Source: a virus
Taxonomy: Duplodnaviria; Caudoviricetes
Virus record (IMG/VR): IMGVR_UViG_3300021426_000072
Coordinates: 63,248 to 127,247 of that record
Direction: 5' to 3' (one strand)
Length of the DNA stretch: 64,000 nucleotides
A program made the translations under genes and the position numbers. Position 1 is the first letter of the stretch. Each line of letters begins with the position of its first letter. The notes under the pieces were generated by a model. The model made no database searches. It had not been told where the DNA came from and saw nothing but the letters and a program-made list of their open reading frames with translations. This document shows positions 1 through 64,000 of this stretch, in pieces.

Positions 1-2
1 AA

Positions 3-263
3 GGCTACGGCGAGAACCAGACGACAGCCTATTACCGGGTGTCCATCTGGCGTGATCGTGGAGCGAAGATGGCTCCGCATCTGGTGAAGGGCCGCGCCGT
101 GAGTATCGCCGGTATCCCGTCCGTCCGGGCATGGAAGGATAACAACGGTGATCCGCGTGCCCAGCTGGAAATGACGAACCCCACTGTCGAGTTCATCGGC
201 AAGAAGCCGTCTGATCCTGATGACCTGCCCTTCGCAGCGGAGGCCGTCGAAGAAGAGGCGTAA
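3..263 (+). CDS. ssb: Single-stranded DNA-binding protein, 5'-truncated by the window edge
   Basis: Frame open from position 3: GYGENQTTAYYRVSIWRDRGAKMAPHLVKGRAVSIAG... is an OB-fold SSB pattern; acidic tail with DDLPF. Confidence 0.8.
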   Translation, partial: GYGENQTTAYYRVSIWRDRGAKMAPHLVKGRAVSIAGIPSVRAWKDNNGDPRAQLEMTNPTVEFIGKKPSDPDDLPFAAEAVEEEA

Positions 264-276
264 TGTATTCCCATAT

Positions 277-314
277 GAGAGTCTGACTTGTTGAAAGTCA
301 GGCTCTCTTTTTTT
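277..314 (+). terminator. Rho-independent terminator
   Basis: GAGAGTCTGACT/AGTCAGGCTCTC stem followed by T7. Confidence 0.8.
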
Positions 315-332
315 GTTCTTTTTACGAAACCG

Positions 333-377
333 TTCGGTACCGAACTTTGAAGCCATTTAAAAAATGCTATAAGGGAA
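333..377 (+). promoter_or_regulatory. Conserved phage promoter-like motif, copy 1 of 4
   Basis: TTCGGTACCGAACTTTGAAGCCATTTAAAAAATGCTATAAGGGAA; near-identical copies at 15567, 28986 and 42837, all intergenic. Confidence 0.7.
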
Positions 378-409
378 GTACTGATTTTTTCAATGAGCGA
401 GGTTTTTTC

Positions 410-679
410 ATGGAAACGTGTTTTAACTACTGTGACGATAAACAAGCTTTTTTTTCATCAGACGAGCGAAAATGGATTACGAGAATCCGTAAGCTCCAAG
501 CACAGAATCCAGATGAAGTAATTATTCTGCGACAGCCTGAGACAAACGACGGCTGTATTTACGCAAAGCTTCCTGCTTCATATCTGAAAGTACAGCCAAA
601 GAAGAAAATGGTAATGACAGAAGAGCGAAAAGAACAACTCATGAAGCAGTTGGAGAAGACAAGAAAGAAACCTAAGTAA
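410..679 (+). CDS. Hypothetical phage protein
   Basis: ATG at 410 after GAGG; first gene downstream of the promoter motif. Confidence 0.6.
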   Translation: METCFNYCDDKQAFFSSDERKWITRIRKLQAQNPDEVIILRQPETNDGCIYAKLPASYLKVQPKKKMVMTEERKEQLMKQLEKTRKKPK

Positions 680-979
680 CTTTGGGAGATTTTGATTAAA
701 TCAGGGCTTCTAAATTCAAGGATGACCAAATTATCGTTTTTGTATCTGGAGGCTCTGATTTGATTTTTTTCTTCCGTATGATACGGATAACAACAGAAAG
801 GAATGAGACTCACATGCCGTACAAAAGAAAATTCGTGCCAAGAGACAAAATGTCCAAGAAGGACAGGAAAGAACTCGACAACCAGAAGCGTATCATGTGG
901 GGCTTTTCCCCGACTGAAAGAATAAAACAGAATAAAAAGCTGTATGACCGTGAGCGACTGAAGCGAACTGCCATTCAGT

Positions 980-1288
980 TTGGAGACTGAAAATATGAAC
1001 GATTCTATTCATGAAGGTATGGTTCTTAGAGAACTTGTATCAAGCATATGTGGCGGAAGGTCATGTGTGGTTTGTCCGTTTGAATGTGAAAGCGGCTGTA
1101 AAACTACAAATATAGATTACGATCATCCGTCAGATGAAGAAATCAATCTGGTGGTTTCTACTTTTCTGGAGTTAAATCCCGGATATGAAGATAATATTGA
1201 TCCTGCTATACTTGCTGTGGCGAAATCATACAATTGTCCGACCATCGATGTTTCTGATTCTGAGATGATTGATGTGTTCGGAGGCTAA
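980..1288 (+). CDS. Cys-rich hypothetical protein with acidic C-terminal IDVSDSEM motif
   Basis: ORF track; CxxC cluster. Confidence 0.5.
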   Translation: METENMNDSIHEGMVLRELVSSICGGRSCVVCPFECESGCKTTNIDYDHPSDEEINLVVSTFLELNPGYEDNIDPAILAVAKSYNCPTIDVSDSEMIDVFGG

Positions 1289-1549
1289 TATGACATTAGA
1301 TCTTAATGATGTAATGTATGAGGTTTGTAGGAAACAGAAGAATTGTAAATCATGTCCTATTAAAGTCGTAGAGTCTGAAGTGTGTGTTACAGGACTTTCC
1401 GTCCATGAATCTCCGGCATGGAGGAAAATGGCTGAAGCTATAGTTCCTTATTTCGTAAAAACACATCGTTCTCTCGTCTGGATGCTTAATCACAGCCTCT
1501 TGCAGTTTCTTCCTGCTGAATTAGAAGCTGGAAACAATGCAAAATAAGG

Positions 1550-2130
1550 TTTTGTGACTGAATTTAGCTCAATTATTATGAAAGTTCCTACATTATATTA
1601 ATAATATATATAATAATAAGAATTATATTCATTTTATATGAATTACTAAGAATTATTATTGTAGATATGATAATGTATGTAACTATAATATTATAACTAA
1701 CTTTATTATAGTAACTATTGTAATGGTTGTAGTTAAATATATTGGTATTTGTTTTTTATTATAGTAAAGTTGTTAAGAGTAGAATAATTATAATTATAAT
1801 TTCTCTCCTCTCTATACAATATGTATAATTATATTCTCTCTCTATAACACATATATTTAACATATACAGAGAGTTTATATTATAATTATTTCTCTTTAAC
1901 CTTTACTGTAATATTATGCAGTTACTGCATATTAATATAATCATTGTTTATTGTCTTATCATAATTACGATTATTATTATTTAGTTCCTCTCTTAATATC
2001 TAATGATTTTTTGGATAATAATAATAGTGATTGGATATTACAATAATAATATTAACTACGTAGATTTTATGTTTATATTAATTAATGCAATAACTGCAAG
2101 CAGTATACTGCATATATATAAATATACTCC
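1550..2130. other. Extremely AT-rich non-coding tract (possible origin or regulatory region)
   Basis: No ORF of 60 aa or more; ATT/TAA-rich; inverted repeats ATGCAGT-T-ACTGCAT (1916-1930) and GCAGTATACTGC (2100-2111). Confidence 0.5.
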
Positions 2131-3139
2131 TAAAGAGAGGAGTGATAATAAATATGAATGACGATGTAAGAACATGGGATGAACGATTTTGGCAGCCGGA
2201 TGAAATTCTTTGGAATATCCTTTTTAAGCACCGGAATCACAAAACTAAAATTGAAACCTATGGAGATCCGAATAATCCTCAGAATGTTTGCTTATCATGT
2301 TTAACCTGTAATCAGGTTATCCTTGACGCTGAAATATATACAATCTGCGCCCGGGAAGACGTTCAATGAAAGGAAATGTTCATGACTCAGTTTGTTATCT
2401 ATCAGAGTGTAACAGACAATGATGGCAGTAAAAGAATTTCTGAAGTTTCAAGGTATGCGTCTTTTGATCAGGCTCATGCGGTTATGGACTCAATTGCTGT
2501 GGGCTGTGATAATGTAGTCAGGTTTGAAAATAACAATGGTTTCTGGGGTAAACTTCCTTTGTATAGCTCTGCGACTGAAATTAAAATGTGGATTGACTTT
2601 GAATAAGCTGTGACTAAAAGGAGAAATACTATGAAAAAGTTCGTTATCTATGAACGCCGTGGTGACCGGGATTTTGATGATGTCCAGAAAGTAGGAGAAG
2701 CCGCGAATGAAGAATTCGCAAGGATGATCCTTTGTGACTATGCTGCCCGCTGTTCTTATCCTGAATGGAATAAGGACGGACTGGGATTTCATGCCAATGT
2801 AGGCGTGGGATACGGCGAGTACTACCATATGGTCTATAACGACGTATGGGCCAAAGAAGAGGATTTCTGAAATGAAAAAAAATAATCGAAAGCCAAAGGG
2901 TCTGCACCCTGATTGCGTAAAAGCATATCATAAAGCACGGTATGCGAAAGCACGAGTTCGGTTTTATGGTCGGGCTTATGAAATCGGATGGAGAGACTTT
3001 TGTTCTTTCTCAAAAGATGAATTTGTCCGGACCATGTGCCACATCGAAGTGGAATCTGTGTCTGATTTTATTAAGAGACTTTTCGGAAGACCTGAAAAAC
3101 ATATAAACGCCACTCTTGAGGGCGAAATTGAATTTTGAA

Positions 3140-3730
3140 AAATTAAACCGGTAGTAGGGAACTACAAAGCGCTAAATTAAACTGAGGACAACTTGAATCT
3201 GTAACGATTGGTTATAACCGCTTCGGTGTTTGGTGCAGTCAGGTTTACAACAAATGCGGTTTACTGACTTTAATCATGGCAGTTGGTCTGCCTCGGGCCA
3301 GGTGTGCCCGGTATGTAAAAACTAAGCCTCTGCCGGTACTATAGCCGCCCATGTACCATATAAGGCAGATAAGCTAAAAGGCACTGGCGACGTATCGTGC
3401 CATGTCAGGTTACATCGTATGAGATGAGTTGTCCTGACTTTTAAGAATCAGGTGAGAATCCTGATATACCTGAGAGATGCTCCAGAGGAACAGCCTGACG
3501 CATAATGGCGGGGTTCTGCTCAGGTGAAGGGCTGTGTGATAGCCTGTGTTTAATGACTGGCGTGGGTACTACGATAGTGCCAATCTTGTTTCCGTGGCTT
3601 AACGGGAAAGCTTGGAGTGCTCCCTGATGTAATATTGGTTGAGTTGGTTGGTTGGTTGCAATATTACTACAACGGGATACAACCGGAACACATGTCAACG
3701 GTGATTACAGTTCGAATCTGTACGGAAACA
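3140..3730 (+). ncRNA. Candidate large (~590 nt) structured ncRNA
   Basis: No + strand ORF; GC higher than flanks; long-range helix AGGACAACT(3185-93)/AGTTGTCCT(3427-35); stems ATCAGG/CCTGAT, ACCTGAG/CTCAGGT and GTAATATTG/CAATATTAC; T-loop-like TACAG-TTCGAAT-CTGTA at the 3' end. Confidence 0.55.
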
Positions 3731-3732
3731 CT

Positions 3733-3952
3733 TATAAATCTTTCGCTGCAAACACTTACTTCTTTCTTGACTTAAAATCAAACAAATAGTGTTTGGATAC
3801 CGATTGATTTATATATTTCTGGCTGGTAGCGCTTACTTCTTTGAGTTATATCTTAAACAATTAGTGCTACGATATCCAGAAATTTTAATCCCAGGGGATG
3901 CTGTTAACACTTACTTCTTTTATGCAAAAAAATAGTGTTAAGATACCGTCCC
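3733..3952 (+). repeat. Three tandem hairpin units GCTG-stem-TACTTC...stem-GATA
   Basis: Co-varying stems CAAACACT/AGTGTTTG, GTAGCGCT/AGTGCTAC and TTAACACT/AGTGTTAA around an invariant CTTACTTCTT. Confidence 0.75.
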
Positions 3953-3985
3953 CGTTTTTTGATTAAAATAAAGGAGATTGAATAT

Positions 3986-6010
3986 ATGAAAGAAAGTTTG
4001 AAAGAATTCCTGTTTACGAAACATATCCTTGTTGCAGAACAGGAGGAAGATCCGGGCGTTATCATTAACGTTCTGACAGCTTTTAAAGGGCTGCTTAATG
4101 TTACAATTACCAAAGGATATAACCTTGCTCATAGAGATATGATTCGGTTTATGGCTTCTCTTCTGGGTGAGCAGGTTCCTGCTTCGTTTTACCGTGGATT
4201 TCCAAACAGTGTGCGTGAACTTACAAGTGATCAGTTGCTGTTTGATCAGCTTTCTCATTACGTATCTACATATGGCTGGGGCAACTTCGAAGAACAGGGG
4301 CATAGTTTCTTCGAAACTGTTACTTATCGCAATCCTTTTAATGAAAAGCCAACTGTGCCGAAGGAGTTTGTTATCCTCGACGAAGCTCATGCAAAGGATA
4401 AACTGCTGGGGTTCTTCAATGATCTGGCTGCGTCTACTCGTCCTTTGAATGAGTTGATGCAGAATGTAATGATTGACTGTATCAGTGAGTATGACTGGTT
4501 TCCGTGGTCTATTGCTTCACGACAGACGACTGTTGATCTTTTGTATAAAACTAAGGATTTGCGGTTTGCCAAGTTTATGAAGATGCAGGATGTTATCAAG
4601 TACGTCGATACCATTAACTGGCTCAGTCATTGGTCGGAGAACATGAAGACTGTGCGGTTGACCAGCTCTGAGCGTAAGCTCGTTACCAAGGTTCTGGATA
4701 CTGTCCTGTTTGTTGCAGAACCGGAAGATATCCGTGTCTGCCTTGAGAAGCGGGCTATTTGGAAGGGCATCCTGCATCAGATTCACTACAAGCCGAAGAC
4801 TGAAAAGTCGAAAGAGCTTATCGGGCTTATCTACAATGATAAGATTCCGTCTTACTCTGGCGTTGTAGATCGGGCTATTCACAGCGATAAGTTTACCGTT
4901 GTGGAATCTGCTCAACTGTTGAAAGACACTAAAGGAAATGGTGCTCTGCTTCGGTCTTTGAACTATTTTCTGTATATGTGCCGTTCAAAGGAACAGATTG
5001 AAGGGGTTATCAACTTGGTTGATGCAAAAAATCCTATTATTCTGTTCCAGCTTCTTGATTCCTATGCCAATTACAGCACCGATAACCGGGTGTTTACGTT
5101 CATTCGGCATGAACGGGTGAAAAAGCATAAGGAAGCTATGCGTAAATGGTACTTGACTTCGGATATTATTACGTATATTACTGAAGCTTTGCAGACAAAG
5201 CTCGAAGAATCCCTGAAAGGAAAGATAAACAAGGTATACATTGCTCCCGGAATGGAGAAGGTGTGTGTACCTGTGAACCTTTCTGCCGGAGAGAGCGGAT
5301 TTGGCATTATGCCGACTGGTTCTCGTATTAAACTTCCCGAAGGAAAGAAGATTCGTGCTTTTACCTACTGGGAAAAGGTAAACGATATTGATTTGTCCTG
5401 TTTCGGGCTGTCCTCTGATGGTTCTGAGGATATTGAGTTTTCCTGGCGCACTATGTATGGGCGTCAGAGCAACGCTATGACGTACTCCGGTGATCAGACT
5501 TCCGGCTACGATGGCGGTTCCGAATTCTTTGATGTTGATATCGATGAAATTCGGAAAGCGTATCCTTCAATTGATTATATTATCTTTTGTAACAATGTTT
5601 ATTCTGGAGTTACATTTGATAAGGTTGTATGCCGTGCCGGATGGATGAATCGTGATATCTTTGATTCTGGAGAGGTTTACGAACCGAAGACGGTTGAATC
5701 CGCATATCAGATTAATGCCAAGTCAACGTTTGCATATCTTTACGCCATTGACGTCGTAAACCGTGAGGTTGTGTGGCTGAATCTGGCAGATGCAAAGAAT
5801 CACCGGGTGGCAGGAGGAAATACCTTCTCATGGATGAGGAAATATTTCACTATGAGCGAAACCATGAACATGGCTAAACTCTTTACTATGGCAGCGACTG
5901 AAGTTGTCGATGCTCCCGAGAAAGCTGATCTGGTTGTAGGAGATGTTGAAACGGACAAACCTCAGATTCATTCTTATGAGTTTGAAAAAGCCTTTTCAAT
6001 TTTAAGTTGA
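3986..6010 (+). CDS. Large protein with C-terminal TerD-like domain
   Basis: DIDLS, YSGDQTSG and SEFFDVDI motifs typical of TerD-related domains; ATG 3986 with AAGGAG RBS. Confidence 0.65.
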   Translation: MKESLKEFLFTKHILVAEQEEDPGVIINVLTAFKGLLNVTITKGYNLAHRDMIRFMASLLGEQVPASFYRGFPNSVRELTSDQLLFDQLSHYVSTYGWGNFEEQGHSFFETVTYRNPFNEKPTVPKEFVILDEAHAKDKLLGFFNDLAASTRPLNELMQNVMIDCISEYDWFPWSIASRQTTVDLLYKTKDLRFAKFMKMQDVIKYVDTINWLSHWSENMKTVRLTSSERKLVTKVLDTVLFVAEPEDIRVCLEKRAIWKGILHQIHYKPKTEKSKELIGLIYNDKIPSYSGVVDRAIHSDKFTVVESAQLLKDTKGNGALLRSLNYFLYMCRSKEQIEGVINLVDAKNPIILFQLLDSYANYSTDNRVFTFIRHERVKKHKEAMRKWYLTSDIITYITEALQTKLEESLKGKINKVYIAPGMEKVCVPVNLSAGESGFGIMPTGSRIKLPEGKKIRAFTYWEKVNDIDLSCFGLSSDGSEDIEFSWRTMYGRQSNAMTYSGDQTSGYDGGSEFFDVDIDEIRKAYPSIDYIIFCNNVYSGVTFDKVVCRAGWMNRDIFDSGEVYEPKTVESAYQINAKSTFAYLYAIDVVNREVVWLNLADAKNHRVAGGNTFSWMRKYFTMSETMNMAKLFTMAATEVVDAPEKADLVVGDVETDKPQIHSYEFEKAFSILS

Positions 6011-6015
6011 AAGAC

Positions 6016-6042
6016 GCCCTCCTTGAAAAAGGAGGGCTTTTT
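6016..6042 (+). terminator. Rho-independent terminator
   Basis: GCCCTCCTT-GAAA-AAGGAGGGC-TTTTT. Confidence 0.85.
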
Positions 6043-6955
6043 CAATTGAAACTTTAAAATTCTAAGCAAACTACGAATGGTCGGAGAATTAAATATGAAT
6101 GTATATACAGAACGAGTTGATGGATATCAAATCAGGGATATTGCTTATTTAGGAAAACCTCCTTTTGATGATCCGGTAAGGTTTGATGTTGTGAAATGGA
6201 TTTCGGAAGAAAAGCCTTATATGGGAACTATTTATTATGAAACTCCGATAGGATGGATAACAAAAGAAGAATTAATTACAGAACATTGTTATTCAGTTGG
6301 TGTTTTGGAATGGAATGAACATGAACTGGATTTCGATTTCCATTCTGTTGGACTTCGTTGGCTGGAAGAAAAACCTTCTGAAGCAGTTGTAGATATGATT
6401 TTAAAGTTTTGCGAAGAAAAGAAGAAAGAAATCTATGAAAGTTCTGATTAAGATAATTTAATACAGGAGATAGAGTAAATGCTTGATGAAATGTTTTATG
6501 ATGCTTTTTCCAATTCTTACACTGTAAAACCGGATTTGTACGCTCCGCCTGAAAGATATGTGAAAACAGTGAGAGGCGATCATGATGTTTATGTTGATGT
6601 GTGGGCTGGAGAAAAGAATGGGCATCCGAATTGTGAATTGAGAATTGAATATACTCCAGAAGAATATTATTCTCCTATGCACAATGCTCGGTTCTTTGAA
6701 TATTGTGAGAAAAATAACTTTAAGGCAAAAATTCTTTCCTGTTTCATCCTTCCTAAGAAAGTTTTTGACGAATATGTTGTGAAATTTGGCTTGGAATAAA
6801 ATTTTAAGTTGGTGATTTTATGCTATTCCGTTGCTTAATAGATGTCTTTTCTCTTTTTGGGGTGATTTTATTAACATTGTTGATTTTGTTTGGTGTAATT
6901 GTCATTGTTTTTTTGACTATAGGCGAGAAGAAACACTGGTGGTAGGTGACTGAAT

Positions 6956-7303
6956 TTGAAAATTATCGTTGCTGGTTCACGAACTTTTGACGATTATAGG
7001 CTTCTCGAATCAAAACTGGATTATCTTTTTCAAAATATCCACCCGGTTATTATTTGCGGGGAGGCAAAAGGCGCCGACTTGTTAGGGAAAAAATATGCTC
7101 GTGAAAAAGGTCTGGAATGTATATCTTTTCCTGCAAAATGGGAAGAAGACGGAAAATCTGCCGGATATAAAAGAAATGAACTGATGGGTCAAATTGCAGA
7201 TGGATTAGTTGCTTTCTGGGACAGAAAATCAAAAGGAACAAAACATATGATTGAATATATGCTGTCTCTCGGGAAAGAAGTAAGGATCATCAAATACAAA
7301 TAA
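6956..7303 (+). CDS. SLOG-family (DUF2493/YspA-like) protein
   Basis: IIVAGSR, GEAKGAD, AGYKRNELM, AFWD-KSKGT motifs. Confidence 0.8.
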   Translation: MKIIVAGSRTFDDYRLLESKLDYLFQNIHPVIICGEAKGADLLGKKYAREKGLECISFPAKWEEDGKSAGYKRNELMGQIADGLVAFWDRKSKGTKHMIEYMLSLGKEVRIIKYK

Positions 7304-7651
7304 ATAAAAGGCTGATAAAAATGAGCACTTATGTAAGAATCGACAAGTGTGTTTTTGATGCAATCATCGAATCAATCATCAAAGTAGATCAACGACTGCA
7401 TCTTTTAGATCAAGATGTTCCAAAATACATTTATTGTGCAGATGATTACGTTCAATATGAAAAAGATGAAGAGGAAAAATGAATGGAAATTTATAAGTGC
7501 GAAAGGTGTAAGAAACGTTTTCTTACGTGCGATCTTGTAAGAACAAAATGTTCAGAGAACGAATGTGGATCGTACTTGATTCCATTTTGTCCTGAATGTT
7601 TCGGGCCAATCAAAGTTGAAAAGCCCAAAGAAGCTCTCTGATGGGAGCTGT

Positions 7652-7735
7652 GCCGTCGTGGGCGAGAGGTCTATGTCACCTGTCTTGAAAACAGGCAAGC
7701 GTACTGCTTCGCAGGTTCAAATCCTGCCGACGGCG
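7652..7735 (+). tRNA. tRNA-Ser(TGA)
   Basis: GCCGTCG/CGACGGC acceptor; CCTGT-CTTGAAA-ACAGG anticodon arm; long variable arm; GGTTCAAATCC. Confidence 0.9.
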
Positions 7736-7741
7736 CTTTAT

Positions 7742-7814
7742 GCTTCATTAGCTCAGTTGGCAGAGCACATGACTTTTAATCATGGTGTCCGGGGTTCAAT
7801 TCCCCGATGAGGCA
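7742..7814 (+). tRNA. tRNA-Lys(TTT)
   Basis: Cloverleaf; CATGA-CTTTTAA-TCATG anticodon arm. Confidence 0.92.
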
Positions 7815-8119
7815 CTAAAAATTGGAGGATAATTAATATGGCTAAAGATTTGGTTAAAAGAAGCTTCAGAATAACATTTACCCGCAAAGCGCAAGATGGT
7901 GAATCTATTGATCATCCTGGCTGGTTTGATTCACGAGACAAAAGAGTTATTGATTCTACGGAATTTGATGTGAGCTCTTTTGATTATACTTGTGATGAAT
8001 ATCTTCCAGAACTCATAAATTTATTTAATGCGTTTACTGCTGAAAATAATTTTGATGCGGTGGAAGTTGTTCAGATTGATGAGGTTCCTTATGACGGCGA
8101 TTAATTTGCCGTCGTTTAT

Positions 8120-8193
8120 CGAGATGTAGCGCAGGTTGGTAGCGCATCTGATTTGGGATCAGAAGGTCGCAGGTTCAAATCCTGTCGTCTCGA
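8120..8193 (+). tRNA. tRNA-Pro(TGG)
   Basis: Cloverleaf; TCTGA-TTTGGGA-TCAGA anticodon arm. Confidence 0.92.
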
Positions 8194-8524
8194 CTTTGGA
8201 GTAGTGACTTGCTCCGAACGTCTTCCTGAATTGTTTGTTGGTTGAAATGATATATACCAATAAATGTAAACGACTGTATCTTATTACAGGAGTAATTCAT
8301 AGACGTAAACCTATTACATATATATTTTGCCTACGTTGCGGGTATATAGCGAGAAACGGATACTACCTAGTCACAGGAGTTGCAACTTAGAAGTTCCGTG
8401 TTACTACAAGGTTCTGAAATTGATGGCAGACGTGAGGTTGGGCTGTAAAGGCGAGGGTGTGCTGTTAGAAGGTGCATGTGTAATTGATGTCTGATAAAGT
8501 AAGAGCCTCGTAGTAGTGTGTTAT

Positions 8525-8598
8525 GCTCCATTAGCTCATAAGGATAGAGCAGCGGTCTTCTAAACCGCAGGTATACGGTTCGAATCCGTAATGGAGTA
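8525..8598 (+). tRNA. tRNA-Arg(TCT)
   Basis: Cloverleaf; GCGGT-CTTCTAA-ACCGC anticodon arm. Confidence 0.92.
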
Positions 8599-8633
8599 CT
8601 GATTTATTTTTTAAACAAAGAAAGGAATAAACA

Positions 8634-9053
8634 ATGAGTTACTGTAAAGATGCAATCAGTTGTGAAGTCAAATCAAAAGAAGGATTTTATATTGGAGACA
8701 TTTGCTATGCTCTTGCCGATGAGGTCTATTTTGGAATCTGGGGCAATCATGATTTCAAAGATGGCAGTCATCATGTTTCAGAAGCAGATTTGGATTTTGC
8801 TGTAGCTTCTACAGCCTTTGGTGACGGAGTTTACTTGGGATCAAATGGATTCCTGTACGGAGTAGATGCTGGCAATATTGGCATTGTTCCTCTTGAACTG
8901 GTTGAGAAAGACATAAATGGCTGTGGAACTGTTTATAACATTCCGGGGAAAGCTTCTCTGTGTGCCGAAGATGGAAAGTTTATTTTCCGCCTTCCAGATG
9001 ACAAAGAAATTAAAATCAACACAGTTTATTACGAAGAAGAAGACGATGAGTAA
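8634..9053 (+). CDS. Conserved phage hypothetical protein
   Basis: FYIGDICY...TAFGDG.Y...VDAGNIG pattern; good RBS. Confidence 0.6.
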   Translation: MSYCKDAISCEVKSKEGFYIGDICYALADEVYFGIWGNHDFKDGSHHVSEADLDFAVASTAFGDGVYLGSNGFLYGVDAGNIGIVPLELVEKDINGCGTVYNIPGKASLCAEDGKFIFRLPDDKEIKINTVYYEEEDDE

Positions 9054-9068
9054 AGGAGATTTATAAAA

Positions 9069-9611
9069 ATGAAAAAGTTTAAATTGGGTTTGATTGTTCT
9101 CGCAATTATTGTCTGCGTTATTGTAGCCGGTTTGTATTTTGTCCATAATGCAGAAAATACAGCCGTTGGAATGGAAGAGGAAATCAACTCTGCGACATCT
9201 GAAATCAACGTGCAGGAAAAGCGCAGAGCTGATTTGATTCCAAATCTTATTGAGTGTGTAAAAGCTTATGACAAGCATGAATATGAAACACTCCTTGCGC
9301 TGATAAATGCTCGTAAACCTGACGACAAAGTTGCCAGTGATGTTCAGCTTGCAGTTAATGCGATTGCTGAGGCCTATCCAGAATTGAAATCAAGTGAACA
9401 GTACAAACAGTTAATGACTGAGCTTGCTGTTACAGAAAATATGATTGCCAATTATCGTAATGCATACAATAAACGGGTAAAAGAGTATTCAACTTATGTT
9501 CGCAGGTTTCCGCATAGTTTTCTTTTTAACATGACTGGCTATGAAGAAAAGAAATATGAATACCTTTATTACGAAGTGTCGGACACAGCTCCGACAATAA
9601 ATTTTAATTGA
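9069..9611 (+). CDS. lemA: LemA family membrane protein
   Basis: N-terminal TM helix; KRRADLIPNL, AEAYPELKS and RRFP motifs. Confidence 0.85.
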   Translation: MKKFKLGLIVLAIIVCVIVAGLYFVHNAENTAVGMEEEINSATSEINVQEKRRADLIPNLIECVKAYDKHEYETLLALINARKPDDKVASDVQLAVNAIAEAYPELKSSEQYKQLMTELAVTENMIANYRNAYNKRVKEYSTYVRRFPHSFLFNMTGYEEKKYEYLYYEVSDTAPTINFN

Positions 9612-9612
9612 T

Positions 9613-10326
9613 ATGGAAGTAACGAAAAGAGAAATACTTTGTTGTGTAATTATTTCTTGTGTTATGTTCGTTGTTGGATTGGTCTTACAGCAAGTTATCC
9701 GCACGGCAGTAACAGAACGAAATAAGGAATATGAACATGCAATTCATATTCAGGATACAGACACCTTTGTTTATGGAATGGGCACAAACATTGGTCATGC
9801 ATTTGTATATGGTGATCTTGTTGCTGTTGATCCTGTTTCGCATGATAATTTGAAGGGTGAATGGCTGTGGATTCAAAGAATAACAGAGCATTATACTTTG
9901 CATTATCGTACAGTTACAGTAAAAGAAGGGAAACAGACAAAAACTGTTCAGCAGCCTTATTATACTTGGGATAAAGTGGCTACTGATACGTGGCACAGCA
10001 AGAAAATCACATTTCTTGGAGTTGAATTTCCTTACGAAAAGATATCAGGGTTTTATACCAAGAATATAAAAACAGATACTTATGGATACATAAGATACAA
10101 ATGGAGTGCGAGTGACGTAAAACACATCGGAACAATTTATACGACACTTAAAGATAATACAATATCAAATACAAGATTTTATGAATCAATGACTTCGTGG
10201 CAAGCCCGTGAAGTCTGTATTATAAATGTTACTTTGTATGTTGTTTTGTTTTGGATTGTTTGGGTTTTAACAACTGCTGCTTTGTGTTTTGGGTTCTGTT
10301 ACTTAGAAAATGATTGGCTTGAATAA
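9613..10326 (+). CDS. Two-TM membrane protein coupled to LemA
   Basis: N- and C-terminal hydrophobic helices; starts 2 nt after the lemA stop. Confidence 0.65.
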   Translation: MEVTKREILCCVIISCVMFVVGLVLQQVIRTAVTERNKEYEHAIHIQDTDTFVYGMGTNIGHAFVYGDLVAVDPVSHDNLKGEWLWIQRITEHYTLHYRTVTVKEGKQTKTVQQPYYTWDKVATDTWHSKKITFLGVEFPYEKISGFYTKNIKTDTYGYIRYKWSASDVKHIGTIYTTLKDNTISNTRFYESMTSWQAREVCIINVTLYVVLFWIVWVLTTAALCFGFCYLENDWLE

Positions 10327-10404
10327 TAAGAAAAAATAAACTTAAAGAAACAGGGGCATATTATTCTTCAACGGGGAAAAACTTTATAAAAGAATATAGG
10401 AAGG

Positions 10405-13400
10405 ATGGCGAAGATGTCTGACATAAGTGACATGATGTACGAACATGGTTTCCACGATGGATACCAAAAAGCATTAAGAGAACTGAAGTTGGAACCACCG
10501 AAAGACCTTCTCGACATGAGCGATGAAGCAAAGGTAAAGACAATCATTCCGAAGCTCAAAGGATTGAAGAAGTACATCCAGGATGAAAAAGAACAAATGA
10601 TCCTTACGGATGCCATGTTCCTTATCAAAATGTGGTTTGAACGGATTCCAAAGAAGGGTGCGTGGATTTTTACGGGTCAGAAGAACGCATACGGGGGAAT
10701 CGTGATTGAGTGCCCATTCTGCGAGGACAAATATGCAGTAGCGACTCCGCTTTCCGAACACTTCTGTCGGAACTGCGGAGCGAAACTGATGGACTAAATA
10801 GGAGAATAACGCACCAATGAAATTGCCAATTGTATTTAATCCGATGCCTGTTGGTGAGGTTTTGAAATACCTTGAAGAGTTGATGAATCGCCGGGTATTG
10901 TCCGACGAATGGACGGACTTGATCGACAGAGCAAGCGAACTGCTGAAAGAGAAAACCGAGGATGCCGTAGAGAGAGCAACGGCAGGAGTACAACCAACGG
11001 CATATTGGGTAGAACCGGAAGGCACAGGGCATTGTTCAAACTGCGGATGCGACAGGCCGAGTTTTATCAGCGGTTCTGAATGGGACACGGTAAGCACGAA
11101 ATACTGTCCAAACTGCGGTGCGAAAATGGTACAGGACGGTGACGGGAAATGACAATCAGGGAAGAAGGATATGTGGAAGGGTATCGTGATGGATATTCCA
11201 AACGGGATGAGGAAATCGTGAGGTGCAAGGATTGCAAAGCATGGAAACAGTACGATGATTTGAATCTTGGTGGATGTGAATTGTTCCCAGAATATAACAA
11301 AATTGGTGATTGGTTCTGCAACTTTGGTGAACGGAAGGACGGTGACGGGGATGGCTGAAGTTGAGAACGTAATCAAGGCGTGGAATTGTTGCAACCCATT
11401 TAACCGGAAGTGCAAGGAATGTCCGTATGAAAAGGATTGCTATCATGACGGAATATCAAGACACATGGTCGCAGATGCCATTGAACTGCTGAAATCCAAA
11501 CAGGCAGAGATCGAACGGCTGATAGACATGAACGGAGAACTTATAAAGTTGAACGGCATGGACATTTAGTTCGTTAAAGGAGCGAATGTGGAATGATTTA
11601 TTCCGTTAATTTCAACAATAGAATGAATGCTTTTGCAGGTGGTAGAAAATCACGCAGAAAAGCGAGATGGAAGAAGAAAATGATGCGTTATCTCAGCCGG
11701 AATTACATGTTTGTTTTCTTCAGCTAATTTATTAAAGGAGCGTTTTAGGATAAGGTTTTTGTATGACAAAAAAATCAAAAGATTTTATTCCGCTTTCATT
11801 TGAAAATGCGAAACGTCTTTTAATAAAAGATGAATATGCGTGGCTAAGAGTCACTTATTTTTCTTTTGGAAATAGTTCAAAAATATATCATCTTCGTATC
11901 GATGAAGTTTGCAATGAAGGTATTAGGGTAGATGTAATAAAAGGAACTCATGCGTTACCTTACAACACTTATGGAGAATGCTGGCAAATATATAAGGAAA
12001 GTAGGTAAACTATGGAAGACGAGAAAAATAAGGAAGAACAGTTTGATATTCGAATAGAGAAAGTAACATATGTTTTGCATGGTGAAAATAATTATGTGCC
12101 TGACCCATGTAAAACATGTGCAAACCACCCTGACAATGGAGGAAGTGGAATTTGTAACTGTATTCTTCCGATTATAAACCAAGTAACTTAACAAAGAAAG
12201 AAATTGAATATGAATATCGTGGAAATTTCAACAGATAAACAATGTCCGTTTTGTGGTTGTAAAAAGAATTATCTTTCGTGCAAATCTTCGAAGTATTCAA
12301 AAACGGAAGGTTTTGAAAAGCATAAATGGTATGTAAGATGTTCTAATTGTAAAGCAACTGGTGGTAATGCGACCGGAATTGTTGCAGTAAAAAAGATTGG
12401 AGAACTTCCATCTTTTTGTACGACAGACAAAGTGTTGAAAAGAAAAGCTATAGATAAGTGGACTGTTAAATTTAATAATAATAAGGAGCAGCAATATGAA
12501 TTATGAACTTAACCTGCTTGTTCAAAAATTAAACTCTTGGTCTACCTCATCTATTCTTGCAACGGGATGCAGAGTAACGCTTGCTAAAGCAGCGGATGTT
12601 ATTAAAGAGCAGGATGAAAAAATAACTGAACTTGAACAAAAAAATATTCAGTTAATTAAAGAGTACAACGAGTTGGTACATAGAAAAGAAGGAGTTAGTG
12701 AAACGTTATTATGTCACCTCTTAGAAGAATAACGGGAGATTTGCATATGTCGGTGGACGAATGGCACAGAATGGAAAAGAAACGTTATTATGCAAAAAAA
12801 ATAGAATCGATTATTATTTTTATAGGTCTTATTGCGATATTCGGATATCTTTTCTGCATTCTGTTTAAATAAAAAAACAGACAAAGGAAATATATATGAA
12901 TTATTTAGACTTATTCTTTTCTCAAAAGCTTGCTATTTCTATGGAAGGTTCTACTGCTGAAGAACGCAATAAAATAAATGTCCTATTGGCAGAATATCCT
13001 AATAAAGGGGATAAGTATTTTCCTACGGCGTTTTCGGAATTTAATGAGTATGCTTTTGGAAATGCGATTGTAGGATTTTTTAGTCATCCTTTTTTAACAT
13101 ACGTAACAAAAGAATCTACTACAGGTTTATGGTATAGACAATATCAAATAGTAACAACGAAAGAGTTTTTGTCTTTTGAATTCGAAAACGTTAGTTTAAA
13201 AGAAATATCTGAAAGTGACATGTTTGAAATTTTTAAAGAAGGTGTTTAAATTTGGAAAACATTACTCGGTGTCCTTATTGTAAGGGCGCTGTTGAAGTAA
13301 TTAAACTTATCAGAAAACCAGGAGAAGAATTTCAACCGTATAGAATCCAATGTCTAAAGTGTAAAGCTTGTGTTGCTCGTGGGCAAAAGTTTCCCAATGA

Positions 13401-13479
13401 AACTAAAGAGCAGGGCGAACAAAGAATCAAAGAATATAATGCCGAAATGAAAAGAATCTTTTCTCAAAACAGGGCGTAA
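10405..13479 (+). other. Cluster of small Cys-rich/zinc-ribbon hypothetical genes
   Basis: Consecutive short + strand ORFs with CxxC pairs (CRNCGAK, CPNCGAK, RCKDC...WFC). Confidence 0.6.
12204..12506 (+). CDS. Lar (restriction alleviation)-like zinc-ribbon protein
   Basis: CPFCG...VRCSNC...AIDKW pattern. Confidence 0.5.
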   Translation: MNMNIVEISTDKQCPFCGCKKNYLSCKSSKYSKTEGFEKHKWYVRCSNCKATGGNATGIVAVKKIGELPSFCTTDKVLKRKAIDKWTVKFNNNKEQQYEL

Positions 13480-13905
13480 AAGAAACGCAAATAAAGGTTA
13501 GTTGACTCGCCCTTCGTATACTCAGGGGATGCCGTGAAAAACATTTCTCTTTCACACTTTTATAAAATCCAACGCCCTTATAAAGAGAATGAGCTGTGGT
13601 ATATTAAAAGTTGAATTAAAGGATTTGTTTTTCAGGTTAAAAATATGCAACTTTTTGTATAAAAAATATTTTATGAACAACTTCGAGCCGTTGAAATACA
13701 AAGGTTTGAGGAGATTTTTTTGGTTTTAAGAATAAATATGCATGAAATAAAAATAATATGCAGATTTATTTAATAAATCAGTTTTTTAAAAAATGCAAAA
13801 ATTGTATAAATTTAAGTAAAATATACTTACAAAAAACGATAAGTATATTTATTTATATATTTTATCATAACAAACAACAGAAATTCCAAACGAAGGAGAA
13901 AGAAA

Positions 13906-14343
13906 ATGAATAAGTGTATTGTTTGTGGAAATCTTGCAATTGATCCGGTTTTAAGTAAACTGGAATACGTCAACAAAGAAACTGGAGAGATTCTTAACAC
14001 CAAGGTTTGCAATTTTACTATTGCGTGTGATGACGGCTTTGGGGAGTATAAGAATACTCAGTTCTTCCGTGTTGCCGTATGGCGTAAGCTTGGAGAAGCG
14101 TGTGCCAAGTATCTGAAGAAGGGCCATCAGGTTCTTGTTTCTGGCCCTGTGTTTCTGAATAACTACGTGGATAAGAGTAACAATCTGCGTTCTGTTATGG
14201 AAATTCGAGCTGATGAAATTCAGTTCCTGAATAACAAGAAACCGGGTGTTGTGACTCCAGACGAAAACAAAGAAGCAGAAGAGCCCGAGGCTGTAGAAGA
14301 AAATCCAAAGACAGAAGCTGTTCTGGATGACATGCCATATTAA
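13906..14343 (+). CDS. ssb: Single-stranded DNA-binding protein
   Basis: MNKCIVCGNL, FFRVAVWRKLGE, YLKKG, acidic tail ending DDMPY. Confidence 0.9.
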   Translation: MNKCIVCGNLAIDPVLSKLEYVNKETGEILNTKVCNFTIACDDGFGEYKNTQFFRVAVWRKLGEACAKYLKKGHQVLVSGPVFLNNYVDKSNNLRSVMEIRADEIQFLNNKKPGVVTPDENKEAEEPEAVEENPKTEAVLDDMPY

Positions 14344-15447
14344 GAAATTATCTAATTACCGATATGGGAGCAGGTTGTGATGGGGCTTGCTCCCTCTTTT
14401 TTCGGAGGTTAATATGACTATAAGATATTATGTTGAAGATACAGATACGTACTTTGATTCACCTGAAGATGCTGTAGAAGCTTGTATCGATTCTTCTTGG
14501 CACGAAGATGATACATATGATTTCAAAGATTGGGTTAATGAAAAGTATACGGCGTATGAAGTGTTGAATGATGAAGTCAGTCTTTCCAGTTTGCTTGAAG
14601 AATATTGCGAAGAGAAAAACGACGAAGATAGAGATGAAGCTCTTTGGGATTTGGATGGAGCAGAAAATGGATACGTTGTAGAAGTTCATGGCTCTTCTAT
14701 TAGAGTTGTAATTGAAGAAGAAACCATAGGTCAATCGATTGATATATGTCGTGAAATGATTGAACAACAGAAACAAAACGCCTTAAAAGAACAAGAAGAG
14801 CAAAAGAAAGATGATGATGTTTATCTCTGTGTTTTTCAGGAGGTAAAATAATGATTGCTTCTTTAACGGTAAGAAACGTCCAAAGTGAGAAGACGTTTGA
14901 TGAACTGTGCGCAAAACTAACCGAATACGATCTTGTTCGTTATGTTTTTGATGAAGGATCATACGATAGCAAAAGAAAGGAAGCCTATTTCTCTTCTTGG
15001 GAAGAAGAGAGTTGGCGATATTATCCAGCAGATATGCAAATTATTGCCGAAAGTTTTCCAAGTCTTGTTTTTGAATTGACTTGCCAAGCTGGTAATGATT
15101 ACTGGCGTGTTTATTATCAGGATATATCTAATGAAGTCTGCTTCGGAGAAGTTATATATCAAGCACCGGAAAAAATAAAGTGGGATGCTCTTGCCCCATT
15201 TTAATAAGAAAACATTATCATATATTACATGAGTTGAAACATGAAAGGATAATGCGTTTCGATGTTTGATGCAGAATTAATAAAACAAAGAATTTTAAAC
15301 TGTATGAATCCAGAGTATCCATGTGATAACTGTAGATATCGTAATAGTGGATGTGAGGAACATTTACTGTCTGATGCCGTATGCGTAATTTATGAATTAC
15401 AAACAGAAATAAATCAGCTAAAAGCAAGTGAACCGAAATAACTAATA

Positions 15448-15564
15448 GTATGGGTGGCGGAATATGTAGACGCTTAAAACGTAAGGCTTGTCGCCGTTAA
15501 CTAAAGTTCGACAGTTGCGTGACCGCAGTACTGCTATGTAAGGTGTAAATCCTTACCCCGTATT
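15448..15564 (+). ncRNA. tRNA-like RNA with the anticodon arm replaced by a long hairpin
   Basis: Acceptor GTATGGG/CCCGTAT; Leu-like D arm TGGCGGAATATGTAGACGC; T arm GTAAGG-TGTAAAT-CCTTAC; ~64-nt insert with no 7-nt anticodon loop. Confidence 0.6.
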
Positions 15565-15566
15565 AG

Positions 15567-15611
15567 TTAGGTACCAAAGTTTGAAGTCATTTAAAAAAAT
15601 GCATAATGGGA
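15567..15611 (+). promoter_or_regulatory. Conserved phage promoter-like motif, copy 2
   Basis: TTAGGTACCAAAGTTTGAAGTCATTTAAAAAAATGCATAATGGGA immediately before tRNA-Leu. Confidence 0.6.
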
Positions 15612-15614
15612 TAA

Positions 15615-15696
15615 GCGGATATGGTGAAATGGTAGACACTGAGGACTTAAAATCCTTTGGCTTTATGCCGTGAGGGTTCGAATCCCTCTATCCGCA
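15615..15696 (+). tRNA. tRNA-Leu(TAA)
   Basis: GCGGATA/TATCCGC acceptor; GAGGA-CTTAAAA-TCCTT anticodon arm; variable arm. Confidence 0.92.
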
Positions 15697-15710
15697 CTTA
15701 GGAGGCTTGT

Positions 15711-16028
15711 ATGGAAAAGAAAACATATTTCTTTATAACTGTTTTACAACGAATGAAAAAGGATAAACTTGGTTGGCCTGATACTGGAGCTACGCGGTGC
15801 TGGGGGTTTTATACAAATAAAGATACAGCAATCACAGCGCTTCATGAAAACTGGACGGATATGGAAGAAACGATTTACAAGTATGCCGTTCTGGAGGAGT
15901 ACGAAGAAGGAATATCCAATTTTACCGGTTACGAACAATGGTTTAAATTTGATGTTGAAAAAGACGGTTATTTTGAAATTGACAAACCTCCAGAGACAAA
16001 TCACTTTGCTGGATGGGCTTTTGGGTAA
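15711..16028 (+). CDS. Conserved phage hypothetical protein
   Basis: AGGAGG RBS; RCWGFY...ETIYKYAVLEEY pattern. Confidence 0.6.
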   Translation: MEKKTYFFITVLQRMKKDKLGWPDTGATRCWGFYTNKDTAITALHENWTDMEETIYKYAVLEEYEEGISNFTGYEQWFKFDVEKDGYFEIDKPPETNHFAGWAFG

Positions 16029-16080
16029 TCAAAAGAGAGAAGAAGCAGTTAATTACGTCAAACAACAAGGAGGAATAAAA

Positions 16081-16263
16081 ATGAAACATCTATACAACAA
16101 GCCTATGGCGGAGAAACTGGTATTCGATTATAGCGAAAACGTAGTGGCATCCACTAACAAACCTCATCATGGTGACATGGGAATTGGTCATGGAGGTGGC
16201 GGTGGTTGTGACCATAATCCCGGTCATGGAAGCCCTCATAAGCCTCATCCCGGAAAGCATTGA
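16081..16263 (+). CDS. 60-aa RiPP-precursor-like peptide with His/Gly-rich core
   Basis: AAGGAGG RBS; MKHLYNKPMAEKLVFDYSENVVAS leader (YxxP) followed by an H/G/P-rich tail. Confidence 0.55.
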   Translation: MKHLYNKPMAEKLVFDYSENVVASTNKPHHGDMGIGHGGGGGCDHNPGHGSPHKPHPGKH

Positions 16264-16464
16264 TGGAAAAAATAGAAGAAAACTACGTCCGTCGATACCT
16301 CATTGGTATTAGTTAGGACAAGATGGATGTTGGTTTTGCAAAAGTAAAAATAATTGCAGTTCTTGTAAAGCAAACAGAATTGCTGCAAAACAAGATAAGA
16401 AATTATTTAAACACAGAGACAAACAAAAATTATCAAAAGAAAATAATAAACAAGGAGAAAGAAA

Positions 16465-17247
16465 ATGGCTAATAAGAAGATCAAGGTAGAAGTTGAAACC
16501 AAGGAAGGAACTACTGAAACGATGGAGCTCCCTGAACGGGCAACAGAACGAATTGAAATCAAGAAAGTTCCTGTGGAAAAAGTGCGTATCAAGATCGTCG
16601 GAGATACTCCGCTTCTTGTTCACGCATGGTCTGAAAAGGTTAAGAAGCAGCTCCTCAATGATATGCAGATGACTAAACGTGAAAAGAAGGAAAAGGAACA
16701 CGAAAAGAAAGACCCGTTTGCAGACTTTGTTGAGGCTGCTTACTGGATTACTCCCATGCCGCAGGTGCGTGGTCTTGAACCCGAGAAACAGATCGAACTG
16801 TTTGAAAAGGCAATTACCGATGGTGCTCAGTTTGGCTTTCCTACAATTGCCTTCAAGAAAGCTGCTATTACCGCTTGCTATAGCGCAGGATACATTAAGA
16901 GTACGGCTCTTATGCGTCGGCTATTCCATGTGAACGCAGTTAACGGCGCACATATTGGATCGTCTCAGGAGCTTGCTATTATTAAGACGGAAGAACCGCC
17001 GGAACTGTCTGAAGACGTTGTAAAGGTTGGCCCTTTTAACAATCGTGTACCTGATCTTCGTTATCGTCCGTCTTTTCGTAAGTGGTCTGTTGAACTGGAA
17101 CTCAGTCTGATTAAGACAGGAATGTTTACAATGGAAGACGTTGTCAATGCAATTGATATGGGCGGTTTCATGAACGGCGTTGGCGAATGGCGCACTGAGA
17201 AAGACGGAGAATTTGGTAACTACCATGTTTATCGAGATGGGGAATAA
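16465..17247 (+). CDS. Stand-alone Cas7/RAMP-like protein
   Basis: RAMP-type motifs: IKIVGDTPLLVH (first beta strand), FGFPTIAFKKA (P..s.KG position), LRYRP-F-KWSVEL, and C-terminal G-rich loop GVGEWRTEKDGEFG. Confidence 0.7.
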   Translation: MANKKIKVEVETKEGTTETMELPERATERIEIKKVPVEKVRIKIVGDTPLLVHAWSEKVKKQLLNDMQMTKREKKEKEHEKKDPFADFVEAAYWITPMPQVRGLEPEKQIELFEKAITDGAQFGFPTIAFKKAAITACYSAGYIKSTALMRRLFHVNAVNGAHIGSSQELAIIKTEEPPELSEDVVKVGPFNNRVPDLRYRPSFRKWSVELELSLIKTGMFTMEDVVNAIDMGGFMNGVGEWRTEKDGEFGNYHVYRDGE

Positions 17248-17249
17248 TT

Positions 17250-17741
17250 ATGGCAGCATTTGAATACAAATATCGGATTAACGGTATTGTGAAAGCGCCT
17301 GCGGAAGTAACAGGCGAGGTGTGTCAGAATATTATTAGTGAAGAAGGAACTGTTACTCCAAAAAAGTTGGTTGATGTAAGTAGACCTGAAGACGCTCCTC
17401 TTCACGATGAATTTGAGTGGAATGACGATATCGCTGCTGAAAAGTATCGTGAAGAACAGGCAAGACAGATTATTAAGAACATTGTTATCATTGAAGTGTC
17501 AGATGATGTTGATGAACCTAAAGAAGTAAAATGCTGGGTTAACAGTGACCGAGCGTTTGTTCCGACAGACACGAGGCAGCATGAATATGTAACAATAGAT
17601 ACAGCATTAAACAATGCTGACTGGCGTAATAATTTGATTGAGTCGGCAAAAAGAGACATGCTTTCATTTGTCCATAAATATAAGAGACTCGGAGAGTTAA
17701 ATAAAATTATCACCGATATGAGCGAATTCCTTGGTGCCTAA
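17250..17741 (+). CDS. Partner protein of the RAMP-like gene, function unknown
   Basis: Starts 3 nt after the RAMP stop; VTPKKLVDVSRPEDAPLHDEFEWNDDIAAEKYREEQARQII motif. Confidence 0.7.
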   Translation: MAAFEYKYRINGIVKAPAEVTGEVCQNIISEEGTVTPKKLVDVSRPEDAPLHDEFEWNDDIAAEKYREEQARQIIKNIVIIEVSDDVDEPKEVKCWVNSDRAFVPTDTRQHEYVTIDTALNNADWRNNLIESAKRDMLSFVHKYKRLGELNKIITDMSEFLGA

Positions 17742-17797
17742 AAGTTAGAAGACGCTATAAGATCTTTCGGAGTAGGTGAAAGGCCTGAATATGGTTA

Positions 17798-18245
17798 GGC
17801 AGCCGGGGTTGGCATAGTTGCGTTGAGTAATGTCGAAGAGGGGCAAGGTATGGCAGTCTTGGTCAGTTGAGTACTGTTACGTTCAGTCAGGTCACGTTGG
17901 GGATAGGCAGTCGTGGAGTGTAACGTCACGATAAGTTGTGGATCGGAAAGCGTTGGCAGTCTTGGTGCTGTTTGTTACGTTAAGACTAGTTCTGGATTTG
18001 CTTGTTTAGTTGCGGCAGTCTAGGTACGCTATGATGCGTACTGTTAAGCAGAGAATAGGCAGTCAAGGTAGTGCCTGTTGAGTTCCGAATTGGATGGTTA
18101 TGCTATGGCAGTCTAGGTGTGGACAGGAGGCGGTTTGTCTGCGTTGGTCCCGTTACGGCAGTCGAGGTTAGTTCCGTTATGCTACGACCAGTTGGTTTAT
18201 GGCAGTCATGGCGAGCTGTTGCAAGTAGAGCTGTGTTCTGACTCA
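17798..18245 (+). repeat. Non-canonical guide-like array: 9 units, repeat GGCAGTCNNGG, variable part with 5-nt periodic G
   Basis: Repeats start at 17798, 17852, 17906, 17955, 18014, 18058, 18107, 18157, 18201; unit lengths 54,54,49,59,44,49,50,44. Confidence 0.85.
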
Positions 18246-18704
18246 GAAAAGACTTTCAGGAAAGACTGAATGGCGGCTCGGAAAGACGAGCATTTTTAAT
18301 ATGGAGTGATTGTAAATGAAATATAGTAAAGTTTATAACGCAGATCGAACATTGAGAGAAGAAATAAATCATTTATTAACCCATGAACCTCGTAGTGAAA
18401 GTGAAATGTTCAACGAAAATGATCATCTTTCTATAAGTGTGCGTTATCTGGATGGCAAGGTTGTGGTTATTGAAGTTTGTGGCTGTGTTGACTACAAAGA
18501 AAATGAGTCCAACATTCCTTGGACACAAGGAATACTATATTCCAAAGAAGGATATGAATTAACTGTAACTGAACCCAGAGATGAGTTTTTTGGAGAATGG
18601 AATTTTGTTTACGATGACAATATTTACATCCTGAATGTAATTTAATCAATCAAACCTGAAATATATCAGCATTGGCTGTTTGTAATAAGATAGCTATGAC
18701 AGAT

Positions 18705-18778
18705 GGATCATTAGCTCAGCAGGTCAGAGCAGTCGGCTCATAACCGATCGGTCTATGGTTCGAATCCATAATGATCCA
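18705..18778 (+). tRNA. tRNA-CAT (probably Ile2, possibly elongator Met)
   Basis: GGATCAT/ATGATCC acceptor; GTCGG-CTCATAA-CCGAT anticodon arm resembling Bacillota Ile2 tRNAs. Confidence 0.88.
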
Positions 18779-19726
18779 CTAATTAGGAGGATAGCGACGA
18801 GGAATGAGTGAACCGCATATGTGTATAACTTGTCAGAATTATGAACCGTATCATTGTACACTGGACGATTCATATATTGGATATCTGTACTGTGGCACTC
18901 CAACGAAATGCAGAGGATGGAGATTGCATGAAAACTATAAAAAGGGTGGCAAGTTCTATAACAATAGACGGAAAACAGTTCGTTAAAGAAATAAACGATA
19001 GATAGGAGATTAGTAAATAAGAATGTTCAATGATGATGAATATGCCAACAAGAAAATAGAAAATGCCCGTAAGTTGCATTATCTTGAAGGACGAATGAGC
19101 GTGGGACTTGAGAAACTGCAACCCGGTGACGGAGCTATTCTTGTGCATCAATGGGTGTTTGATCTGCTCTCAACGATAGTCAGCTATCTTCTTGAGTTGA
19201 GAAGGTGGCAGAAAATCCACGATAACAATTTTTAAGTTACTCAAAAAGTAATTGAAAAAATAGGAGGATTGCGAATGAGCATGGCGTTAGTGAATAGGAT
19301 TTGTCCAAAGTGCAAGAATCCAAATTATATGGTTTTCCTTGGCGATTTTTCAGAAAGATATAAATACAAGTGCATGAATTGTAATAGGTACTTTAATGAT
19401 GCTGACTTTGAAGAACAGTTTCAGCCTGTTTTAAGAAGTAAGAACTATGTGATTGTAGATATGCCGATAGAACAGGCGAGAACGATCATCGGATTAGTCG
19501 AAGATACCGTAAACGATGGTGAGTTTGAAACGGTATGGATGGATGACCAGAAAGAGCATTTGAAAAACTTTTTGGCAAGATACAAGGATGTACGTTAATA
19601 CGCTAAAGGAGCATATGGCGTATCAAATTGTCGATAACTGAATTGGTAAAATATCCGTATGTTTGCTGGTACAACAAGTAATTGGCGGTTAAATTGATAC
19701 GGTATAATTTAATATACCGTAAATTA

Positions 19727-19825
19727 CGGGCGTTTCGTAACGGAAACGAGGCTGCGAAAAGATAATGCGTAAATCCATTGTCGAAGTATGAGCTGCGGTG
19801 GTTGGTTCGATTCCTGCCCGCTCGA
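19727..19825 (+). ncRNA. tRNA-like RNA with an expanded anticodon region
   Basis: CGGGCG/CGCTCG acceptor-like stem; D-like TCGT-AACGGAA-ACGA; T-loop GGTTCGATTCC; oversized middle; abuts tRNA-Thr. Confidence 0.5.
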
Positions 19826-19828
19826 TAT

Positions 19829-19901
19829 GCCGGTATAGCTCAATGGGCAGAGCAGTTGATTTGTAATCATCAGGTTTCCAGTTCGAGTCTGGATATCGGC
19901 T
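19829..19901 (+). tRNA. tRNA-Thr(TGT)
   Basis: GCCGGTA/TATCGGC acceptor; loop TTTGTAA; T arm TCCAG-TTCGAGT-CTGGA. Confidence 0.88.
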
Positions 19902-20408
19902 CTAGGAATGCTGCTGACTTAATATCGATTAATGGTCAGGTGAAGAGTGCTATCGAGAATAGTCTGGCGAAGCAAATTGTCAGATATTGAACCCCCTTCG
20001 CGCGTGAAACCAAGAATATTAAATGAGGGTCTTGAAAAAAACATCTTCAGCATTCCTTTTACATGGAGAATTACAGGTTAAAATCCTGTGTTCTCCGAAA
20101 TGAAGGTACATTCAGGGACGCCTGATATTGAAGTCCACCAAAGTCACAGATTGGCTCGTTCCTTGACCGGGCGAATAAGAAGGGCTCAGGTGCGCACGTA
20201 AACCATATATAGAAAATGAAATCTGAGTATATGATAAAAGGACTTCTACCTTCTAGAGACTGACCAAATAATCGGGATCTTATATATCACTCCTGCGGGT
20301 AGTAAATAAGGACGTGGCTACTGAATAAGTACACCTGAAAGAACAGGACAGGGGCGCAGGTCACGTATAAGATTTCTTAACAGCCCGCCCGGTGGCGCAG
20401 TCTCGTAT

Positions 20409-20480
20409 AGCCCCTTAGCGTATCTGGCAGCGCAACGGACTTTGACTCCGTATGAGATGGTTCGAATCCATCAGGGGCTG
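20409..20480 (+). tRNA. tRNA-Gln(TTG)
   Basis: AGCCCCT/AGGGGCT acceptor; ACGGA-CTTTGAC-TCCGT anticodon arm. Confidence 0.9.
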
Positions 20481-22502
20481 CTCTTATTAATTGAATGAGG
20501 TAAACAAATATGATGAATGTTTATGATTTGTATCAAGGTTTAATCTGTATGTGTAAAGACAAAGAATGCTGTGAATGTTATGATTCTTGCCCGTATAAAA
20601 AGAGAAATGGGAATAAAGACAATTGTAACTATATGGTAGGACTTGATGCTTTGGAAACAATTGTAGAGTTAATGCAAGAAGTGGCTCAGTTAAAACAAGC
20701 TCTTAATGTTTCTGAAAAGGAGAAAAACGACAATGTTGCTACGACTTAAAGAACAAAACGTATCTGGATATTATGGTGTAGAACAAGCTATTATAAGAAA
20801 ACTTGGAGAAATTCCACCGGAGAGTTTGCTTGTTCAGATTAGAACAAAACACAGAGAAGATGAAGAATGGCGGGATATAACAGAACTGTTAATTCAAGAA
20901 GGAACCTCTGATGATCCTAAATGGATTTGGGAATCTGACTGGTGGGAAGGTGAGCAGTTTGTTGATCTCGTTGCTGTAGCTAAGATTTGGCAAGTTGACA
21001 TTAGTGAAGACTTTGCTTTTGAGGAATGATATGACATACAAAGAAGCTGCTGATATGATACGCGATGACATGCGTTTACATCATGATTATTTAAGTGGGC
21101 AATATAGGAAAGCTCTTAAACTTGCAGTCGAAGTCCTTGAAAAACAAAATGAACCGACTTCTCCTAAATGGAGAAGCGATCCTGTAACAAAAGCACAAAA
21201 AGAAATGATTGCACAGATGCAGGAAAATGCTGGTATAAATGGAGCGTTACATTTACCTGAGTTTACGGGAACAACTAAAGGTGAAGCCTGTGATTATATT
21301 CAGGCAAACGCCCATAAACAATATGAAACAATGGACTATTTGTGCCATGAAGATGCAGGTGACAGAAATGGTTAAGTTGACAGCAAGTCTTGAACACTGG
21401 CTTTTTGTAAATGAGCCCAAATTATTGGTTTTAATTGGATTTGGACATCTTGAATGTTTTACCGAAGAAATGCAAAAGAAGTATTTGGAGTGGGTACAGA
21501 CAGAAGAAGGACGGTCATATCTAAAAGGTGGAAAGAACTACCATGACCCAAGATAAATAAAAGAAAGAAGAAAAAGAATCATGACTATGTATGTTGATTT
21601 TGCTGTTCAAAAGAATTGTTGGAATTTAATTGATAGTTATGGAGAAATGTGTGTTGGCTGCGGATGCTGCCTAAAAGACAAAAAGAAACGTTATGAAAGC
21701 CGCATTCGCTGCCTTGAACGATGGATAGATGAATGGAAAAATTTTGACGGCTGGATCGAAGGATGTGAAGATCTGCAAAGAAAGAACATCAGGTCAAATC
21801 TCAAATACTTTAATCGGAGATTGCGTTATTACAAATCCAGGCTGAAAAACATGGGTAATGAAAAATGAATAAGACTAAAGCACTTGTTGAACGTATCAAC
21901 GCTGACGTTGAAATGCTTGTTAATTCAGAGAGTATGACAGATTGTACTTCTGCTTATGTTCGTGTTATGGACTACCTTGCTAATCTTTATCTTTCAGTAA
22001 TGAAAAAGCATGTAAAAGCGGGAAAAGATCATATGTCAGTATTGCCAAAGAAAGATTGTTAAGGAAATGAGAATGTATAGCAAAGTAGATATTGGGCTGA
22101 GATGCTGTTTGGCTGATGATAGTGATTGTAAGCTTTGTCCTTATATGGGCAAAGGCACAGCGAAAATAGACTGCGCAACGCTCCTTATGAGAGACGTTTT
22201 AGAACTAGTTGAATGTCAGGAAATAAAGATAGGTATACTGCAAGTCGAAAATAGGGCATTGATAGATGCACGAATTAGAGCTTCAAAAAGAGAAGATAAA
22301 AAGAAAGGCAAACCAAATGAGCGCAACAGTTTATAAATGGATTGTTGTCTATGAAGATGGTAGAACCGAGGAAAAACGGGGAGAAGCTCCGTGGTCTTTT
22401 GCAGATGAATTGGATGAAACTCCAGTTGCTATCATCAGAAACGGATGGTAATAAATTATTGCGGGTAATGGAAAAGGTATAAATTCTTGCCCCGCAATTT
22501 AT

Positions 22503-22574
22503 GGCTTGTTAGCCTAGTGGGTTAGGCACGCGGCTGTTAACCGCGCTAGGGGAGTTCAATTCTCTCACGAGCCG
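22503..22574 (+). tRNA. tRNA-Asn(GTT)
   Basis: GGCTTGT/ACGAGCC acceptor; CGCGG-CTGTTAA-CCGCG anticodon arm. Confidence 0.88.
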
Positions 22575-22993
22575 CATCTTATTTTATTGCGATGCCTTAG
22601 TTGGTCGTAATACAAATAAGATTGAAGGACTTAACGTTCTTCTGGGGGTTGTTTTTACAACCGCTACCTAGCTAGTAGTAAAAAAAGCTTTAACTGGGTG
22701 GCGCCCGCTCCGAAGTTATGCCCGCCAGAGACAAAAGATCGCGTATTCCGTCTAGCCAGCGGATATAAATCGACGATTTATGTACAGAGCATTAAGTGGT
22801 AATTAGATAGGAGCATTATATCATCGCCGCCGCAAGCGACGGCACATACCGGGAAAACCCCACCTTACCCAAACTTTAAGCATATACATGCTTCCGCATA
22901 AAAGTTTGGGTTCTACACGCAGAAATAAAGATAAAATTGTCTGCGTAAAACCACCATAACAAAAGGATTAATAAAAAAAGGAGTGATTAATTT

Positions 22994-23605
22994 ATGGTGA
23001 AGGTTTATTGCACTACTACTGCTGGACGGTCTTGCGATCTGTTTGACGAGAACACGAAAATTCGTGAGGTTTTCGAACATTTCGGTGCGGACTATAAAGT
23101 AGGAACAAACAGTATCGAAAACGTTCGCATTACCAAGGAAGGTCTGGAAAAGACTCTTCTGGAGTGGAAAGCTGGCGATGTGTGCCATCTGTCTTGCATT
23201 GTGAAGATTGACAATGCTGCTCGTATGGAAGTTTCTGGCGCTGCTGCTATCCTGATTTCCGATGTTTCTCTGGAAGACTGGAAGCGTGTTGAAAAGTATG
23301 CTCCTGAAGCTCTGAAGCTGTTCGACGAAAACGGAGATGCAGACTTTAAGGTTTCAACTCGTGGTTCTGCCTCCGGTACTATCACTGATCATGGCGTATC
23401 TTTCGGTGCTTACAGCAACAAAGAAGGTAAGGCTACTGTTACTATCATGCTGGATACTGGCAACGAAGATAAGGTTGCTGCTGTTAAGGAGCTGTTCGGT
23501 AACACGCTGCTTGATCTGAATCGCATTGAAGCGAAGATTCCTGAGACACTGAAAGATATCGCAAACAAAGAAGCGGAGATCGGTAAGCTGATTACTGAAG
23601 CTTGA
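22994..23605 (+). CDS. Putative ubiquitin-like (beta-grasp) domain fused to a ~128-aa C-terminal domain
   Basis: First ~75 aa fit a beta-grasp pattern ending ...LSCIVKIDNA; lies directly upstream of E2/JAB/E1 genes. Confidence 0.5.
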   Translation: MVKVYCTTTAGRSCDLFDENTKIREVFEHFGADYKVGTNSIENVRITKEGLEKTLLEWKAGDVCHLSCIVKIDNAARMEVSGAAAILISDVSLEDWKRVEKYAPEALKLFDENGDADFKVSTRGSASGTITDHGVSFGAYSNKEGKATVTIMLDTGNEDKVAAVKELFGNTLLDLNRIEAKIPETLKDIANKEAEIGKLITEA

Positions 23606-23617
23606 TCTCCGTTGCAT

Positions 23618-23653
23618 TAGGGAGCCGGGTGTTGTAACCCGGCTCCCTATTTT
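23618..23653 (+). terminator. Terminator/attenuator between the Ubl gene and the E2-like gene
   Basis: TAGGGAGCCGGG/CCCGGCTCCCTA stem followed by TTTT. Confidence 0.7.
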
Positions 23654-23677
23654 AAAAGAAATGGAGATATAAAAGAA

Positions 23678-25210
23678 ATGTTTAGAGAAGCAATTGCTCT
23701 CATTGATCCTATTCCGAAAGAATATGGAAATAATCTTATTCGTCTGAACGACGAAGTTGACTGGTCTTTAACCTGCCTTGGTTTGGCTTTACTTAAATCT
23801 CGAATTCCCGACTATAATGGAATTGCTGGAAGATGCGATTTGTACGAAACAAGATCTACTTTAAGAAATTGTATCATGCATTTTAAAGCGGATAAACAGG
23901 CCGCTGAAGAAGAGCATCCAGATTGTCCGGCATTCTTTTACTATACATACAGAAGTGATGAAGACGTTAATGTTCTGGAAGAATTAAACGATCCTTCCTT
24001 CAAAACAAATATAAAAATTGAAACATTAATTCGTCAGAAATCAGAAAGCAAATGTCACGTTATTTACAATGATACCAAGCCGTGTGCTGCTATTTTCATT
24101 GATAATCGTGACATTAGAATTTATCATCTTTTAATTTCGTTTCTCTCTTTGTATTTCCCGACTCTGTTTGCTGAAAAGCCAATGGAGAAAAAAGATTATG
24201 ATGTTGTGGTCACCCTGAATAAAAAGGAACAAGAACCATTTATTCAGGCGATTAAAGAAGCTTTAATCCCGTATGTTGGTGATTTCAAAAAGACGCAAAT
24301 GAAAGCGCTGATTAAAGCAATGCACAACAGTAAAATCAACGCTGTCTTCAAAGCTCTCACAAAACAGCGGGAATACTCAACTTCTTTAATGAACCAATAT
24401 CGCGAAGCTCAAAGAGAAGTTAGAAGATTAAGTATTGAATATGAAGGATCTCTGGTTGTAGAAACTATGGACGAACCAGAGGAAGAACTTGTTGACTTTA
24501 TTTCTTCTAACGAACAAGTTCGTACTTTAACTATGAATGGAAACGAAATCCGGTTTACAGTTCCTACCAGATTAAATAATTTTAACTGGGAAGAGTTTGA
24601 AAGCAGTAGACGCCGTGATGAAATTTCTCCAGCAGATGGAATCTTCAATGGAAAGTATGAACATGCTGGCTGGGGTACAAACAATCTTTTACCTGTGTTT
24701 ATGGAGAGAGAAAACCGGAAGAAATTCTTGAGTTATATCTTTCGTGAGGATTCTGATATCTCTGTCAAGATTGTAAGTAATTATATTCTTGATCTTGTAG
24801 CGAATACAGCAACGGTTAACAAAAACTTCAATTATATTGAAGCTGATCCAATGTATAAAGATTATATTCCGAATCCTCATCATAAAATATTTGCATGTCT
24901 TGGTGGTTATGAAGGCAGAATTCCAGATTTGCTGGCAAAAAGAAATTATGTTGCTGCCGTTCAGCTTTGTATTGCGTCTGCAAGCAGCATTGATATTGCT
25001 GAAAATGAGCAGACGTTCCGTCCTTTCTTGTCTTGGTTGATGACATCAAAGAATAAGGTTCTTATCAGGAACGATGGAGAGAATATGACTCCTGAAGAAG
25101 CTCTGATTTGGATCATTGACAAAGAAAAGAACGAAGCAAAACAGAATGAAGTAGAAGTAAAAGTTGACTTGGAAACAACAGAAACGAATAACGAGGAGAA
25201 AACAGAATGA
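23678..25210 (+). CDS. Coiled-coil protein with C-terminal prokaryotic E2-like domain
   Basis: YIPNPHHKIFACLGGY resembles the E2 HP...CLG catalytic motif; stop overlaps the JAB start (ATGA). Confidence 0.55.
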   Translation: MFREAIALIDPIPKEYGNNLIRLNDEVDWSLTCLGLALLKSRIPDYNGIAGRCDLYETRSTLRNCIMHFKADKQAAEEEHPDCPAFFYYTYRSDEDVNVLEELNDPSFKTNIKIETLIRQKSESKCHVIYNDTKPCAAIFIDNRDIRIYHLLISFLSLYFPTLFAEKPMEKKDYDVVVTLNKKEQEPFIQAIKEALIPYVGDFKKTQMKALIKAMHNSKINAVFKALTKQREYSTSLMNQYREAQREVRRLSIEYEGSLVVETMDEPEEELVDFISSNEQVRTLTMNGNEIRFTVPTRLNNFNWEEFESSRRRDEISPADGIFNGKYEHAGWGTNNLLPVFMERENRKKFLSYIFREDSDISVKIVSNYILDLVANTATVNKNFNYIEADPMYKDYIPNPHHKIFACLGGYEGRIPDLLAKRNYVAAVQLCIASASSIDIAENEQTFRPFLSWLMTSKNKVLIRNDGENMTPEEALIWIIDKEKNEAKQNEVEVKVDLETTETNNEEKTE

Positions 25211-25971
25211 GACATCTAATATTGTCTGAAAAAGAAAAGGAAATTTTGCGTAAAGAATTCTCAACTGCCTTTGATAAGGCAGTTGAGGAGTTTTCTTTTA
25301 ATGCTTCAAAGGAGAAATTTTCTTTAACCGTAAAGTTTAATAAGCCTTCGGAGCAAAAGGTCGTCATTTCTTATACACCACAGGCTTTTGTTAAGATGTA
25401 TTCTCTTGTTCATTATTATGATACCGAAATTGGTTGGTATGGCTTAGTAGAAAAGACAGGAGAATATTCGTACCGGGTTTATGATGTAAAAATCTGTAAG
25501 CAACTCGTAGATGCAGGCCGGGTAAAAACAGACGATGACGACACCAGAGAATTTTACAATTCACTGACAGATGAAGAAGTTAATGCTATGCGTTTTCAAG
25601 CTCACTCTCATGTGAATTTTAAAACTACTCCTTCTGAAATTGATATTCAGAATCAGATTCAAATTGTAAAATCTCTTAGGAATAAAGGGTTTTATATCTT
25701 CCAGATTTGGAATAAGAAAGATGATATTAATTCTTTCGTATTTGATCTTGACGCAGGCGTTATGTACGATAAGGATGATATTATTTGCACAATTGAAAAT
25801 GATGATTCAAATATTACGGATTGGCTGATGGAAACAAAAGCCTGTGTTGTGGAAAAGAAAGTACTTCCTGCTTATCCTTATTATCCTCAAAACGGAAATG
25901 TTAAAACAGAAGGATGCCAGAAGGAATTCTTTCAGGATGAATCCGGTTGGAACGAGAGGTTTTACGAATGA
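25207..25971 (+). CDS. JAB/MPN metallopeptidase (deubiquitinase-like)
   Basis: EIGWYG glutamate plus HSHVNFKTTPSEID (HxH-x7-S-x2-D JAMM motif). Confidence 0.8.
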   Translation: MRHLILSEKEKEILRKEFSTAFDKAVEEFSFNASKEKFSLTVKFNKPSEQKVVISYTPQAFVKMYSLVHYYDTEIGWYGLVEKTGEYSYRVYDVKICKQLVDAGRVKTDDDDTREFYNSLTDEEVNAMRFQAHSHVNFKTTPSEIDIQNQIQIVKSLRNKGFYIFQIWNKKDDINSFVFDLDAGVMYDKDDIICTIENDDSNITDWLMETKACVVEKKVLPAYPYYPQNGNVKTEGCQKEFFQDESGWNERFYE

Positions 25972-26639
25972 ATTTAGCTAAAAGTGCAGAATTTTTCGAT
26001 CCGTTTTCCTGTAAAGGGAAAATTCACATTATTGGATGCGGATCTGTTGGATCTACTGTAGCAGAACTGTTAGCTCGTTTTGGGCTGACTAATGTGAATT
26101 TATATGATTTCGACACGGTTGCTGAACATAATCTGGCCAATCAGATGTTTGTATTGGATGATGTTGGGAAAAATAAAGCAGAAAAGGTATATGACCGTTG
26201 GGTAGAAATCAATCCTGAAGCAGCACATACTATCCGTGTTTTCAAGGAAGGATGGAACGGACAGAGGTTATCAGGATATGTCTTTCTCTGTGTTGACAAC
26301 ATTGAACTGAGAAAGAAAATTGTCGAAGAAAATAAGTACAACCTTGACGTTAAAGCAATGTTCGATTTCAGAACTGCTTTAACCGATGGTCAGCATTATG
26401 CTGCTGACTGGGAAAGAGATGACGACATAGAGCATTTGCTTGACACAATGGACTTTACGCATGAAGAAGCAGAAAAGAATGTTCCTGTAAGTGCATGTAA
26501 AATTGCTTTATGTGTAATGCCAACCGTATGGTCTGTAGCAATGTCTGGTGTTGTGAACTTTATTAACTTCGTCAAATATGGAAAACTTGAAAAGTCAATG
26601 ATTGTAAAACCATTTGATTTTGAAACTATTATATTCTAA
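25968..26639 (+). CDS. ThiF/E1-like adenylyltransferase
   Basis: IHIIGCGSVGS, YDFDTVAEHNLANQ, LCVDN, candidate catalytic Cys in PVSAC; ATGA overlap with JAB. Confidence 0.88.
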   Translation: MNLAKSAEFFDPFSCKGKIHIIGCGSVGSTVAELLARFGLTNVNLYDFDTVAEHNLANQMFVLDDVGKNKAEKVYDRWVEINPEAAHTIRVFKEGWNGQRLSGYVFLCVDNIELRKKIVEENKYNLDVKAMFDFRTALTDGQHYAADWERDDDIEHLLDTMDFTHEEAEKNVPVSACKIALCVMPTVWSVAMSGVVNFINFVKYGKLEKSMIVKPFDFETIIF

Positions 26640-27050
26640 TGCATAAAGAAATAAATCTTATTGTATAGGGTTTACATTTAATGTTATTAGATGTTTCACT
26701 TTGACCGGAAATGGAGGCACGAAGGCCTACGGCCGTCGGGACGACGTACTGGGCTCGAACCGGTGGCTGCAAAGCGTGCTGCGGGCTGCGAAGTGGCGGA
26801 GATGCTCGAGACGCAGTTCAACTGGATCAGACTTATCAGGATCTCGATAATTAACTATCGAAATGATAGGTGAAAGCCGGATGACTGAAGAAACTGATGA
26901 ACGGGAGATCGCGCAAGGAAGCAGGTGAAGTCGTGTTGGCGACAGCGCGGCACACGATCGGAATGAAGGGGCCCGGGGTCACATGCCTCAAAGGCGCCTG
27001 CAGCCAGGTCCTCCAGGAGACTCCAGCTCTCAACATTTTTAGTTTATGCA
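26640..27050 (+). ncRNA. Candidate RT-associated ncRNA (msr/msd-like position)
   Basis: GC- and purine-rich ~410-nt spacer in an AT-rich genome, bounded by inverted repeat TGCATAAA(26640-47)/TTTATGCA(27043-50), directly upstream of the RT. Confidence 0.55.
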
Positions 27051-27063
27051 AAGGAAGAAGAAA

Positions 27064-28218
27064 ATGTATTACGTAACAACAGTATTAAGCAAAAAGCCTG
27101 TGCAGTTAACATGGGAAGATGTCATGTTTGATAAGGTGCCGTTGAATGCACTGCAAATGAATGAATCAAACGGTACGTCTACGATCACAAGAAAATATGA
27201 AACAATTAGTCCCGAAATTCTTGAACAGGCTGATGTAGAAAAGATTATTAATTGGCTAAAACTATACAATCTTCGGTATAAAGAACTTTTTGAAAAAGAC
27301 AGAAAAACTTTATACCACAGTTTCAAAATTCCTAAAGCCACGGGAGGGTATAGAGATATAAATGCTCCGTGCGACGAACTTCAGGATGCTCTTCGAGTAT
27401 TGGTAAGATTCCTGTCTGAAGATTGTGGGATTTTATATCATACGGCTGCGTTCGCATATATTAAAGGACGCAGTATTGTTGATTGTGTGAAAAGACATCA
27501 GAATTTCAACAGCAATTGGTTTTTGAAAACTGATTTCAGCGGGTTCTTTCCGTCTACCACAATCGAATTTGTAATGAAAATGTATTCAAAGATATTCCCG
27601 CTTTCGGAAGTATGTAAAAATGAAGAAGGTTATGCTGAATTAAAGAAAGCATTGTCTCTTGCTTTTCTGGACGGCGGACTTCCGCAAGGAACTTGTGCTT
27701 CCCCGTTCATTACAAATTCAATGATGATTCCGATTGACCATAAATTGTCAAATGAATTTGCGAAGCGGAATTTAATGTATACCAGATATGCAGATGACAT
27801 TCACATTTCTGCAAAAGAATGTTTCCCGTGGAAAGAAATCGTGAAAAATATTGAAGACGCACTGACAGAGTTTGAAGCTCCTTTCAAGATTAAGCCGGAA
27901 AAGACTCATTTCGGTAAGAAGGCTGGCAGATCTGCAAACTGGTGTTTAGGACTTCTTTTGAATAAAGATAACAATATTACAGTTTCTGCCAAGAAGAAAG
28001 CTCAGTTTAAGGCTTCTTTGTGTTCATTTATTCTTGATACACGGAATGGAAAATATTGGAATCTCGAAGATGTATATCATTTAAGAGGTTTGCTTTCTTA
28101 TTACAGCATGGTTGAAAAAGAGTATTTTGAAAATGTAATTAAGCAACAAGAGAACAAATGGAAAGTAAACGTAAGCAAAATTTTTAAAGATTATTTAAGC
28201 GGAACTATTAATGCGTGA
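27064..28218 (+). CDS. Retron-like reverse transcriptase
   Basis: IPKATGGYRDINAP, AFAYIKGRSIVDCVKRH (region X), KTDFSGFFPS, LPQG, YTRYADD; CLGL at the VTG position. Confidence 0.9.
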   Translation: MYYVTTVLSKKPVQLTWEDVMFDKVPLNALQMNESNGTSTITRKYETISPEILEQADVEKIINWLKLYNLRYKELFEKDRKTLYHSFKIPKATGGYRDINAPCDELQDALRVLVRFLSEDCGILYHTAAFAYIKGRSIVDCVKRHQNFNSNWFLKTDFSGFFPSTTIEFVMKMYSKIFPLSEVCKNEEGYAELKKALSLAFLDGGLPQGTCASPFITNSMMIPIDHKLSNEFAKRNLMYTRYADDIHISAKECFPWKEIVKNIEDALTEFEAPFKIKPEKTHFGKKAGRSANWCLGLLLNKDNNITVSAKKKAQFKASLCSFILDTRNGKYWNLEDVYHLRGLLSYYSMVEKEYFENVIKQQENKWKVNVSKIFKDYLSGTINA

Positions 28219-28282
28219 GAAAAGAAATGCAGGATATTTCTGCTCAATAAATGTTATTTGTTGAAACAACAAGTATTATATA

Positions 28283-28371
28283 AACTTTTACCATGAAATA
28301 GTTCAAACACGAATTTTCGCGGGTTCAAGAACCCAGCTCAAATTCTTGTTGGAACTATTTCAGGTAAGGTT
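28283..28371 (+). ncRNA. Long imperfect hairpin downstream of the RT
   Basis: TGAAATAGTTC/GAACTATTTCA, GAATTT/AAATTC and GGGTTC/GAACCC nested stems. Confidence 0.6.
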
Positions 28372-28396
28372 GTGATAAATCATAGTTTTCTTGCGC

Positions 28397-28429
28397 AGAG
28401 CGGGTATAAAAATACTCGCTCTTTTTTTT
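28397..28429 (+). terminator. Rho-independent terminator closing the Ubl-RT unit
   Basis: AGAGCGGGTAT/ATACTCGCTCT followed by a T-tract. Confidence 0.8.
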
Positions 28430-28668
28430 ATGTGGAGTTACGCCTATGTATTAATACCGAGCTGGCCTCTCGGTGCTCCGTAATTTAATAAAAAAGAAAG
28501 ATGTGCTACAACTCCCCTTGTGCTTGTTTGGACGGCGAGTAGCATAAATCAGATTTCTCTCCATACGTCTTTTTGTTCGAGATATCTCACACAAGATACA
28601 CCTTCATGTTGACCTTTCTGTATGGAGTTATTTTCTGTAAGAAGGTTCTGTGGTTGCAGAACCTTTTT

Positions 28669-28729
28669 CGAATGTTAGTTTAAGTAAAACGACTTTAAGT
28701 AAATGAAAGTTCAAATCTTTCACATTCGA
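28669..28729 (+). ncRNA. Mini tRNA-like RNA with a truncated anticodon arm
   Basis: CGAATGT/ACATTCG acceptor; TAGTTTAAGTAAAAC D-like arm; GAAAG-TTCAAAT-CTTTC T arm; only 61 nt. Confidence 0.55.
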
Positions 28730-28985
28730 ATTATTACTGAGCGATAGAACACTTATTGGTTTATTGGCATGGCCCGTCATTTAAATAGTTATGACGTTAA
28801 ATGTGATCGAGTTTGCGGATGGACTCGGCACCTCCTTTCAGTAAGAGACATTAACCAATAGGACACTATCATCCTGCCTGCTCAAGCATGAACCCTATAC
28901 GGTGCGTGTCTCTCGCCGTCTTGACAGGGAAGGCATCTCCATAAGGCAGGACTTTTGAATATAATTGGTTTGTTTCGGTAATTAT

Positions 28986-29030
28986 TTCGGTACCGAAATT
29001 TGAAGCCATTTAAAAAGATATATAAGGGAA
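28986..29030 (+). promoter_or_regulatory. Conserved phage promoter-like motif, copy 3 (upstream of the RNAP gene)
   Basis: TTCGGTACCGAAATTTGAAGCCATTTAAAAAGATATATAAGGGAA. Confidence 0.7.
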
Positions 29031-29076
29031 AACGAATAAAAAACAAATCAAACAAAAATTGAATATGGAGGAGCAT

Positions 29077-31926
29077 ATGTCTGAGAAAACATATCTTAAA
29101 GAGCAAATTAGATTAGTATCATTGTCTAGCTATGATCTGTTTACAGATGAGGAATATGACCTCTATATGCAAATAGTAAAATTAAAAAATCAACTGGATT
29201 TGTTGGATGAAGAGGAATACGATCCTGATGAAAGAAAGCAGCTTCTTGCTGATAAGAAAAAGGCAAGGATCTCTCTTGAACGTTTAATTGCAGAGCATGA
29301 AAATATTCCTCGAACAGTAAGACTGTCATCTGTAATTTATTATCCTAAATATGCGGAATATCCATTCCCGGAAGGCATTACATATAATAATCTGAAAACA
29401 AACAAGAAGATTGCTGAGTTTTGTTGTGAACTGTCCAGAGCTATGGGTCTAAAGAATCTCGACCGAACTCTGGACTTAGTTGTTATGAAATGGAAAAACA
29501 CAGAAATTCTCAGGCAAATTGTTATAAATGGATTTTATATGCCAATTCTCACAGAGGACGGTGTGGTGAAAAAACATTATCGGTTCTTTACTGCAAGCAG
29601 CGGACAATTAAGAACAGATAAGTTTATGGCAATTTCAGATGATGCATGGGCGAAAATCCGAGACAGACTTGAATGCGGGGTTGGATGGAAAGAGATTAAC
29701 GCTAAAGGCGGAATTAATGCTAATAAGCTGAGTGCTTATGAAGCTCTTCCTAACTCAGCGACAGAAGAGTGGACAGACTTTGATATTGACAGAATGATTG
29801 TAGTCGATGACTTTGAAGGAGAAGTTACAGACCGCATGATTTATATTAAGCCTGATTACACATGGGAGTCCGGGGTTAAGACTGTGAAGATAAAACACAC
29901 CGACGGGTGTGGCATGATTCTCCCGTCTGTTTCGGGCGGTAACTTTATGATTAGGGCTCCTTACATTAAAGGGCTTCTTATTGTCTTCGACTTTATAAAG
30001 TTCTGTAAAGTTAACAATGTTCCGGCTGTTGTTACGGACATTTACGGTAAAGAACATGATTTAATTAAAGAAAATATTCAAATTATCATCTTTAAAAGTA
30101 TGTTTAAACTATGGAAATATTATAACAGCTGGGATGAATATAAAGAACATTTCAAAAAGAATAAATGCAAAGTTGGCAAGACGAATTATGAAGAAGAATA
30201 TCTGGCAAACAAAGCGTTAAACTATCAAATGATTCAAACTCTTACAGACTTTACAGATGAAGAAATAAAAGAATTTGTTAAATATGAGCATGATCGAATT
30301 CAAGGAATAACAAAAGATAGAGATGCAATGTTGAAAACTTTGAGGGCTAGTCCAGATTCTGAACAGCCGTATAAAGCAGCATTGGCATTATATCCAGAAC
30401 TGTTACGGGAAGCTTATAGTAAAGAATCATTAAAGAACATCAGGAAAAGAATGCTCCTTGATGCCAAGTCAGGTAAGCTGAAGCTTAATAAAGAAAAGGG
30501 TGGCAACAAAAGACTGTTTGCTTGTCCTGACTTATATGGAATTTGTGAGTGGTTGTTCTGCCATGATCCAAAGCCGAAAGGCCTTTTGAGAAATGGTGAA
30601 GTTGCCTGTAAGATATTCAGGCGACATGACAAGGTGGATGTTCTAAGATCGCCTCACCTTTCGATGGAACATGGGCTGAGAAATGTAGCTCACGATCCGA
30701 GCATATATGAATGGTTCTGTACGAACGGATTATACAGTTCGTTACATGATTTACTGAGCCGACTTTTGCAACTGGATTGGGATGGCGACCAATTAAACGT
30801 AGTTGCAGATCCATTGTTTGTTTCAATAGCAGAGAGAAACATCAAAAAATATGATGTAATTCCATTGTTTTATGATGCAGATACGGCAGATGCAGAGAAA
30901 ATTGATTTTGAAGCAATGTATCGTGCATTAAAACGAGCTCATGACTTCTCTGCTGGAGAAATTACAAGCATCGGTGAGATATCCAACATGCTGACAAGAT
31001 TATGGAATAAAGATAATCCTGATCGGGATGTTGCAAATCTTCTTACAATGTTTAACAATCTGGTGATTGATGCTGCAAAGTCCGGCAAAATAAATCATTA
31101 TAAAGATTATCCTCAAGTAGCAAAGAGAATAGGCAGAGCTACCGGAGGTAAAAATGGACGTATGCCATATTGGTTCAAGTACAGTAAAAACGGCAGAAAG
31201 AATGTTTCACAGAATAAAGATAAAAAGTATGGCGAACTGAACAGCTCTACCATGAGCCGTATTTGTATGGCATTTTCCGACATAGGAAACATCAATATGA
31301 ATTATGCCGGAATTCCTCAGTTCAATTGGCAAATGCTGCTTAGTGAGCCATGCCCAAATTCAAAACCTGAAATCCAGGAAATGTTCTGTGAAATGGATAA
31401 CGCAAATAAAGCATCTGTAATTGAATCACAGGATGTGTCCTATACAAGTGAAAAGCAATTAGTAAATGGATATGCAATCGTAGCAGAAGATATTATCAAC
31501 AGAATGATTGAAAGATACGGTTCTCTCGAAACTGTATATCCTTATATAGCCAAATATTTATTCGCGGGTGAGGGACAGAACAAGTCTGCTCACAAGCAAA
31601 TGTTCTGGCGAGTATTTGGCGAGATTGCTTTAAGAAATATTAAGGCTAACCTTACCAACTGCGATACTTGCCCTTCTTGTGGGATAAAAATACCAAGCTG
31701 GGTAAAGAATCATATTTGCATAAAGAATACACAAGGGTTTTATGAGTGCATAGACTGTGGAGCTATGTGCGAAAGAAAGAACCCTCTTCAATGCAGATGT
31801 GAAGGTTGTCAGGAAAAATACAGAGCAATAACAAAGAAAGCCCGTCAGAGAGAAAGAAGAGAATTGCATAAGGAGTTGATCGCAAAACGTACTACAGTCT
31901 TGCAATCGTTCTCGACAGAGATGTAA
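29077..31926 (+). CDS. YonO-like single-subunit two-barrel DNA-dependent RNA polymerase
   Basis: LDWDGD catalytic motif, RSPH, TDGCG, IRAPYIKG, IDAAKSG; C-terminal Zn ribbons. Confidence 0.82.
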   Translation: MSEKTYLKEQIRLVSLSSYDLFTDEEYDLYMQIVKLKNQLDLLDEEEYDPDERKQLLADKKKARISLERLIAEHENIPRTVRLSSVIYYPKYAEYPFPEGITYNNLKTNKKIAEFCCELSRAMGLKNLDRTLDLVVMKWKNTEILRQIVINGFYMPILTEDGVVKKHYRFFTASSGQLRTDKFMAISDDAWAKIRDRLECGVGWKEINAKGGINANKLSAYEALPNSATEEWTDFDIDRMIVVDDFEGEVTDRMIYIKPDYTWESGVKTVKIKHTDGCGMILPSVSGGNFMIRAPYIKGLLIVFDFIKFCKVNNVPAVVTDIYGKEHDLIKENIQIIIFKSMFKLWKYYNSWDEYKEHFKKNKCKVGKTNYEEEYLANKALNYQMIQTLTDFTDEEIKEFVKYEHDRIQGITKDRDAMLKTLRASPDSEQPYKAALALYPELLREAYSKESLKNIRKRMLLDAKSGKLKLNKEKGGNKRLFACPDLYGICEWLFCHDPKPKGLLRNGEVACKIFRRHDKVDVLRSPHLSMEHGLRNVAHDPSIYEWFCTNGLYSSLHDLLSRLLQLDWDGDQLNVVADPLFVSIAERNIKKYDVIPLFYDADTADAEKIDFEAMYRALKRAHDFSAGEITSIGEISNMLTRLWNKDNPDRDVANLLTMFNNLVIDAAKSGKINHYKDYPQVAKRIGRATGGKNGRMPYWFKYSKNGRKNVSQNKDKKYGELNSSTMSRICMAFSDIGNINMNYAGIPQFNWQMLLSEPCPNSKPEIQEMFCEMDNANKASVIESQDVSYTSEKQLVNGYAIVAEDIINRMIERYGSLETVYPYIAKYLFAGEGQNKSAHKQMFWRVFGEIALRNIKANLTNCDTCPSCGIKIPSWVKNHICIKNTQGFYECIDCGAMCERKNPLQCRCEGCQEKYRAITKKARQRERRELHKELIAKRTTVLQSFSTEM

Positions 31927-32060
31927 AAAACGGAAGTTTCTGGCCTTCATATGTTTTATGTTCAGCTAATACTACTTCAGAGAAGAGGTCTGGCTGGAGA
32001 GTCTTAAAACAATATGGCAGAAAATATAAACAAAATCTCTCTAAAATCCTTGTAACCTCG

Positions 32061-32372
32061 ATGTTCGGGCATGAAGACATGATTAATTATCTTTCTGACT
32101 ACAGGACGCAGGATAAATTTAAAGGAAAGCATTACTATCCCAGTGGGGCGCTATGTTGGTTTGAAACAAATCAGTATGGCGACCCTGCCGGGTCAGTATA
32201 TTACATCAAGAAAGTTCCAGACATGGAGCTTCTTGATAAACCAAGAAGGCAGCGTGGATTCAAAAAACTGATCGCAGACAACAAAAGAGAAATAACGTTA
32301 AAAGAAAAGTTAACAAAAGCACAACAGGATATGGAGATCAGAGAATTTACAAAACCTAAAATGTATCAATAG
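32061..32372 (+). CDS. Hypothetical protein (frame open from 31872)
   Basis: ORF track; no stop for 63 codons upstream of the ATG. Confidence 0.45.
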   Translation: MFGHEDMINYLSDYRTQDKFKGKHYYPSGALCWFETNQYGDPAGSVYYIKKVPDMELLDKPRRQRGFKKLIADNKREITLKEKLTKAQQDMEIREFTKPKMYQ

Positions 32373-32385
32373 AAAGGATGTTATT

Positions 32386-33126
32386 ATGGCTACAAAGAAA
32401 GTACAGACAGAAGAACCGGAAGTAAAAGAAATTGAACAGGAAAACTCAAATATAAGGTTTTATCGCCAGTTTGCTACAACACCGGAATCAGCCAAGAGGA
32501 CGATTGGTGCTGGCAGACTGAAAGGCTATACGGATATCAATCCGATGTGGCGTATTAAGCGGTTAACTGAAGTTTTTGGGCCTGCTGGTTTCGGTTGGTG
32601 GACACAGGATGAAAAGTTCACATATGAACCGTGTGAAACAGGTGAGATTGCTGTTTTCTGTTCATTACAGCTTGTCGTTGTAGATCCTGAAACGCACGAA
32701 CAGAGCCATCCAATCTCAGGATTTGGTGGAAATAAGTTTGTTGCGAATGAAACAAAGGGAAAATACTGCAATGACGAAGCAATGAAGATGGCATATACGG
32801 ATGCCCTTGCGATTGCTTGCAAGGCACTGGGATTCTCACACGATGTTTATTATGCGGGCGACCGTACTAAGTACTCTCTGGAAGAAGATGCAGCTAAGAA
32901 TAGCGGAGGAGCAGAAGATATTGAAGCGCTTCAGGCTATTACGAAGCGAATCCAGAACGGTATTGGGATGGTAACAAAAGATATGACAGAGGAACAGAAG
33001 GCTGAGTTCACCCAGAATGTCATTGTAAAACATATCGGCGGGATCAATTATATGACCTGCAAGGATATGAACAAACTCAATGCTCTGCTTAAAGAACTGC
33101 TTGGTTTAGCTAAGAAAGCTGCTTAA
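32386..33126 (+). CDS. Rad52/Sak-like single-strand annealing protein
   Basis: YTDINPMWRIKRLTEVFGPAGFGW and KMAYTDALAIACKALG; adjacent to SSB. Confidence 0.7.
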   Translation: MATKKVQTEEPEVKEIEQENSNIRFYRQFATTPESAKRTIGAGRLKGYTDINPMWRIKRLTEVFGPAGFGWWTQDEKFTYEPCETGEIAVFCSLQLVVVDPETHEQSHPISGFGGNKFVANETKGKYCNDEAMKMAYTDALAIACKALGFSHDVYYAGDRTKYSLEEDAAKNSGGAEDIEALQAITKRIQNGIGMVTKDMTEEQKAEFTQNVIVKHIGGINYMTCKDMNKLNALLKELLGLAKKAA

Positions 33127-33305
33127 AGCAAACCCGCCAGTCTGAGCAGCGACACGATGCGTTGACTCCAACACTGGCGTTACGCTTCTCCAGAGCCTCT
33201 TCTGGAGAATTCTCTTTGCCAAAAAAGACACTAACAACAAAAGAAACAAAAAAGCAGAGAAAAATATGAAAGAGGTAAGAAAAGAAATGTAAGGTGGTAA
33301 CCATT

Positions 33306-33683
33306 ATGGCAAATTGTGCGAAAGTTTCACTCACTGGTCGAATCGTTAAAGAACCAAAGCAAACCCCGTATCAAACCTCAACTGTTGTTTCTTTCCCTAT
33401 GGCTGTAAACACAGTGAAAAAGGAAGGGAATAAATATATCTCCGATTTTTACAACATCAGCGTTTGGGGCAAGAGCGCAGAGTTTATCTTTCCGCGAATT
33501 AAGAACGGGATGCTGGTTCATGTTTATGGAGATCTGACTCTCCAGACATATAAAACTAAAACTGGAGAAGAAAGACAGAGTTTAAGCGTCAGAGCAACTG
33601 AAGTGTTGCCTCTTGAGTTTAACAAGAATGAATCTCGCAAAGAACCCGACGACGAAGATGATGCAACGCCGCCGCCGTTCTAA
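33306..33683 (+). CDS. ssb: Single-stranded DNA-binding protein
   Basis: VSLTGRI, FYNISVWGK, acidic tail ending PPF. Confidence 0.88.
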   Translation: MANCAKVSLTGRIVKEPKQTPYQTSTVVSFPMAVNTVKKEGNKYISDFYNISVWGKSAEFIFPRIKNGMLVHVYGDLTLQTYKTKTGEERQSLSVRATEVLPLEFNKNESRKEPDDEDDATPPPF

Positions 33684-33797
33684 TTAAAGCTTCTTTATCA
33701 AGTAATGAATATAAAAGCATATGATATTAAATGCAAAGATTATGTGGATATATTCTCAGCTAATGTGATTAACTGATTCATTTTGAGAAAATTTGCT

Positions 33798-33895
33798 AAT
33801 TCGACTGCTGTAGTCGCTCTGACGAGCGATACAGCAGCGAATTTTAATCAAATTAATACTTTTAAACAAGGCTTGAAAAGTATTAATTAGTTGAT
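33798..33895. other. Two long adjacent inverted repeats between ssb and primase-helicase (candidate origin)
   Basis: CTGCTGTA-G-TCGCTC-TGAC-GAGCGA-TACAGCAG and ATTAATACTTTT/AAAAGTATTAAT in an AT-rich gap. Confidence 0.5.
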
Positions 33896-33946
33896 AAAGA
33901 AAATTTTTTAAACAACAGAAATCATATACAAAAGAAATAAAGAAAG

Positions 33947-35824
33947 GTGACTACTATGGATAATATGACGGCTGCTGTAATCAATATTGCAGAGAAGCAT
34001 AACTTTGAAGAATGGCGTATCGTAGGAGACGAACTTCAGGTTAAAGGTGTATGTCCTATTTGTAAAGGCGGTAGGAACGGAGATCGAGGAACGTTTGCTG
34101 TCAATATAACATCCGGTGTTTGGAATTGTAAACGTGGTAATTGCGAAGGCATTGACGGCAAAGGAAAACGAGAAGGCACATTTCGTCAGCTTTGTAATTA
34201 CTTCGGTGAAAAGGTTCCTGAAGGATATTCTCTTCCTACGGTATCTCTTCAGCAGAAGAAAATATATGTACGTCCAGATGAAAACATTATCTTTCCTATG
34301 ACTGAAGAAATTGTTCGTTATTTTGCAACTCGCAGAATTTCTGAACAAACTCTCCTTGATTGGAAGATCGGTGCCGACAAAGATGGAAACATTATATTTC
34401 CTTTTTATCGGGATGGCGAACTTATTTATGTTAAATATCGCAAACCGAAAAAGCATAACAAGGAAGACAAGTCCCCTAAAGAATGGGCTATGGCAAAAAC
34501 TGAGCCAATTCTGTTTGGTATGGATATGACTGACTTTGCCAAGCCGTTAATCATTACTGAAGGTGAAATTGATGCAATGGCTTTGTATGAAGCTAATGTA
34601 TCTAATGTCGTATCTGTTCCTTCTGGATGTAACAATCTTGAATGGGTAAATCTTTGCTGGGAATATCTTGAAAAATTTAACAACATTATTTTGTTTGGAG
34701 ATTCCGACGAAGCCGGATTGGAAATGATGTCTGTTTTGTCTAAGCGGCTTGGTGAAGACAGATGTATGATTCCGAATGAATATCCTGAATGCGTCATAGA
34801 TGGGCACGACCTCAATCGGATTTGCAAAGATGCTAATGAAATACTTTCATGTTATGGACCTGAATATCTGAAGCAGATGGTGGAAAGTTGCGAGCCTGCC
34901 CCAATTAAGGGTGTGCTTGAACTTTCTAAAATCCCGTTTATTGATCCAGCCAGCGTTCCGAGGATCATGACTAAAATTCCAGCTCTTGATAACATGATTG
35001 GCGGTCTTGCAGAAGGCGGATTAACTGTAGTTAGCGGAAAAAGAGGAGAGGGTAAATCAACACTTGCAGGTCCAATTCTGCTTTCTGGAATTGAACAAGG
35101 ATATACTGTTTGTGCTTATTCTGGAGAACTTTCTGCGTATAAGTTTCTTGAATGGATTATGCTTCAAGCAACCGAAAGAAAATATATTTCGTATAAAACC
35201 GACGAAAGGTCTGGCAAGAACATCTGTTTTGTTGATGAGAATATTCAGAAACGAATCAAGTCTTGGTTAGAAGGAAAGTTCTATCTGTATGACAACACAA
35301 ATGTACAGGATGAAAAGCAAACAGATACGATTCTGAAAGTATTTGAAGCGTGTGCAAGAAGATATGGTTGCAAACTTTTCTTAGTCGATAACCTCATGTC
35401 TGCGCTTTGTTCTCCTGATGAAGAGAATAAAGCACAAGGAAAATTTACTAAGCAGTTAAAAGCATTTGCAAATAAGTATAAGGCACATGTTATTATCGTT
35501 GCTCATCCTCGTAAAACAGCCGTTGGAACAACATTCAGCAATGATGATGTTAGTGGAAATTCTGCTATTACAAATCTTGCTGATAATGTTTTTAACGTAG
35601 AAAAATCTCCAAAGGGAATCCGCGTCACAAAGAATCGTGAATTTGGTATTGAAGGCTTTATTCCTACTTGTTACGATCCGGCAAACAGAAGGATTTTCCA
35701 ACTAAAGGTTGGTGATCATCTGACATATGGTTGGGATCACGAAGGCATTGAACTTCCAGAGAATCCGGCTGCAATTCTTGATGAGTTTTCCGTAGACGAT
35801 GGATGCGCCACAGAACCAATTTAA
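33947..35824 (+). CDS. Bifunctional primase-helicase (T7 gp4/Twinkle-like)
   Basis: N-terminal CPIC Zn finger; TOPRIM ITEGEID, DSD and KDAN; Walker A GKRGEGKS; VDNL; VAHPRK. Confidence 0.9.
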   Translation: MTTMDNMTAAVINIAEKHNFEEWRIVGDELQVKGVCPICKGGRNGDRGTFAVNITSGVWNCKRGNCEGIDGKGKREGTFRQLCNYFGEKVPEGYSLPTVSLQQKKIYVRPDENIIFPMTEEIVRYFATRRISEQTLLDWKIGADKDGNIIFPFYRDGELIYVKYRKPKKHNKEDKSPKEWAMAKTEPILFGMDMTDFAKPLIITEGEIDAMALYEANVSNVVSVPSGCNNLEWVNLCWEYLEKFNNIILFGDSDEAGLEMMSVLSKRLGEDRCMIPNEYPECVIDGHDLNRICKDANEILSCYGPEYLKQMVESCEPAPIKGVLELSKIPFIDPASVPRIMTKIPALDNMIGGLAEGGLTVVSGKRGEGKSTLAGPILLSGIEQGYTVCAYSGELSAYKFLEWIMLQATERKYISYKTDERSGKNICFVDENIQKRIKSWLEGKFYLYDNTNVQDEKQTDTILKVFEACARRYGCKLFLVDNLMSALCSPDEENKAQGKFTKQLKAFANKYKAHVIIVAHPRKTAVGTTFSNDDVSGNSAITNLADNVFNVEKSPKGIRVTKNREFGIEGFIPTCYDPANRRIFQLKVGDHLTYGWDHEGIELPENPAAILDEFSVDDGCATEPI

Positions 35825-36001
35825 GGAGTTTTTATGAAAACAGAAATTGTTATCAAGGTGGATGAAAATAAATTAACAATACAAGAAGCCAAAAGTGAAA
35901 TGGTTGAATATAAAATCACTACATGGCCAGGTGCTATTGACGAAATCTGTGAAAACTTACACGATTATCTCGAAGGGCTTGGCTGAAAGGAGCGAGCCCT
36001 T

Positions 36002-36853
36002 ATGAGTTTACTTGGGGATAACCATGTATATTCTTATTCACAATTAAGTTCTTTCGATGAATGCAGATACGGATTCTATCTTCGAAGAATTGAAGGAATG
36101 GAAGAACCAACAAGCAATGCGTTTGCCGAAAGAGGAACGTTAATACATGACCTACTGGATAAGTGGGCGAAAAAGATATTAACGAAACCAGAGATGATTA
36201 AAGAGTACGAACAAAGATATTCTGATGAAGTCGTTTCTTCGTGGCCCAGAGTGCTTTCGTCAAAAGGTTATGCAGCAAAGGCTTATGAAAAAGGAATTCA
36301 GTTTCTTGAAGCTTTTGATGAGTTTGAAGGTTATGAGGTACTTTCTGCGGAAGAAAAATTCAAAATTGATCTTCCGTTAACCAATGGAGAAACAAGACCA
36401 TTTATCGGCATTGTTGATATGATGCTGAGAGAAAAGTCTTCAGGCGATTTAATCATCTGTGACCATAAATCCAAATCTCTTCAATCTTTTAAAAAAGATC
36501 AGGATGAAATGTACAGACAGCAATTACTGTACACGGCTTATGTGAAAGAGAAATATGGGCAATATCCTCAGCAACTCATGTTTCATTTGTTCAATGAAGA
36601 CGGGGTAAAACCATCAAGGTTATTTACAGAAGATCAATACAAAGAAGCTTTGGGATGGGCAACAAAACAAATTCTTGGTATCGAAAAATGCTCTGTAATT
36701 GACTGGCTTGTGTGTAAAGAAAAGCCTGACTATTTTTGTTGGAATCTTTGTGACGCAAGGAAACAATGTCCAAACGGGGTGCAACCAGACTTCAGATCAA
36801 AGAAGAAAAATGATGAATATGAAGGTTTTAAAGACGAAGGCGATTTATTTTAA
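36002..36853 (+). CDS. PD-(D/E)XK exonuclease (RecB/Cas4-like)
   Basis: YSYSQL..FDEC, RGTLIH, GIVD, CDHKS, QQLLY, C-terminal Cys cluster. Confidence 0.85.
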   Translation: MSLLGDNHVYSYSQLSSFDECRYGFYLRRIEGMEEPTSNAFAERGTLIHDLLDKWAKKILTKPEMIKEYEQRYSDEVVSSWPRVLSSKGYAAKAYEKGIQFLEAFDEFEGYEVLSAEEKFKIDLPLTNGETRPFIGIVDMMLREKSSGDLIICDHKSKSLQSFKKDQDEMYRQQLLYTAYVKEKYGQYPQQLMFHLFNEDGVKPSRLFTEDQYKEALGWATKQILGIEKCSVIDWLVCKEKPDYFCWNLCDARKQCPNGVQPDFRSKKKNDEYEGFKDEGDLF

Positions 36854-36879
36854 ATCGTATTTACAAAAGGAGATTAAAG

Positions 36880-37968
36880 ATGAAATTTGGTAAAACATTA
36901 ACAGAACTTGCAATGGAACTGGACAGACAGAACAATGCAAAGAAAGATTATATTGTAGACACGAGAAATATGCAGATGGATGCCTTTGTGGATAATGCTC
37001 AACTTAATATCCGCAATGACAAAACCGGGCAGACTTTGATTCTGAATGTTAACGAGGTTGTGCATAATCAGATTGGTACAGCACTTGGTATTCCTGCGAA
37101 ATACTATGATAAGATGAGGGCTGACAATCCTGAACTGCTTGCAGCGAATGTCAATAGTTGGTTTGAAAAGACACCAAAGGCGCATATGGTTCGTACTCTG
37201 GATGGTACGGCACGGGCGTTTCTTTCGGATTCTTATCGCCGTATTGATAACTATGATATCGCCCAGACAGTATTGCCAATTCTGAGTGATGTCTTTGATG
37301 TATCGAATCCTCAAAACTCTTTCGAAGTAACAGATGAGCGTCTATATCTGAAGGTTCTCAATCCAAGACTTACAACTGAAGTTGTGCCTGGAGACATCGT
37401 TCAGGCAGGTATCCTTATCACAAATTCTGAGGTTGGCCTTGGATCTCTGACTGTTCAGCCTCTTGTGTATCGACTAGTATGCTCCAACGGCATGGTTGTG
37501 AACGATGCAAGAATGCGCAAATATCATGCTGGACGAAAGAATGAAGCCGCTGAAGATTTTGTAGTTTACAGCTCCGATACCCTTGAAGCTGATGACCGGG
37601 CTCTTCAGTTGAAGATTCGTGATACCGTGAAAGCAGTTGCAGAACAGGCTCGATTTGAAAGAGTTGTTGATCTGATGCGAGCTGCCAAGGACGCAAAAAT
37701 TACAGCGAGTGTTCCTGCTGTGGTTGAACTTGCTGCGCCGGATTTTGGCTATACGAAACAAGAAGGACAAGGAATTCTGGACTATCTGATTCGCGGCGGA
37801 GATCTGTCCATGTATGGATTTGCTAATGCTGTTACTCGGTTTGCGCAGGATGTAAAGTCCTATGATAGAAGTACAGCTCTTGAATCTGTTGGATATTCCA
37901 TTATGACAATGGGCAATCGGAAGTGGAATAACCTTCAGAGTGCTGCTGAAGAAAATATGGTGGCATAA
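36880..37968 (+). CDS. DUF932/DUF945-family phage protein
   Basis: RAFLSDSY, NSEVGLGS, YRLVCSNG motifs. Confidence 0.75.
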   Translation: MKFGKTLTELAMELDRQNNAKKDYIVDTRNMQMDAFVDNAQLNIRNDKTGQTLILNVNEVVHNQIGTALGIPAKYYDKMRADNPELLAANVNSWFEKTPKAHMVRTLDGTARAFLSDSYRRIDNYDIAQTVLPILSDVFDVSNPQNSFEVTDERLYLKVLNPRLTTEVVPGDIVQAGILITNSEVGLGSLTVQPLVYRLVCSNGMVVNDARMRKYHAGRKNEAAEDFVVYSSDTLEADDRALQLKIRDTVKAVAEQARFERVVDLMRAAKDAKITASVPAVVELAAPDFGYTKQEGQGILDYLIRGGDLSMYGFANAVTRFAQDVKSYDRSTALESVGYSIMTMGNRKWNNLQSAAEENMVA

Positions 37969-38831
37969 AAAATGGACGAAACAAAAATGTTTGAGTTTTT
38001 CTGGGATGACTTAACAGAAGAATGTCAAAAAAGACTTTATGAATTTCTTGGTGGCGAAAATGGAAACTATGATGTAATTCCTTTTGCTACACTTGAAATC
38101 GCAGTAGAAGAATAAGAACGCCACAGCTACAGGCATATCTTTAACATCAGAACAAAATGTTCGCATTCACGATGCCCGCATCGTCAATTGTCATCTCTAA
38201 GATATGCACAGCGTACTCGGGAGCGATGGAGGGATACTGATCAACCCAAGCTTGAGAGGGGATAGGGCTCAAGCTAGAAGTTTATAGACGCTATGGTGTC
38301 TTCGATTAAAGCTTCGCATCATAGCGCATTTTAATTATTTATATTTAGAATTGTGAGGAATGAACTTATGGCTAATTGGGTAAACGGAAGCATTACTCCT
38401 TTTGGAACGAAAGAAAAAATTAAAGCTTTTACAGATTATATGAACAGTAAAGAAGAATGGAAAGATGTTATAAATAGAAATTGTCCGCCTGAAATGAAAG
38501 AAAATGAAATTCACATTTATGATAATGATGTAGGTCACGCAATTGATATGGCAGAAGAAATGGAGGAAAAGTTCAGAGATACTCCTTTCCGTTTCTTTGT
38601 TTGTGATGAAATGAATGGTATTGGTTGGGGCATTAATTATATGGCTGGTATTGAAACCTGTATTTTATGCGAAGAAAGGCATAACGACGAAGGTGAATAT
38701 TGGCTAGAGCCAACGGAAATTACAAGCGAACATGTATCAGACGAATATATCTTAAAGAGAAAAGAAGCAAGAGAGAATGAAAATCAAAATGATCCCGAAC
38801 CATTTTGATGTTTGCATTTGAAAAATAAGGA

Positions 38832-41800
38832 GTGGTATGTTTGCTTGAATATGAACCATATCATGTCCACACAAGTTATTCAAATTGTTTAACTCAGCCG
38901 GACTCAACAATGTCGATTGAAGACTACGCAAAAGTCTACAAAGAACGTGGACATCATGTTCTATGTATCTCTGAGCATGGTAACAGATCAAATGTTTGGC
39001 AACAGTTTGAGCTATCGAAAAAATACTCAGATGAGAATTATCATATGACTCCTTTAGCCGCTGCGGAAACATATTTTGTGGCGGACAGAACTGCGAGAGA
39101 TCATCGTGGATACCATCTTATTCTTGTTGCAAAGAATATGGAAGGATTCTATCAATTAAATGAAATTCTTTCTGAGGCAAATCTTTCTGGGTTTTACTAT
39201 CATGCAAGAGTAGACTTTGATCTTCTTGAACGTTTGGATTATCGAAACTTCATATGCACATCAGCGTGTGTAGCAGGCCCAAGCGACGAAGAAACTCTTG
39301 TCCGACTGGCGAACATTTTCCAAAAGAATTTTTATTTGGAAGTCCAGCATCATCCACAGCAGATACAAGTCGAAAGAAATAAATGGATGGTTGATCTTCA
39401 TAAGAAACATGGATGGCCTCTGATTTATGGCACAGACAGCCATTATGTTTATAAAGAAGAAAAAGAACTTCGCAGAGAACTTTTGCTTGCTTCACGAATA
39501 ACATACGGTAATGAAGATGAGTTTTTGCTGTATTTACCGACGGCTAATGAAGCATTTGCAATGCTGCGAGAACAGGGCGTCTTAAATAAAGTCCAAATAG
39601 AAGAAGCAATGGAAAACACTTTGATTCTTCGTGATTTTGAAGGCGTTCATTTTACAAATGAAAAGAAAATTCCAAATCCTTATCCTGAAATGACACAGGA
39701 AGAACGTAATCTGCTATATAAGAAAACCGTATGTGCAGAATACATTCGTAAATCAGGAATGCCAAATAAGGAAGAAGCTAAAGAAATCCATGCAGAAATG
39801 GACACCATGACAAACACGGGAACTGCGGATTATCCTTTGATTATGAAAAGAATAATTGATGCGGGAATTGAAAATGGCGGTGTTCTTACAAAGACCGGTA
39901 GAGGCTCTGGGGCTTCTTTCGTGTCTAACTATGCTATGGGCTTTAGCTCAATAAATAGGCTGCATTGTCCCGTAAAAATGTATCCTGAACGGTTTATCTC
40001 AGAAGACAGACTGGCAAATGGATTACCCGATTTGGATTGCAACATGGCAAACGTAGAAGCTTTCGAGAATGCTGGCAAGGAGATTCTCGGAGAATACGGA
40101 TGCTTGCCAATGATTGCCTATGGCACAGCGAAAACATTATCTGCGTTTAAGCTGCTTGCAAGAGCAAGAGATATTGATTTTGAAACTGCAAATGCCATAG
40201 CTAAACAAATTCAGAATTATGAACTTGATGTAAAACATGCAAAAGAAAATAATGCTGATGATCCAGATTATGATGTAACAGAAGACGTTCAAATTGAATC
40301 ATATATTGATCAAAAGTATATTGATTTGATAAAAGAGTCCAAGAAATATGAGGGCATTGTAACGAGTTTATCGCCGCATCCCTGTGCGCATCTGTTATCC
40401 GACAAAGATCTCCGAAGAGAAATCGGTGTTGTCAGAGTTAAATCTAAAAGTGGATCAAAAGATGCAATATATGCAGCGTATATTGACGGCAAAACCGCTG
40501 ATACTTACAACTATTTGAAGGCTGACTTCCTTCGGGTTGATGTAGTTAAAATAATTGCAGAAGCCTTTAAACTAGCAGGAATTCCTGTTATGTCTGTTGA
40601 CGAACTTCTTGAAGCAGTAAAAGATGATGATGAAATTTGGAATCTTTATGCCAACAAGATTGTAATGGGTTTGAATCAGGTAGAAAGAGATAAATCTGCT
40701 CAAAGATGCAGTATTTACAAACCAAAGAATGTTGCTCAGTTAAGCGCATTTATTGCTGCTATTCGCCCCGGTTTCAAATCAATGTTGGAAACATTTATCA
40801 ACAGACGAAGCTTTGAATATGGAATTCCGTCTTTGGATAATCTTCTGAAAACAGAAGCTATTCCTGACAGTTTTCTGATGTTCGATGAACAGATTCTGCA
40901 AATTCTTAAAGCAGCAGGAATTCCTGGGCCAGAAGCATACGCAACAACAAAAGCAATTAAGAAGAAAAAGACAGAAAAGGTATTAGCAGAAAAAGAAAAG
41001 TTCAAGATTGGATTTACCAAAGTCTTGCAGGAGACTGAAGGAGCGTCAGAAGAGAAAGCTCATAAAGTAGTAGAACAGATTTGGACAATTATTGAAAATG
41101 CCGCAAACTACATGTTTTGTGCGGCCCATGCGTTTTCAATGGCTTGCGATAGTTTGTATGTAGCATGGTTAAAAGTACATTATCCTTATGAACTTTATGT
41201 TACCATGTTAAAGCTTTATGATGAGAAAAAGAATACTGATAAGATTTCAGCGATCATCGCTGAGATGAAAAGATATAAGAATATCAGTTTATCTGCCGGA
41301 CGTTTCGGGCAAGATAACAGAGATTGGGTTGTTGACAAAGAGAACCAAACAATTTCACAGTCGCTGTCTTCGATACGATATTTGAGTAAATCTGCTGCGA
41401 ATGATTTGCATGTTTTAGGATCGAGGCATTATAATACTTTTACTGATGTATTAAGAACACTTCAAATGGAGTCATGTCTTGATACAAGACAGATTAAGAT
41501 ACTTATTGAATTAAACTACTTTTCAGATTATGGAAGATCTGGCAAGTTGATGGATGTATATCAAAACTTCTTTGAAGGGAAATATAAGCTTACGAAAACG
41601 ATAAAGTCAATTGAAGCAAGAATGCAAATGAGCCGGGATTATGAAAGTACTCTTGGTAATATTGATCTTGATATCGGACAACGGCTTTATTCTGAATTAA
41701 CAAACGTCGGCTTATGTTTGACGATAGACAAAAATGAACCTGCGTCTTTGTATTTTGTTAGGGAAGTGGACAATAAGTATGGAATAAAGGCATTATTGTA

Positions 41801-42011
41801 TTCTGTTCAAAGAGGATCTTCGGGCGTTATCAGATTTAAGAAAGATGATTATGCTAAAAATCCTTTTGAAGCAGGAGATTGTATTACACTTAAACAGTAC
41901 AACAAAAGTCCAAGATATACATATAGAGATGGTCAAAAAGCTATTGTGCCCGGAGAATACGACGTCTGGGCAAAGAGTTACATTGTCACAAAAGCTCCCG
42001 ACAGAAATTAG
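38832..42011 (+). CDS. dnaE: DNA polymerase III alpha subunit (PHP + Pol C-family core)
   Basis: HVHTSYS, SEHG, TDSHY, GRGSG, PDLD, SPHPCA, AAIRPG, FCAAHA. Confidence 0.93.
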   Translation: MVCLLEYEPYHVHTSYSNCLTQPDSTMSIEDYAKVYKERGHHVLCISEHGNRSNVWQQFELSKKYSDENYHMTPLAAAETYFVADRTARDHRGYHLILVAKNMEGFYQLNEILSEANLSGFYYHARVDFDLLERLDYRNFICTSACVAGPSDEETLVRLANIFQKNFYLEVQHHPQQIQVERNKWMVDLHKKHGWPLIYGTDSHYVYKEEKELRRELLLASRITYGNEDEFLLYLPTANEAFAMLREQGVLNKVQIEEAMENTLILRDFEGVHFTNEKKIPNPYPEMTQEERNLLYKKTVCAEYIRKSGMPNKEEAKEIHAEMDTMTNTGTADYPLIMKRIIDAGIENGGVLTKTGRGSGASFVSNYAMGFSSINRLHCPVKMYPERFISEDRLANGLPDLDCNMANVEAFENAGKEILGEYGCLPMIAYGTAKTLSAFKLLARARDIDFETANAIAKQIQNYELDVKHAKENNADDPDYDVTEDVQIESYIDQKYIDLIKESKKYEGIVTSLSPHPCAHLLSDKDLRREIGVVRVKSKSGSKDAIYAAYIDGKTADTYNYLKADFLRVDVVKIIAEAFKLAGIPVMSVDELLEAVKDDDEIWNLYANKIVMGLNQVERDKSAQRCSIYKPKNVAQLSAFIAAIRPGFKSMLETFINRRSFEYGIPSLDNLLKTEAIPDSFLMFDEQILQILKAAGIPGPEAYATTKAIKKKKTEKVLAEKEKFKIGFTKVLQETEGASEEKAHKVVEQIWTIIENAANYMFCAAHAFSMACDSLYVAWLKVHYPYELYVTMLKLYDEKKNTDKISAIIAEMKRYKNISLSAGRFGQDNRDWVVDKENQTISQSLSSIRYLSKSAANDLHVLGSRHYNTFTDVLRTLQMESCLDTRQIKILIELNYFSDYGRSGKLMDVYQNFFEGKYKLTKTIKSIEARMQMSRDYESTLGNIDLDIGQRLYSELTNVGLCLTIDKNEPASLYFVREVDNKYGIKALLYSVQRGSSGVIRFKKDDYAKNPFEAGDCITLKQYNKSPRYTYRDGQKAIVPGEYDVWAKSYIVTKAPDRN

Positions 42012-42023
42012 GAGGCGAAAGAA

Positions 42024-42326
42024 ATGAAACGCTATTTTAGTCAAGAAGGTTTATTTGGAGAAATCAATCACTTTGACGAAGGCGGATATGCAGGCACTTC
42101 TGTACCCAATATAATTGATGGGTATGATACTTATGATGCAAATGGAAATTATATTGGAACAAGTCAGGAAGGCCTGTTTGGAGAAACGAATCATTATGGT
42201 CCGGATGGATATATGGGTTCAAGCGTTCCCGGAGTAATCGGTGGTGTTTATCATGATTTTGATAATGCTTCCGGGTTTTCTGCTCCAAACGTGATTGACG
42301 GATTTGACACTTGGATCGATGAATGA
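42024..42326 (+). CDS. Acidic Gly-rich protein with internal tandem repeats
   Basis: SQEGLFGE.NH twice and S.P.(I/V)I.G three times; AGGAGG RBS. Confidence 0.6.
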   Translation: MKRYFSQEGLFGEINHFDEGGYAGTSVPNIIDGYDTYDANGNYIGTSQEGLFGETNHYGPDGYMGSSVPGVIGGVYHDFDNASGFSAPNVIDGFDTWIDE

Positions 42327-42396
42327 ACAGTTCGGGAGCAACTCAACTAAGGCATGATAGATTGTCTGCCTATTAAAATAAAGGAGTTGATCCCAT

Positions 42397-42822
42397 ATGG
42401 CATACATGGTTCCTCTTCGGTTTGTTCGGATTTCTAATAAGCGTAGTGATAATCGTCAATTTGACGTTTCAATTTGTGCTACACGTATTGTTGCAATTAT
42501 GTCTACAGAAATTTATCAAGCAAGAAAGACTTTAACTACAGAAAGACAAAATGGAACATTGATAAATGGATGTGGACAAGCGAAAGCAAAGTCTGCTATT
42601 TTCTTGGACAATGGTTCTGTTGTTTCTTCCCCTTTGAGTGTAAAGAGATTAATGGCAATCATTGACAAGTCAAATGAAAAAGCTGGATCTAAAGTAGATA
42701 AACGTATGCGGGTTTACGATGTATATGATTCAGAAGCAGAAGATGAAGACGAAATTGCAGAAGAAATATCTGCCACACTAGAAGATGACGGTATTGAATT
42801 TGACGAAGAGGATCTTGAATGA
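42397..42822 (+). CDS. RemA/DUF370-like protein with acidic tail
   Basis: ICATRIVAIMS...GTLINGCG..KAKSAIFLDNGSVVSSPLS aligns by eye with the RemA pattern. Confidence 0.6.
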   Translation: MAYMVPLRFVRISNKRSDNRQFDVSICATRIVAIMSTEIYQARKTLTTERQNGTLINGCGQAKAKSAIFLDNGSVVSSPLSVKRLMAIIDKSNEKAGSKVDKRMRVYDVYDSEAEDEDEIAEEISATLEDDGIEFDEEDLE

Positions 42823-42836
42823 CATATTCACTTTTG

Positions 42837-42881
42837 TTCGGTACCTAATAGTGAAGCCATTCTAGAATGTATATAAGGGAA
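42837..42881 (+). promoter_or_regulatory. Conserved phage promoter-like motif, copy 4
   Basis: TTCGGTACCTAATAGTGAAGCCATTCTAGAATGTATATAAGGGAA. Confidence 0.65.
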
Positions 42882-43219
42882 GGGTGCAAGGCGAGAGAGC
42901 CGAGTTAAATGGACTTAGAGGGAAGATGTGCTAGCCATCTAAACCACAGCAGCAGCCCGTGATTAACATTTTTTGGATTAAGGAGTGGTCCTATGAGTGT
43001 ACACAACTACGGCAGCGAAGACCAGAATGACCTGATGAATGCTATTGACAACGAAAAAGGAGTAGATGAATCTATGGAACCCAATAAGATTGAAAGTCTC
43101 TTTAAAGAAGTCGCTACCTATAGACAGGCTATTCAAGATGCGAAAGACGCATTAGCTTCTGCCGAACAAGAACTGGATGAGACTCTGCAAGCAGAGTTCG
43201 ACAAACAGTAATACCTTAT

Positions 43220-43252
43220 GGGAGCAGAGCTACGGCTCTGCTCCCTTTTTTT
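43220..43252 (+). terminator. Rho-independent terminator
   Basis: GGGAGCAGAGC-TACG-GCTCTGCTCCC-T7. Confidence 0.85.
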
Positions 43253-44044
43253 ATTCATCAGAGGTGTATGATGGATGTAATGAATTTTGGTCAAGATAAA
43301 TATTATGTTGTTTGTGATTCTGGCCCCGGAGGTTTAAAAATTGCTCGTCCAATGTCTGCAAGCATTGAACTTTCCACAGGAATAGATGAATATATGACTA
43401 TTAATTTATCTGTTCCATATTTTGATTTTAAGCCAATTAAAGAACAAACTATGATTGATATCACCGAAGAAGATATAATGGCGACTTTTGAATAATAAGG
43501 AGTGATTCCTTTTGGAGAAAATTATAATCCCATTAGCCAACGGATATAAGCTTGTAACGGAACGAAACGAAGGAAGTTACGACAAAGAAATTTATGTTGG
43601 TATTGAAAGTCCAAACGGTGCATATGTTCAGGATTTGGCAACTATAAGACCTTCATATAGAACAAACGGCAATGAAGTGATTTTTAGTTCAGATCAGTTT
43701 GAAGTACTTGTTTATTCAGACAACACTACTGACGATTATACACACAAATTTGATATTGAATTAACCAAAGACGAAGAAGAATAACTTTGGTTACAATACA
43801 CCTCTGCAACCTAAAATTTTATGTTAGGATGTGGATAACTTGGAATGTGTAAATTTGGAGCTTGATGCCACTAATAAAGGTTGGCGTTGTTCTGGCTGTG
43901 GCCTCCTGATTGATTGTATTGGGAGGCCTCTTTTTGGTTCTGAAAATATAACAGTTCGTTCAAAATCAATTCACTGGATAGAAAACAAACCTCAATATAA
44001 ATTCTGTCCGAAATGTGGAAAACCGGTTAAGGATGTGACGAATT

Positions 44045-44608
44045 GTGGCTAAAAAAAAAGAAATAAAAAAATTAGAGTTTCCTGAACACTATTATGTTTT
44101 GGGAGCTGATCTATCATTAAAACGTCCGGGCTTCTGTTTGTTGTCTGTTGATAAGGCACAAGGTTCTCCTATTATAAAAGTAAAAAAGCTTGTGTCTTTG
44201 GATAATAAAACAGACCATAAAAAAAGTCATGGGCAACTATTAGAGGAAATAAGACATTTTTTTATTAAATCATTTTTTCCTCTTCCTGATGCTGTTTACG
44301 CAGTCAGAGAAACAGAAATCATGAAAGTAAAAGTTCCATCCGAAAGAAGCCTTTCAAAAGTGGTTGGCCTAACGGATTGGATGCTTTGGAAAATATCAGA
44401 AAAAGAATGGAACAGCATATACCCAACTTCTGTCAAGAAACTTATAACAGGATCGGGCAAGGCAGAGAAGGAAGAAGTTGCCAAAGCTTTAGACAAATAT
44501 GTAGGAAAGCAAGACTATAAATGTGACGATGAGTCTGACTCTGTGGCTGTTGCAATTGCTTGGTTAATTCAGCAAGAAGAAATAAAACAAATAGAGGAGA
44601 TTATATGA
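44045..44608 (+). CDS. RuvC-like Holliday junction resolvase
   Basis: VLGADLS, YPTSVKKLITGSGKAEKEEV, DESDSVAVA. Confidence 0.85.
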   Translation: MAKKKEIKKLEFPEHYYVLGADLSLKRPGFCLLSVDKAQGSPIIKVKKLVSLDNKTDHKKSHGQLLEEIRHFFIKSFFPLPDAVYAVRETEIMKVKVPSERSLSKVVGLTDWMLWKISEKEWNSIYPTSVKKLITGSGKAEKEEVAKALDKYVGKQDYKCDDESDSVAVAIAWLIQQEEIKQIEEII

Positions 44609-44926
44609 AACTGATCTTTTTGTACCGTGTTGATCTTGGCAGAAATGGGCATATAGATAGGACAGAATTCTGCTATGCCAGAAATAAAACCGTGGCACAA
44701 GAGTACTATAAAGAAAAATATCGTAAAGAAAAATACAATACAATAAACTTTGTTGCATTTGGAACTGCCGATCCTCGAAGACATCCTCTACCATTTCAAG
44801 AAATGTCCCAAGCAGAATTAAACTATATTATTTCAAATAACATTGGAGGCGGAGGTCCTTATCCGTTTAGAAGCTCATTACCATCTGGAGGAGAATTTGT
44901 ACCAGTAGAAAAGGCAGGAAGTTGAC

Positions 44927-45298
44927 ATGAAAGTTATCTTTATCAAGGTTGAAGGTATTCTTAATTTTGAAGACTCAGAAGCTTTAGCTCCGTCTGGCAA
45001 GATTGGTATTGCGGAATCTCGGGTGAAAGATTTAAAAAAGATCGTAGAAGAATCTGGAGCTCGTCTTATTTTATTTGGAGAATGGTGTAATGATTGGAAT
45101 TTTTATGATGAGAAATGCACACCGGATGGTATTTACCTGAACAAAAAACTTAACCGCAGAGGATTACACATCATTGATAAGGTAGACAACAAGCTGCCAG
45201 AAGAAGAAGGATGTGTTGATTGGGTTCGACGGCATCCTAATGTTACTTCTTCATGTATTCTGCATGATTTGAATAATGTAACTTGGCAGGAGTGGTAA
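44927..45298 (+). CDS. HAD-superfamily protein with degenerate motif I
   Basis: MKVIFIKVEGILN versus the usual KVIFLDIDGVLN. Confidence 0.55.
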   Translation: MKVIFIKVEGILNFEDSEALAPSGKIGIAESRVKDLKKIVEESGARLILFGEWCNDWNFYDEKCTPDGIYLNKKLNRRGLHIIDKVDNKLPEEEGCVDWVRRHPNVTSSCILHDLNNVTWQEW

Positions 45299-45761
45299 GA
45301 TGGCAAACAAAGATGTAGAAGACTCTTTAATCCATGCTCTTCTTTCTAAACAAAGAGAAGGAAAGATGCATGAAGCAGACCTTGAAATAAAGCGTAAACA
45401 GCTTGATATGGCAGTTCAAAGAATAAAAGATCTTTCTTCAGAACTTTCGTTGAAGGTGTTCGAATGCGCTTTCTATAAAGCATGGTTGAAAAAGCTTACA
45501 TCCCCAGAAGAATACGAGCAAATAGTAAAGTATATGGAGGGGATGTCTTCATGACACCGCAAGAATTGATTGCAAAGCTTGTGTCTTATCAAGGACCATG
45601 CATGAGATTTTGTGCATATTGTCCTGAAGACCATAATACGGCAGAAGTAAAAGAGTGCGTAGAAGAAATGCTTCGTAAGATTTATGTAGTCGAACAATGC
45701 AACGATGATTTATTGAAAGAGCTAATTAAAATACGCAGAGCATATAAGGAGGCTACAGGAC

Positions 45762-46729
45762 TTGAATATATGGACTCATGATGTTGAAGGCTTTTCTTCT
45801 GCTATTCGAGGAATGAGAAATCCGATGAATAGTTGGAATAAATCTGATTCAGATTGTTGTGTTGGAAGTGGCCCATTATGTGAAGCTTGTGAAAGTAAAC
45901 CTAAAGATGGATTTTGTCCTGCAAGGGAACAAATGGTTTATAAAAAGTTTGTAATCGGAAAAGCAGATAAAGAGTTATCGTTAAAGCTTCAAAAGGCTGG
46001 GCCAGAGCATTGCAAGCATTTAAGAATGATTTTTGTTTGGGCTGATATTACGGCTCCAAGATACTGGTAAACTTTTCTGCCAGTAAACACTTTGCCGTTT
46101 TATCAACGGGGTCTACGAACGTAGGCTAACGGGGAAACCTAAACCATAAAGGCATGGCAATCCCGTGGGAAACAATAAACTCGTCTTCTATAAAGTAAGA
46201 AAATCTTCACAACGAGTTTGTTGAACCTGTAGAGACTATCCCGGGTTAGACTGGGAGTAGAACTGCTATTGATACGCAGTTCGAAATGGTGTTGCACGTA
46301 TTACGTGTTAAAAGATAGTCCAATCCTGTATGAAAATACAGACAAATTGGGAATGAGTTTGATACATATCGTAACGGAGTCGAAAAAGTATCATGTTCTA
46401 CTATGCATAAACTTATGGCTCGTCCATTAGAAAAGGAAGACTTTGAGAATGATTGTCTTAATGACCGTTATTTTGAAGAAACGATTAAGGCAATCAATGA
46501 AAGCATGAGAGCGTATGAGTTATGCAAAGATGAAGATCATAAAAAAGAAATATGGAGAGGTATCATTCAGGCATTGCCTCAATCGTATTTACAAACGAGA
46601 ACGGTTTGCATGTCTTATGCTGCTTTGAGGAATATTGTTCGTCAAAGACAAGGACATAAACTTAAAGAATGGCATGAGTTTATTGATTGGGCAAAAGAAT
46701 TACCAAACAGTTGGATGATATTTGAATGA
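45762..46729 (+). CDS. ThyX-like protein, spliced (exon 1 45762-46068, exon 2 46350-46729)
   Basis: Joined exons read ...ITAPRYW-W-NEFDTYRNGVEKVSCSTMHK...LPQSYLQTRTV..SYAALRNIVRQRQGHKLKEW in one frame. Confidence 0.8.
46069..46349 (+). mobile_element. Group I intron (281 nt, no homing endonuclease)
   Basis: P1 TACTGGT/GCCAGTA with U-G at the 5' splice site; AACGGGGAA/AATCCCGT core; P7 GAGACTAT/AAGATAGTCC; terminal G at 46349; removal restores the frame. Confidence 0.88.
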
Positions 46730-47766
46730 AAGGAATAACAAATGAGAAAATCAGATATTGCTTACGTTCCGAACCCGCCGGTATATAATCCTCCTGAAAA
46801 ACTGGAAAATATGTCAATTGATGAGCTTATCAAAAAGCATATTAAAACTTGCGGAAAGGCAGACGGTCTTGTTTCTGTTTGTTCTCGGTGTCAAACTCCG
46901 TGCAAATACGGCAAACGAGCAGTTCAACTTCTTGCAAATCAAATCTATGATAATCCTCCTGTTCCTCTATACGCAGGCAAAACTATGATTGAAGCGGCAA
47001 GAGAGGAGAATTTACGTAGAAGAAATCAGCCAGAAGAAAAGCCGGAGTTGAATAAAAAGAAGTCTGGAAAAGACGGGCGGGTTTATATTGAAGATTGGTA
47101 TTCTAAGGCAATGGGAACGGAAGATCCTGTAAAATGGATCATGGATAATTTCCAGATTAATCAGAAGAAAGCCATGCAGAAAATTTATGGATGGCGTTCA
47201 AGACACCCGGAAAGTAAGCAAGAAACAAAAGAAGAAGAGAAGAAGCCTGTTGTTGTTTCTACGGACGATAATGTTTCAATTGAAAATCCTTCGAGAAAAG
47301 AAGAAGTTCTAAAGCCTAATGATAGTGCGGGGGAACGGATTGAAGCGAAATTAGAATTGCTTATTCAGCAGCAGGAAGATCAAAAGAAAGCGATGACGGA
47401 GTATTATAAATTATATGAACAAGCCAAAACTGAATATGAAAAGATCAAACTTAAAGTTGATACACTCTGTTCAGCAATGGACATAATGAACGAAATTTAA
47501 TTAGGGTTGACGGGCGGCCCCAAAAGCCGCCCGGTCAACCCGAAGGGAGAAAAAATGTGGATTACTATTACGGATACGCAAAACATTAAACATTTGATTA
47601 ACTGTTTCTCCGTTATGGATGTTTCTTATCACCATGACACAGATTTAACAGAGATTGTCTTTTTAAGATCAGCATACCCTCCTGTATGGGTTAAAGGTAA
47701 CTGTTTGGAATCGATTAAGAAATGTGTTTCATTGAAAGCTCCTGTTAAGAATGTAGGTGATTAAAA

Positions 47767-48365
47767 ATGTTAAGATCAAAAGAAGAAAGGTTCAAAGACT
47801 TTCTTCAGTTGTGCGGAGAAGAAAATTTTGGAGCAACCATGAAATTAACAACTTGGTTACTGGAAAACGGCTATTTCTCGGCCCCGCCTCAACGAAGCAT
47901 CATGGAGCGTATGAAGGTGGGTTATATGATCATAGCCGAAACGTATTCTGTCGGTTGAAACATTTGACAGAATGTAACAATCTCGAATGGAAACGACCTC
48001 AAAGTCCATTTATTATTGGTATGTTCCATGATCTGTGTAAATGTGACCAGTATATTCCCATTGTCGAAACAAAATGCGCAGAGAAAAACGGGGTCAAATT
48101 GGCTGCGGTAGACGTAATTACAGGTTACGAATACAACACAAACACAGCATTGAAAGGTCACGGTTCTAAATCTGTCATGCTTCTTTCTCAGCTTACTACT
48201 TTGACAGAAGAAGAAATGCTTTGCATCAGGTATCATATGGGCGCATATGAAAAAGAAGAATGGGCAGAATATGACCGAGCAATAAAGAAGTATGTTAACT
48301 GTTTATGGACTCATACCGCAGATATGTTAGCCTCCAAAATAGACGAGGCAGAAAAAGAAGGTTGA
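47767..48365 (+). pseudogene. HD-domain phosphohydrolase with a 1-nt frameshift near 47884
   Basis: ATG 47767 has an AGGTGA RBS; WLLENGYFSAP continues as ASTKHHGAYEGGLYDHS...HDLCK only after a -1 shift. Confidence 0.7.
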
Positions 48366-48698
48366 TGTATGCCAACATATGATCCTACAGAGTATCAGAC
48401 ACCTGCAAATGCCACAAACTTCCAACTCACTCCAGACGGCCTCTATGTTACTGGTGTAGATGGAGGAAGGGTGGTTAGAATTGCTAATGAAGGCACAACT
48501 TGGTATGAAGTTCCTACTCTTACAGCGACAAATGACATTTCAATGCAGATGCAATCACAAATTTATTCGCTAAAAGAAGAATTAGCCAATATGGAAAAAA
48601 GACTTTATGAAATCATATCAAGCCATACGAGTATTGATATTTCAGAAGAAGAATTCATGAGGTTACTTAAGGAGAACAATTAAGAAAGAAGAACGGAA

Positions 48699-49292
48699 AT
48701 GATCGGAAAATTAAAAGATCTTACGATTAATCGTGATCAAAGCCAAAATGTCACAATAACAATTGGTGAAGATTTCCGTGAAGAGTTTGACAGGCTGAAA
48801 GATACAGACGTCGTCATTGAAATAAAAAAAGCGTCCGGTAAAAGAAGCATGGACGCCAATTCTTATTTTTGGCATCTTTGCGGAGAAATAGCCAAGGCAA
48901 CTTCAAAATATTCTACAGATGGAAAGAACGAAATTTACAGAGAAGCTATTCGTGCCAAAGGCGAATATACATCTCTGATAATTCGTGAGGACGCAGTTGG
49001 TTTCTTTATTGAACGATATAAAGAAAAAGGCATTGGTTGGTTTGCAGAAGTTGTAGATGATTATATAGCACCTCCGGGTGAATTCGATGATGTTATGGGA
49101 GATAATGGCAGGATGTATAAAGTTGTCCATGCCTATAACGGGAGTTCTACATATGACGTAACATCCATGAATAAGATTATCGATTATGTAGTGTTAATTG
49201 CAAACGATCTTGGCATTCCAACGATGACTGACAGCGAAAAGGAAAAGTTATTAGCATCATGGGGAAAAAAGAAACAAGAAACACGCCAGTAA
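48699..49292 (+). CDS. NinB/Orf-like recombination accessory protein
   Basis: KRSMDANSYFW...GSSTYD..SM..IID pattern. Confidence 0.55.
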   Translation: MIGKLKDLTINRDQSQNVTITIGEDFREEFDRLKDTDVVIEIKKASGKRSMDANSYFWHLCGEIAKATSKYSTDGKNEIYREAIRAKGEYTSLIIREDAVGFFIERYKEKGIGWFAEVVDDYIAPPGEFDDVMGDNGRMYKVVHAYNGSSTYDVTSMNKIIDYVVLIANDLGIPTMTDSEKEKLLASWGKKKQETRQ

Positions 49293-49490
49293 AATATATA
49301 ATTCCTGACAAATGGTTCATTAAATGCAAGATGTGTAACTCGTTATATCAGGCAACCAAAAGAAGGGAAAAGTATATTCATACATTCTATTATGAGCAAT
49401 GCCCTGTGTGTGGTTGCGATGACAATTGCGATGAAAATGTTATTTCTATTTTTCGTTACAAATTTATTAGGTGGTGGAGAGGAATAACCG

Positions 49491-49775
49491 ATGGCGAAGA
49501 CTTCAATCGTACAGACGGGTGAAAAACAATGTTATCTGTGCGGAAAAAGAACTTGCCTTGAAAAGCACCATATTATGGCTGGAGTTGCAAATCGTAAAAT
49601 ATCAGATGCTTATGGAATCTGGATATATTTGTGTGACTCGTGCCATCGAGGAACCGAAGGAGCTCAGTACAACAAAGAGGTTAACATTAAGTTGAAACAA
49701 GAAGCACAACAAGCATTTGAAGCTATCTACGGGCATGAAAAGTGGATGGCTCTTTTTAGAAAAAATTATTTATAA
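49491..49775 (+). CDS. HNH-like zinc-binding protein
   Basis: CYLCG...EKHHI...LCDSCH. Confidence 0.6.
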   Translation: MAKTSIVQTGEKQCYLCGKRTCLEKHHIMAGVANRKISDAYGIWIYLCDSCHRGTEGAQYNKEVNIKLKQEAQQAFEAIYGHEKWMALFRKNYL

Positions 49776-49787
49776 GGAGGGGATTGA

Positions 49788-50021
49788 GTGAATCAATGTG
49801 CGAAAATCAAAAACTATATGTATAGATTCGGTTCTATTTCAACGATGGAAGCATTCAGGGATTTGGGGATCACAAGACTTGGTGCCAGAATCATGGAACT
49901 TGAAAGACAAGGACTTCCAATTGAAAGGAAATCTGAATCTGCACTGAACAGGTTTGGCGAAAAGACGCATTATACAAGATACGCTATTGCCAATAAAGAA
50001 CAGGAATATGCAGACATGTAA
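49788..50021 (+). CDS. Winged helix-turn-helix protein
   Basis: GSISTMEAFRDLGITRLGARIMELE. Confidence 0.7.
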   Translation: MNQCAKIKNYMYRFGSISTMEAFRDLGITRLGARIMELERQGLPIERKSESALNRFGEKTHYTRYAIANKEQEYADM

Positions 50022-50499
50022 TTTCAAAAAAATCATACTTGCTGTAATTGTTGCTTTTGTTTGTTTGGTCTGCATACATGGGCAAGCAGAATCTGAGTAT
50101 GAAAATGCTTGGGCTATCTGTAAACCGGGAGATCATATTAATATCCGTTCTCACCCGAACAAAAAAGGAGAGGAAGAAGGATGGCTTGAGCCGGGTGATA
50201 TGGTATATCTCGATGGAAAGAGAAAGAACGGATACGTCCATTGCGTAGAATTAACAACAGAAGCAGGCGAAGGCTGGGTTCATGGAGGCTATCTTGTTTA
50301 TAGTCCAATTGAGTTTGCAGACAGCGATTATGTTGTATCAAGCAAGGGTAGACTGGCAGCGAGAAAAAACATAAACGGTAAACGCACCAAATGGGTAAAA
50401 AAAGACTCCACAGTCCATGTTTATTACTGGTCTGAAGAGTGGAGCTATACAGAGTACGGCTACATAAAAAGTCAGTACCTTGAAAAGATAGGAGAATAA
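49954..50499 (+). CDS. Secreted tandem SH3-like domain protein
   Basis: Hydrophobic signal segment; INIRSHP...GWVHGGYL and GYIKSQYL; true start probably downstream of the ORF start. Confidence 0.6.
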   Translation: MAKRRIIQDTLLPIKNRNMQTCNFKKIILAVIVAFVCLVCIHGQAESEYENAWAICKPGDHINIRSHPNKKGEEEGWLEPGDMVYLDGKRKNGYVHCVELTTEAGEGWVHGGYLVYSPIEFADSDYVVSSKGRLAARKNINGKRTKWVKKDSTVHVYYWSEEWSYTEYGYIKSQYLEKIGE

Positions 50500-51224
50500 T
50501 ATGGACTGGATAAAAAAGGACATTACGTGGTGTTACGATATCTGTGACAACATGGAATGTTACAGAAACGTTAAACATCTGGAAGGGCAAGACGGATACT
50601 TTTCAATGGCAAGATTAAAGGGAAGTGATCTTTGTCCTTCCTATGAGGACGAAGAGAATCCGAAAGAGTGATCAAGTGAAAGATAGAAGATTAACTCCTA
50701 AACAAATAGACAGACTGTTGGCAAATCAAAAACCAATTACAATTACACAAAATGTAGATCCAATTATCCAGAACATGGTTTCAGAACAAGCTTCGCATCA
50801 AGCTCTTGTTTTCACAAACAATGAAAAGGATTATGACACATTAGATTCAGTGAAACAAATCAAAACGTTTTGTGCTTTTGTAAAAGATGTAATCACAAGA
50901 TATGAGGAAAACGAGCGTCAGCAAAGCGAAGCCGAGACAATGGAAATGGATATCAAGCATTGCATGGAACTCGTGCCAAAGCTGACAGAAAAACAGAAGA
51001 AGGCTCTATATAATAAACTTACAGATGTCTTACAGTTAAGGCGGGCATGTAAAAGTGAAAATGAAATCCTTTTACCCCTGTATAACTATTTTAAAGATAA
51101 GGTTATGTTGAATAAGCTTACACAATTACAAGGCTCTGTATCTACTTCAAAAGAAATTGTGTCTAATAGAGCTTATTCTTGCCGAACATCTGTCCTTGAT
51201 GATTTTAGTGCTGAATAACACAAT

Positions 51225-51256
51225 GGGCCTCTGGGAATTTCTGGAGGCCCTTTTTT
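51225..51256 (+). terminator. Rho-independent terminator
   Basis: GGGCCTCT/GGAGGCCC followed by T6. Confidence 0.65.
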
Positions 51257-51267
51257 AAGGAGTTTGT

Positions 51268-51474
51268 ATGATAACGCTTGAAGATATACGACGTTGCAAT
51301 AAAGATTGTCTTACCGTGAACGAAGTTGCCTATGTGTTGAAGTGCGATCCTAATATTATAAGGAAACAAGCAAAGGAAAACATCAAACAGTTGGGCTTTC
51401 CCGCTGCGAAGATCGGCACAAGAATTAAGATACCAAGAGTTGCGTTTTTAAACTGGTTTGACGGCAAATTATAA
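51268..51474 (+). CDS. Excisionase-like HTH protein
   Basis: LTVNEVAYVL...FPAAKIGTRIKIPR..FLNW; upstream of the integrase. Confidence 0.75.
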   Translation: MITLEDIRRCNKDCLTVNEVAYVLKCDPNIIRKQAKENIKQLGFPAAKIGTRIKIPRVAFLNWFDGKL

Positions 51475-51502
51475 GATTTGATATAATCGTCTTTACTAGT
51501 AA
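51458..51502 (+). promoter_or_regulatory. Sigma-A-type integrase promoter followed by an arm-like TTACTAGTAA site
   Basis: TTGACG-N18-TATAAT (51458-51487); palindrome TTACTAGTAA at 51493-51502. Confidence 0.6.
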
Positions 51503-51519
51503 CGCAGGAAGGAGGTATC

Positions 51520-52542
51520 ATGGGTAAACCAAAGTCCAGAGGAAATGGACAAGGTTCGGCTATAAAAAGAGGTTCCACTTGGCAGTCAAGAGTTGTTGTT
51601 GGTTGGAAAGAAAATAAGGACAAGACTAAAATGTTGCCAATAATAAAAACAAAAGGAGGTTTTAAAACAAAAAAAGAAGCTTTACTCTTTTGTGAGAAAT
51701 TAAAAGAGCAAAACGGAAGAATGAAAAATGCTCCTGCTCTTGCTTATTACTGGAATATATATCAGGCCGACTTGGATCTGTTATCGAAAGACAGAAGAAA
51801 AGCCTATTGCATTGCCTGGAATAAAATGAAGGCAATTCAGAACAAACCAGTTGATGCAATAATGATATCTGATCTCAGAAATGTAGTATCAGAAAACGCA
51901 AAAACATATTATCCGGCAAGAGATATGAAAACAGTTTTGAATAAGTTGTTTGATCTTGCAGCCGCAGATAAGTTTGCGGACAAATCATTGCCTGAATATA
52001 TTGTTTTACCAAAGTTAAAAGAAGAAGAAAGAGTTCCTTTTACGAAAGATGAAGTAGAAAAGCTTTGGAAGTCTTATTATGACGGAAATAAAAATGCTGC
52101 GATTCCTCTTGTCATGATTTATACAGGCATGATGACAGGAGAAATGAGAAGGCTCACCGTTCAAATGATAAACTTTACAGAACGGAAAATAGTAGGAGTT
52201 GGGATTAAAACAAAGACAAGAAAAGATTCTGTTATTTATCTTGCTTCAGATATCATTCCAATCCTCAAATCATACGCAGAAAATAAGACGGGAAAGCTCT
52301 TCCCCTCCGACGAGGCAACGTTCTATAAGATTTATTATGATGCTCTTGAAAAGGCAAAAATCCGCCGTCTTACTCCGTATTCATGTAGGCACACGACTGC
52401 AACCACTTTAGCAGTAGAAAAGAATGTTGATTCACAAACCGTCAAAAAAATAATGAGATGGAGTACTGCTAAAATGTTGGATCGTTATGCTCATCCTGAT
52501 GACGACAGTATAGTGTCCGCAATAGAAATGATTGGAAAGTGA
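51520..52542 (+). CDS. int: Tyrosine integrase
   Basis: N-terminal arm-binding domain (RGNGQGS...W...GFKTKKEA); YTGM..GE, YSCRHT, MRW, RYAH. Confidence 0.88.
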   Translation: MGKPKSRGNGQGSAIKRGSTWQSRVVVGWKENKDKTKMLPIIKTKGGFKTKKEALLFCEKLKEQNGRMKNAPALAYYWNIYQADLDLLSKDRRKAYCIAWNKMKAIQNKPVDAIMISDLRNVVSENAKTYYPARDMKTVLNKLFDLAAADKFADKSLPEYIVLPKLKEEERVPFTKDEVEKLWKSYYDGNKNAAIPLVMIYTGMMTGEMRRLTVQMINFTERKIVGVGIKTKTRKDSVIYLASDIIPILKSYAENKTGKLFPSDEATFYKIYYDALEKAKIRRLTPYSCRHTTATTLAVEKNVDSQTVKKIMRWSTAKMLDRYAHPDDDSIVSAIEMIGK

Positions 52543-52770
52543 CTAGTAATGTTACTAGTAAAGTGACTAGTACATCAAATCAATTCAAATCTTTTCAAAC
52601 CAGAAGCGGAATAAAAAAACCCAGAAACAAAAACGTTTCCGGGTAAAATAAGCGGAGAAGCCGGGATTTGAACCCGGGCTGCCATCACTGACACTACTCC
52701 CTTAGCAGAGTACTAAAACCCTAACAAACTCAACAACACAAAACCAAAAGTGACTAGTGCGTTACTAGTG
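52537..52770 (-). mobile_element. attP: 3' half of tRNA-Ser(GCT) (52652-52708) flanked by GT(G/T)ACTAGT arm repeats
   Basis: Reverse complement reads CTGCTAA-GGGAGTAGTGTCAGTGATGGCAG-CCCGGGTTCAAATCCCGG-CTTCTCCGC with no 5' half; 3 arm repeats at 52539-52572 and 2 at 52750-52770. Confidence 0.85.
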
Positions 52771-53327
52771 TATTTTTAAAATTTAGAAGGCGGGTTTCCG
52801 CCTTTTAAATATTGAAAATAAGAAGGAGTACTACTATGGGAATTATGGTTGAATGTGACTTTTGTGGAACATATGGCGGTAAAAGTCACCATGTTTATAA
52901 AGAAGTTGACGTAGAACGCAATGGCAAAGCAACGGTATTTCAAAACTTTATAATCTGCGATAAATGTTACAAAAAGCACAAAGCCATTCTAGAAGAAAGT
53001 AAAAGTGTAGAAGAAAGTCTAAATGAATTAAAACAAGAGTTGGATAAGAAAATTAATCATCCACTTACAAAAACCAAAGGAGATTGTGTAGAAACTCCAT
53101 TTTCTCTTGGATTAATTCGAAAAACACTACAGTTTCTTGATTTATTACCATTCAAAAAAAAAATTGATTATATAAATAGGAGCAAAACGAAATATGAGCA
53201 CATGGATCAATACTCGGGATTTTTCAGATGCGGTAATTAAAATGTGGTTTAGACGTAAAAGCCACAGGAAAGCAAGATGGAAAAAGAAGATAAACAGAGC
53301 TTTCAAGAGATTATAGGAGAATAACAA

Positions 53328-56300
53328 ATGAATGATTTAATTAAGAGAATATCCGAAGCCAAAGAAATGATCGAGCGCAAGCCAAATCAACACACCGTTG
53401 ATTATACGATTTACGGTGTGTTGACGGATTGCGATAATATGCTGAAATCCCAACAGGCAGAGATTGAACGGATGAAACGAGAGGGTAAAACTTGCGCTAA
53501 CTGTTCAATGTGTAAGACCAGAAAGGCAAGGGGCACAGGCTGTTACTATCAGCGGTGTAAAAAGCACAACATGTGGGTACGGTACGGTTTTTACTGCTCA
53601 GATTGGCAGAAGGAAGGCGACTGAAAATGGGCGATGATTTCAAGGGAATGGGTTCATTTGGTGCATGGTTGAAATGCACACTCGAAGAAGCCGGATTGAA
53701 ACAACGGGATTTGGCGAAAATGATGCATATAACCGAAGCCTGTGTGAGTAGGTGGGTTCATGGTAACCGAATCCCTGCGCCGAAACAAATGGCATGGATA
53801 TTACAACATTTTAATTGCCATATTGAGATAGTTCCGAACGGCTGGCAAAGACCTTTATAAGCCACATATAGGAGGATAGCGAAGTATGAAGATAATTCAT
53901 TTTAAAGATGTTTCTATTACCCTTCCAATAAAAGGAAATGTAGATGTAGAACAGATCGAGGACAGATTCATCGATGCAGTTGATTCTATCGGCGATGGCG
54001 TTGTCATGTGCTACAAAGTCGAAGTCGAAGAGGAAGGTGACGAGGATGCTGATTGATTCTGAAACGCTAAAACATGCAATATTGACAACGATGCCGGAAC
54101 GATCAGAGGTTCTTCTGATCGTGGACAATCAGCCAGAAGTGGTAGCCAGGTGCAAGGATTGCATATACGCAAAGGTAGCATCGGACGATAACGGATATTT
54201 TTATTGCGAATATCCATTCGCCTCAAAGGCCCCGCACGAAGCATATTTCTATTGTGCATCCGGCAAACGAAAAGATGACGTAAAAGAAATTGAAGCATTT
54301 TTGAGAGAAAAAGAACCGTTCATGTTTGAGTGGGGCAACAACACGGACAAGTAATACGCTAAAATTGGAGCGATCAACGAATATGAAAACCAAGCGTTCA
54401 CAAAAAGGACGAAAGTACTACCGCAAGTGCGGGATGTGCGGACGGCGAGACGAACAGAGCAACATGATCCGCACCTATAAGGTGGACAACGGATGGTGCT
54501 GTGTTAATTGCTGGAAGAGCTGTCATGCAGATTCAATTATCTTGCACGAAGCTTTGATAAATGAATTTTAATGCCACACATAGGAGGTTAGCAAAACAGA
54601 TGACAAGGGAAAAGGCGTATGAAATACTCGATAAGGTTCCGATTTGTTATGGGTGCGAAGGCAACGAAGACACGTTTCCATACAATTGCGAGGAATGTGA
54701 AAGTGCTTTTTTAAAGGCATTTGAAGCATTGAAGCAACCAGAAATTGTCCGTTGCAAGGATTGTACATTTCTCAACGATGAAGGTAACGGAGAATACGGT
54801 TGTACGATTCATGATGATCTGTATGTTATTACAGATGATTGGTTCTGTGCAGATGGAAAACGCAAGGTAGGCGATAAGGAATGATAACAAAAGCTGAAGG
54901 AAATGAAAAAGCAAAAATATGCGCCAACTGCAAAAGATACGATGGCATGGGATGCTATACCGATGGAGTATGGAACAAATTGAGATATAAATACACAAAC
55001 CCGCAAGATAAGTGCGTTGAACCGAAAAGATTCAAACAGAAGAACGATGATAATGAATGACACGGGAAGAAGCAATCAAGTGGATTGAAGAACATAACAA
55101 TCCGTTTATAGATGAAACAAAAGATTCACAAGCGCATCAATTGGCGTTGGAAGCGCTTCGGCAGTCACAGATTGTCCGGTGTAAAGATTGCAAGTGGAAT
55201 AGTGGATATGGCAGAGGAATGTACGTTTGTTTCTGCACTTGCTGCAAAACTGGGACTCCACACAAGGATGATTGGTTCTGTGCTGACGGCGAACCGAAAG
55301 AAGATGATGAAGAATGACGATTATCTGTACAGAAGAAGAACGGAGAGAAATGGAAATTTTGATTGCAATCGCTCATGACTGCTTATGTTCTTCGCCAGAC
55401 TATTTCTCAGATCCAAAGTGTAACAGATGCATCAAAAATAAAATTCAATGGACAATAAAAGACGGCAACAAGGAATTTAGTGCCCACGAAACAGTGATAG
55501 GCAAGGCATTGGATGCCGGACATATTTACAGATAACCTCGTTGAAGGAGCAAAAGAAGGATGACCGACAAAGAATTTCGAGAGGATGCAGCAGAGATTGT
55601 AGCTGATGCGCTTAACGATGCGATGACGGCATTTCCTGTAGATAATCTGCGAGAGAACAAGTATATGGCCAGAAAAGACCGAACAGAAAGCATTGAGCAT
55701 GTTGAACTCATTGGTTTTTGGTGTGCGGATTGTGGATGTCTTACACTTATGGACTCAAAAACATTGCGTGAAAGATTTGAACAAACTGGGAAACGCCGGT
55801 GTGATAGTTGTAACGAAAAGGCTGAACTTGATAAATAATTTGTTAAAGGAGCGATATGTATGAAAAGATACAGGTTTAAAACAAAGTCAGTAAAAGATCC
55901 AAGACCATTAAAAGACATGAAATATATTAATATGCCTTGGTGGTGTACAGGAATGGCTGGAGATGGAAGTTACGCAACAATTGTTTGCTATCTGCCGGAA
56001 ACAGAAAGTCTTTTTGATTACTGGGATGACGCTTTTGCAATTACAGACTCGAACGTGACGGAGATTACATATACAGACAGATTTCCTAAACCGGAGTGGT
56101 TAGAATGAACGTTACTACTATGTATGGAGCATATGAAGGCGAAGAGGAAATTACAGCAGGCTGTTACGTCGATAAAAAAGAAATATATATAAATAACCAG
56201 TCGGCGCAAGAAAACTTTAAGGAAATTATTTCCAATTTGTGTGACAAGCTAAATGAAAAGGCAACTTTAGAAGGAGGCATCGTCGATTGGAGCACAATGC

Positions 56301-57733
56301 AGATAAAAACATATAACAGCACGCATATAATGTATGAAGAGTCTTATTATGCCATGAATTACTATGAAGTCGTAGCAAGAGCAAAAATGAGAACAAAAAT
56401 TTTAACCACTGTTGAAGACGAAGATATTATAAAAACAATTCAAACGTAAAATAGGTGAGAGTATGTCAGTATGTTGTACTTATTCTTGCGAAAAAGCTAA
56501 AGATTGCATGAAATCTGGAACAAATAAAACAGGAACTTGCACTGTTGTTTCATATGGGACATGCTATTCTAATGGCCAACCTATGTGCGGGAAAGAGAAT
56601 AACTATAAATTATTTGAAAGCAAGGTGAGAAAGGATGAGGGAACGCCTTAAAAAAACAATAAAGTGTTTTTTTGCAAAATATAAACTTTGGCGGATTGAA
56701 AGGGCTACGGGATATCATCTCAAACCATTTCAGCGAAAGTTCGTTCTTAACAATGAGCCTCCTGAGGATTTATGGAAACTCGATAGAGGCAAAGGAAAAA
56801 CACTGATTGCAATAATGTGGACTCTTGTTTGGAGAAATAAACCTATAAGCATGAACGAAGAAAAATGTCAGCTTTATATGTGGACAATGAGAAGACGAAG
56901 ACTTGTTCATCCTGAAGAGCTTGATAATAAACATGAGCAATATAAGATATTTGCCATTCCTGATCCAGACATCAGGGATCATCGTTCTCTTGACCTTGTT
57001 CTTTGGAAGTATAATGAGCTGGCTGAACAGTGCAGAAGAGAAGGAATTAAAGTTTACAGACTTCGAACTTGAGTGAGGTATGCTGTATGAAATGGGAAGA
57101 TTTTAAAGACAAACAATACGAGCTTGGGCAAGAAAAAACATTAACAGATATTGAATGTCCCAAATGCGGAAAAAATATCTATCGAATAAATAATGTTGTA
57201 TTGACCACTTATCCACCTCAGCACAGATATGAATGTGAATGCGGTTGGATAGGAACAGCCTGATGTGAAGAAAGGAAAAACAATGCAGATTGTAACTGTA
57301 AGCGTATATATCCCGGACGAACAAGCCACGAAATTTTCGCAAAAACTTGCCGTAGGCAAAAAGATAATGGAAAGTATTGAAGAGAATGGTTGGCAAGCAA
57401 GAATAGAACGATGGGATCATGCGAAGGTTTTGGGGGGCGCGGCGAATGAAGATAATTGAGGCAGGAAGTCTCATAAGATTTAAATGTTCCGCATGTGGAT
57501 GTTTGTTTGAAGAAGGTGTTCATGTAATAACTCCACATCCAGAATGGCAATATGCGTGTGATTGTCCATGCTGTGGAAACAAATGCTTGTCTGAAATAGA
57601 AGTGTTTGTAACGCAAAGCGAGAATCCATCTTGGACGAGTAAATCTGAAAATATAGGATCAGGTAAACAGTCTGGATTTGCAAGCTCTGTAACTTGTAAG
57701 ACTCCCGAATTTGTTACGCTGACAAAGGAGTAA
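53328..57733 (+). other. Second cluster of small Cys-rich hypothetical genes
   Basis: Repeated (I/V)xRCKDC...(W/F)(F/Y)CAxG.(R/P)K modules in ORFs 53974, 54561 and 55057, and other CxxC proteins. Confidence 0.6.
53627..53860 (+). CDS. XRE-family HTH regulator
   Basis: GLKQRDLAKMMHITEACVSRWVHGNRIP. Confidence 0.8.
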   Translation: MGDDFKGMGSFGAWLKCTLEEAGLKQRDLAKMMHITEACVSRWVHGNRIPAPKQMAWILQHFNCHIEIVPNGWQRPL

Positions 57734-57738
57734 AGATT

Positions 57739-57999
57739 ATGGAAAGTAAAATAAGAAAAGTTCCTATTGGTGACGGGATTAATACAGAAGGAGTTGAATG
57801 TACCAGAACTTGGATTTCTTATTCGGGAGCAGAGTTTAAGCTTCCTGAAAAGCATTGCGTATTTTGTCAAAAAAGTACGGATATTTACTGAGATTATAGC
57901 AACGGCCCATATATGATTTTATGTGAAGACGAAGATGTCGATCTTGAATTAGGATATCGTGGAAAATGTCCTTGCTTTGTAGACTGTGAAAAAGAATAA
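57739..57999 (+). pseudogene. Small Cys-rich ORF interrupted by an in-frame TGA (57889-57891)
   Basis: AAGGAG RBS; ...CVFCQKSTDIY*DYSNGPYMILC... frame continues to TAA at 57999. Confidence 0.5.
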
Positions 58000-58034
58000 A
58001 AAAGGGGAACACTTTACAGTGTTCCCCTTTTTTT
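57998..58034. terminator. Bidirectional terminator at the convergence of the two transcription blocks
   Basis: A-run-GGGGAACACT-TTAC-AGTGTTCCCC-T-run. Confidence 0.88.
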
Positions 58035-58422
58035 ACACCGTGTCTTTGTGGTCAACCTGATTGCTGCCAACGTATTGTTTAATAGCTCTATTTTCATTGA
58101 ACATTTTCTTGAATTTTTCAAGAACTTCATCGACAAGTTTGCTGAAAAGTTCAAAAGAAACAAACTTCACAAGGAAAGGAAACTTTGCAACAAACATATC
58201 GTAAACATAACGAAGCTTAAGCTGGCCTGTGCCGCTGCCAAGTTCCTTTTCAGCTTCAGCAACAGCATATAACAACCATTCTTTTACTTTGGCTAGCTGC
58301 GTACCTCTTGGCAATTTGAAAAACTTGCAAACAAGATACACGATTACAGCCAGAGCAGCAACAGCTAACAGAATAACATACCAGTTTTCAGAAAGAAAAT
58401 TCATAATCTCCATAGTAATCAA
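58033..58422 (-). CDS. Holin (LL-H-like)
   Basis: N-terminal TM helix; AVAEAEKELGSGTGQLKLRYV; next to the endolysin. Confidence 0.75.
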   Translation of the reverse strand: MITMEIMNFLSENWYVILLAVAALAVIVYLVCKFFKLPRGTQLAKVKEWLLYAVAEAEKELGSGTGQLKLRYVYDMFVAKFPFLVKFVSFELFSKLVDEVLEKFKKMFNENRAIKQYVGSNQVDHKDTV

Positions 58423-58430
58423 TCTCCTTT

Positions 58431-59270
58431 TTAATATTTACCTTTACCATCACCGACAACATCAAGAAACTCAGCTTTCATGTACCAGCCTTTACGTTTG
58501 CCCACATTGATCTTAGCCCATTCTTCGCCGGGTTCAATTATTGTGACTTCAGTGCCATAAGGAATTCTGTACCAAGTACGACATGATGTACTTGGATACT
58601 GCCTAAGTTTCACAGGACCTTTATTGCCAGAAACAACAATTGCTTTGCTTCCTTCGTTCGGAACAAGCTCTTTAGGCACAGGAAGTGGCATAACAACAGG
58701 AGCATTTAACTCTTTTTGAGCTAACTCTACCAACTGTTTAACTTGTCCGTGGTAGTTCCAGCCACCATTCAGATTTGTATCGACTTTCATATGAGGGCTG
58801 GTCATATGTGTAATCCGCAAAGGAGATACTTGTGTGACCACACCTGCATGATAATAGTCGTTCATGTCTCCTGTATAATATGCGTTTCCTTTTTTGTATC
58901 TTGTTGGTAAATCCCATTTATGAGACTTTGTTCCTGCATTACATGCAAGTTTTACAACACCTTTTTCGTTTGCCGCCTTCAAAACAATATCGCCTTTGTT
59001 TAAAGATCCCAGATCTGCAATATATTCGAGGTTATATACAGCAAATCGGGCTGCGTAGTTACTTCCATGGATTCCAGTCCATTTTAATCCCATCCTGCGT
59101 ACTGCGCCTATAATTAGCCCGATACAGTCGCAAGTCCCATTACTGCCATCCCCTGGCTGTTTATAAGCCGGATTTAAAGATTTTATTTTTTCTACCATAT
59201 TAAGAAACTTAATGACGATAGATAAATAAACTTCTTGCAGTTTTCCAGTAATTTTTAAAATCAAACTCAT
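58431..59270 (-). CDS. Endolysin: NlpC/P60-like domain plus C-terminal SH3
   Basis: GTCDCIGLI, YYHAGVV, VKLRQYPS...GWYMKAEFL. Confidence 0.75.
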   Translation of the reverse strand: MSLILKITGKLQEVYLSIVIKFLNMVEKIKSLNPAYKQPGDGSNGTCDCIGLIIGAVRRMGLKWTGIHGSNYAARFAVYNLEYIADLGSLNKGDIVLKAANEKGVVKLACNAGTKSHKWDLPTRYKKGNAYYTGDMNDYYHAGVVTQVSPLRITHMTSPHMKVDTNLNGGWNYHGQVKQLVELAQKELNAPVVMPLPVPKELVPNEGSKAIVVSGNKGPVKLRQYPSTSCRTWYRIPYGTEVTIIEPGEEWAKINVGKRKGWYMKAEFLDVVGDGKGKY

Positions 59271-59578
59271 CCGTTACCATCTCCTTCGGCATCGTTGTCC
59301 GCCACGTCAGAGTTGTCATTTGATTTAAGTTTTACTTCCATATTGAATCTTTCCAGCGTTCCAAGAATAATCTTCTCAGTAATACTGTTTCTTGTATAAG
59401 ACACGGTATCTAACACTTTGTTTGCTGTCATGATAAGAGTTAGCCATACGCATGACATTGCAGCTTCAGGTCGGTAAGCAACTAAAGCCAGAATGACAAA
59501 CGAGTAAATTCCCCAAACGATTGCTCCGAACCGGGCAAGCCATTTGCTGAATTGCTGTTTAGGGTCAATTCTTTTCAT
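59267..59578 (-). CDS. Two-TM membrane protein (lysis-module accessory)
   Basis: Two hydrophobic segments; overlaps the endolysin ORF start. Confidence 0.55.
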   Translation of the reverse strand: MKRIDPKQQFSKWLARFGAIVWGIYSFVILALVAYRPEAAMSCVWLTLIMTANKVLDTVSYTRNSITEKIILGTLERFNMEVKLKSNDNSDVADNDAEGDGNG

Positions 59579-59587
59579 GCTATCACC

Positions 59588-60232
59588 TTATTCTATAAAG
59601 TTACCATTATCGTTACATCCATCATATATCCGTTGTATATAAGCAAAATCATGTTTGTATACATCATTATCCCATCCATACTTACTGACTAATTCTTCGT
59701 ATGTTTGGTTTTCTTTGAAGAGATTGGTGAAGTCCTCGTGCGAGTGAGCCTCTCCTTTTCTGCATTGTCTGGCAAAGTTCAGAACATGGTTCTTGATTCT
59801 TGCCGCTGCGAGCTTGTCTAACCTTTCATCTGTTTGATCCTGTTTTGAACTAAGATTATCCAGACGGACATCCAGCTCATGAAAACGATTCTCTAATGAC
59901 TTAAACCTCTCCTCAATAAGACCATAGTTTTTGTCCGTTCCTTTCTGCACTTCTTCTAATTTGACATCAATATCTGCTTTCATTTCGTTTACAAAAACTT
60001 TGAAAGCAGCAGTTCTCGTTTCATTTATCTTTCGGAAAGGCCATGTAATACTTTTCCATATCCATCGAAGCGGGTAAACTTTAATCTTTGAAATTTCAAA
60101 GAACAAACAAAAAATAAAGAAAACGATTAATACCGTCCACGGTACATTTTTTGATATCCATTCTCCAATCGGTTTTACAATGTCCCCCATTAAAACCACC
60201 AACTTTACATTATATTTACGCAAACAATGCAT
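59588..60232 (-). CDS. Membrane-anchored coiled-coil protein of the lysis module
   Basis: TM helix, FEISKIKVYP, RIKNHVLNFA...YE pattern. Confidence 0.55.
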   Translation of the reverse strand: MHCLRKYNVKLVVLMGDIVKPIGEWISKNVPWTVLIVFFIFCLFFEISKIKVYPLRWIWKSITWPFRKINETRTAAFKVFVNEMKADIDVKLEEVQKGTDKNYGLIEERFKSLENRFHELDVRLDNLSSKQDQTDERLDKLAAARIKNHVLNFARQCRKGEAHSHEDFTNLFKENQTYEELVSKYGWDNDVYKHDFAYIQRIYDGCNDNGNFIE

Positions 60233-60860
60233 CTATCTCTGCTTCTGTTATTGCACTGTAAGTTGTATCAACAGCGCTTAAAACACCAGAAGAATCAATA
60301 GAAAGATTTGTTCCAACTTTTATTCCACCAGAAACAGAAGCAGAAGCAGTAGGCAAAGTATAAACAGTTACATCGCCATCGTAAACAGACAAGTGTCCGT
60401 TTATTTGACCGTTCGTAATAACACTCGTTAAACTTGCTTTTAGAACATTAGCACTTATTGTTCGGTTTGACGTATCTGTTCCTGCAATTAATAAAGCTGA
60501 TGTTTGAGCTGAATATGTCGTATTTGTATTATAATCTGCTCTTCTCCACGCATCGTCACGATATGTTAATAGTATCGGTGTTCCGGCAGGATATGTTGTT
60601 GTTAGTGCACTTGTTCCTGTCCTATAACAGGGTTTTGCACCTAAAAAGTTTATATCCAAAGTTGTAGAAGAAGAACCTCCTGCAACTAAAGGAACATAAA
60701 TAAGACTTAACCCGTCAAAATATTCTGTAATTCCAGAAATTGTTCCAGTCCAAGCACCAACAGAATCGGAAGAAGAACCGACGACAAAATATAGTGCCGT
60801 AACTGAATTTGTTTCTGCATCTTCATGTCTAACTGGACACGCAAACGTCATAGTCGCCAT
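60216..60860 (-). CDS. Tail fibre-related protein
   Basis: TTLDINFLGAKP, LPTASASVSGGIKVG.NLSID, C-terminal ITEAEIDALF. Confidence 0.65.
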   Translation of the reverse strand: MATMTFACPVRHEDAETNSVTALYFVVGSSSDSVGAWTGTISGITEYFDGLSLIYVPLVAGGSSSTTLDINFLGAKPCYRTGTSALTTTYPAGTPILLTYRDDAWRRADYNTNTTYSAQTSALLIAGTDTSNRTISANVLKASLTSVITNGQINGHLSVYDGDVTVYTLPTASASVSGGIKVGTNLSIDSSGVLSAVDTTYSAITEAEIDALFA

Positions 60861-60878
60861 TATTCAAACTCCCTTTCT

Positions 60879-63092
60879 TTATGATCCTTTGACTGTTACG
60901 TTTCCGCCGACATCGGTAAATGTAAAATTTCCTGCGGCGGTTCTTATAGTAAATTCTTTATTCGTTGTTAATGTAACACTTGTTAGGTATATTGATTTTG
61001 GTAATGCAGAATAAGTATTTTCAGCTAATTGGTTTATCGTCCCAGATACCCATCCGGGAGACGAAGTAGAGCAAGTCACTTGGGATCTTGTCATTTGGCA
61101 ATTTGCTGTTATTGTTATTCCGCTAGTATTTGTTTCACTGTGTCCAAAGTTTGTTCCACTAAACGTAGGTGTCCCAGACACAGTACCCCCTGAAATAGAC
61201 GGTGCTGCCATTTTAATTGGCACATAAGTAATAGAACTATATTTCTGGGATGTTTTTGCTGTTGCTGTTCCAGATACAGATATAGCTCCTGTTAATGTTT
61301 TAGGTGCGTATCCGGCAGATGTAACACTAGCTGTTCCTGATCCACTAATGGAAGCAGTTGTTCCAGCTTGGTTTGCGGAAGCATTTGCTCTTACTGCAAC
61401 ATAAACACCTTCAGTGGGAACTATTGTTTGTTCTGATCCAGACGAAGCATCTGTAACACCTCCAGGAAGGCTTACTCTTTCTACAGTGACGTTACCCGGA
61501 GCAACAGTGACTGTGCAGGATGCATTTGAAACGCTTCCAGAAATTGTTGCTTTTTTTAGATACAATGCACTTCCAGGATTAACATTTGGAGTTACCGTCC
61601 AAGAAGTACTCGACTGTTCATCTACCGTTCCCCCAGCAATATATCCTCCTGTAGACACGCTTATGCGTGCTTTTGCTTTTGCTGTACCTGAAGAAGCAGT
61701 TCCAGAGGGCTCTATTGTCCAATAGTCAGTTCCATTTGTTCCTGAAGGTGCAGAAGAAACACAAATCGACGTAATGGTTCCTTGCGTTTTAGGAGTAACA
61801 GAAGGAACTGTTGCAACTCCCTGATCAGTAACAGAAAGACTGAAAGAAGCCGAAGGAATCGTTTTTGTTATAGCTGTTGTTCCCGTATATTTTTGTGTAC
61901 CAACAGAAATAACGTTATTATTAATTGTAATGTCCGACGCTTGAAGGTTTGTAATTGAACCAGAAACTATCTTACCTTCATTGTTGTAAGCGGTTGTTCC
62001 ACTTAATATGTTCGCAGATGTCACAGATGCGCCAACAGAAGCAGCATCAGGAACTAAGCGAGCAAGACTAATCTTTAAATTATCAGTATAGCCTTGATTT
62101 ATATAGAGATAACCGCCTGAAATAAGAACAGGAGCATCTGTCGTCGAAGATATGTCAACGTAAGTAACACCTTCTTCAGCCGAATTAGAAAAAACAGCAG
62201 GCCCTATTTCACCTGACTGTACATATCCAGAAAGCCAATATGCATATCCTCTTGTTGCAGATGATCCGCTTACTGTTGTAACTGTCTGATTGATTGTTCT
62301 ATCAGGTAACGATCCTTTTACTTCTGCACCATTTGCCCATGCTGTATAGCCAGTTCTTATTGCCGAGGCTGAAGCAATAGAACCAGAAGATTGAGTTCCT
62401 GATTTAGTGAAAGTTCCAGAAACACCAAATATAGAAACCCCGCTTTTTATTTTCGATGCTTCGAGATTGGCATCTCCCAAAATTGTCTGAGTTCCCAATG
62501 TGAAAGATAATTCGGGCAATGTCTGATTTTGTGTTGAAGGCGTTATTGTTTGTCCCGGTATCGTGTCCATTTGGAATGATGAACTTCCCGATACAGAAAC
62601 AGCTCCTGCCGTGCCACTAGAAACATAACCAGAAATAACTGTTGGAGTTATTGATTTACTTCCACTGTATGAAGCTGTTATTTTTCCGTTCTCGTCAATT
62701 TCTATCGTCGGGTTTTGCGTGATTGTTGTAGCCGGAGTTTTTGCCGACCCTGTAGCTATACTTTTTTCAGCGGCAACAGCGTAATAGCCAGATGGAACTG
62801 TGACAGTTTTTCCTGAAACAGTCAAATCTGTACTTGTTTTTGTTGGAATAGTTCCTGTTATTTGGATTCCTTTAGAGTGAGCTGTTTTGCCTAAAAGTAA
62901 ATCTGCAGCAGTAGCTGTATCATTTTCTGTTTCTTCACTGATTGTTGGAATCTGATTGATTGCAACAGAAAAACCTGTTGTCATATTCCAAATTAAATTT
63001 TCTTCTTGTCCAGTTTTAGCTCTTATGGCATTGGCAGTAGCAGTTAAAGCGCCATCAAGCTGAACACTATCTATTAACTTGTCAGCAGGCAT
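60879..63092 (-). CDS. Ser/Thr/Gly-rich tail fibre or receptor-binding protein
   Basis: ATAADLLLGKTA, NLEASKIKSGVSIFGVSGT and related repeats. Confidence 0.65.
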   Translation of the reverse strand: MPADKLIDSVQLDGALTATANAIRAKTGQEENLIWNMTTGFSVAINQIPTISEETENDTATAADLLLGKTAHSKGIQITGTIPTKTSTDLTVSGKTVTVPSGYYAVAAEKSIATGSAKTPATTITQNPTIEIDENGKITASYSGSKSITPTVISGYVSSGTAGAVSVSGSSSFQMDTIPGQTITPSTQNQTLPELSFTLGTQTILGDANLEASKIKSGVSIFGVSGTFTKSGTQSSGSIASASAIRTGYTAWANGAEVKGSLPDRTINQTVTTVSGSSATRGYAYWLSGYVQSGEIGPAVFSNSAEEGVTYVDISSTTDAPVLISGGYLYINQGYTDNLKISLARLVPDAASVGASVTSANILSGTTAYNNEGKIVSGSITNLQASDITINNNVISVGTQKYTGTTAITKTIPSASFSLSVTDQGVATVPSVTPKTQGTITSICVSSAPSGTNGTDYWTIEPSGTASSGTAKAKARISVSTGGYIAGGTVDEQSSTSWTVTPNVNPGSALYLKKATISGSVSNASCTVTVAPGNVTVERVSLPGGVTDASSGSEQTIVPTEGVYVAVRANASANQAGTTASISGSGTASVTSAGYAPKTLTGAISVSGTATAKTSQKYSSITYVPIKMAAPSISGGTVSGTPTFSGTNFGHSETNTSGITITANCQMTRSQVTCSTSSPGWVSGTINQLAENTYSALPKSIYLTSVTLTTNKEFTIRTAAGNFTFTDVGGNVTVKGS

Positions 63093-64000
63093 TAATAACT
63101 ACCTCCTTGCCATACAGCCATTGCTGTTGCTTCGACGTTCCCTTCCGAATTAACAATTAAAAATTTACCTGAGTTTTCAGAGCCTTGCACTAAGGCAACA
63201 GCTCCGACATCGGAAGAGGCGAGAGTTACGTTTGCAGACAAAGCTTTGCCGTTTATTGTTCTGCTTGTAGGCACAAATCCGCTAACTGTGTGAGTATGAG
63301 TGCCAAAAGCTGTTATATGTCCTTGCGCATCGAAAGTAACATAAGGCACAGCTAAAGTAGAACCACTTGTCGCTGAACTTGTTCCTACTGTGCCTGCGGT
63401 AACAGTATTTGTATGTTTGAATTGAGTTCCGTTTAACGTTATACCGCCTGTAGCTGTATATGTCGTGTTATTGTCTGGAATTGTTATTACTGAAGGCTCA
63501 CCAACGGAAGGTGTAAAAGTAAGAATATGTCCATCATTCGTATCTTGTGTTAATGAGTATGTTGTATTTGAAGAGGTTATTGTGACAATACCAGAACTAT
63601 TGGTTATTGTTACGTTACTTCCGTTTACCAAATCCAACGCTGTTGAAGATGTATTTGATAGAATTTGAGTTCCGTTTATTTTAATTGGTCTGTATTTATT
63701 CGGATTTGCAGCAATTTTTCCAGACACAACAGAGAGGCCAGTGACATGTCCTTTCCCATCCGTATTTAAAGTAAGCCCTTTCACGACGTCTATACCCCAC
63801 GCTGCTGAGGCTCCAGAAGCATTGGCTGTTATATCCGATGAAGCGTCGGAAACTGGAGTGTAATGAGTGGCAGAAGATGTTACTGTTGTATCAGTATTAT
63901 TATCTGGAATTATAATCGTTGTTGCGCTTCCGATTGACGGAGTTAGCGTAATAATATGACCATCTTCTGAATCTTGAGTAAGAGTATATGTCGTATTATT
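63092..64000 (-). CDS. Tail fibre protein, 5'-truncated by the window end
   Basis: Frame open from 64000; internal repeat NTTY.LTQD..DGHI.T.TPS.G....I.IPDNNT; VPTSRTINGKALSANVTL..SDVGA. Confidence 0.7.
   Translation of the reverse strand, partial: NNTTYTLTQDSEDGHIITLTPSIGSATTIIIPDNNTDTTVTSSATHYTPVSDASSDITANASGASAAWGIDVVKGLTLNTDGKGHVTGLSVVSGKIAANPNKYRPIKINGTQILSNTSSTALDLVNGSNVTITNSSGIVTITSSNTTYSLTQDTNDGHILTFTPSVGEPSVITIPDNNTTYTATGGITLNGTQFKHTNTVTAGTVGTSSATSGSTLAVPYVTFDAQGHITAFGTHTHTVSGFVPTSRTINGKALSANVTLASSDVGAVALVQGSENSGKFLIVNSEGNVEATAMAVWQGGSY

What the first reader, a model, noticed from the sequence alone, without database searches (positions are those of the whole stretch)
17798..18245. 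Array units follow a 5-nt grammar: G at every fifth base, lengths stepping by 5
Unit lengths are 54,54,49,59,44,49,50,44, so 7 of 8 equal 5n+4. Counting pentamers back from each next repeat, 52 of 56 start with G by my hand count, most often GT. Unit 2 reads ggcag tcttg gtca gttga gtact gttac gttca gtcag gtcac gttgg ggata; unit 5 reads ggcag tctag gtac gctat gatgc gtact gttaa gcaga gaata. CRISPR spacers copied from foreign DNA could not show this. Inference: one protein subunit binds per 5 nt at the fixed G(T), and the remaining 2-3 bases form a gapped, non-contiguous targeting code; units grow or shrink by whole pentamers.
Basis: seen in the sequence. Interest (0 to 1): 0.9.

Follow-up and report, generated by a model that had tools for sequence, protein, structure and literature searches.

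The report
Phage VIPR guide-RNA array (staggered)
The 5-base rhythm is real and marks a guide-RNA array of a VIPR system, a CRISPR-like, phage-borne RNA-guided DNA silencer first described in 2026. This is a correct blind rediscovery of a known kind of system rather than a new one.

Summary
Nine GGCAG[T/C]C junctions lie 54, 54, 49, 59, 44, 49, 50 and 44 nt apart. In the spacers, G heads 52 of 58 pentamers, whereas 5000 shuffles never exceeded 53%.

The 260-aa gene just upstream is a homologue of the SUSP1 Vipr protein (PDB 36pp; profile E 9e-13; hhalign 98%) and has a predicted Cas7-like fold. This gene, a conserved 163-aa partner gene and the same array recur in at least 20 viral contigs.

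This matches the published VIPR system (bioRxiv 10.64898/2026.04.26.720920 and .720927). There, one Vipr protomer binds each GGY-NN pentamer, and the NN pairs read DNA while skipping every third base. The 5n+4 spacing fits that paper's "staggered" arrays: the last G of GGCAG is also the first base of the next guide.

The published code finds targets here. Guide 4 exactly matches the codons for AYKNSYFVNAN in Gp2.5-like ssDNA-binding genes of Bacillota (pro)phages (20 hits; reversed control 0). Guide 2 matches the HExxH motif of ArdC-like genes.

Local peculiarities are a relaxed G-(U/G)-(U/A/C) scaffold, no 3' tail, and an accessory protein unrelated to Vap1.

This scan has already met VIPR in at least 202 other genomes. 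Verdict: a new member of a known kind, of modest interest.

The parts
16465..17247 (+). vipr gene (260-aa ORF): a lone Cas7-like RAMP protein that would coat the guide RNA, one protomer per pentamer.
   Evidence: phmmer against PDB 36pp_D 'SUSP1 Vipr protein' gives E 3.2e-5. A profile of 20 homologues gives E 8.9e-13 over the full length. The same profile run on the SUSP1 genome gives E 3.4e-15, and hhalign gives probability 98.2%. The AF2 model has pLDDT 87, and its top Foldseek hits are all Cas7, Csm3, Cmr or Cas7-11 proteins. It also matches PHROG 4652, of unknown function. H53, R201, W242 and R243 align with SUSP1 H17, R138, W178 and R179, while D177 is replaced by E241.
17250..17741 (+). 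Accessory gene in the vap position (163 aa). It carries the conserved motif PLHxxFEWxDxxAAEKYRLxQA. Its function is unknown.
   Evidence: It follows the vipr homologue in about 20 viral contigs at 18-50% identity. It matches PHROG 15946. No Pfam or PDB sequence match was found. The AF2 model has pLDDT 87 but no clear fold match. It is unrelated to SUSP1 Vap1 (hhalign probability 0.2%).
17798..18245 (+). Staggered vrRNA array of nine GGCAG/GTC junctions and about nine guides. I read each guide as GTCNN GGTNN (G-K-H-N-N)n GGCAG, with the final G shared with the next guide. The guides span 17802-17856, 17856-17910, 17910-17959, 17959-18018, 18018-18062, 18062-18111, 18111-18161 (carrying one extra base), 18161-18205, and 18205 to about 18245.
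   Evidence: Across related arrays, 115 of 146 units are 5n+4 long, and the pentamer logo is G .88, G .66/T .28, C .54/T .33, N, N. The paper's fig. S18 legend describes 1-nt overlapping vrRNAs.
17959..18013 (+). Guide 4, 11 NN pairs. Its predicted target is the antisense strand of the codons for AYKNSYFVNAN in Gp2.5-like / Enc34-type ssDNA-binding genes (PF10991).
   Evidence: The pattern TTnGCnTTnACnAAnTAnCTnTTnTTnTAnGC gives 11 exact hits in viral contigs. It also gives 9 exact hits in bacterial genome contigs, of which 8 have titles naming Bacillota or Mollicutes (three of them Clostridium) and one is an untyped uncultured bacterium. The same pattern read backwards gives 0 hits. Every hit lies in frame with the skipped base at the wobble position. 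The gene family was identified.
17856..17905 (+). Guide 2, 10 NN pairs. Its predicted target is the sense strand of the codons for F(H/Q)ELTHSTGY, the HExxH zinc motif of ArdC-like anti-restriction genes.
   Evidence: It has 3 exact hits in metagenome contigs, all on the same motif and in the same frame. Two of them lie in full ORFs carrying PF08401 plus PF18818. It has 0 hits in viral contigs.
18276..18297 (+). Terminator-like hairpin followed by a T-run, closing the putative vipr-vap-array transcription unit.
   Evidence: One search reports GCTCG-GAAAGA-CGAGC followed by ATTTTT. The next ORF starts at 18316.

Best explanation
The tract is the guide-RNA (vrRNA) array of a VIPR system carried by a 127-kb uncultured gut phage.

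Proposed mechanism:
1. The operon vipr (16465-17247), accessory gene (17250-17741) and array (17798-18245) is transcribed up to the terminator at 18276 (inferred).
2. The transcript is cut at or near the invariant GGCAG/GUC junctions into guides of 9-12 pentamers (inferred).
3. Vipr protomers polymerise along each guide, one per pentamer. They bury the fixed G-(U/G)-(U/C/A) bases and present positions 4-5 (by homology to the SUSP1 cryo-EM structures).
4. The presented dinucleotides pair with double-stranded DNA in which every third base is skipped. The filament stays on the DNA and blocks transcription of genes of competing mobile elements (by homology).
5. The predicted targets here are a Gp2.5-like ssDNA-binding gene of Bacillota (pro)phages for guide 4 and an ArdC-like gene for guide 2.

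The G every 5 nt is the protein's handle on the RNA. The 5n+4 spacing arises because adjacent guides share one G.
For: Periodicity:
- The 5-nt G rhythm is far beyond chance.

Protein:
- The adjacent protein is homologous to the solved SUSP1 Vipr: E 8.9e-13, E 3.4e-15 and hhalign probability 98.2%.
- Its predicted fold is Cas7-like.
- Four of the five base-contacting residues named in the structure paper are conserved, and the fifth is D to E.

Gene context:
- The trio of genes and array recurs in about 20 viral contigs at 25-61% protein identity.
- The family pentamer logo is GGY-NN and units are 5n+4 long.

Published account:
- The papers describe pentamer vrRNAs, one protomer per repeat, the 1-nt-skip code and staggered 1-nt-overlapping arrays.

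Targets:
- Guide 4 has 20 exact in-frame hits in PF10991 genes, against 0 for the reversed control.
- Guide 2 has 3 exact in-frame hits on the ArdC HExxH motif.
- There is no self-target in the phage's own genome, and the phage has no homologue of either target gene.
- Guides from sister arrays give perfect 20/20 matches to PolA and ParB-methylase motifs within just 443 kb of those same target loci. Fourteen of 111 guides reach at least 90% match (four of these are the window's own guides, matching loci fetched with them), against 1 of 111 reversed controls.
Against: - Nothing here shows that the RNA is made, cut or bound. The only RNA-library contig lies on vipr, not on the array.
- The scaffold is looser than published GGY: U at position 2 in 53% of pentamers and A at position 3 in 24%. 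In SUSP1 the Y3 pocket is said to exclude purines.
- There is no 3' tail or pseudoknot as in SUSP1.
- The accessory protein is unrelated to Vap1 and has no recognisable DNA-binding fold.
- Only 2 of 7 regular guides gave convincing targets. Exact matches to conserved peptide motifs recur across homologues, so the 20 hits of guide 4 amount to about one independent event.
Confidence: 0.88

Rival explanations
1. The locus is a decayed or orphaned VIPR locus. The array and genes are recognisable, but the relaxed G-U-H scaffold means the guides no longer load onto Vipr or no longer silence anything.
For: Position 2 is G in only 22% of pentamers and position 3 is a purine in 29%. Unit 7 has an extra base and the first repeat is degenerate. 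Five of seven regular guides have no convincing target.
Against: Both ORFs are intact and conserved. G1 is kept in 90% of pentamers. Two guides keep 20 of 20 and 22 of 22 informative bases matched to real genes. A strain 94% identical keeps the array, differing by one whole unit. The T shift fits the 39% GC content of the genome.
Confidence: 0.06
2. The tract acts at the DNA level, or as a protein-sponge RNA. In this view the phased G(T) pentamers are binding sites for an oligomeric protein (iteron-like, pac-like or TRAP-like), and the variable bases carry no targeting code.
For: Phased short motifs with variable spacers are also typical of TRAP-type RNA sites and of origin or packaging repeats (general knowledge). 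No expression data are available for the array.
Against: The signal is on one strand only. The tract always travels with a Cas7-like RNA-binding protein. The variable dinucleotides spell exact in-frame matches to foreign genes, far beyond chance, in this array and in sister arrays.
Confidence: 0.03
3. It is an unusual CRISPR array whose spacers are acquired from foreign DNA, served by a minimal Cas7-only effector.
For: It has a repeat-spacer look, and a Cas7-like protein lies next to it.
Against: The 'repeat' is only 7-11 nt long. The 'spacers' carry an internal 5-nt grammar that copied DNA could not have. No contiguous protospacers exist; only gapped matches are found. The locus contains no cas1, cas2 or other cas gene.
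Confidence: 0.01

Closest known systems
VIPR systems with 'staggered' vrRNA arrays (bioRxiv 10.64898/2026.04.26.720920, fig. S18 legend and type classification)
   Same: A lone Vipr RAMP gene and an accessory gene lie next to an array of pentamer-coded guides. Neighbouring guides overlap by 1 nt, which here produces the 5n+4 spacing and the shared G of GGCAG/GTC. The system is phage-encoded, and its guides match genes of other mobile elements with the skipped base on the wobble position.
   Different: The paper's supplementary tables are not held here, so the type (I-VII) and the vap class could not be assigned. The paper's text says the ribozyme-interspersed and single-vrRNA forms were confirmed by sRNA-seq, and says nothing of the kind for staggered arrays. 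The window's scaffold is G-(U/G)-(U/A/C) rather than GGY.
Type II VIPR of Escherichia phage SUSP1 (Vipr PDB 36pp; NC_028808 28474-29061, vap1 28031-28471)
   Same: The Vipr proteins are homologous. The gene order vipr, then accessory gene, then array is the same. The guides are built of pentamers, and the 1-nt-skip code finds targets in both.
   Different: SUSP1 has separate vrRNAs of about 100 nt, each with a hairpin or pseudoknot tail of about 40 nt and strict GGT/GGC pentamers. Here the units are 44-59 nt, abut one another and have no tail. The accessory proteins are unrelated. Outside the C-terminal G-loop region, Vipr similarity is detectable only with profiles.
Class 1 CRISPR-Cas backbone (Cas7/Csm3/Cmr4 filaments on crRNA)
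   Same: The predicted fold of the 260-aa protein matches Cas7-family RAMPs. Both use a periodic protein-per-segment reading of a guide RNA.
   Different: The period is 5 nt with 3 bases buried, rather than 6 nt with 1 base flipped. The guide sequence itself carries the periodic motif. There are no CRISPR repeats, no adaptation genes and no other cas genes.

Membership tests
VIPR (Vipr + vrRNA) system | A Vipr protein homologous to the characterised SUSP1 / P. fulva Vipr | tested here: met
   The profile of 20 homologues against PDB 36pp_D gives E 8.9e-13 over profile positions 24-210 and chain residues 4-189. The HMM run on the SUSP1 genome hits only gp039, at E 3.4e-15. hhalign gives probability 98.2%.
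VIPR (Vipr + vrRNA) system | RAMP fold (RRM core, G-loop, thumb) with the RNA-contacting residues | tested here: met
   The AF2 model has pLDDT 87. The Foldseek top hits are Cas7, Csm3, Cmr and Cas7-11 proteins at probability 1.0 and E about 4e-4. The G-loop reads GVGEWR. H53, R201, W242 and R243 align with H17, R138, W178 and R179, and D177 is replaced by E.
VIPR (Vipr + vrRNA) system | Adjacent tandem pentamer RNA genes, GGY-NN or a related consensus, with at least 4 units | tested here: met
   G heads 52 of 58 pentamers, and each guide has 8-11 pentamers. The family logo is G .88, G .66/T .28, Y .87, N, N. The window's own consensus is relaxed to G-K-H.
VIPR (Vipr + vrRNA) system | Guides read targets by the 1-nt-skip (xNN) rule, with skipped bases on codon wobble positions, in other mobile elements and not in the element's own genome | tested here: met
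   Guide 4 was tested, and guide 2. No self-match was found. Sister arrays were tested. Other skip lengths were compared only on the phage's own genome, not on the public collections.
VIPR (Vipr + vrRNA) system | A vap accessory gene of one of the six described classes | tested here: inconclusive
   A conserved 163-aa partner is present, but it is not Vap1 and has no fold match.
VIPR (Vipr + vrRNA) system | vrRNAs are expressed, processed and bound by Vipr, and silence their target | not testable with these tools
   Only assembled contigs could be laid on the stretch, and the metatranscriptome contig covers 16583-16758 (vipr) only.
VIPR staggered-array architecture | Neighbouring vrRNAs overlap by 1 nt, so the end of one marks the start of the next | tested here: met
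   The upstream register ends ...GGCAG and the downstream register starts G-TCNN on the same G. Unit spacing is 5n+4 in 7 of 8 units here and in 115 of 146 units family-wide. The same layout occurs in Gordonia phage Pipp. The actual RNA ends were not observed.
CRISPR-Cas | Arrays of 23-55-nt repeats with spacers copied contiguously from foreign DNA, plus cas1/cas2 adaptation genes | tested here: not met
   The conserved junction is 7-11 nt. The spacers carry an internal 5-nt grammar. Matches to other DNA are gapped only. No cas genes flank the locus.

The most novel reading that the evidence does not exclude
This Vipr clade may be mechanistically distinct from the characterised type II systems. 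Its members have tail-less staggered arrays with an invariant GGCAG/GUC junction and a 163-aa partner of unknown fold. The junction could be a processing or capping signal handled by the unknown partner protein or by Vipr itself. The G-loop (E in place of D177) could tolerate U at position 2 and A at position 3, which would amount to a relaxed scaffold code. The guides could be kept on the first two codon letters of conserved replication-gene motifs (SSB, PolA, ArdC), so that one guide covers many rival elements.
Probability: 0.25. Interest if true: 0.45.

Novelty: new member of a known kind. Interest (0 to 1): 0.3.

Why it matters
The finding shows that sequence reading alone can recover the VIPR grammar. 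It adds a well-defined example from an AT-rich, tRNA-rich 127-kb gut phage to a system published only months ago.

Three points are of practical use:
- It gives a concrete, testable instance of the "staggered" array form, whose RNA ends have not been reported as mapped.
- It shows that the published 1-nt-skip code finds targets in this distant clade. These targets are an ssDNA-binding gene and an ArdC-like gene for this phage, and PolA and ParB-methylase genes for sister arrays.
- It flags a conserved accessory protein of unknown fold.

It also shows that cultured Gordonia and Mycobacterium phages carry this clade. In one of them the array is annotated as a protein-coding gene, which gives laboratories a tractable model.

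Tried and rejected
- Rfam found only the tRNA nearby.
- Pfam found nothing for either protein.
- PDB sequence, Foldseek and VIA-align searches for the 163-aa protein found no credible match. The best Z was 4.6, on a C-terminal helical hairpin.
- A DNA search of the locus against cultured phages matched only the tRNA.
- A Fourier scan in 200-nt windows understated the signal, because the phase slips by 1 nt at each junction. Autocorrelation and end-anchored counts were used instead.
- The junction pattern also picks up collagen-like coding repeats whose spacings are multiples of 9. These were set aside.
- Guide 1 gave 0 exact hits in viral contigs.
- Guide 7, read with a 1-nt bulge, gave 0 hits.
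- Guides 3 and 6 gave 3 hits each, about what chance predicts for 18 specified bases. Two guide-6 hits fall in frame on a shared IIQNGSSLF motif, but I do not count them.
- The other guides do not converge on the five contigs targeted by guide 4.
- Guide 2 with up to 3 mismatches found nothing in those five records.
- RNA evidence is limited. One 176-nt metatranscriptome contig lies on vipr and none on the array. With contigs only, this says nothing about expression of the array.
- TRAP-like, sponge-RNA, iteron and pac-site readings were considered before the Vipr hit and were dropped (see the rival explanations).

Full report
**What is there.** The window is the second half of a 127,247-bp virus record with 38.8% GC. 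It carries nine tRNA genes and a PolIII-alpha gene about 35% identical to those of Bacillus and Geobacillus phages.

Between a 163-aa ORF ending at 17741 and a 109-aa ORF starting at 18316 lies about 570 nt without a credible ORF. In it, GGCAG[T/C]C occurs nine times, on the + strand only. The positions are 17798, 17852, 17906, 17955, 18014, 18058, 18107, 18157 and 18201, giving spacings of 54, 54, 49, 59, 44, 49, 50 and 44. A terminator-like hairpin with a T-run follows at 18276-18297.

**The periodicity is real.** I anchored pentamers to the next repeat and ignored the first 12 nt of each unit. G then occupies position 1 in 52 of 58 pentamers. The best register of 5000 dinucleotide-preserving shuffles averaged 38% and never passed 52.5%.

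G autocorrelation is about 0.3 at lags 5, 10, 15 and 20. The genome background has sd 0.05 and a maximum of 0.18, and the ten strongest 448-nt windows of the genome all overlap this tract. The pentamer reads G, then T more often than G, then T, A or C but almost never G, then N, N.

When the units are written out in register, the '4-mer' irregularity resolves. The upstream register ends in a perfect pentamer GGCAG, and the downstream register begins on that same final G (GTCNN, GGTNN...). Each guide is therefore a whole number of pentamers and shares one G with its neighbour, which gives the 5n+4 spacing. Unit 7 (50 nt) carries one extra base.

**What it belongs to.** The 260-aa ORF immediately upstream (16465-17247) has no Pfam match but hits one PDB entry, 36pp 'SUSP1 Vipr protein' (E 3.2e-5).

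A pattern scan of viral contigs for two junction motifs 30-55 nt apart returned over 120 loci. Some are collagen-like coding repeats with spacings in multiples of 9. About 30 arrays show 5n+4 spacings. tblastn shows that homologues of the 260-aa and 163-aa proteins sit next to those arrays in about 20 contigs, at 25-61% and 18-50% identity.

Further tests confirm the homology:
- A profile of 20 homologues (A1) matches SUSP1 Vipr end to end at E 8.9e-13.
- Run against the SUSP1 genome, the same profile finds a single gene, gp039, at E 3.4e-15.
- hhalign gives probability 98.2%.
- The AlphaFold model (pLDDT 87) retrieves only Cas7-family RAMPs at the top of the Foldseek list: type VII Cas7, Csm3, Cmr4/6 and Cas7-11.
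- Residues that the structure paper names as contacting the fixed bases are H17, R138, W178 and R179. They align with H53, R201, W242 and R243 here. D177 is E241 in this whole clade.

**The published system.** Three 2026 preprints describe VIPR (Viral Interference Programmable Repeat) systems. Their account is as follows:
- A lone, mostly phage-encoded RAMP protein (Vipr) sits with an accessory gene (vap) and vrRNAs built of GGY-NN pentamers.
- One Vipr protomer binds each pentamer and buries GGY.
- The NN pairs read double-stranded DNA in which every third base is skipped, often a codon wobble base.
- The complex silences transcription of competing phages and satellites.
- There are seven types, alternative repeat consensus forms (NNNGG, YNNNG, NNNNG), and 'staggered arrays' whose vrRNAs overlap by 1 nt.

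Pooled over 146 units from related arrays, the logo is canonical: G .88, G .66/T .28, C .54/T .33/A .12, N, N. Of those units, 115 are 5n+4 long. The window's array is a T-shifted version of this logo in an AT-rich genome.

**Does the code work here?** I converted each regular unit into its NN string with single skipped bases.

The phage's own genome holds no match above the shuffled-guide level for any skip length, apart from the trivial self-match at skip 3.

Guide 4:
- It has 11 NN pairs and 22 specified bases.
- It gave 11 exact hits in viral contigs and 9 in bacterial genome contigs. Eight of the nine contig titles name Bacillota or Mollicutes, three of them Clostridium, and one is an untyped uncultured bacterium.
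- The same pattern read backwards gave none.
- My composition-based estimate of chance hits in the viral collection is of the order of 0.03. This rests on an assumed collection size.
- Every hit lies antisense to the codons for AYKNSYFVNAN, with the skipped base on the wobble position, in genes of about 180-200 aa.
- These genes are Enc34-type / Gp2.5-like ssDNA-binding genes (PF10991, E 1e-82; PHROG 112).

Guide 2:
- It has 20 specified bases and gave no hit in viral contigs.
- It gave three exact hits in metagenome contigs, all on the codons for F(H/Q)ELTHSTGY.
- Two of the three lie in full ArdC-like ORFs carrying PF08401 plus PF18818.

The phage itself has neither gene. Guides 1 and 7 gave nothing, and guides 3 and 6 gave chance-level numbers of hits.

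Because the hits of guide 4 are homologues of one another, they count as roughly one independent event. An earlier check in this scan also warned against reading breadth as a designed 'panel'. I therefore claim only that rival Bacillota (pro)phages carrying this replication gene are plausible targets.

**An independent family-level test.** I took 111 regular guides from 24 loci of this clade and scored them against the 443 kb of loci that had been fetched for the window's guides.
- Fourteen reached at least 90% NN match, against one of 111 backwards controls. Four of the 14 are the window's own guides, which match by construction.
- Guides from four other phages matched 20 of 20. Those from L015 and from L023/L084 fall on two motifs (YGPKFVENIV, GKIAELALGY) of the family-A DNA polymerase of the same target elements.
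- The L046 guide falls on a ParB-N/methylase gene.
- An L098 guide matches 17 of 18 inside the same ssDNA-binding gene.
- Chance predicts about 1e-4 such perfect matches in total. The 1-nt-skip code therefore holds for this clade, and its arrays converge on one kind of rival element.

**How this instance differs from the characterised one.** SUSP1 has the same gene order (vipr, vap1, array). Its vrRNAs, however, are separate units of about 100 nt with strict GGT/GGC pentamers and a hairpin tail of about 40 nt. Here the guides abut and have no tail.

The 163-aa partner is conserved (A2), but it has no Pfam, PDB or fold match and is unrelated to Vap1. I could not assign the VIPR type or vap class because the paper's tables are not held.

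**Population and expression data.** The stretch is present in animal-gut metagenomes. A bovine-gut contig about 94% identical carries the same locus but lacks exactly unit 5 (it skips 18014-18057, 44 nt). Arrays therefore change by whole units between strains. A metatranscriptome from the source sample has a 176-nt contig on vipr only, which says nothing about expression of the array.

**Verdict.** The thing is a VIPR vrRNA array of the staggered kind, a new member of a known family. This scan has already met VIPR in at least 202 other genomes.

What remains open:
- how the tail-less guides are cut;
- what the 163-aa protein does;
- how far the scaffold can relax from GGY.

Noticed in passing
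L165:3111-3380 (Gordonia phage Pipp, MN234179.1 33093-33362): The CDS annotated as gp43 'hypothetical protein', directly after the Vipr homologue gp42, is a staggered GGCNN pentamer array. Its runs of 11, 8, 12 and 11 pentamers each end in GGCAG, and one run starts on the last G of the previous run. It is probably a mis-annotated guide array in a cultured phage. Related Vipr genes also occur in Gordonia phages UmaThurman, ODay and Ecliptus and in about 25 Mycobacterium phages.
   Followed up: partly
window 18014-18057: A bovine-gut metagenome contig about 94% identical to the locus lacks exactly this 44-nt unit (guide 5) and is otherwise collinear. This is a whole-unit gain or loss between strains.
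   Followed up: partly
L098:11727-13090: A related viral contig carries three arrays with 23 junction motifs directly after its vipr and accessory genes. This is the largest array of the clade seen here.
   Followed up: no
L152:1158-3080, L156:7109-9046, L135:17767-19005: Guides from sister arrays (L015, L023, L084, L046) match 20 of 20 to family-A DNA polymerase motifs and to a ParB-N/DNA-methylase gene. These genes lie in the same elements that carry the ssDNA-binding gene matched by the window's guide 4.
   Followed up: partly
L156:1039-1064 and L158:2875-2900: Two of the three exact hits of guide 6 fall in frame on the same peptide (IIQNGSSLF) in homologous ORFs of GC-rich viral contigs. 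The number of hits is at chance level, so this is left unresolved.
   Followed up: no
L038, L069, L021/L105, L022, L008: The junction motif GGCAGTCNNGG also occurs in tandem coding repeats whose spacings are multiples of 9, probably collagen-like Gly-X-Y genes. These are false positives for any pattern-based VIPR search.
   Followed up: no
window 16583-16758: A 176-nt contig identical to part of vipr is present in a metatranscriptome of the sample that probably yielded this genome. This is a weak hint that the operon is transcribed, although DNA carry-over is not excluded.
   Followed up: no

What the first reader, a model, noticed from the sequence alone, without database searches (positions are those of the whole stretch)
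22994..28429. Phage-encoded Ubl-E2-JAB-E1 operon continuous with an ncRNA candidate and a retron-like RT
Seen: a Ubl-like gene, then translationally coupled (ATGA overlaps) E2-like, JAB and ThiF/E1 genes, a 410-nt GC-rich spacer, an intact YADD RT, a long hairpin and a terminator, with no obvious terminator between E1 and RT. Established: bacterial E1/E2/JAB systems conjugate Ubls in antiviral defence, and retrons pair RT, ncRNA and an effector. Inference: a retron-like module whose effector is a protein-conjugation cascade, used for superinfection exclusion or counter-defence. I do not know of a described system with this combination.
Basis: partly seen in the sequence, partly recalled or inferred. 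Interest (0 to 1): 0.82.

Follow-up and report, generated by a model that had tools for sequence, protein, structure and literature searches.

The report
Phage retron wired to ubiquitin-like tagging kit
A 127-kb gut phage carries one operon that joins a retron (a reverse transcriptase flanked by two template RNAs) to a small ubiquitin-like protein-tagging kit; I found no paper describing this pairing, yet it is kept intact in about 95% of more than 130 related phage contigs.

Summary
The block is a single conserved module. It runs: Ubl fused to a 128-aa partner domain, a 510-aa His/Cys protein in the "E2 slot", a JAMM/JAB peptidase, a minimal ThiF-type E1, ncRNA-1, a retron-clade RT, ncRNA-2, terminator.

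Findings new here:
- The RT is flanked by two retron-type ncRNAs. Each has a1/a2 terminal repeats and a G directly after a1. ncRNA-2 is canonical, with a long msd hairpin. ncRNA-1 is 411 nt with an irregular GC-rich template.
- In close relatives that template diverges 2-4 times faster than 4-fold degenerate sites, while the msr part is invariant.
- The Ubl ends in K-x-D-N-A, not Gly. It is either free or fused at that point, so JAB processing is implied.
- RNA-library contigs from two studies cover only the ncRNA-1 template, plus two fragments of the RT gene.

Linkage: 129 of 136 unique RT loci with enough upstream DNA carry all four cassette genes.

The E2 fold of the 510-aa protein is not confirmed. 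Function is inferred, not shown. This scan reported the same module earlier on at least eight other genomes. No searchable paper describes it. I rate it a new variant (a new retron type with a Bil-like effector arm) of high interest.

The parts
22994..23218 (+). Ubiquitin-like beta-grasp domain (residues 1-75 of the 203-aa ORF), ending K-I-D-N-A
23219..23605 (+). 128-aa partner domain ('Cdom': beta-rich, then a 40-residue helix), fused after Ala75; stop codon included
   Evidence: In most relatives it is a separate 129-134-aa gene just upstream of the free Ubl gene. In the window's lineage it is fused to the Ubl C-terminus. No family or fold was assigned.
23615..23653 (+). GC-rich hairpin followed by TATTTT, between the Ubl-Cdom gene and p510
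   Evidence: Read directly. Function not tested; it could be an attenuator.
23678..25210 (+). p510: 510-aa protein in the 'E2 slot'. It has an N-terminal alpha/beta domain, a 68-residue helix, and a C-terminal domain with invariant His401 and Cys407 (motif N-P-H-x5-C-x-G).
25207..25971 (+). JAB/JAMM metallopeptidase (254 aa)
   Evidence: PADLOC JAB 1.2e-4. The motif H-S-H-x7-S-x2-D is read in the translation, and 102 of 103 unique homologues keep H.H.{7}S..D. ATGA overlap with p510.
25968..26639 (+). Minimal E1: a single ThiF-type adenylation domain (223 aa from ATG 25968)
   Evidence: Pfam ThiF 7.1e-20. PDB relatives are TcdA, MccB, MoeB and Cap2. The G-C-G-x2-G loop, D54, D56, K77, D117 and Cys184 are invariant in 66 sequences. 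ATGA overlap with JAB.
26640..27050 (+). ncRNA-1 (411 nt). a1 TGCATAAA 26640-26647; G 26648; msr hairpins 26653-26673 and 26674-26694 (loop AATGTTATT); conserved box to about 26708; GC-rich irregular template to 27042 (ends TTTTAG); a2 TTTATGCA 27043-27050.
   Evidence: a1/a2 found by script. Relatives keep the same architecture with different, still complementary a1/a2 words. RNA-library contigs lie on 26710-26952, 26738-27015 and 26797-27013. No Rfam match.
27064..28218 (+). Retron-clade reverse transcriptase (384 aa from ATG 27064), YADD active site
   Evidence: Pfam RVT_1. PADLOC RT_II-A 3.5e-50, and all top hits are retron RTs. NCBIfam retron_St85_RT 184.6 bits, below its cutoff of 235. 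Start set by the alignment of relatives.
28212..28397 (+). ncRNA-2 (186 nt), canonical retron shape. a1 28212-28223 (covers the RT stop codon); G 28224; msr hairpins 28229-28243 and 28251-28279; msd hairpin 28286-28368; ATAG then a2 28386-28397.
   Evidence: A 12-bp a1/a2 with two G-U pairs. Constrained fold. z = -7.6. The msr hairpin has 8 pairs, 7 with compensatory changes in relatives. The same layout is seen in L002, L012, L014, L019, L023 and L009.
28397..28430 (+). Intrinsic terminator that ends the operon
   Evidence: 11-pair stem plus T8.

Best explanation
The block 22994-28430 is one functional module: a phage-borne retron whose effector arm is a Bil-like ubiquitin-like (Ubl) conjugation cassette.

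Shown:
- A retron-clade RT is flanked by two msr-msd-type ncRNAs.
- These lie in one terminator-free operon with a beta-grasp Ubl, a JAMM peptidase with an intact motif, a ThiF-type E1 with an invariant Cys, and a His/Cys protein in the E2 position.
- The set is inherited together.

Inferred mechanism:
1. JAB cuts the Ubl-Cdom precursor after Ala75 (...K-I-D-N-A).
2. The E1 adenylates that C-terminus and takes it on Cys184.
3. The Ubl passes to Cys407 of p510 and then to a target protein.
4. The RT primes from the 2'-OH of G26648 and G28224. It makes two RT-DNAs, a roughly 80-nt hairpin DNA and a long irregular DNA.
5. As in other retrons, the RT/RT-DNA complex acts as the sensor or scaffold that holds the conjugation arm in check or aims it.
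6. The fast-evolving ncRNA-1 template is the part exposed to an arms race.

The phage has an integrase, so the likeliest use is protection of the lysogen or the infected cell against competing phages. Counter-defence is the second option.
For: Linkage:
- All four cassette genes lie upstream of the RT in 92/96 unique loci from viral and genome collections and in 37/40 from metagenomes. RT identity to the window is only 37-68%.
- Three p510 homologues at 25-32% identity also have JAB, ThiF and RT next to them.
- Gene order is fixed. There are ATGA overlaps and no terminator before 28397.

Retron identity:
- RT profiles.
- A strict 8-bp a1+G ... AG+a2 signature ends just before the RT start in 67/112 loci and starts at the RT stop in 53/108 loci. 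Most shifted control anchors give 2-13%; the two shifts that land on the other ncRNA score higher. The signature uses 36 and 25 different a1 words.
- Compensatory changes in the msr hairpin.
- Canonical msd hairpin.

Cassette:
- Ubl fold.
- JAMM motif in 102/103 homologues.
- E1 invariants including C184.
- p510 invariants H401 and C407.
- Ubl C-terminus K-x-D-N-A, free or fused.
- The order Ubl-E2-DUB-E1 is that of BilABCD, where the DUB pre-processes the Ubl (10.1101/2023.09.26.559546).

Expression hint:
- RNA-library contigs from two studies lie on the ncRNA-1 template and not on E1.

Arms-race hint:
- The template interior is 71-83% identical where 4-fold sites are 87-94% identical and the msr is 100% identical.

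Lifestyle:
- Integrase at 51520-52542.
Against: - No experiment: RT-DNA, Ubl conjugates and any phenotype are all unobserved.
- The p510 E2 fold is unconfirmed. There is no Pfam or PDB sequence match, and Foldseek found nothing.
- The Ubl ends in Ala, not Gly.
- The E1 lacks a separate catalytic-Cys domain.
- Three loci (L111, L119, L212) show the RT with no cassette gene within 7 kb upstream.
- ncRNA-1 lacks the long msd stem-loop typical of retrons.
- The RNA evidence rests on assembled contigs of low depth. It cannot tell RNA from RT-DNA, and it gives no strand.
- In the window's lineage the module sits beside the replication genes and the phage RNA polymerase, so a life-cycle role is possible.
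Confidence: 0.55

Rival explanations
1. Reverse wiring or counter-defence device. The Ubl cascade does not serve the retron. Either the cascade modifies the RT, Cdom or host defence proteins, or the long hypervariable RT-DNA is itself the product that matters, for example a decoy or sponge for host nucleic-acid-sensing defences. The phage would then use the module to overcome host immunity during lytic growth.
For: - The module is phage-borne and lies among early and replication genes, next to the phage RNA polymerase.
- The template is hypervariable, as expected for a molecule that meets host factors.
- Cdom is always co-encoded with the Ubl in 1:1 form, as a dedicated substrate or adaptor would be.
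Against: - No known anti-defence protein family was detected.
- The template has no similarity to phage, plasmid or own-genome DNA that would suggest mimicry.
- All characterised retrons and Bil systems are defence systems.
- The phage has an integrase.
Confidence: 0.2
2. Life-cycle function. The RT-DNA and the Ubl tagging serve the phage's own replication, recombination or morphogenesis. Examples would be priming, or a donor DNA for the neighbouring recombination genes, or a modification of a virion or replisome protein.
For: - In the window's lineage the module always precedes the YonO/RdRP-like RNA polymerase and the SSB/SSAP/primase genes.
- It diverges in step with those genes: against L002, RT 68%, E1 72%, RNAP 64%.
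Against: - The same module sits in other phage backgrounds without that polymerase (L001, L004-L006 and most viral loci). It behaves as a portable accessory unit.
- The template is neither conserved nor homologous to the phage genome.
Confidence: 0.13
3. Two independent systems (a Bil-like cassette and an effector-less retron) that merely travel together in a phage accessory island.
For: - Defence genes cluster.
- In L105 and L193 about 6 kb is inserted between E1 and RT.
- In L122 the E1 lies after the RT.
- In 35 of 93 loci an extra gene (DUF6273 or DUF5688 in those scanned) sits between E1 and the ncRNA.
Against: - 129 of 136 loci keep all parts over RT divergence down to 37% identity.
- No terminator separates the two halves in the window.
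- No other effector candidate accompanies the RT.
- Every p510 homologue whose locus was looked up carries the RT.
Confidence: 0.07

Closest known systems
Retrons (RT + msr-msd ncRNA + effector; 13 types, Mestre et al. 2020, PMC7736814). The nearest RT profiles are type II-A / retron St85 (Sen2).
   Same: - Retron-clade RT with YADD.
- ncRNAs with terminal inverted repeats, a G directly after a1, and msr hairpins.
- For ncRNA-2, a long msd stem-loop.
- Conserved accessory genes in one operon.
   Different: - The accessory genes are a Ubl conjugation cassette, which is not among the 13 listed effector classes as I recall them (not checked against the paper's list here) and which turned up in no paper I could search.
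- There are two or three ncRNAs per RT, on both sides of it.
- ncRNA-1 is 270-410 nt with a long, irregular, hypervariable template.
- The RT scores below the St85 family cutoff.
- The RT has D-x-x-K-x-H and C/N-L-G where retrons have NAXXH and VTG.
- The carriers are large phages, not bacterial islands.
BilABCD (Type I/II) bacterial ubiquitin-like anti-phage systems (10.1101/2023.09.26.559546; 10.1101/2023.09.04.556158)
   Same: - Gene order Ubl - E2 slot - JAB DUB - E1.
- Beta-grasp Ubl that needs C-terminal trimming by the JAB enzyme.
- Cys-bearing E1 and a Cys/His-bearing second enzyme.
   Different: - The Ubl ends in Asp-Asn-Ala, not Gly.
- The Ubl is paired or fused with a 130-aa partner domain.
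- The E1 is a single 223-aa adenylation domain, without the inactive adenylation domain or the CYS domain.
- The E2-slot protein has 510 aa, belongs to no recognised E2 family and has an unconfirmed fold.
- The module is linked to an RT and ncRNAs and is phage-encoded.
CBASS type II Cap2/Cap3 and 6A-MBL cap2_3
   Same: The E1 adenylation domain and the JAB give their best defence-library hits to Cap2 (2.6e-16) and Cap3-type JAB (1.2e-4), and to 6A-MBL cap2_3 (7.3e-17).
   Different: - No CD-NTase.
- E1 and the E2 slot are not fused.
- The scores cover only about 70 residues of the nucleotide-binding part and lie far below family cutoffs.
PRTRC cassette (ParB-related, ThiF-related; TIGR03736) with Prok-E2_D
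   Same: - ThiF-type E1 on a mobile element.
- Weak hit to PRTRC_ThiF (9.8e-10, 38 bits).
- A weak language-model lead from p510 to a viral cluster in which 14% of members carry Prok-E2_D.
   Different: - The score is far below the cutoff of 144.75.
- None of 66 p510 members hits any Prok-E2 Pfam family.
- No ParB was found among the proteins I scanned.

Membership tests
Retron | RT belongs to the retron RT clade | tested here: met
   All 25 best PADLOC hits are retron RTs, the best being RT_II-A at 3.5e-50. NCBIfam retron_St85_RT 2.3e-54, against group II intron RT 2e-19.
Retron | NAXXH motif between RT2 and RT3 (H the most conserved) and VTG in RT7 (G the most conserved), per PMC7736814 | tested here: inconclusive
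   In the alignment of 7 RTs, H151 and G302 are invariant. The motifs read D-C-V-K-R-H and C-L-G (N-L-G in relatives).
Retron | ncRNA whose ends form an inverted repeat (a1/a2) | tested here: met
   Window: 26640-26647 with 27043-27050, and 28212-28223 with 28386-28397. In relatives 60% and 49% of loci meet a strict anchored criterion, against 2-13% at most shifted controls, with 36 and 25 different a1 words.
Retron | Conserved branching G at the 3' end of a1 | tested here: met
   A G follows a1 in both window ncRNAs (26648, 28224) and in the relatives read by eye. The anchored scan required this G, so it cannot count as independent evidence. The 2'-5' branch itself is not testable here.
Retron | msr with 1-3 hairpins and msd with one long stable stem-loop | tested here: met
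   Met for ncRNA-2. Not met for ncRNA-1, whose 330-nt template folds into several short hairpins (z = -1.9).
Retron | Production of msDNA (RT-DNA) | not testable with these tools
   RNA-library contigs over 26710-27015 cannot tell RNA from RT-DNA.
Retron type II-A (St85/Sen2) | RT reaches the family cutoff, and a nucleoside-deoxyribosyltransferase-like effector is present (the effector is from my knowledge of Mestre 2020) | tested here: not met
   184.6 bits against a cutoff of 235. None of the operon proteins hits such a family.
BilABCD | Operon order Ubl - E2 - JAB DUB - E1 | tested here: met
   Order in the window and in 129 loci. Bil order taken. The E2 identity of the second gene is left open.
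BilABCD | Beta-grasp Ubl with a reactive C-terminal glycine exposed by the DUB | tested here: not met
   The fold is met. The C-terminus is K-x-D-N-A in 31 unique free forms, and the same motif marks the fusion point. There is no terminal Gly.
BilABCD | E2 (UBC-fold) with a catalytic Cys and a nearby conserved His | tested here: inconclusive
BilABCD | E1 with an inactive and an active adenylation domain and a mobile CYS domain | tested here: not met
   A single ThiF domain of 223 aa, with the invariant Cys184 lying inside it.
BilABCD | JAB/JAMM deubiquitinase | tested here: met
   H-x-H-x7-S-x2-D in 102/103 homologues. PADLOC JAB 1.2e-4.
CBASS type II | CD-NTase plus a fused E1-E2 Cap2 | tested here: not met
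   None of the six proteins scanned in and just downstream of the block hits a CD-NTase. The E1 is a separate gene.
Diversity-generating retroelement | DGR-type RT and adenine-specific differences between template and variable repeat | tested here: not met
   The RT is retron-type. The template has no second copy in the genome. Substitutions among relatives are mostly transitions of all four bases.

The most novel reading that the evidence does not exclude
The RT-DNA is not only a tripwire but a programmable specificity element. The long, fast-evolving ncRNA-1 product would recognise a nucleic acid, or a nucleic-acid-bound protein, of a competitor or host. It would thereby direct where the Ubl is attached. 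That would be nucleic-acid-guided protein tagging. The template would be renewed by RT-dependent turnover, which would explain why it diverges faster than neutral sites.
Probability: 0.1. Interest if true: 0.95.

Novelty: new variant of a known kind. Interest (0 to 1): 0.8.

Why it matters
Retrons and bacterial ubiquitin-like systems are two active fields, and no searchable paper connects them. Here they form one operon.
- The module is very common. The p510 marker alone has 2,537 cluster representatives at 50% identity.
- It is carried by large gut and rumen phages.
- It would add a new effector class to retrons, namely protein conjugation rather than a nuclease, NADase or membrane toxin.
- It would show one retron RT serving two or three templates.
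- Its template evolves faster than neutral sites.
- It offers a minimal E1/Ubl chemistry that uses a C-terminal Ala.
- The long-template ncRNA may also interest those who use retrons to make long single-stranded DNA in cells.

Tried and rejected
- Complex prediction on E1 + p510: no verdict (score 0.01, controls not run). This is no evidence either way.
- Foldseek of the p510 model against PDB: nothing at E<=0.001.
- BFVD: one uncharacterised phage protein at 7.9e-19, with no annotation.
- PDB sequence profiles of p510: only coiled-coil noise.
- Pfam on all 66 p510 members: no E2 family.
- ESM Atlas: p510 gave only a 0.87 lead to a cluster with 14% Prok-E2_D. Cdom gave no usable hit.
- Rfam at gathering and permissive thresholds: no retron or other family on either ncRNA.
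- Megablast of the region against phage records: no match.
- p510-based scans for loci. Viral scans found nothing or only contigs already held. 'Cassette without RT' was therefore tested only on three look-ups.
- Template 26700-27042 against the phage's own genome, phage records and plasmids: no second copy or relative.
- 'Gene written by reverse transcription' (Neo-like): the longest open frames in 60 templates do not differ from shuffles (z 0.5 sense, 0 antisense). Rejected for lack of signal.
- DGR-like adenine mutagenesis: rejected.
- The unanchored a1/a2 scan has a high background, about 1 hit per kb. Only the anchored version is informative.
- RNA contigs do not cover ncRNA-2, E1 or the msr part of ncRNA-1. 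With assembled contigs this absence proves nothing.


Full report
**Context.** The window is the second half (63248-127247) of a 127,247-bp virus record judged 92% complete. It is a phage.
- It has nine tRNA genes.
- It has a primase/helicase, a DNA polymerase, exonucleases and an integrase.
- Nearly all genes up to 58 kb lie on the + strand.
- DNA runs that hold the stretch are animal gut or rumen metagenomes.

**Observation.** The ORFs are as described.
- p510/JAB and JAB/E1 overlap by ATGA, at 25207-25210 and 25968-25971. The second overlap moves the E1 start to 25968.
- The E1-RT spacer is 406 nt with GC 0.51, in a genome of GC 0.38.
- The RT has RVT_1 and YADD.
- Downstream lie a long hairpin and a terminator. 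The fold of that region has z = -7.6, and the terminator is at 28397-28422.
- The scan found no + strand terminator between E1 and RT.

**The proteins.**
- *E1.* ThiF, 7.1e-20. Its solved relatives are TcdA, MccB, MoeB and Cap2. Across 66 homologues the nucleotide loop, D54, D56, K77, D117 and Cys184 are invariant. It is a single adenylation domain of 223 aa.
- *JAB.* The 254-aa protein hits JAB models only weakly. It carries H-S-H-x7-S-x2-D, and 102 of 103 unique homologues keep that JAMM motif.
- *Ubl C-terminus.* In relatives this Ubl is a separate 75-84-aa gene. Among the unique free Ubl sequences that carry the K-x-D-N-A motif, 31 of 43 end exactly there and most of the rest add one to four residues.
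- *Cdom in relatives.* The remaining 128 residues of the window's protein ('Cdom') form a separate gene of about 130 aa just upstream of the free Ubl gene. In the window's lineage the two are fused at ...K-I-D-N-A|A-R-M.
- *Junction.* Model confidence drops to below 50 at residues 71-75. This is what a precursor cut by the JAB enzyme would look like. The Bil deubiquitinase pre-processes its Ubl in the same way.
- *p510.* This is the weak point. The model is confident (pLDDT 90). It shows an N-terminal alpha/beta domain, a 68-residue helix and a C-terminal domain.
  - Foldseek found nothing.
  - No member hits any Pfam family at a meaningful level.
  - His401 and Cys407 (N-P-H-x5-C-x-G) are invariant in 66 sequences that fall to 14% identity.
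  - I therefore call it a His/Cys enzyme in the E2 slot, not an E2.

**The RT and its RNAs.** The RT is retron-clade.
- Every top PADLOC hit is a retron RT, the best being type II-A at 3.5e-50.
- The best NCBIfam model is retron St85, at 184.6 bits against a cutoff of 235. It is thus of the retron kind but belongs to no named family.
- Alignment with relatives places the start at ATG 27064.

Reading the E1-RT gaps and the RT-downstream DNA of relatives side by side revealed a common plan:
1. a short word (a1),
2. a G,
3. two hairpins,
4. a box resembling GTAACAAnTTG,
5. a GC-rich start of a long variable stretch,
6. (T)TTAG or TGTAG,
7. the reverse complement of a1 (a2), directly before the RT ribosome-binding site.

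In the window, a1 is TGCATAAA (26640-26647), the G is 26648 and a2 is TTTATGCA (27043-27050). The words differ between loci yet stay complementary, for example CACTTAAA/TTTAAGTG, CATGCAAT/ATTGCATG and GCGTAAT/ATTACGC.

A second element starts on the RT stop codon.
- a1 is 28212-28223 and the G is 28224.
- Two msr hairpins follow, then the long hairpin 28286-28368.
- ATAG and a2 (28386-28397) come next, then the terminator.
- This is the classical retron ncRNA shape described by Mestre et al..

Statistics on the a1/a2 signature:
- A strict signature (8 bp, at most one G-U, G after a1, AG before a2) ends just before the RT start in 67 of 112 unique loci. It begins at the RT stop in 53 of 108.
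- At most shifted control anchors the rate is 2-13%. The two shifts that land on the other ncRNA score higher, as expected.
- The signature uses 36 and 25 distinct a1 words.
- The shared msr hairpin (loop ATGTTAT) has 8 pairs, 7 with compensatory changes.
- Some relatives have three copies (L003-L006) or two tandem upstream copies (L012). L009 has none upstream.

**Linkage.** RT-profile scans gave 539 RT relatives in viral contigs, 42 in genome contigs and 560 in metagenome contigs. The best 80, 42 and 80 were kept.
- HMMs built from the window's cassette found Ubl, p510, JAB and E1 upstream of the RT in 92 of 96 unique loci with at least 5.2 kb of upstream DNA.
- In the metagenome set the figure was 37 of 40.
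- RT identity to the window ranges from 37% to 68%.
- The seven exceptions break down as follows.
  - L180 is truncated at the contig end.
  - L080 lacks only a detected Ubl gene.
  - L105 and L193 have about 6 kb inserted between E1 and RT.
  - L111, L119 and L212 have no cassette gene within 7 kb upstream.
  - L122, which keeps all four genes, has the E1 after the RT.
- In the other direction, three p510 homologues at 25-32% identity all have JAB, ThiF and RT beside them.
- The p510 family is large: 2,537 representatives at 50% identity.

**Expression hint.** Contigs from three metatranscriptome runs lie at 100% identity on 26710-26952, 26738-27015 and 26797-27013. Two runs come from the probable source sample and one from another study. 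These intervals fall inside the ncRNA-1 template.
- One run adds two RT-gene pieces.
- None covers E1 or the downstream region.
- The DNA run covers everything evenly.
- Because these are assembled contigs of depth 2-5, this is only a hint that the template region is unusually abundant in RNA libraries, whether as RNA or as RT-DNA.

**Hypervariable template.** I compared four groups of close relatives. In three of them RT DNA is 96-98% identical and 4-fold degenerate sites are 87-94% identical.
- The first 60 nt of the upstream ncRNA are 100% identical.
- The last 40 nt are 90-97% identical.
- The interior is only 71-83% identical.
- The interior is therefore 2.2-3.6 times more diverged than the neutral proxy.
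- The fourth, more diverged group shows the same pattern: RT gene 76%, interior 50%.
- Substitutions are mostly transitions and are mosaic between alleles. They are not adenine-specific.
- The templates show no coding signal beyond composition.
- The window's template matches nothing else I could search.

**Interpretation.** The features that can be tested from sequence place the RT and its RNAs among retrons. The gene order Ubl - X - JAB - E1 matches BilABCD. However, the Ubl C-terminus, the minimal E1 and the unrecognisable second enzyme keep the cassette out of that family.
- The most economical reading is a new retron type whose effector arm is Ubl conjugation.
- It is carried by temperate phages, probably for competition with other phages.
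- The direction of control and the biological purpose are inferred, not shown.

**Prior knowledge.**
- Full-text searches joined retron, msDNA or reverse transcriptase with ubiquitin-like, JAB or ThiF. They found only reviews and unrelated papers. Searches on crAss-like phages and on phage-encoded retrons found nothing relevant.
- This scan's own notes report the same pairing on at least eight other genomes, also without a literature match. I re-derived each claim used here independently.

Noticed in passing
window 29059-31926: A 955-aa protein directly after the module carries a D-W-D-G-D motif and C-terminal Cys clusters. Its homologues carry a weak PF05183 (RdRP) mark and follow the RT in the whole lineage. 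It is likely a YonO-like two-barrel phage RNA polymerase (phrog_8308, function unknown).
   Followed up: partly
window 28975-29035; L002, L012, L014 just after their ncRNA-2 terminators: A conserved promoter-like box (GGTACCGAA..TGAAG...TATAAGGGA) lies upstream of the RNA polymerase gene. In the window it is separated from the terminator by about 550 nt of non-coding DNA (28430-28975) that the close relatives lack.
   Followed up: no
L025, L033, L036, L040, L058, L093 and about 30 other loci, between E1 and the upstream ncRNA: Other lineages insert one extra gene of 250-300 aa there. It is DUF6273 in L040 and L093 and DUF5688 in L071; three other representatives gave no Pfam hit. L005/L006 also have a very acidic 186-aa protein between JAB and E1.
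   Followed up: partly
L023:6683-7000: The upstream ncRNA template of this relative contains a run of 22 A.
   Followed up: no
L011 and L132 (IMGVR_UViG_3300028886_000058, 124,601 bp): The RT lies at the start of this contig and p510 at its end. The module therefore spans the contig ends, as in a circularly permuted or complete genome.
   Followed up: no
window 51520-52542: A tyrosine integrase (phrog_1, 1.1e-38), so the phage is probably temperate.
   Followed up: no
window 7652-22575: Nine tRNA genes (Ser, Lys, Pro, Arg, Leu, Met, Thr, Gln, Asn) are scattered among small ORFs upstream of the module.
   Followed up: no
window 23615-23653: A strong GC hairpin with a short T-run lies between the Ubl-Cdom gene and p510. 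It may set a higher yield of the Ubl precursor than of the enzymes.
   Followed up: no
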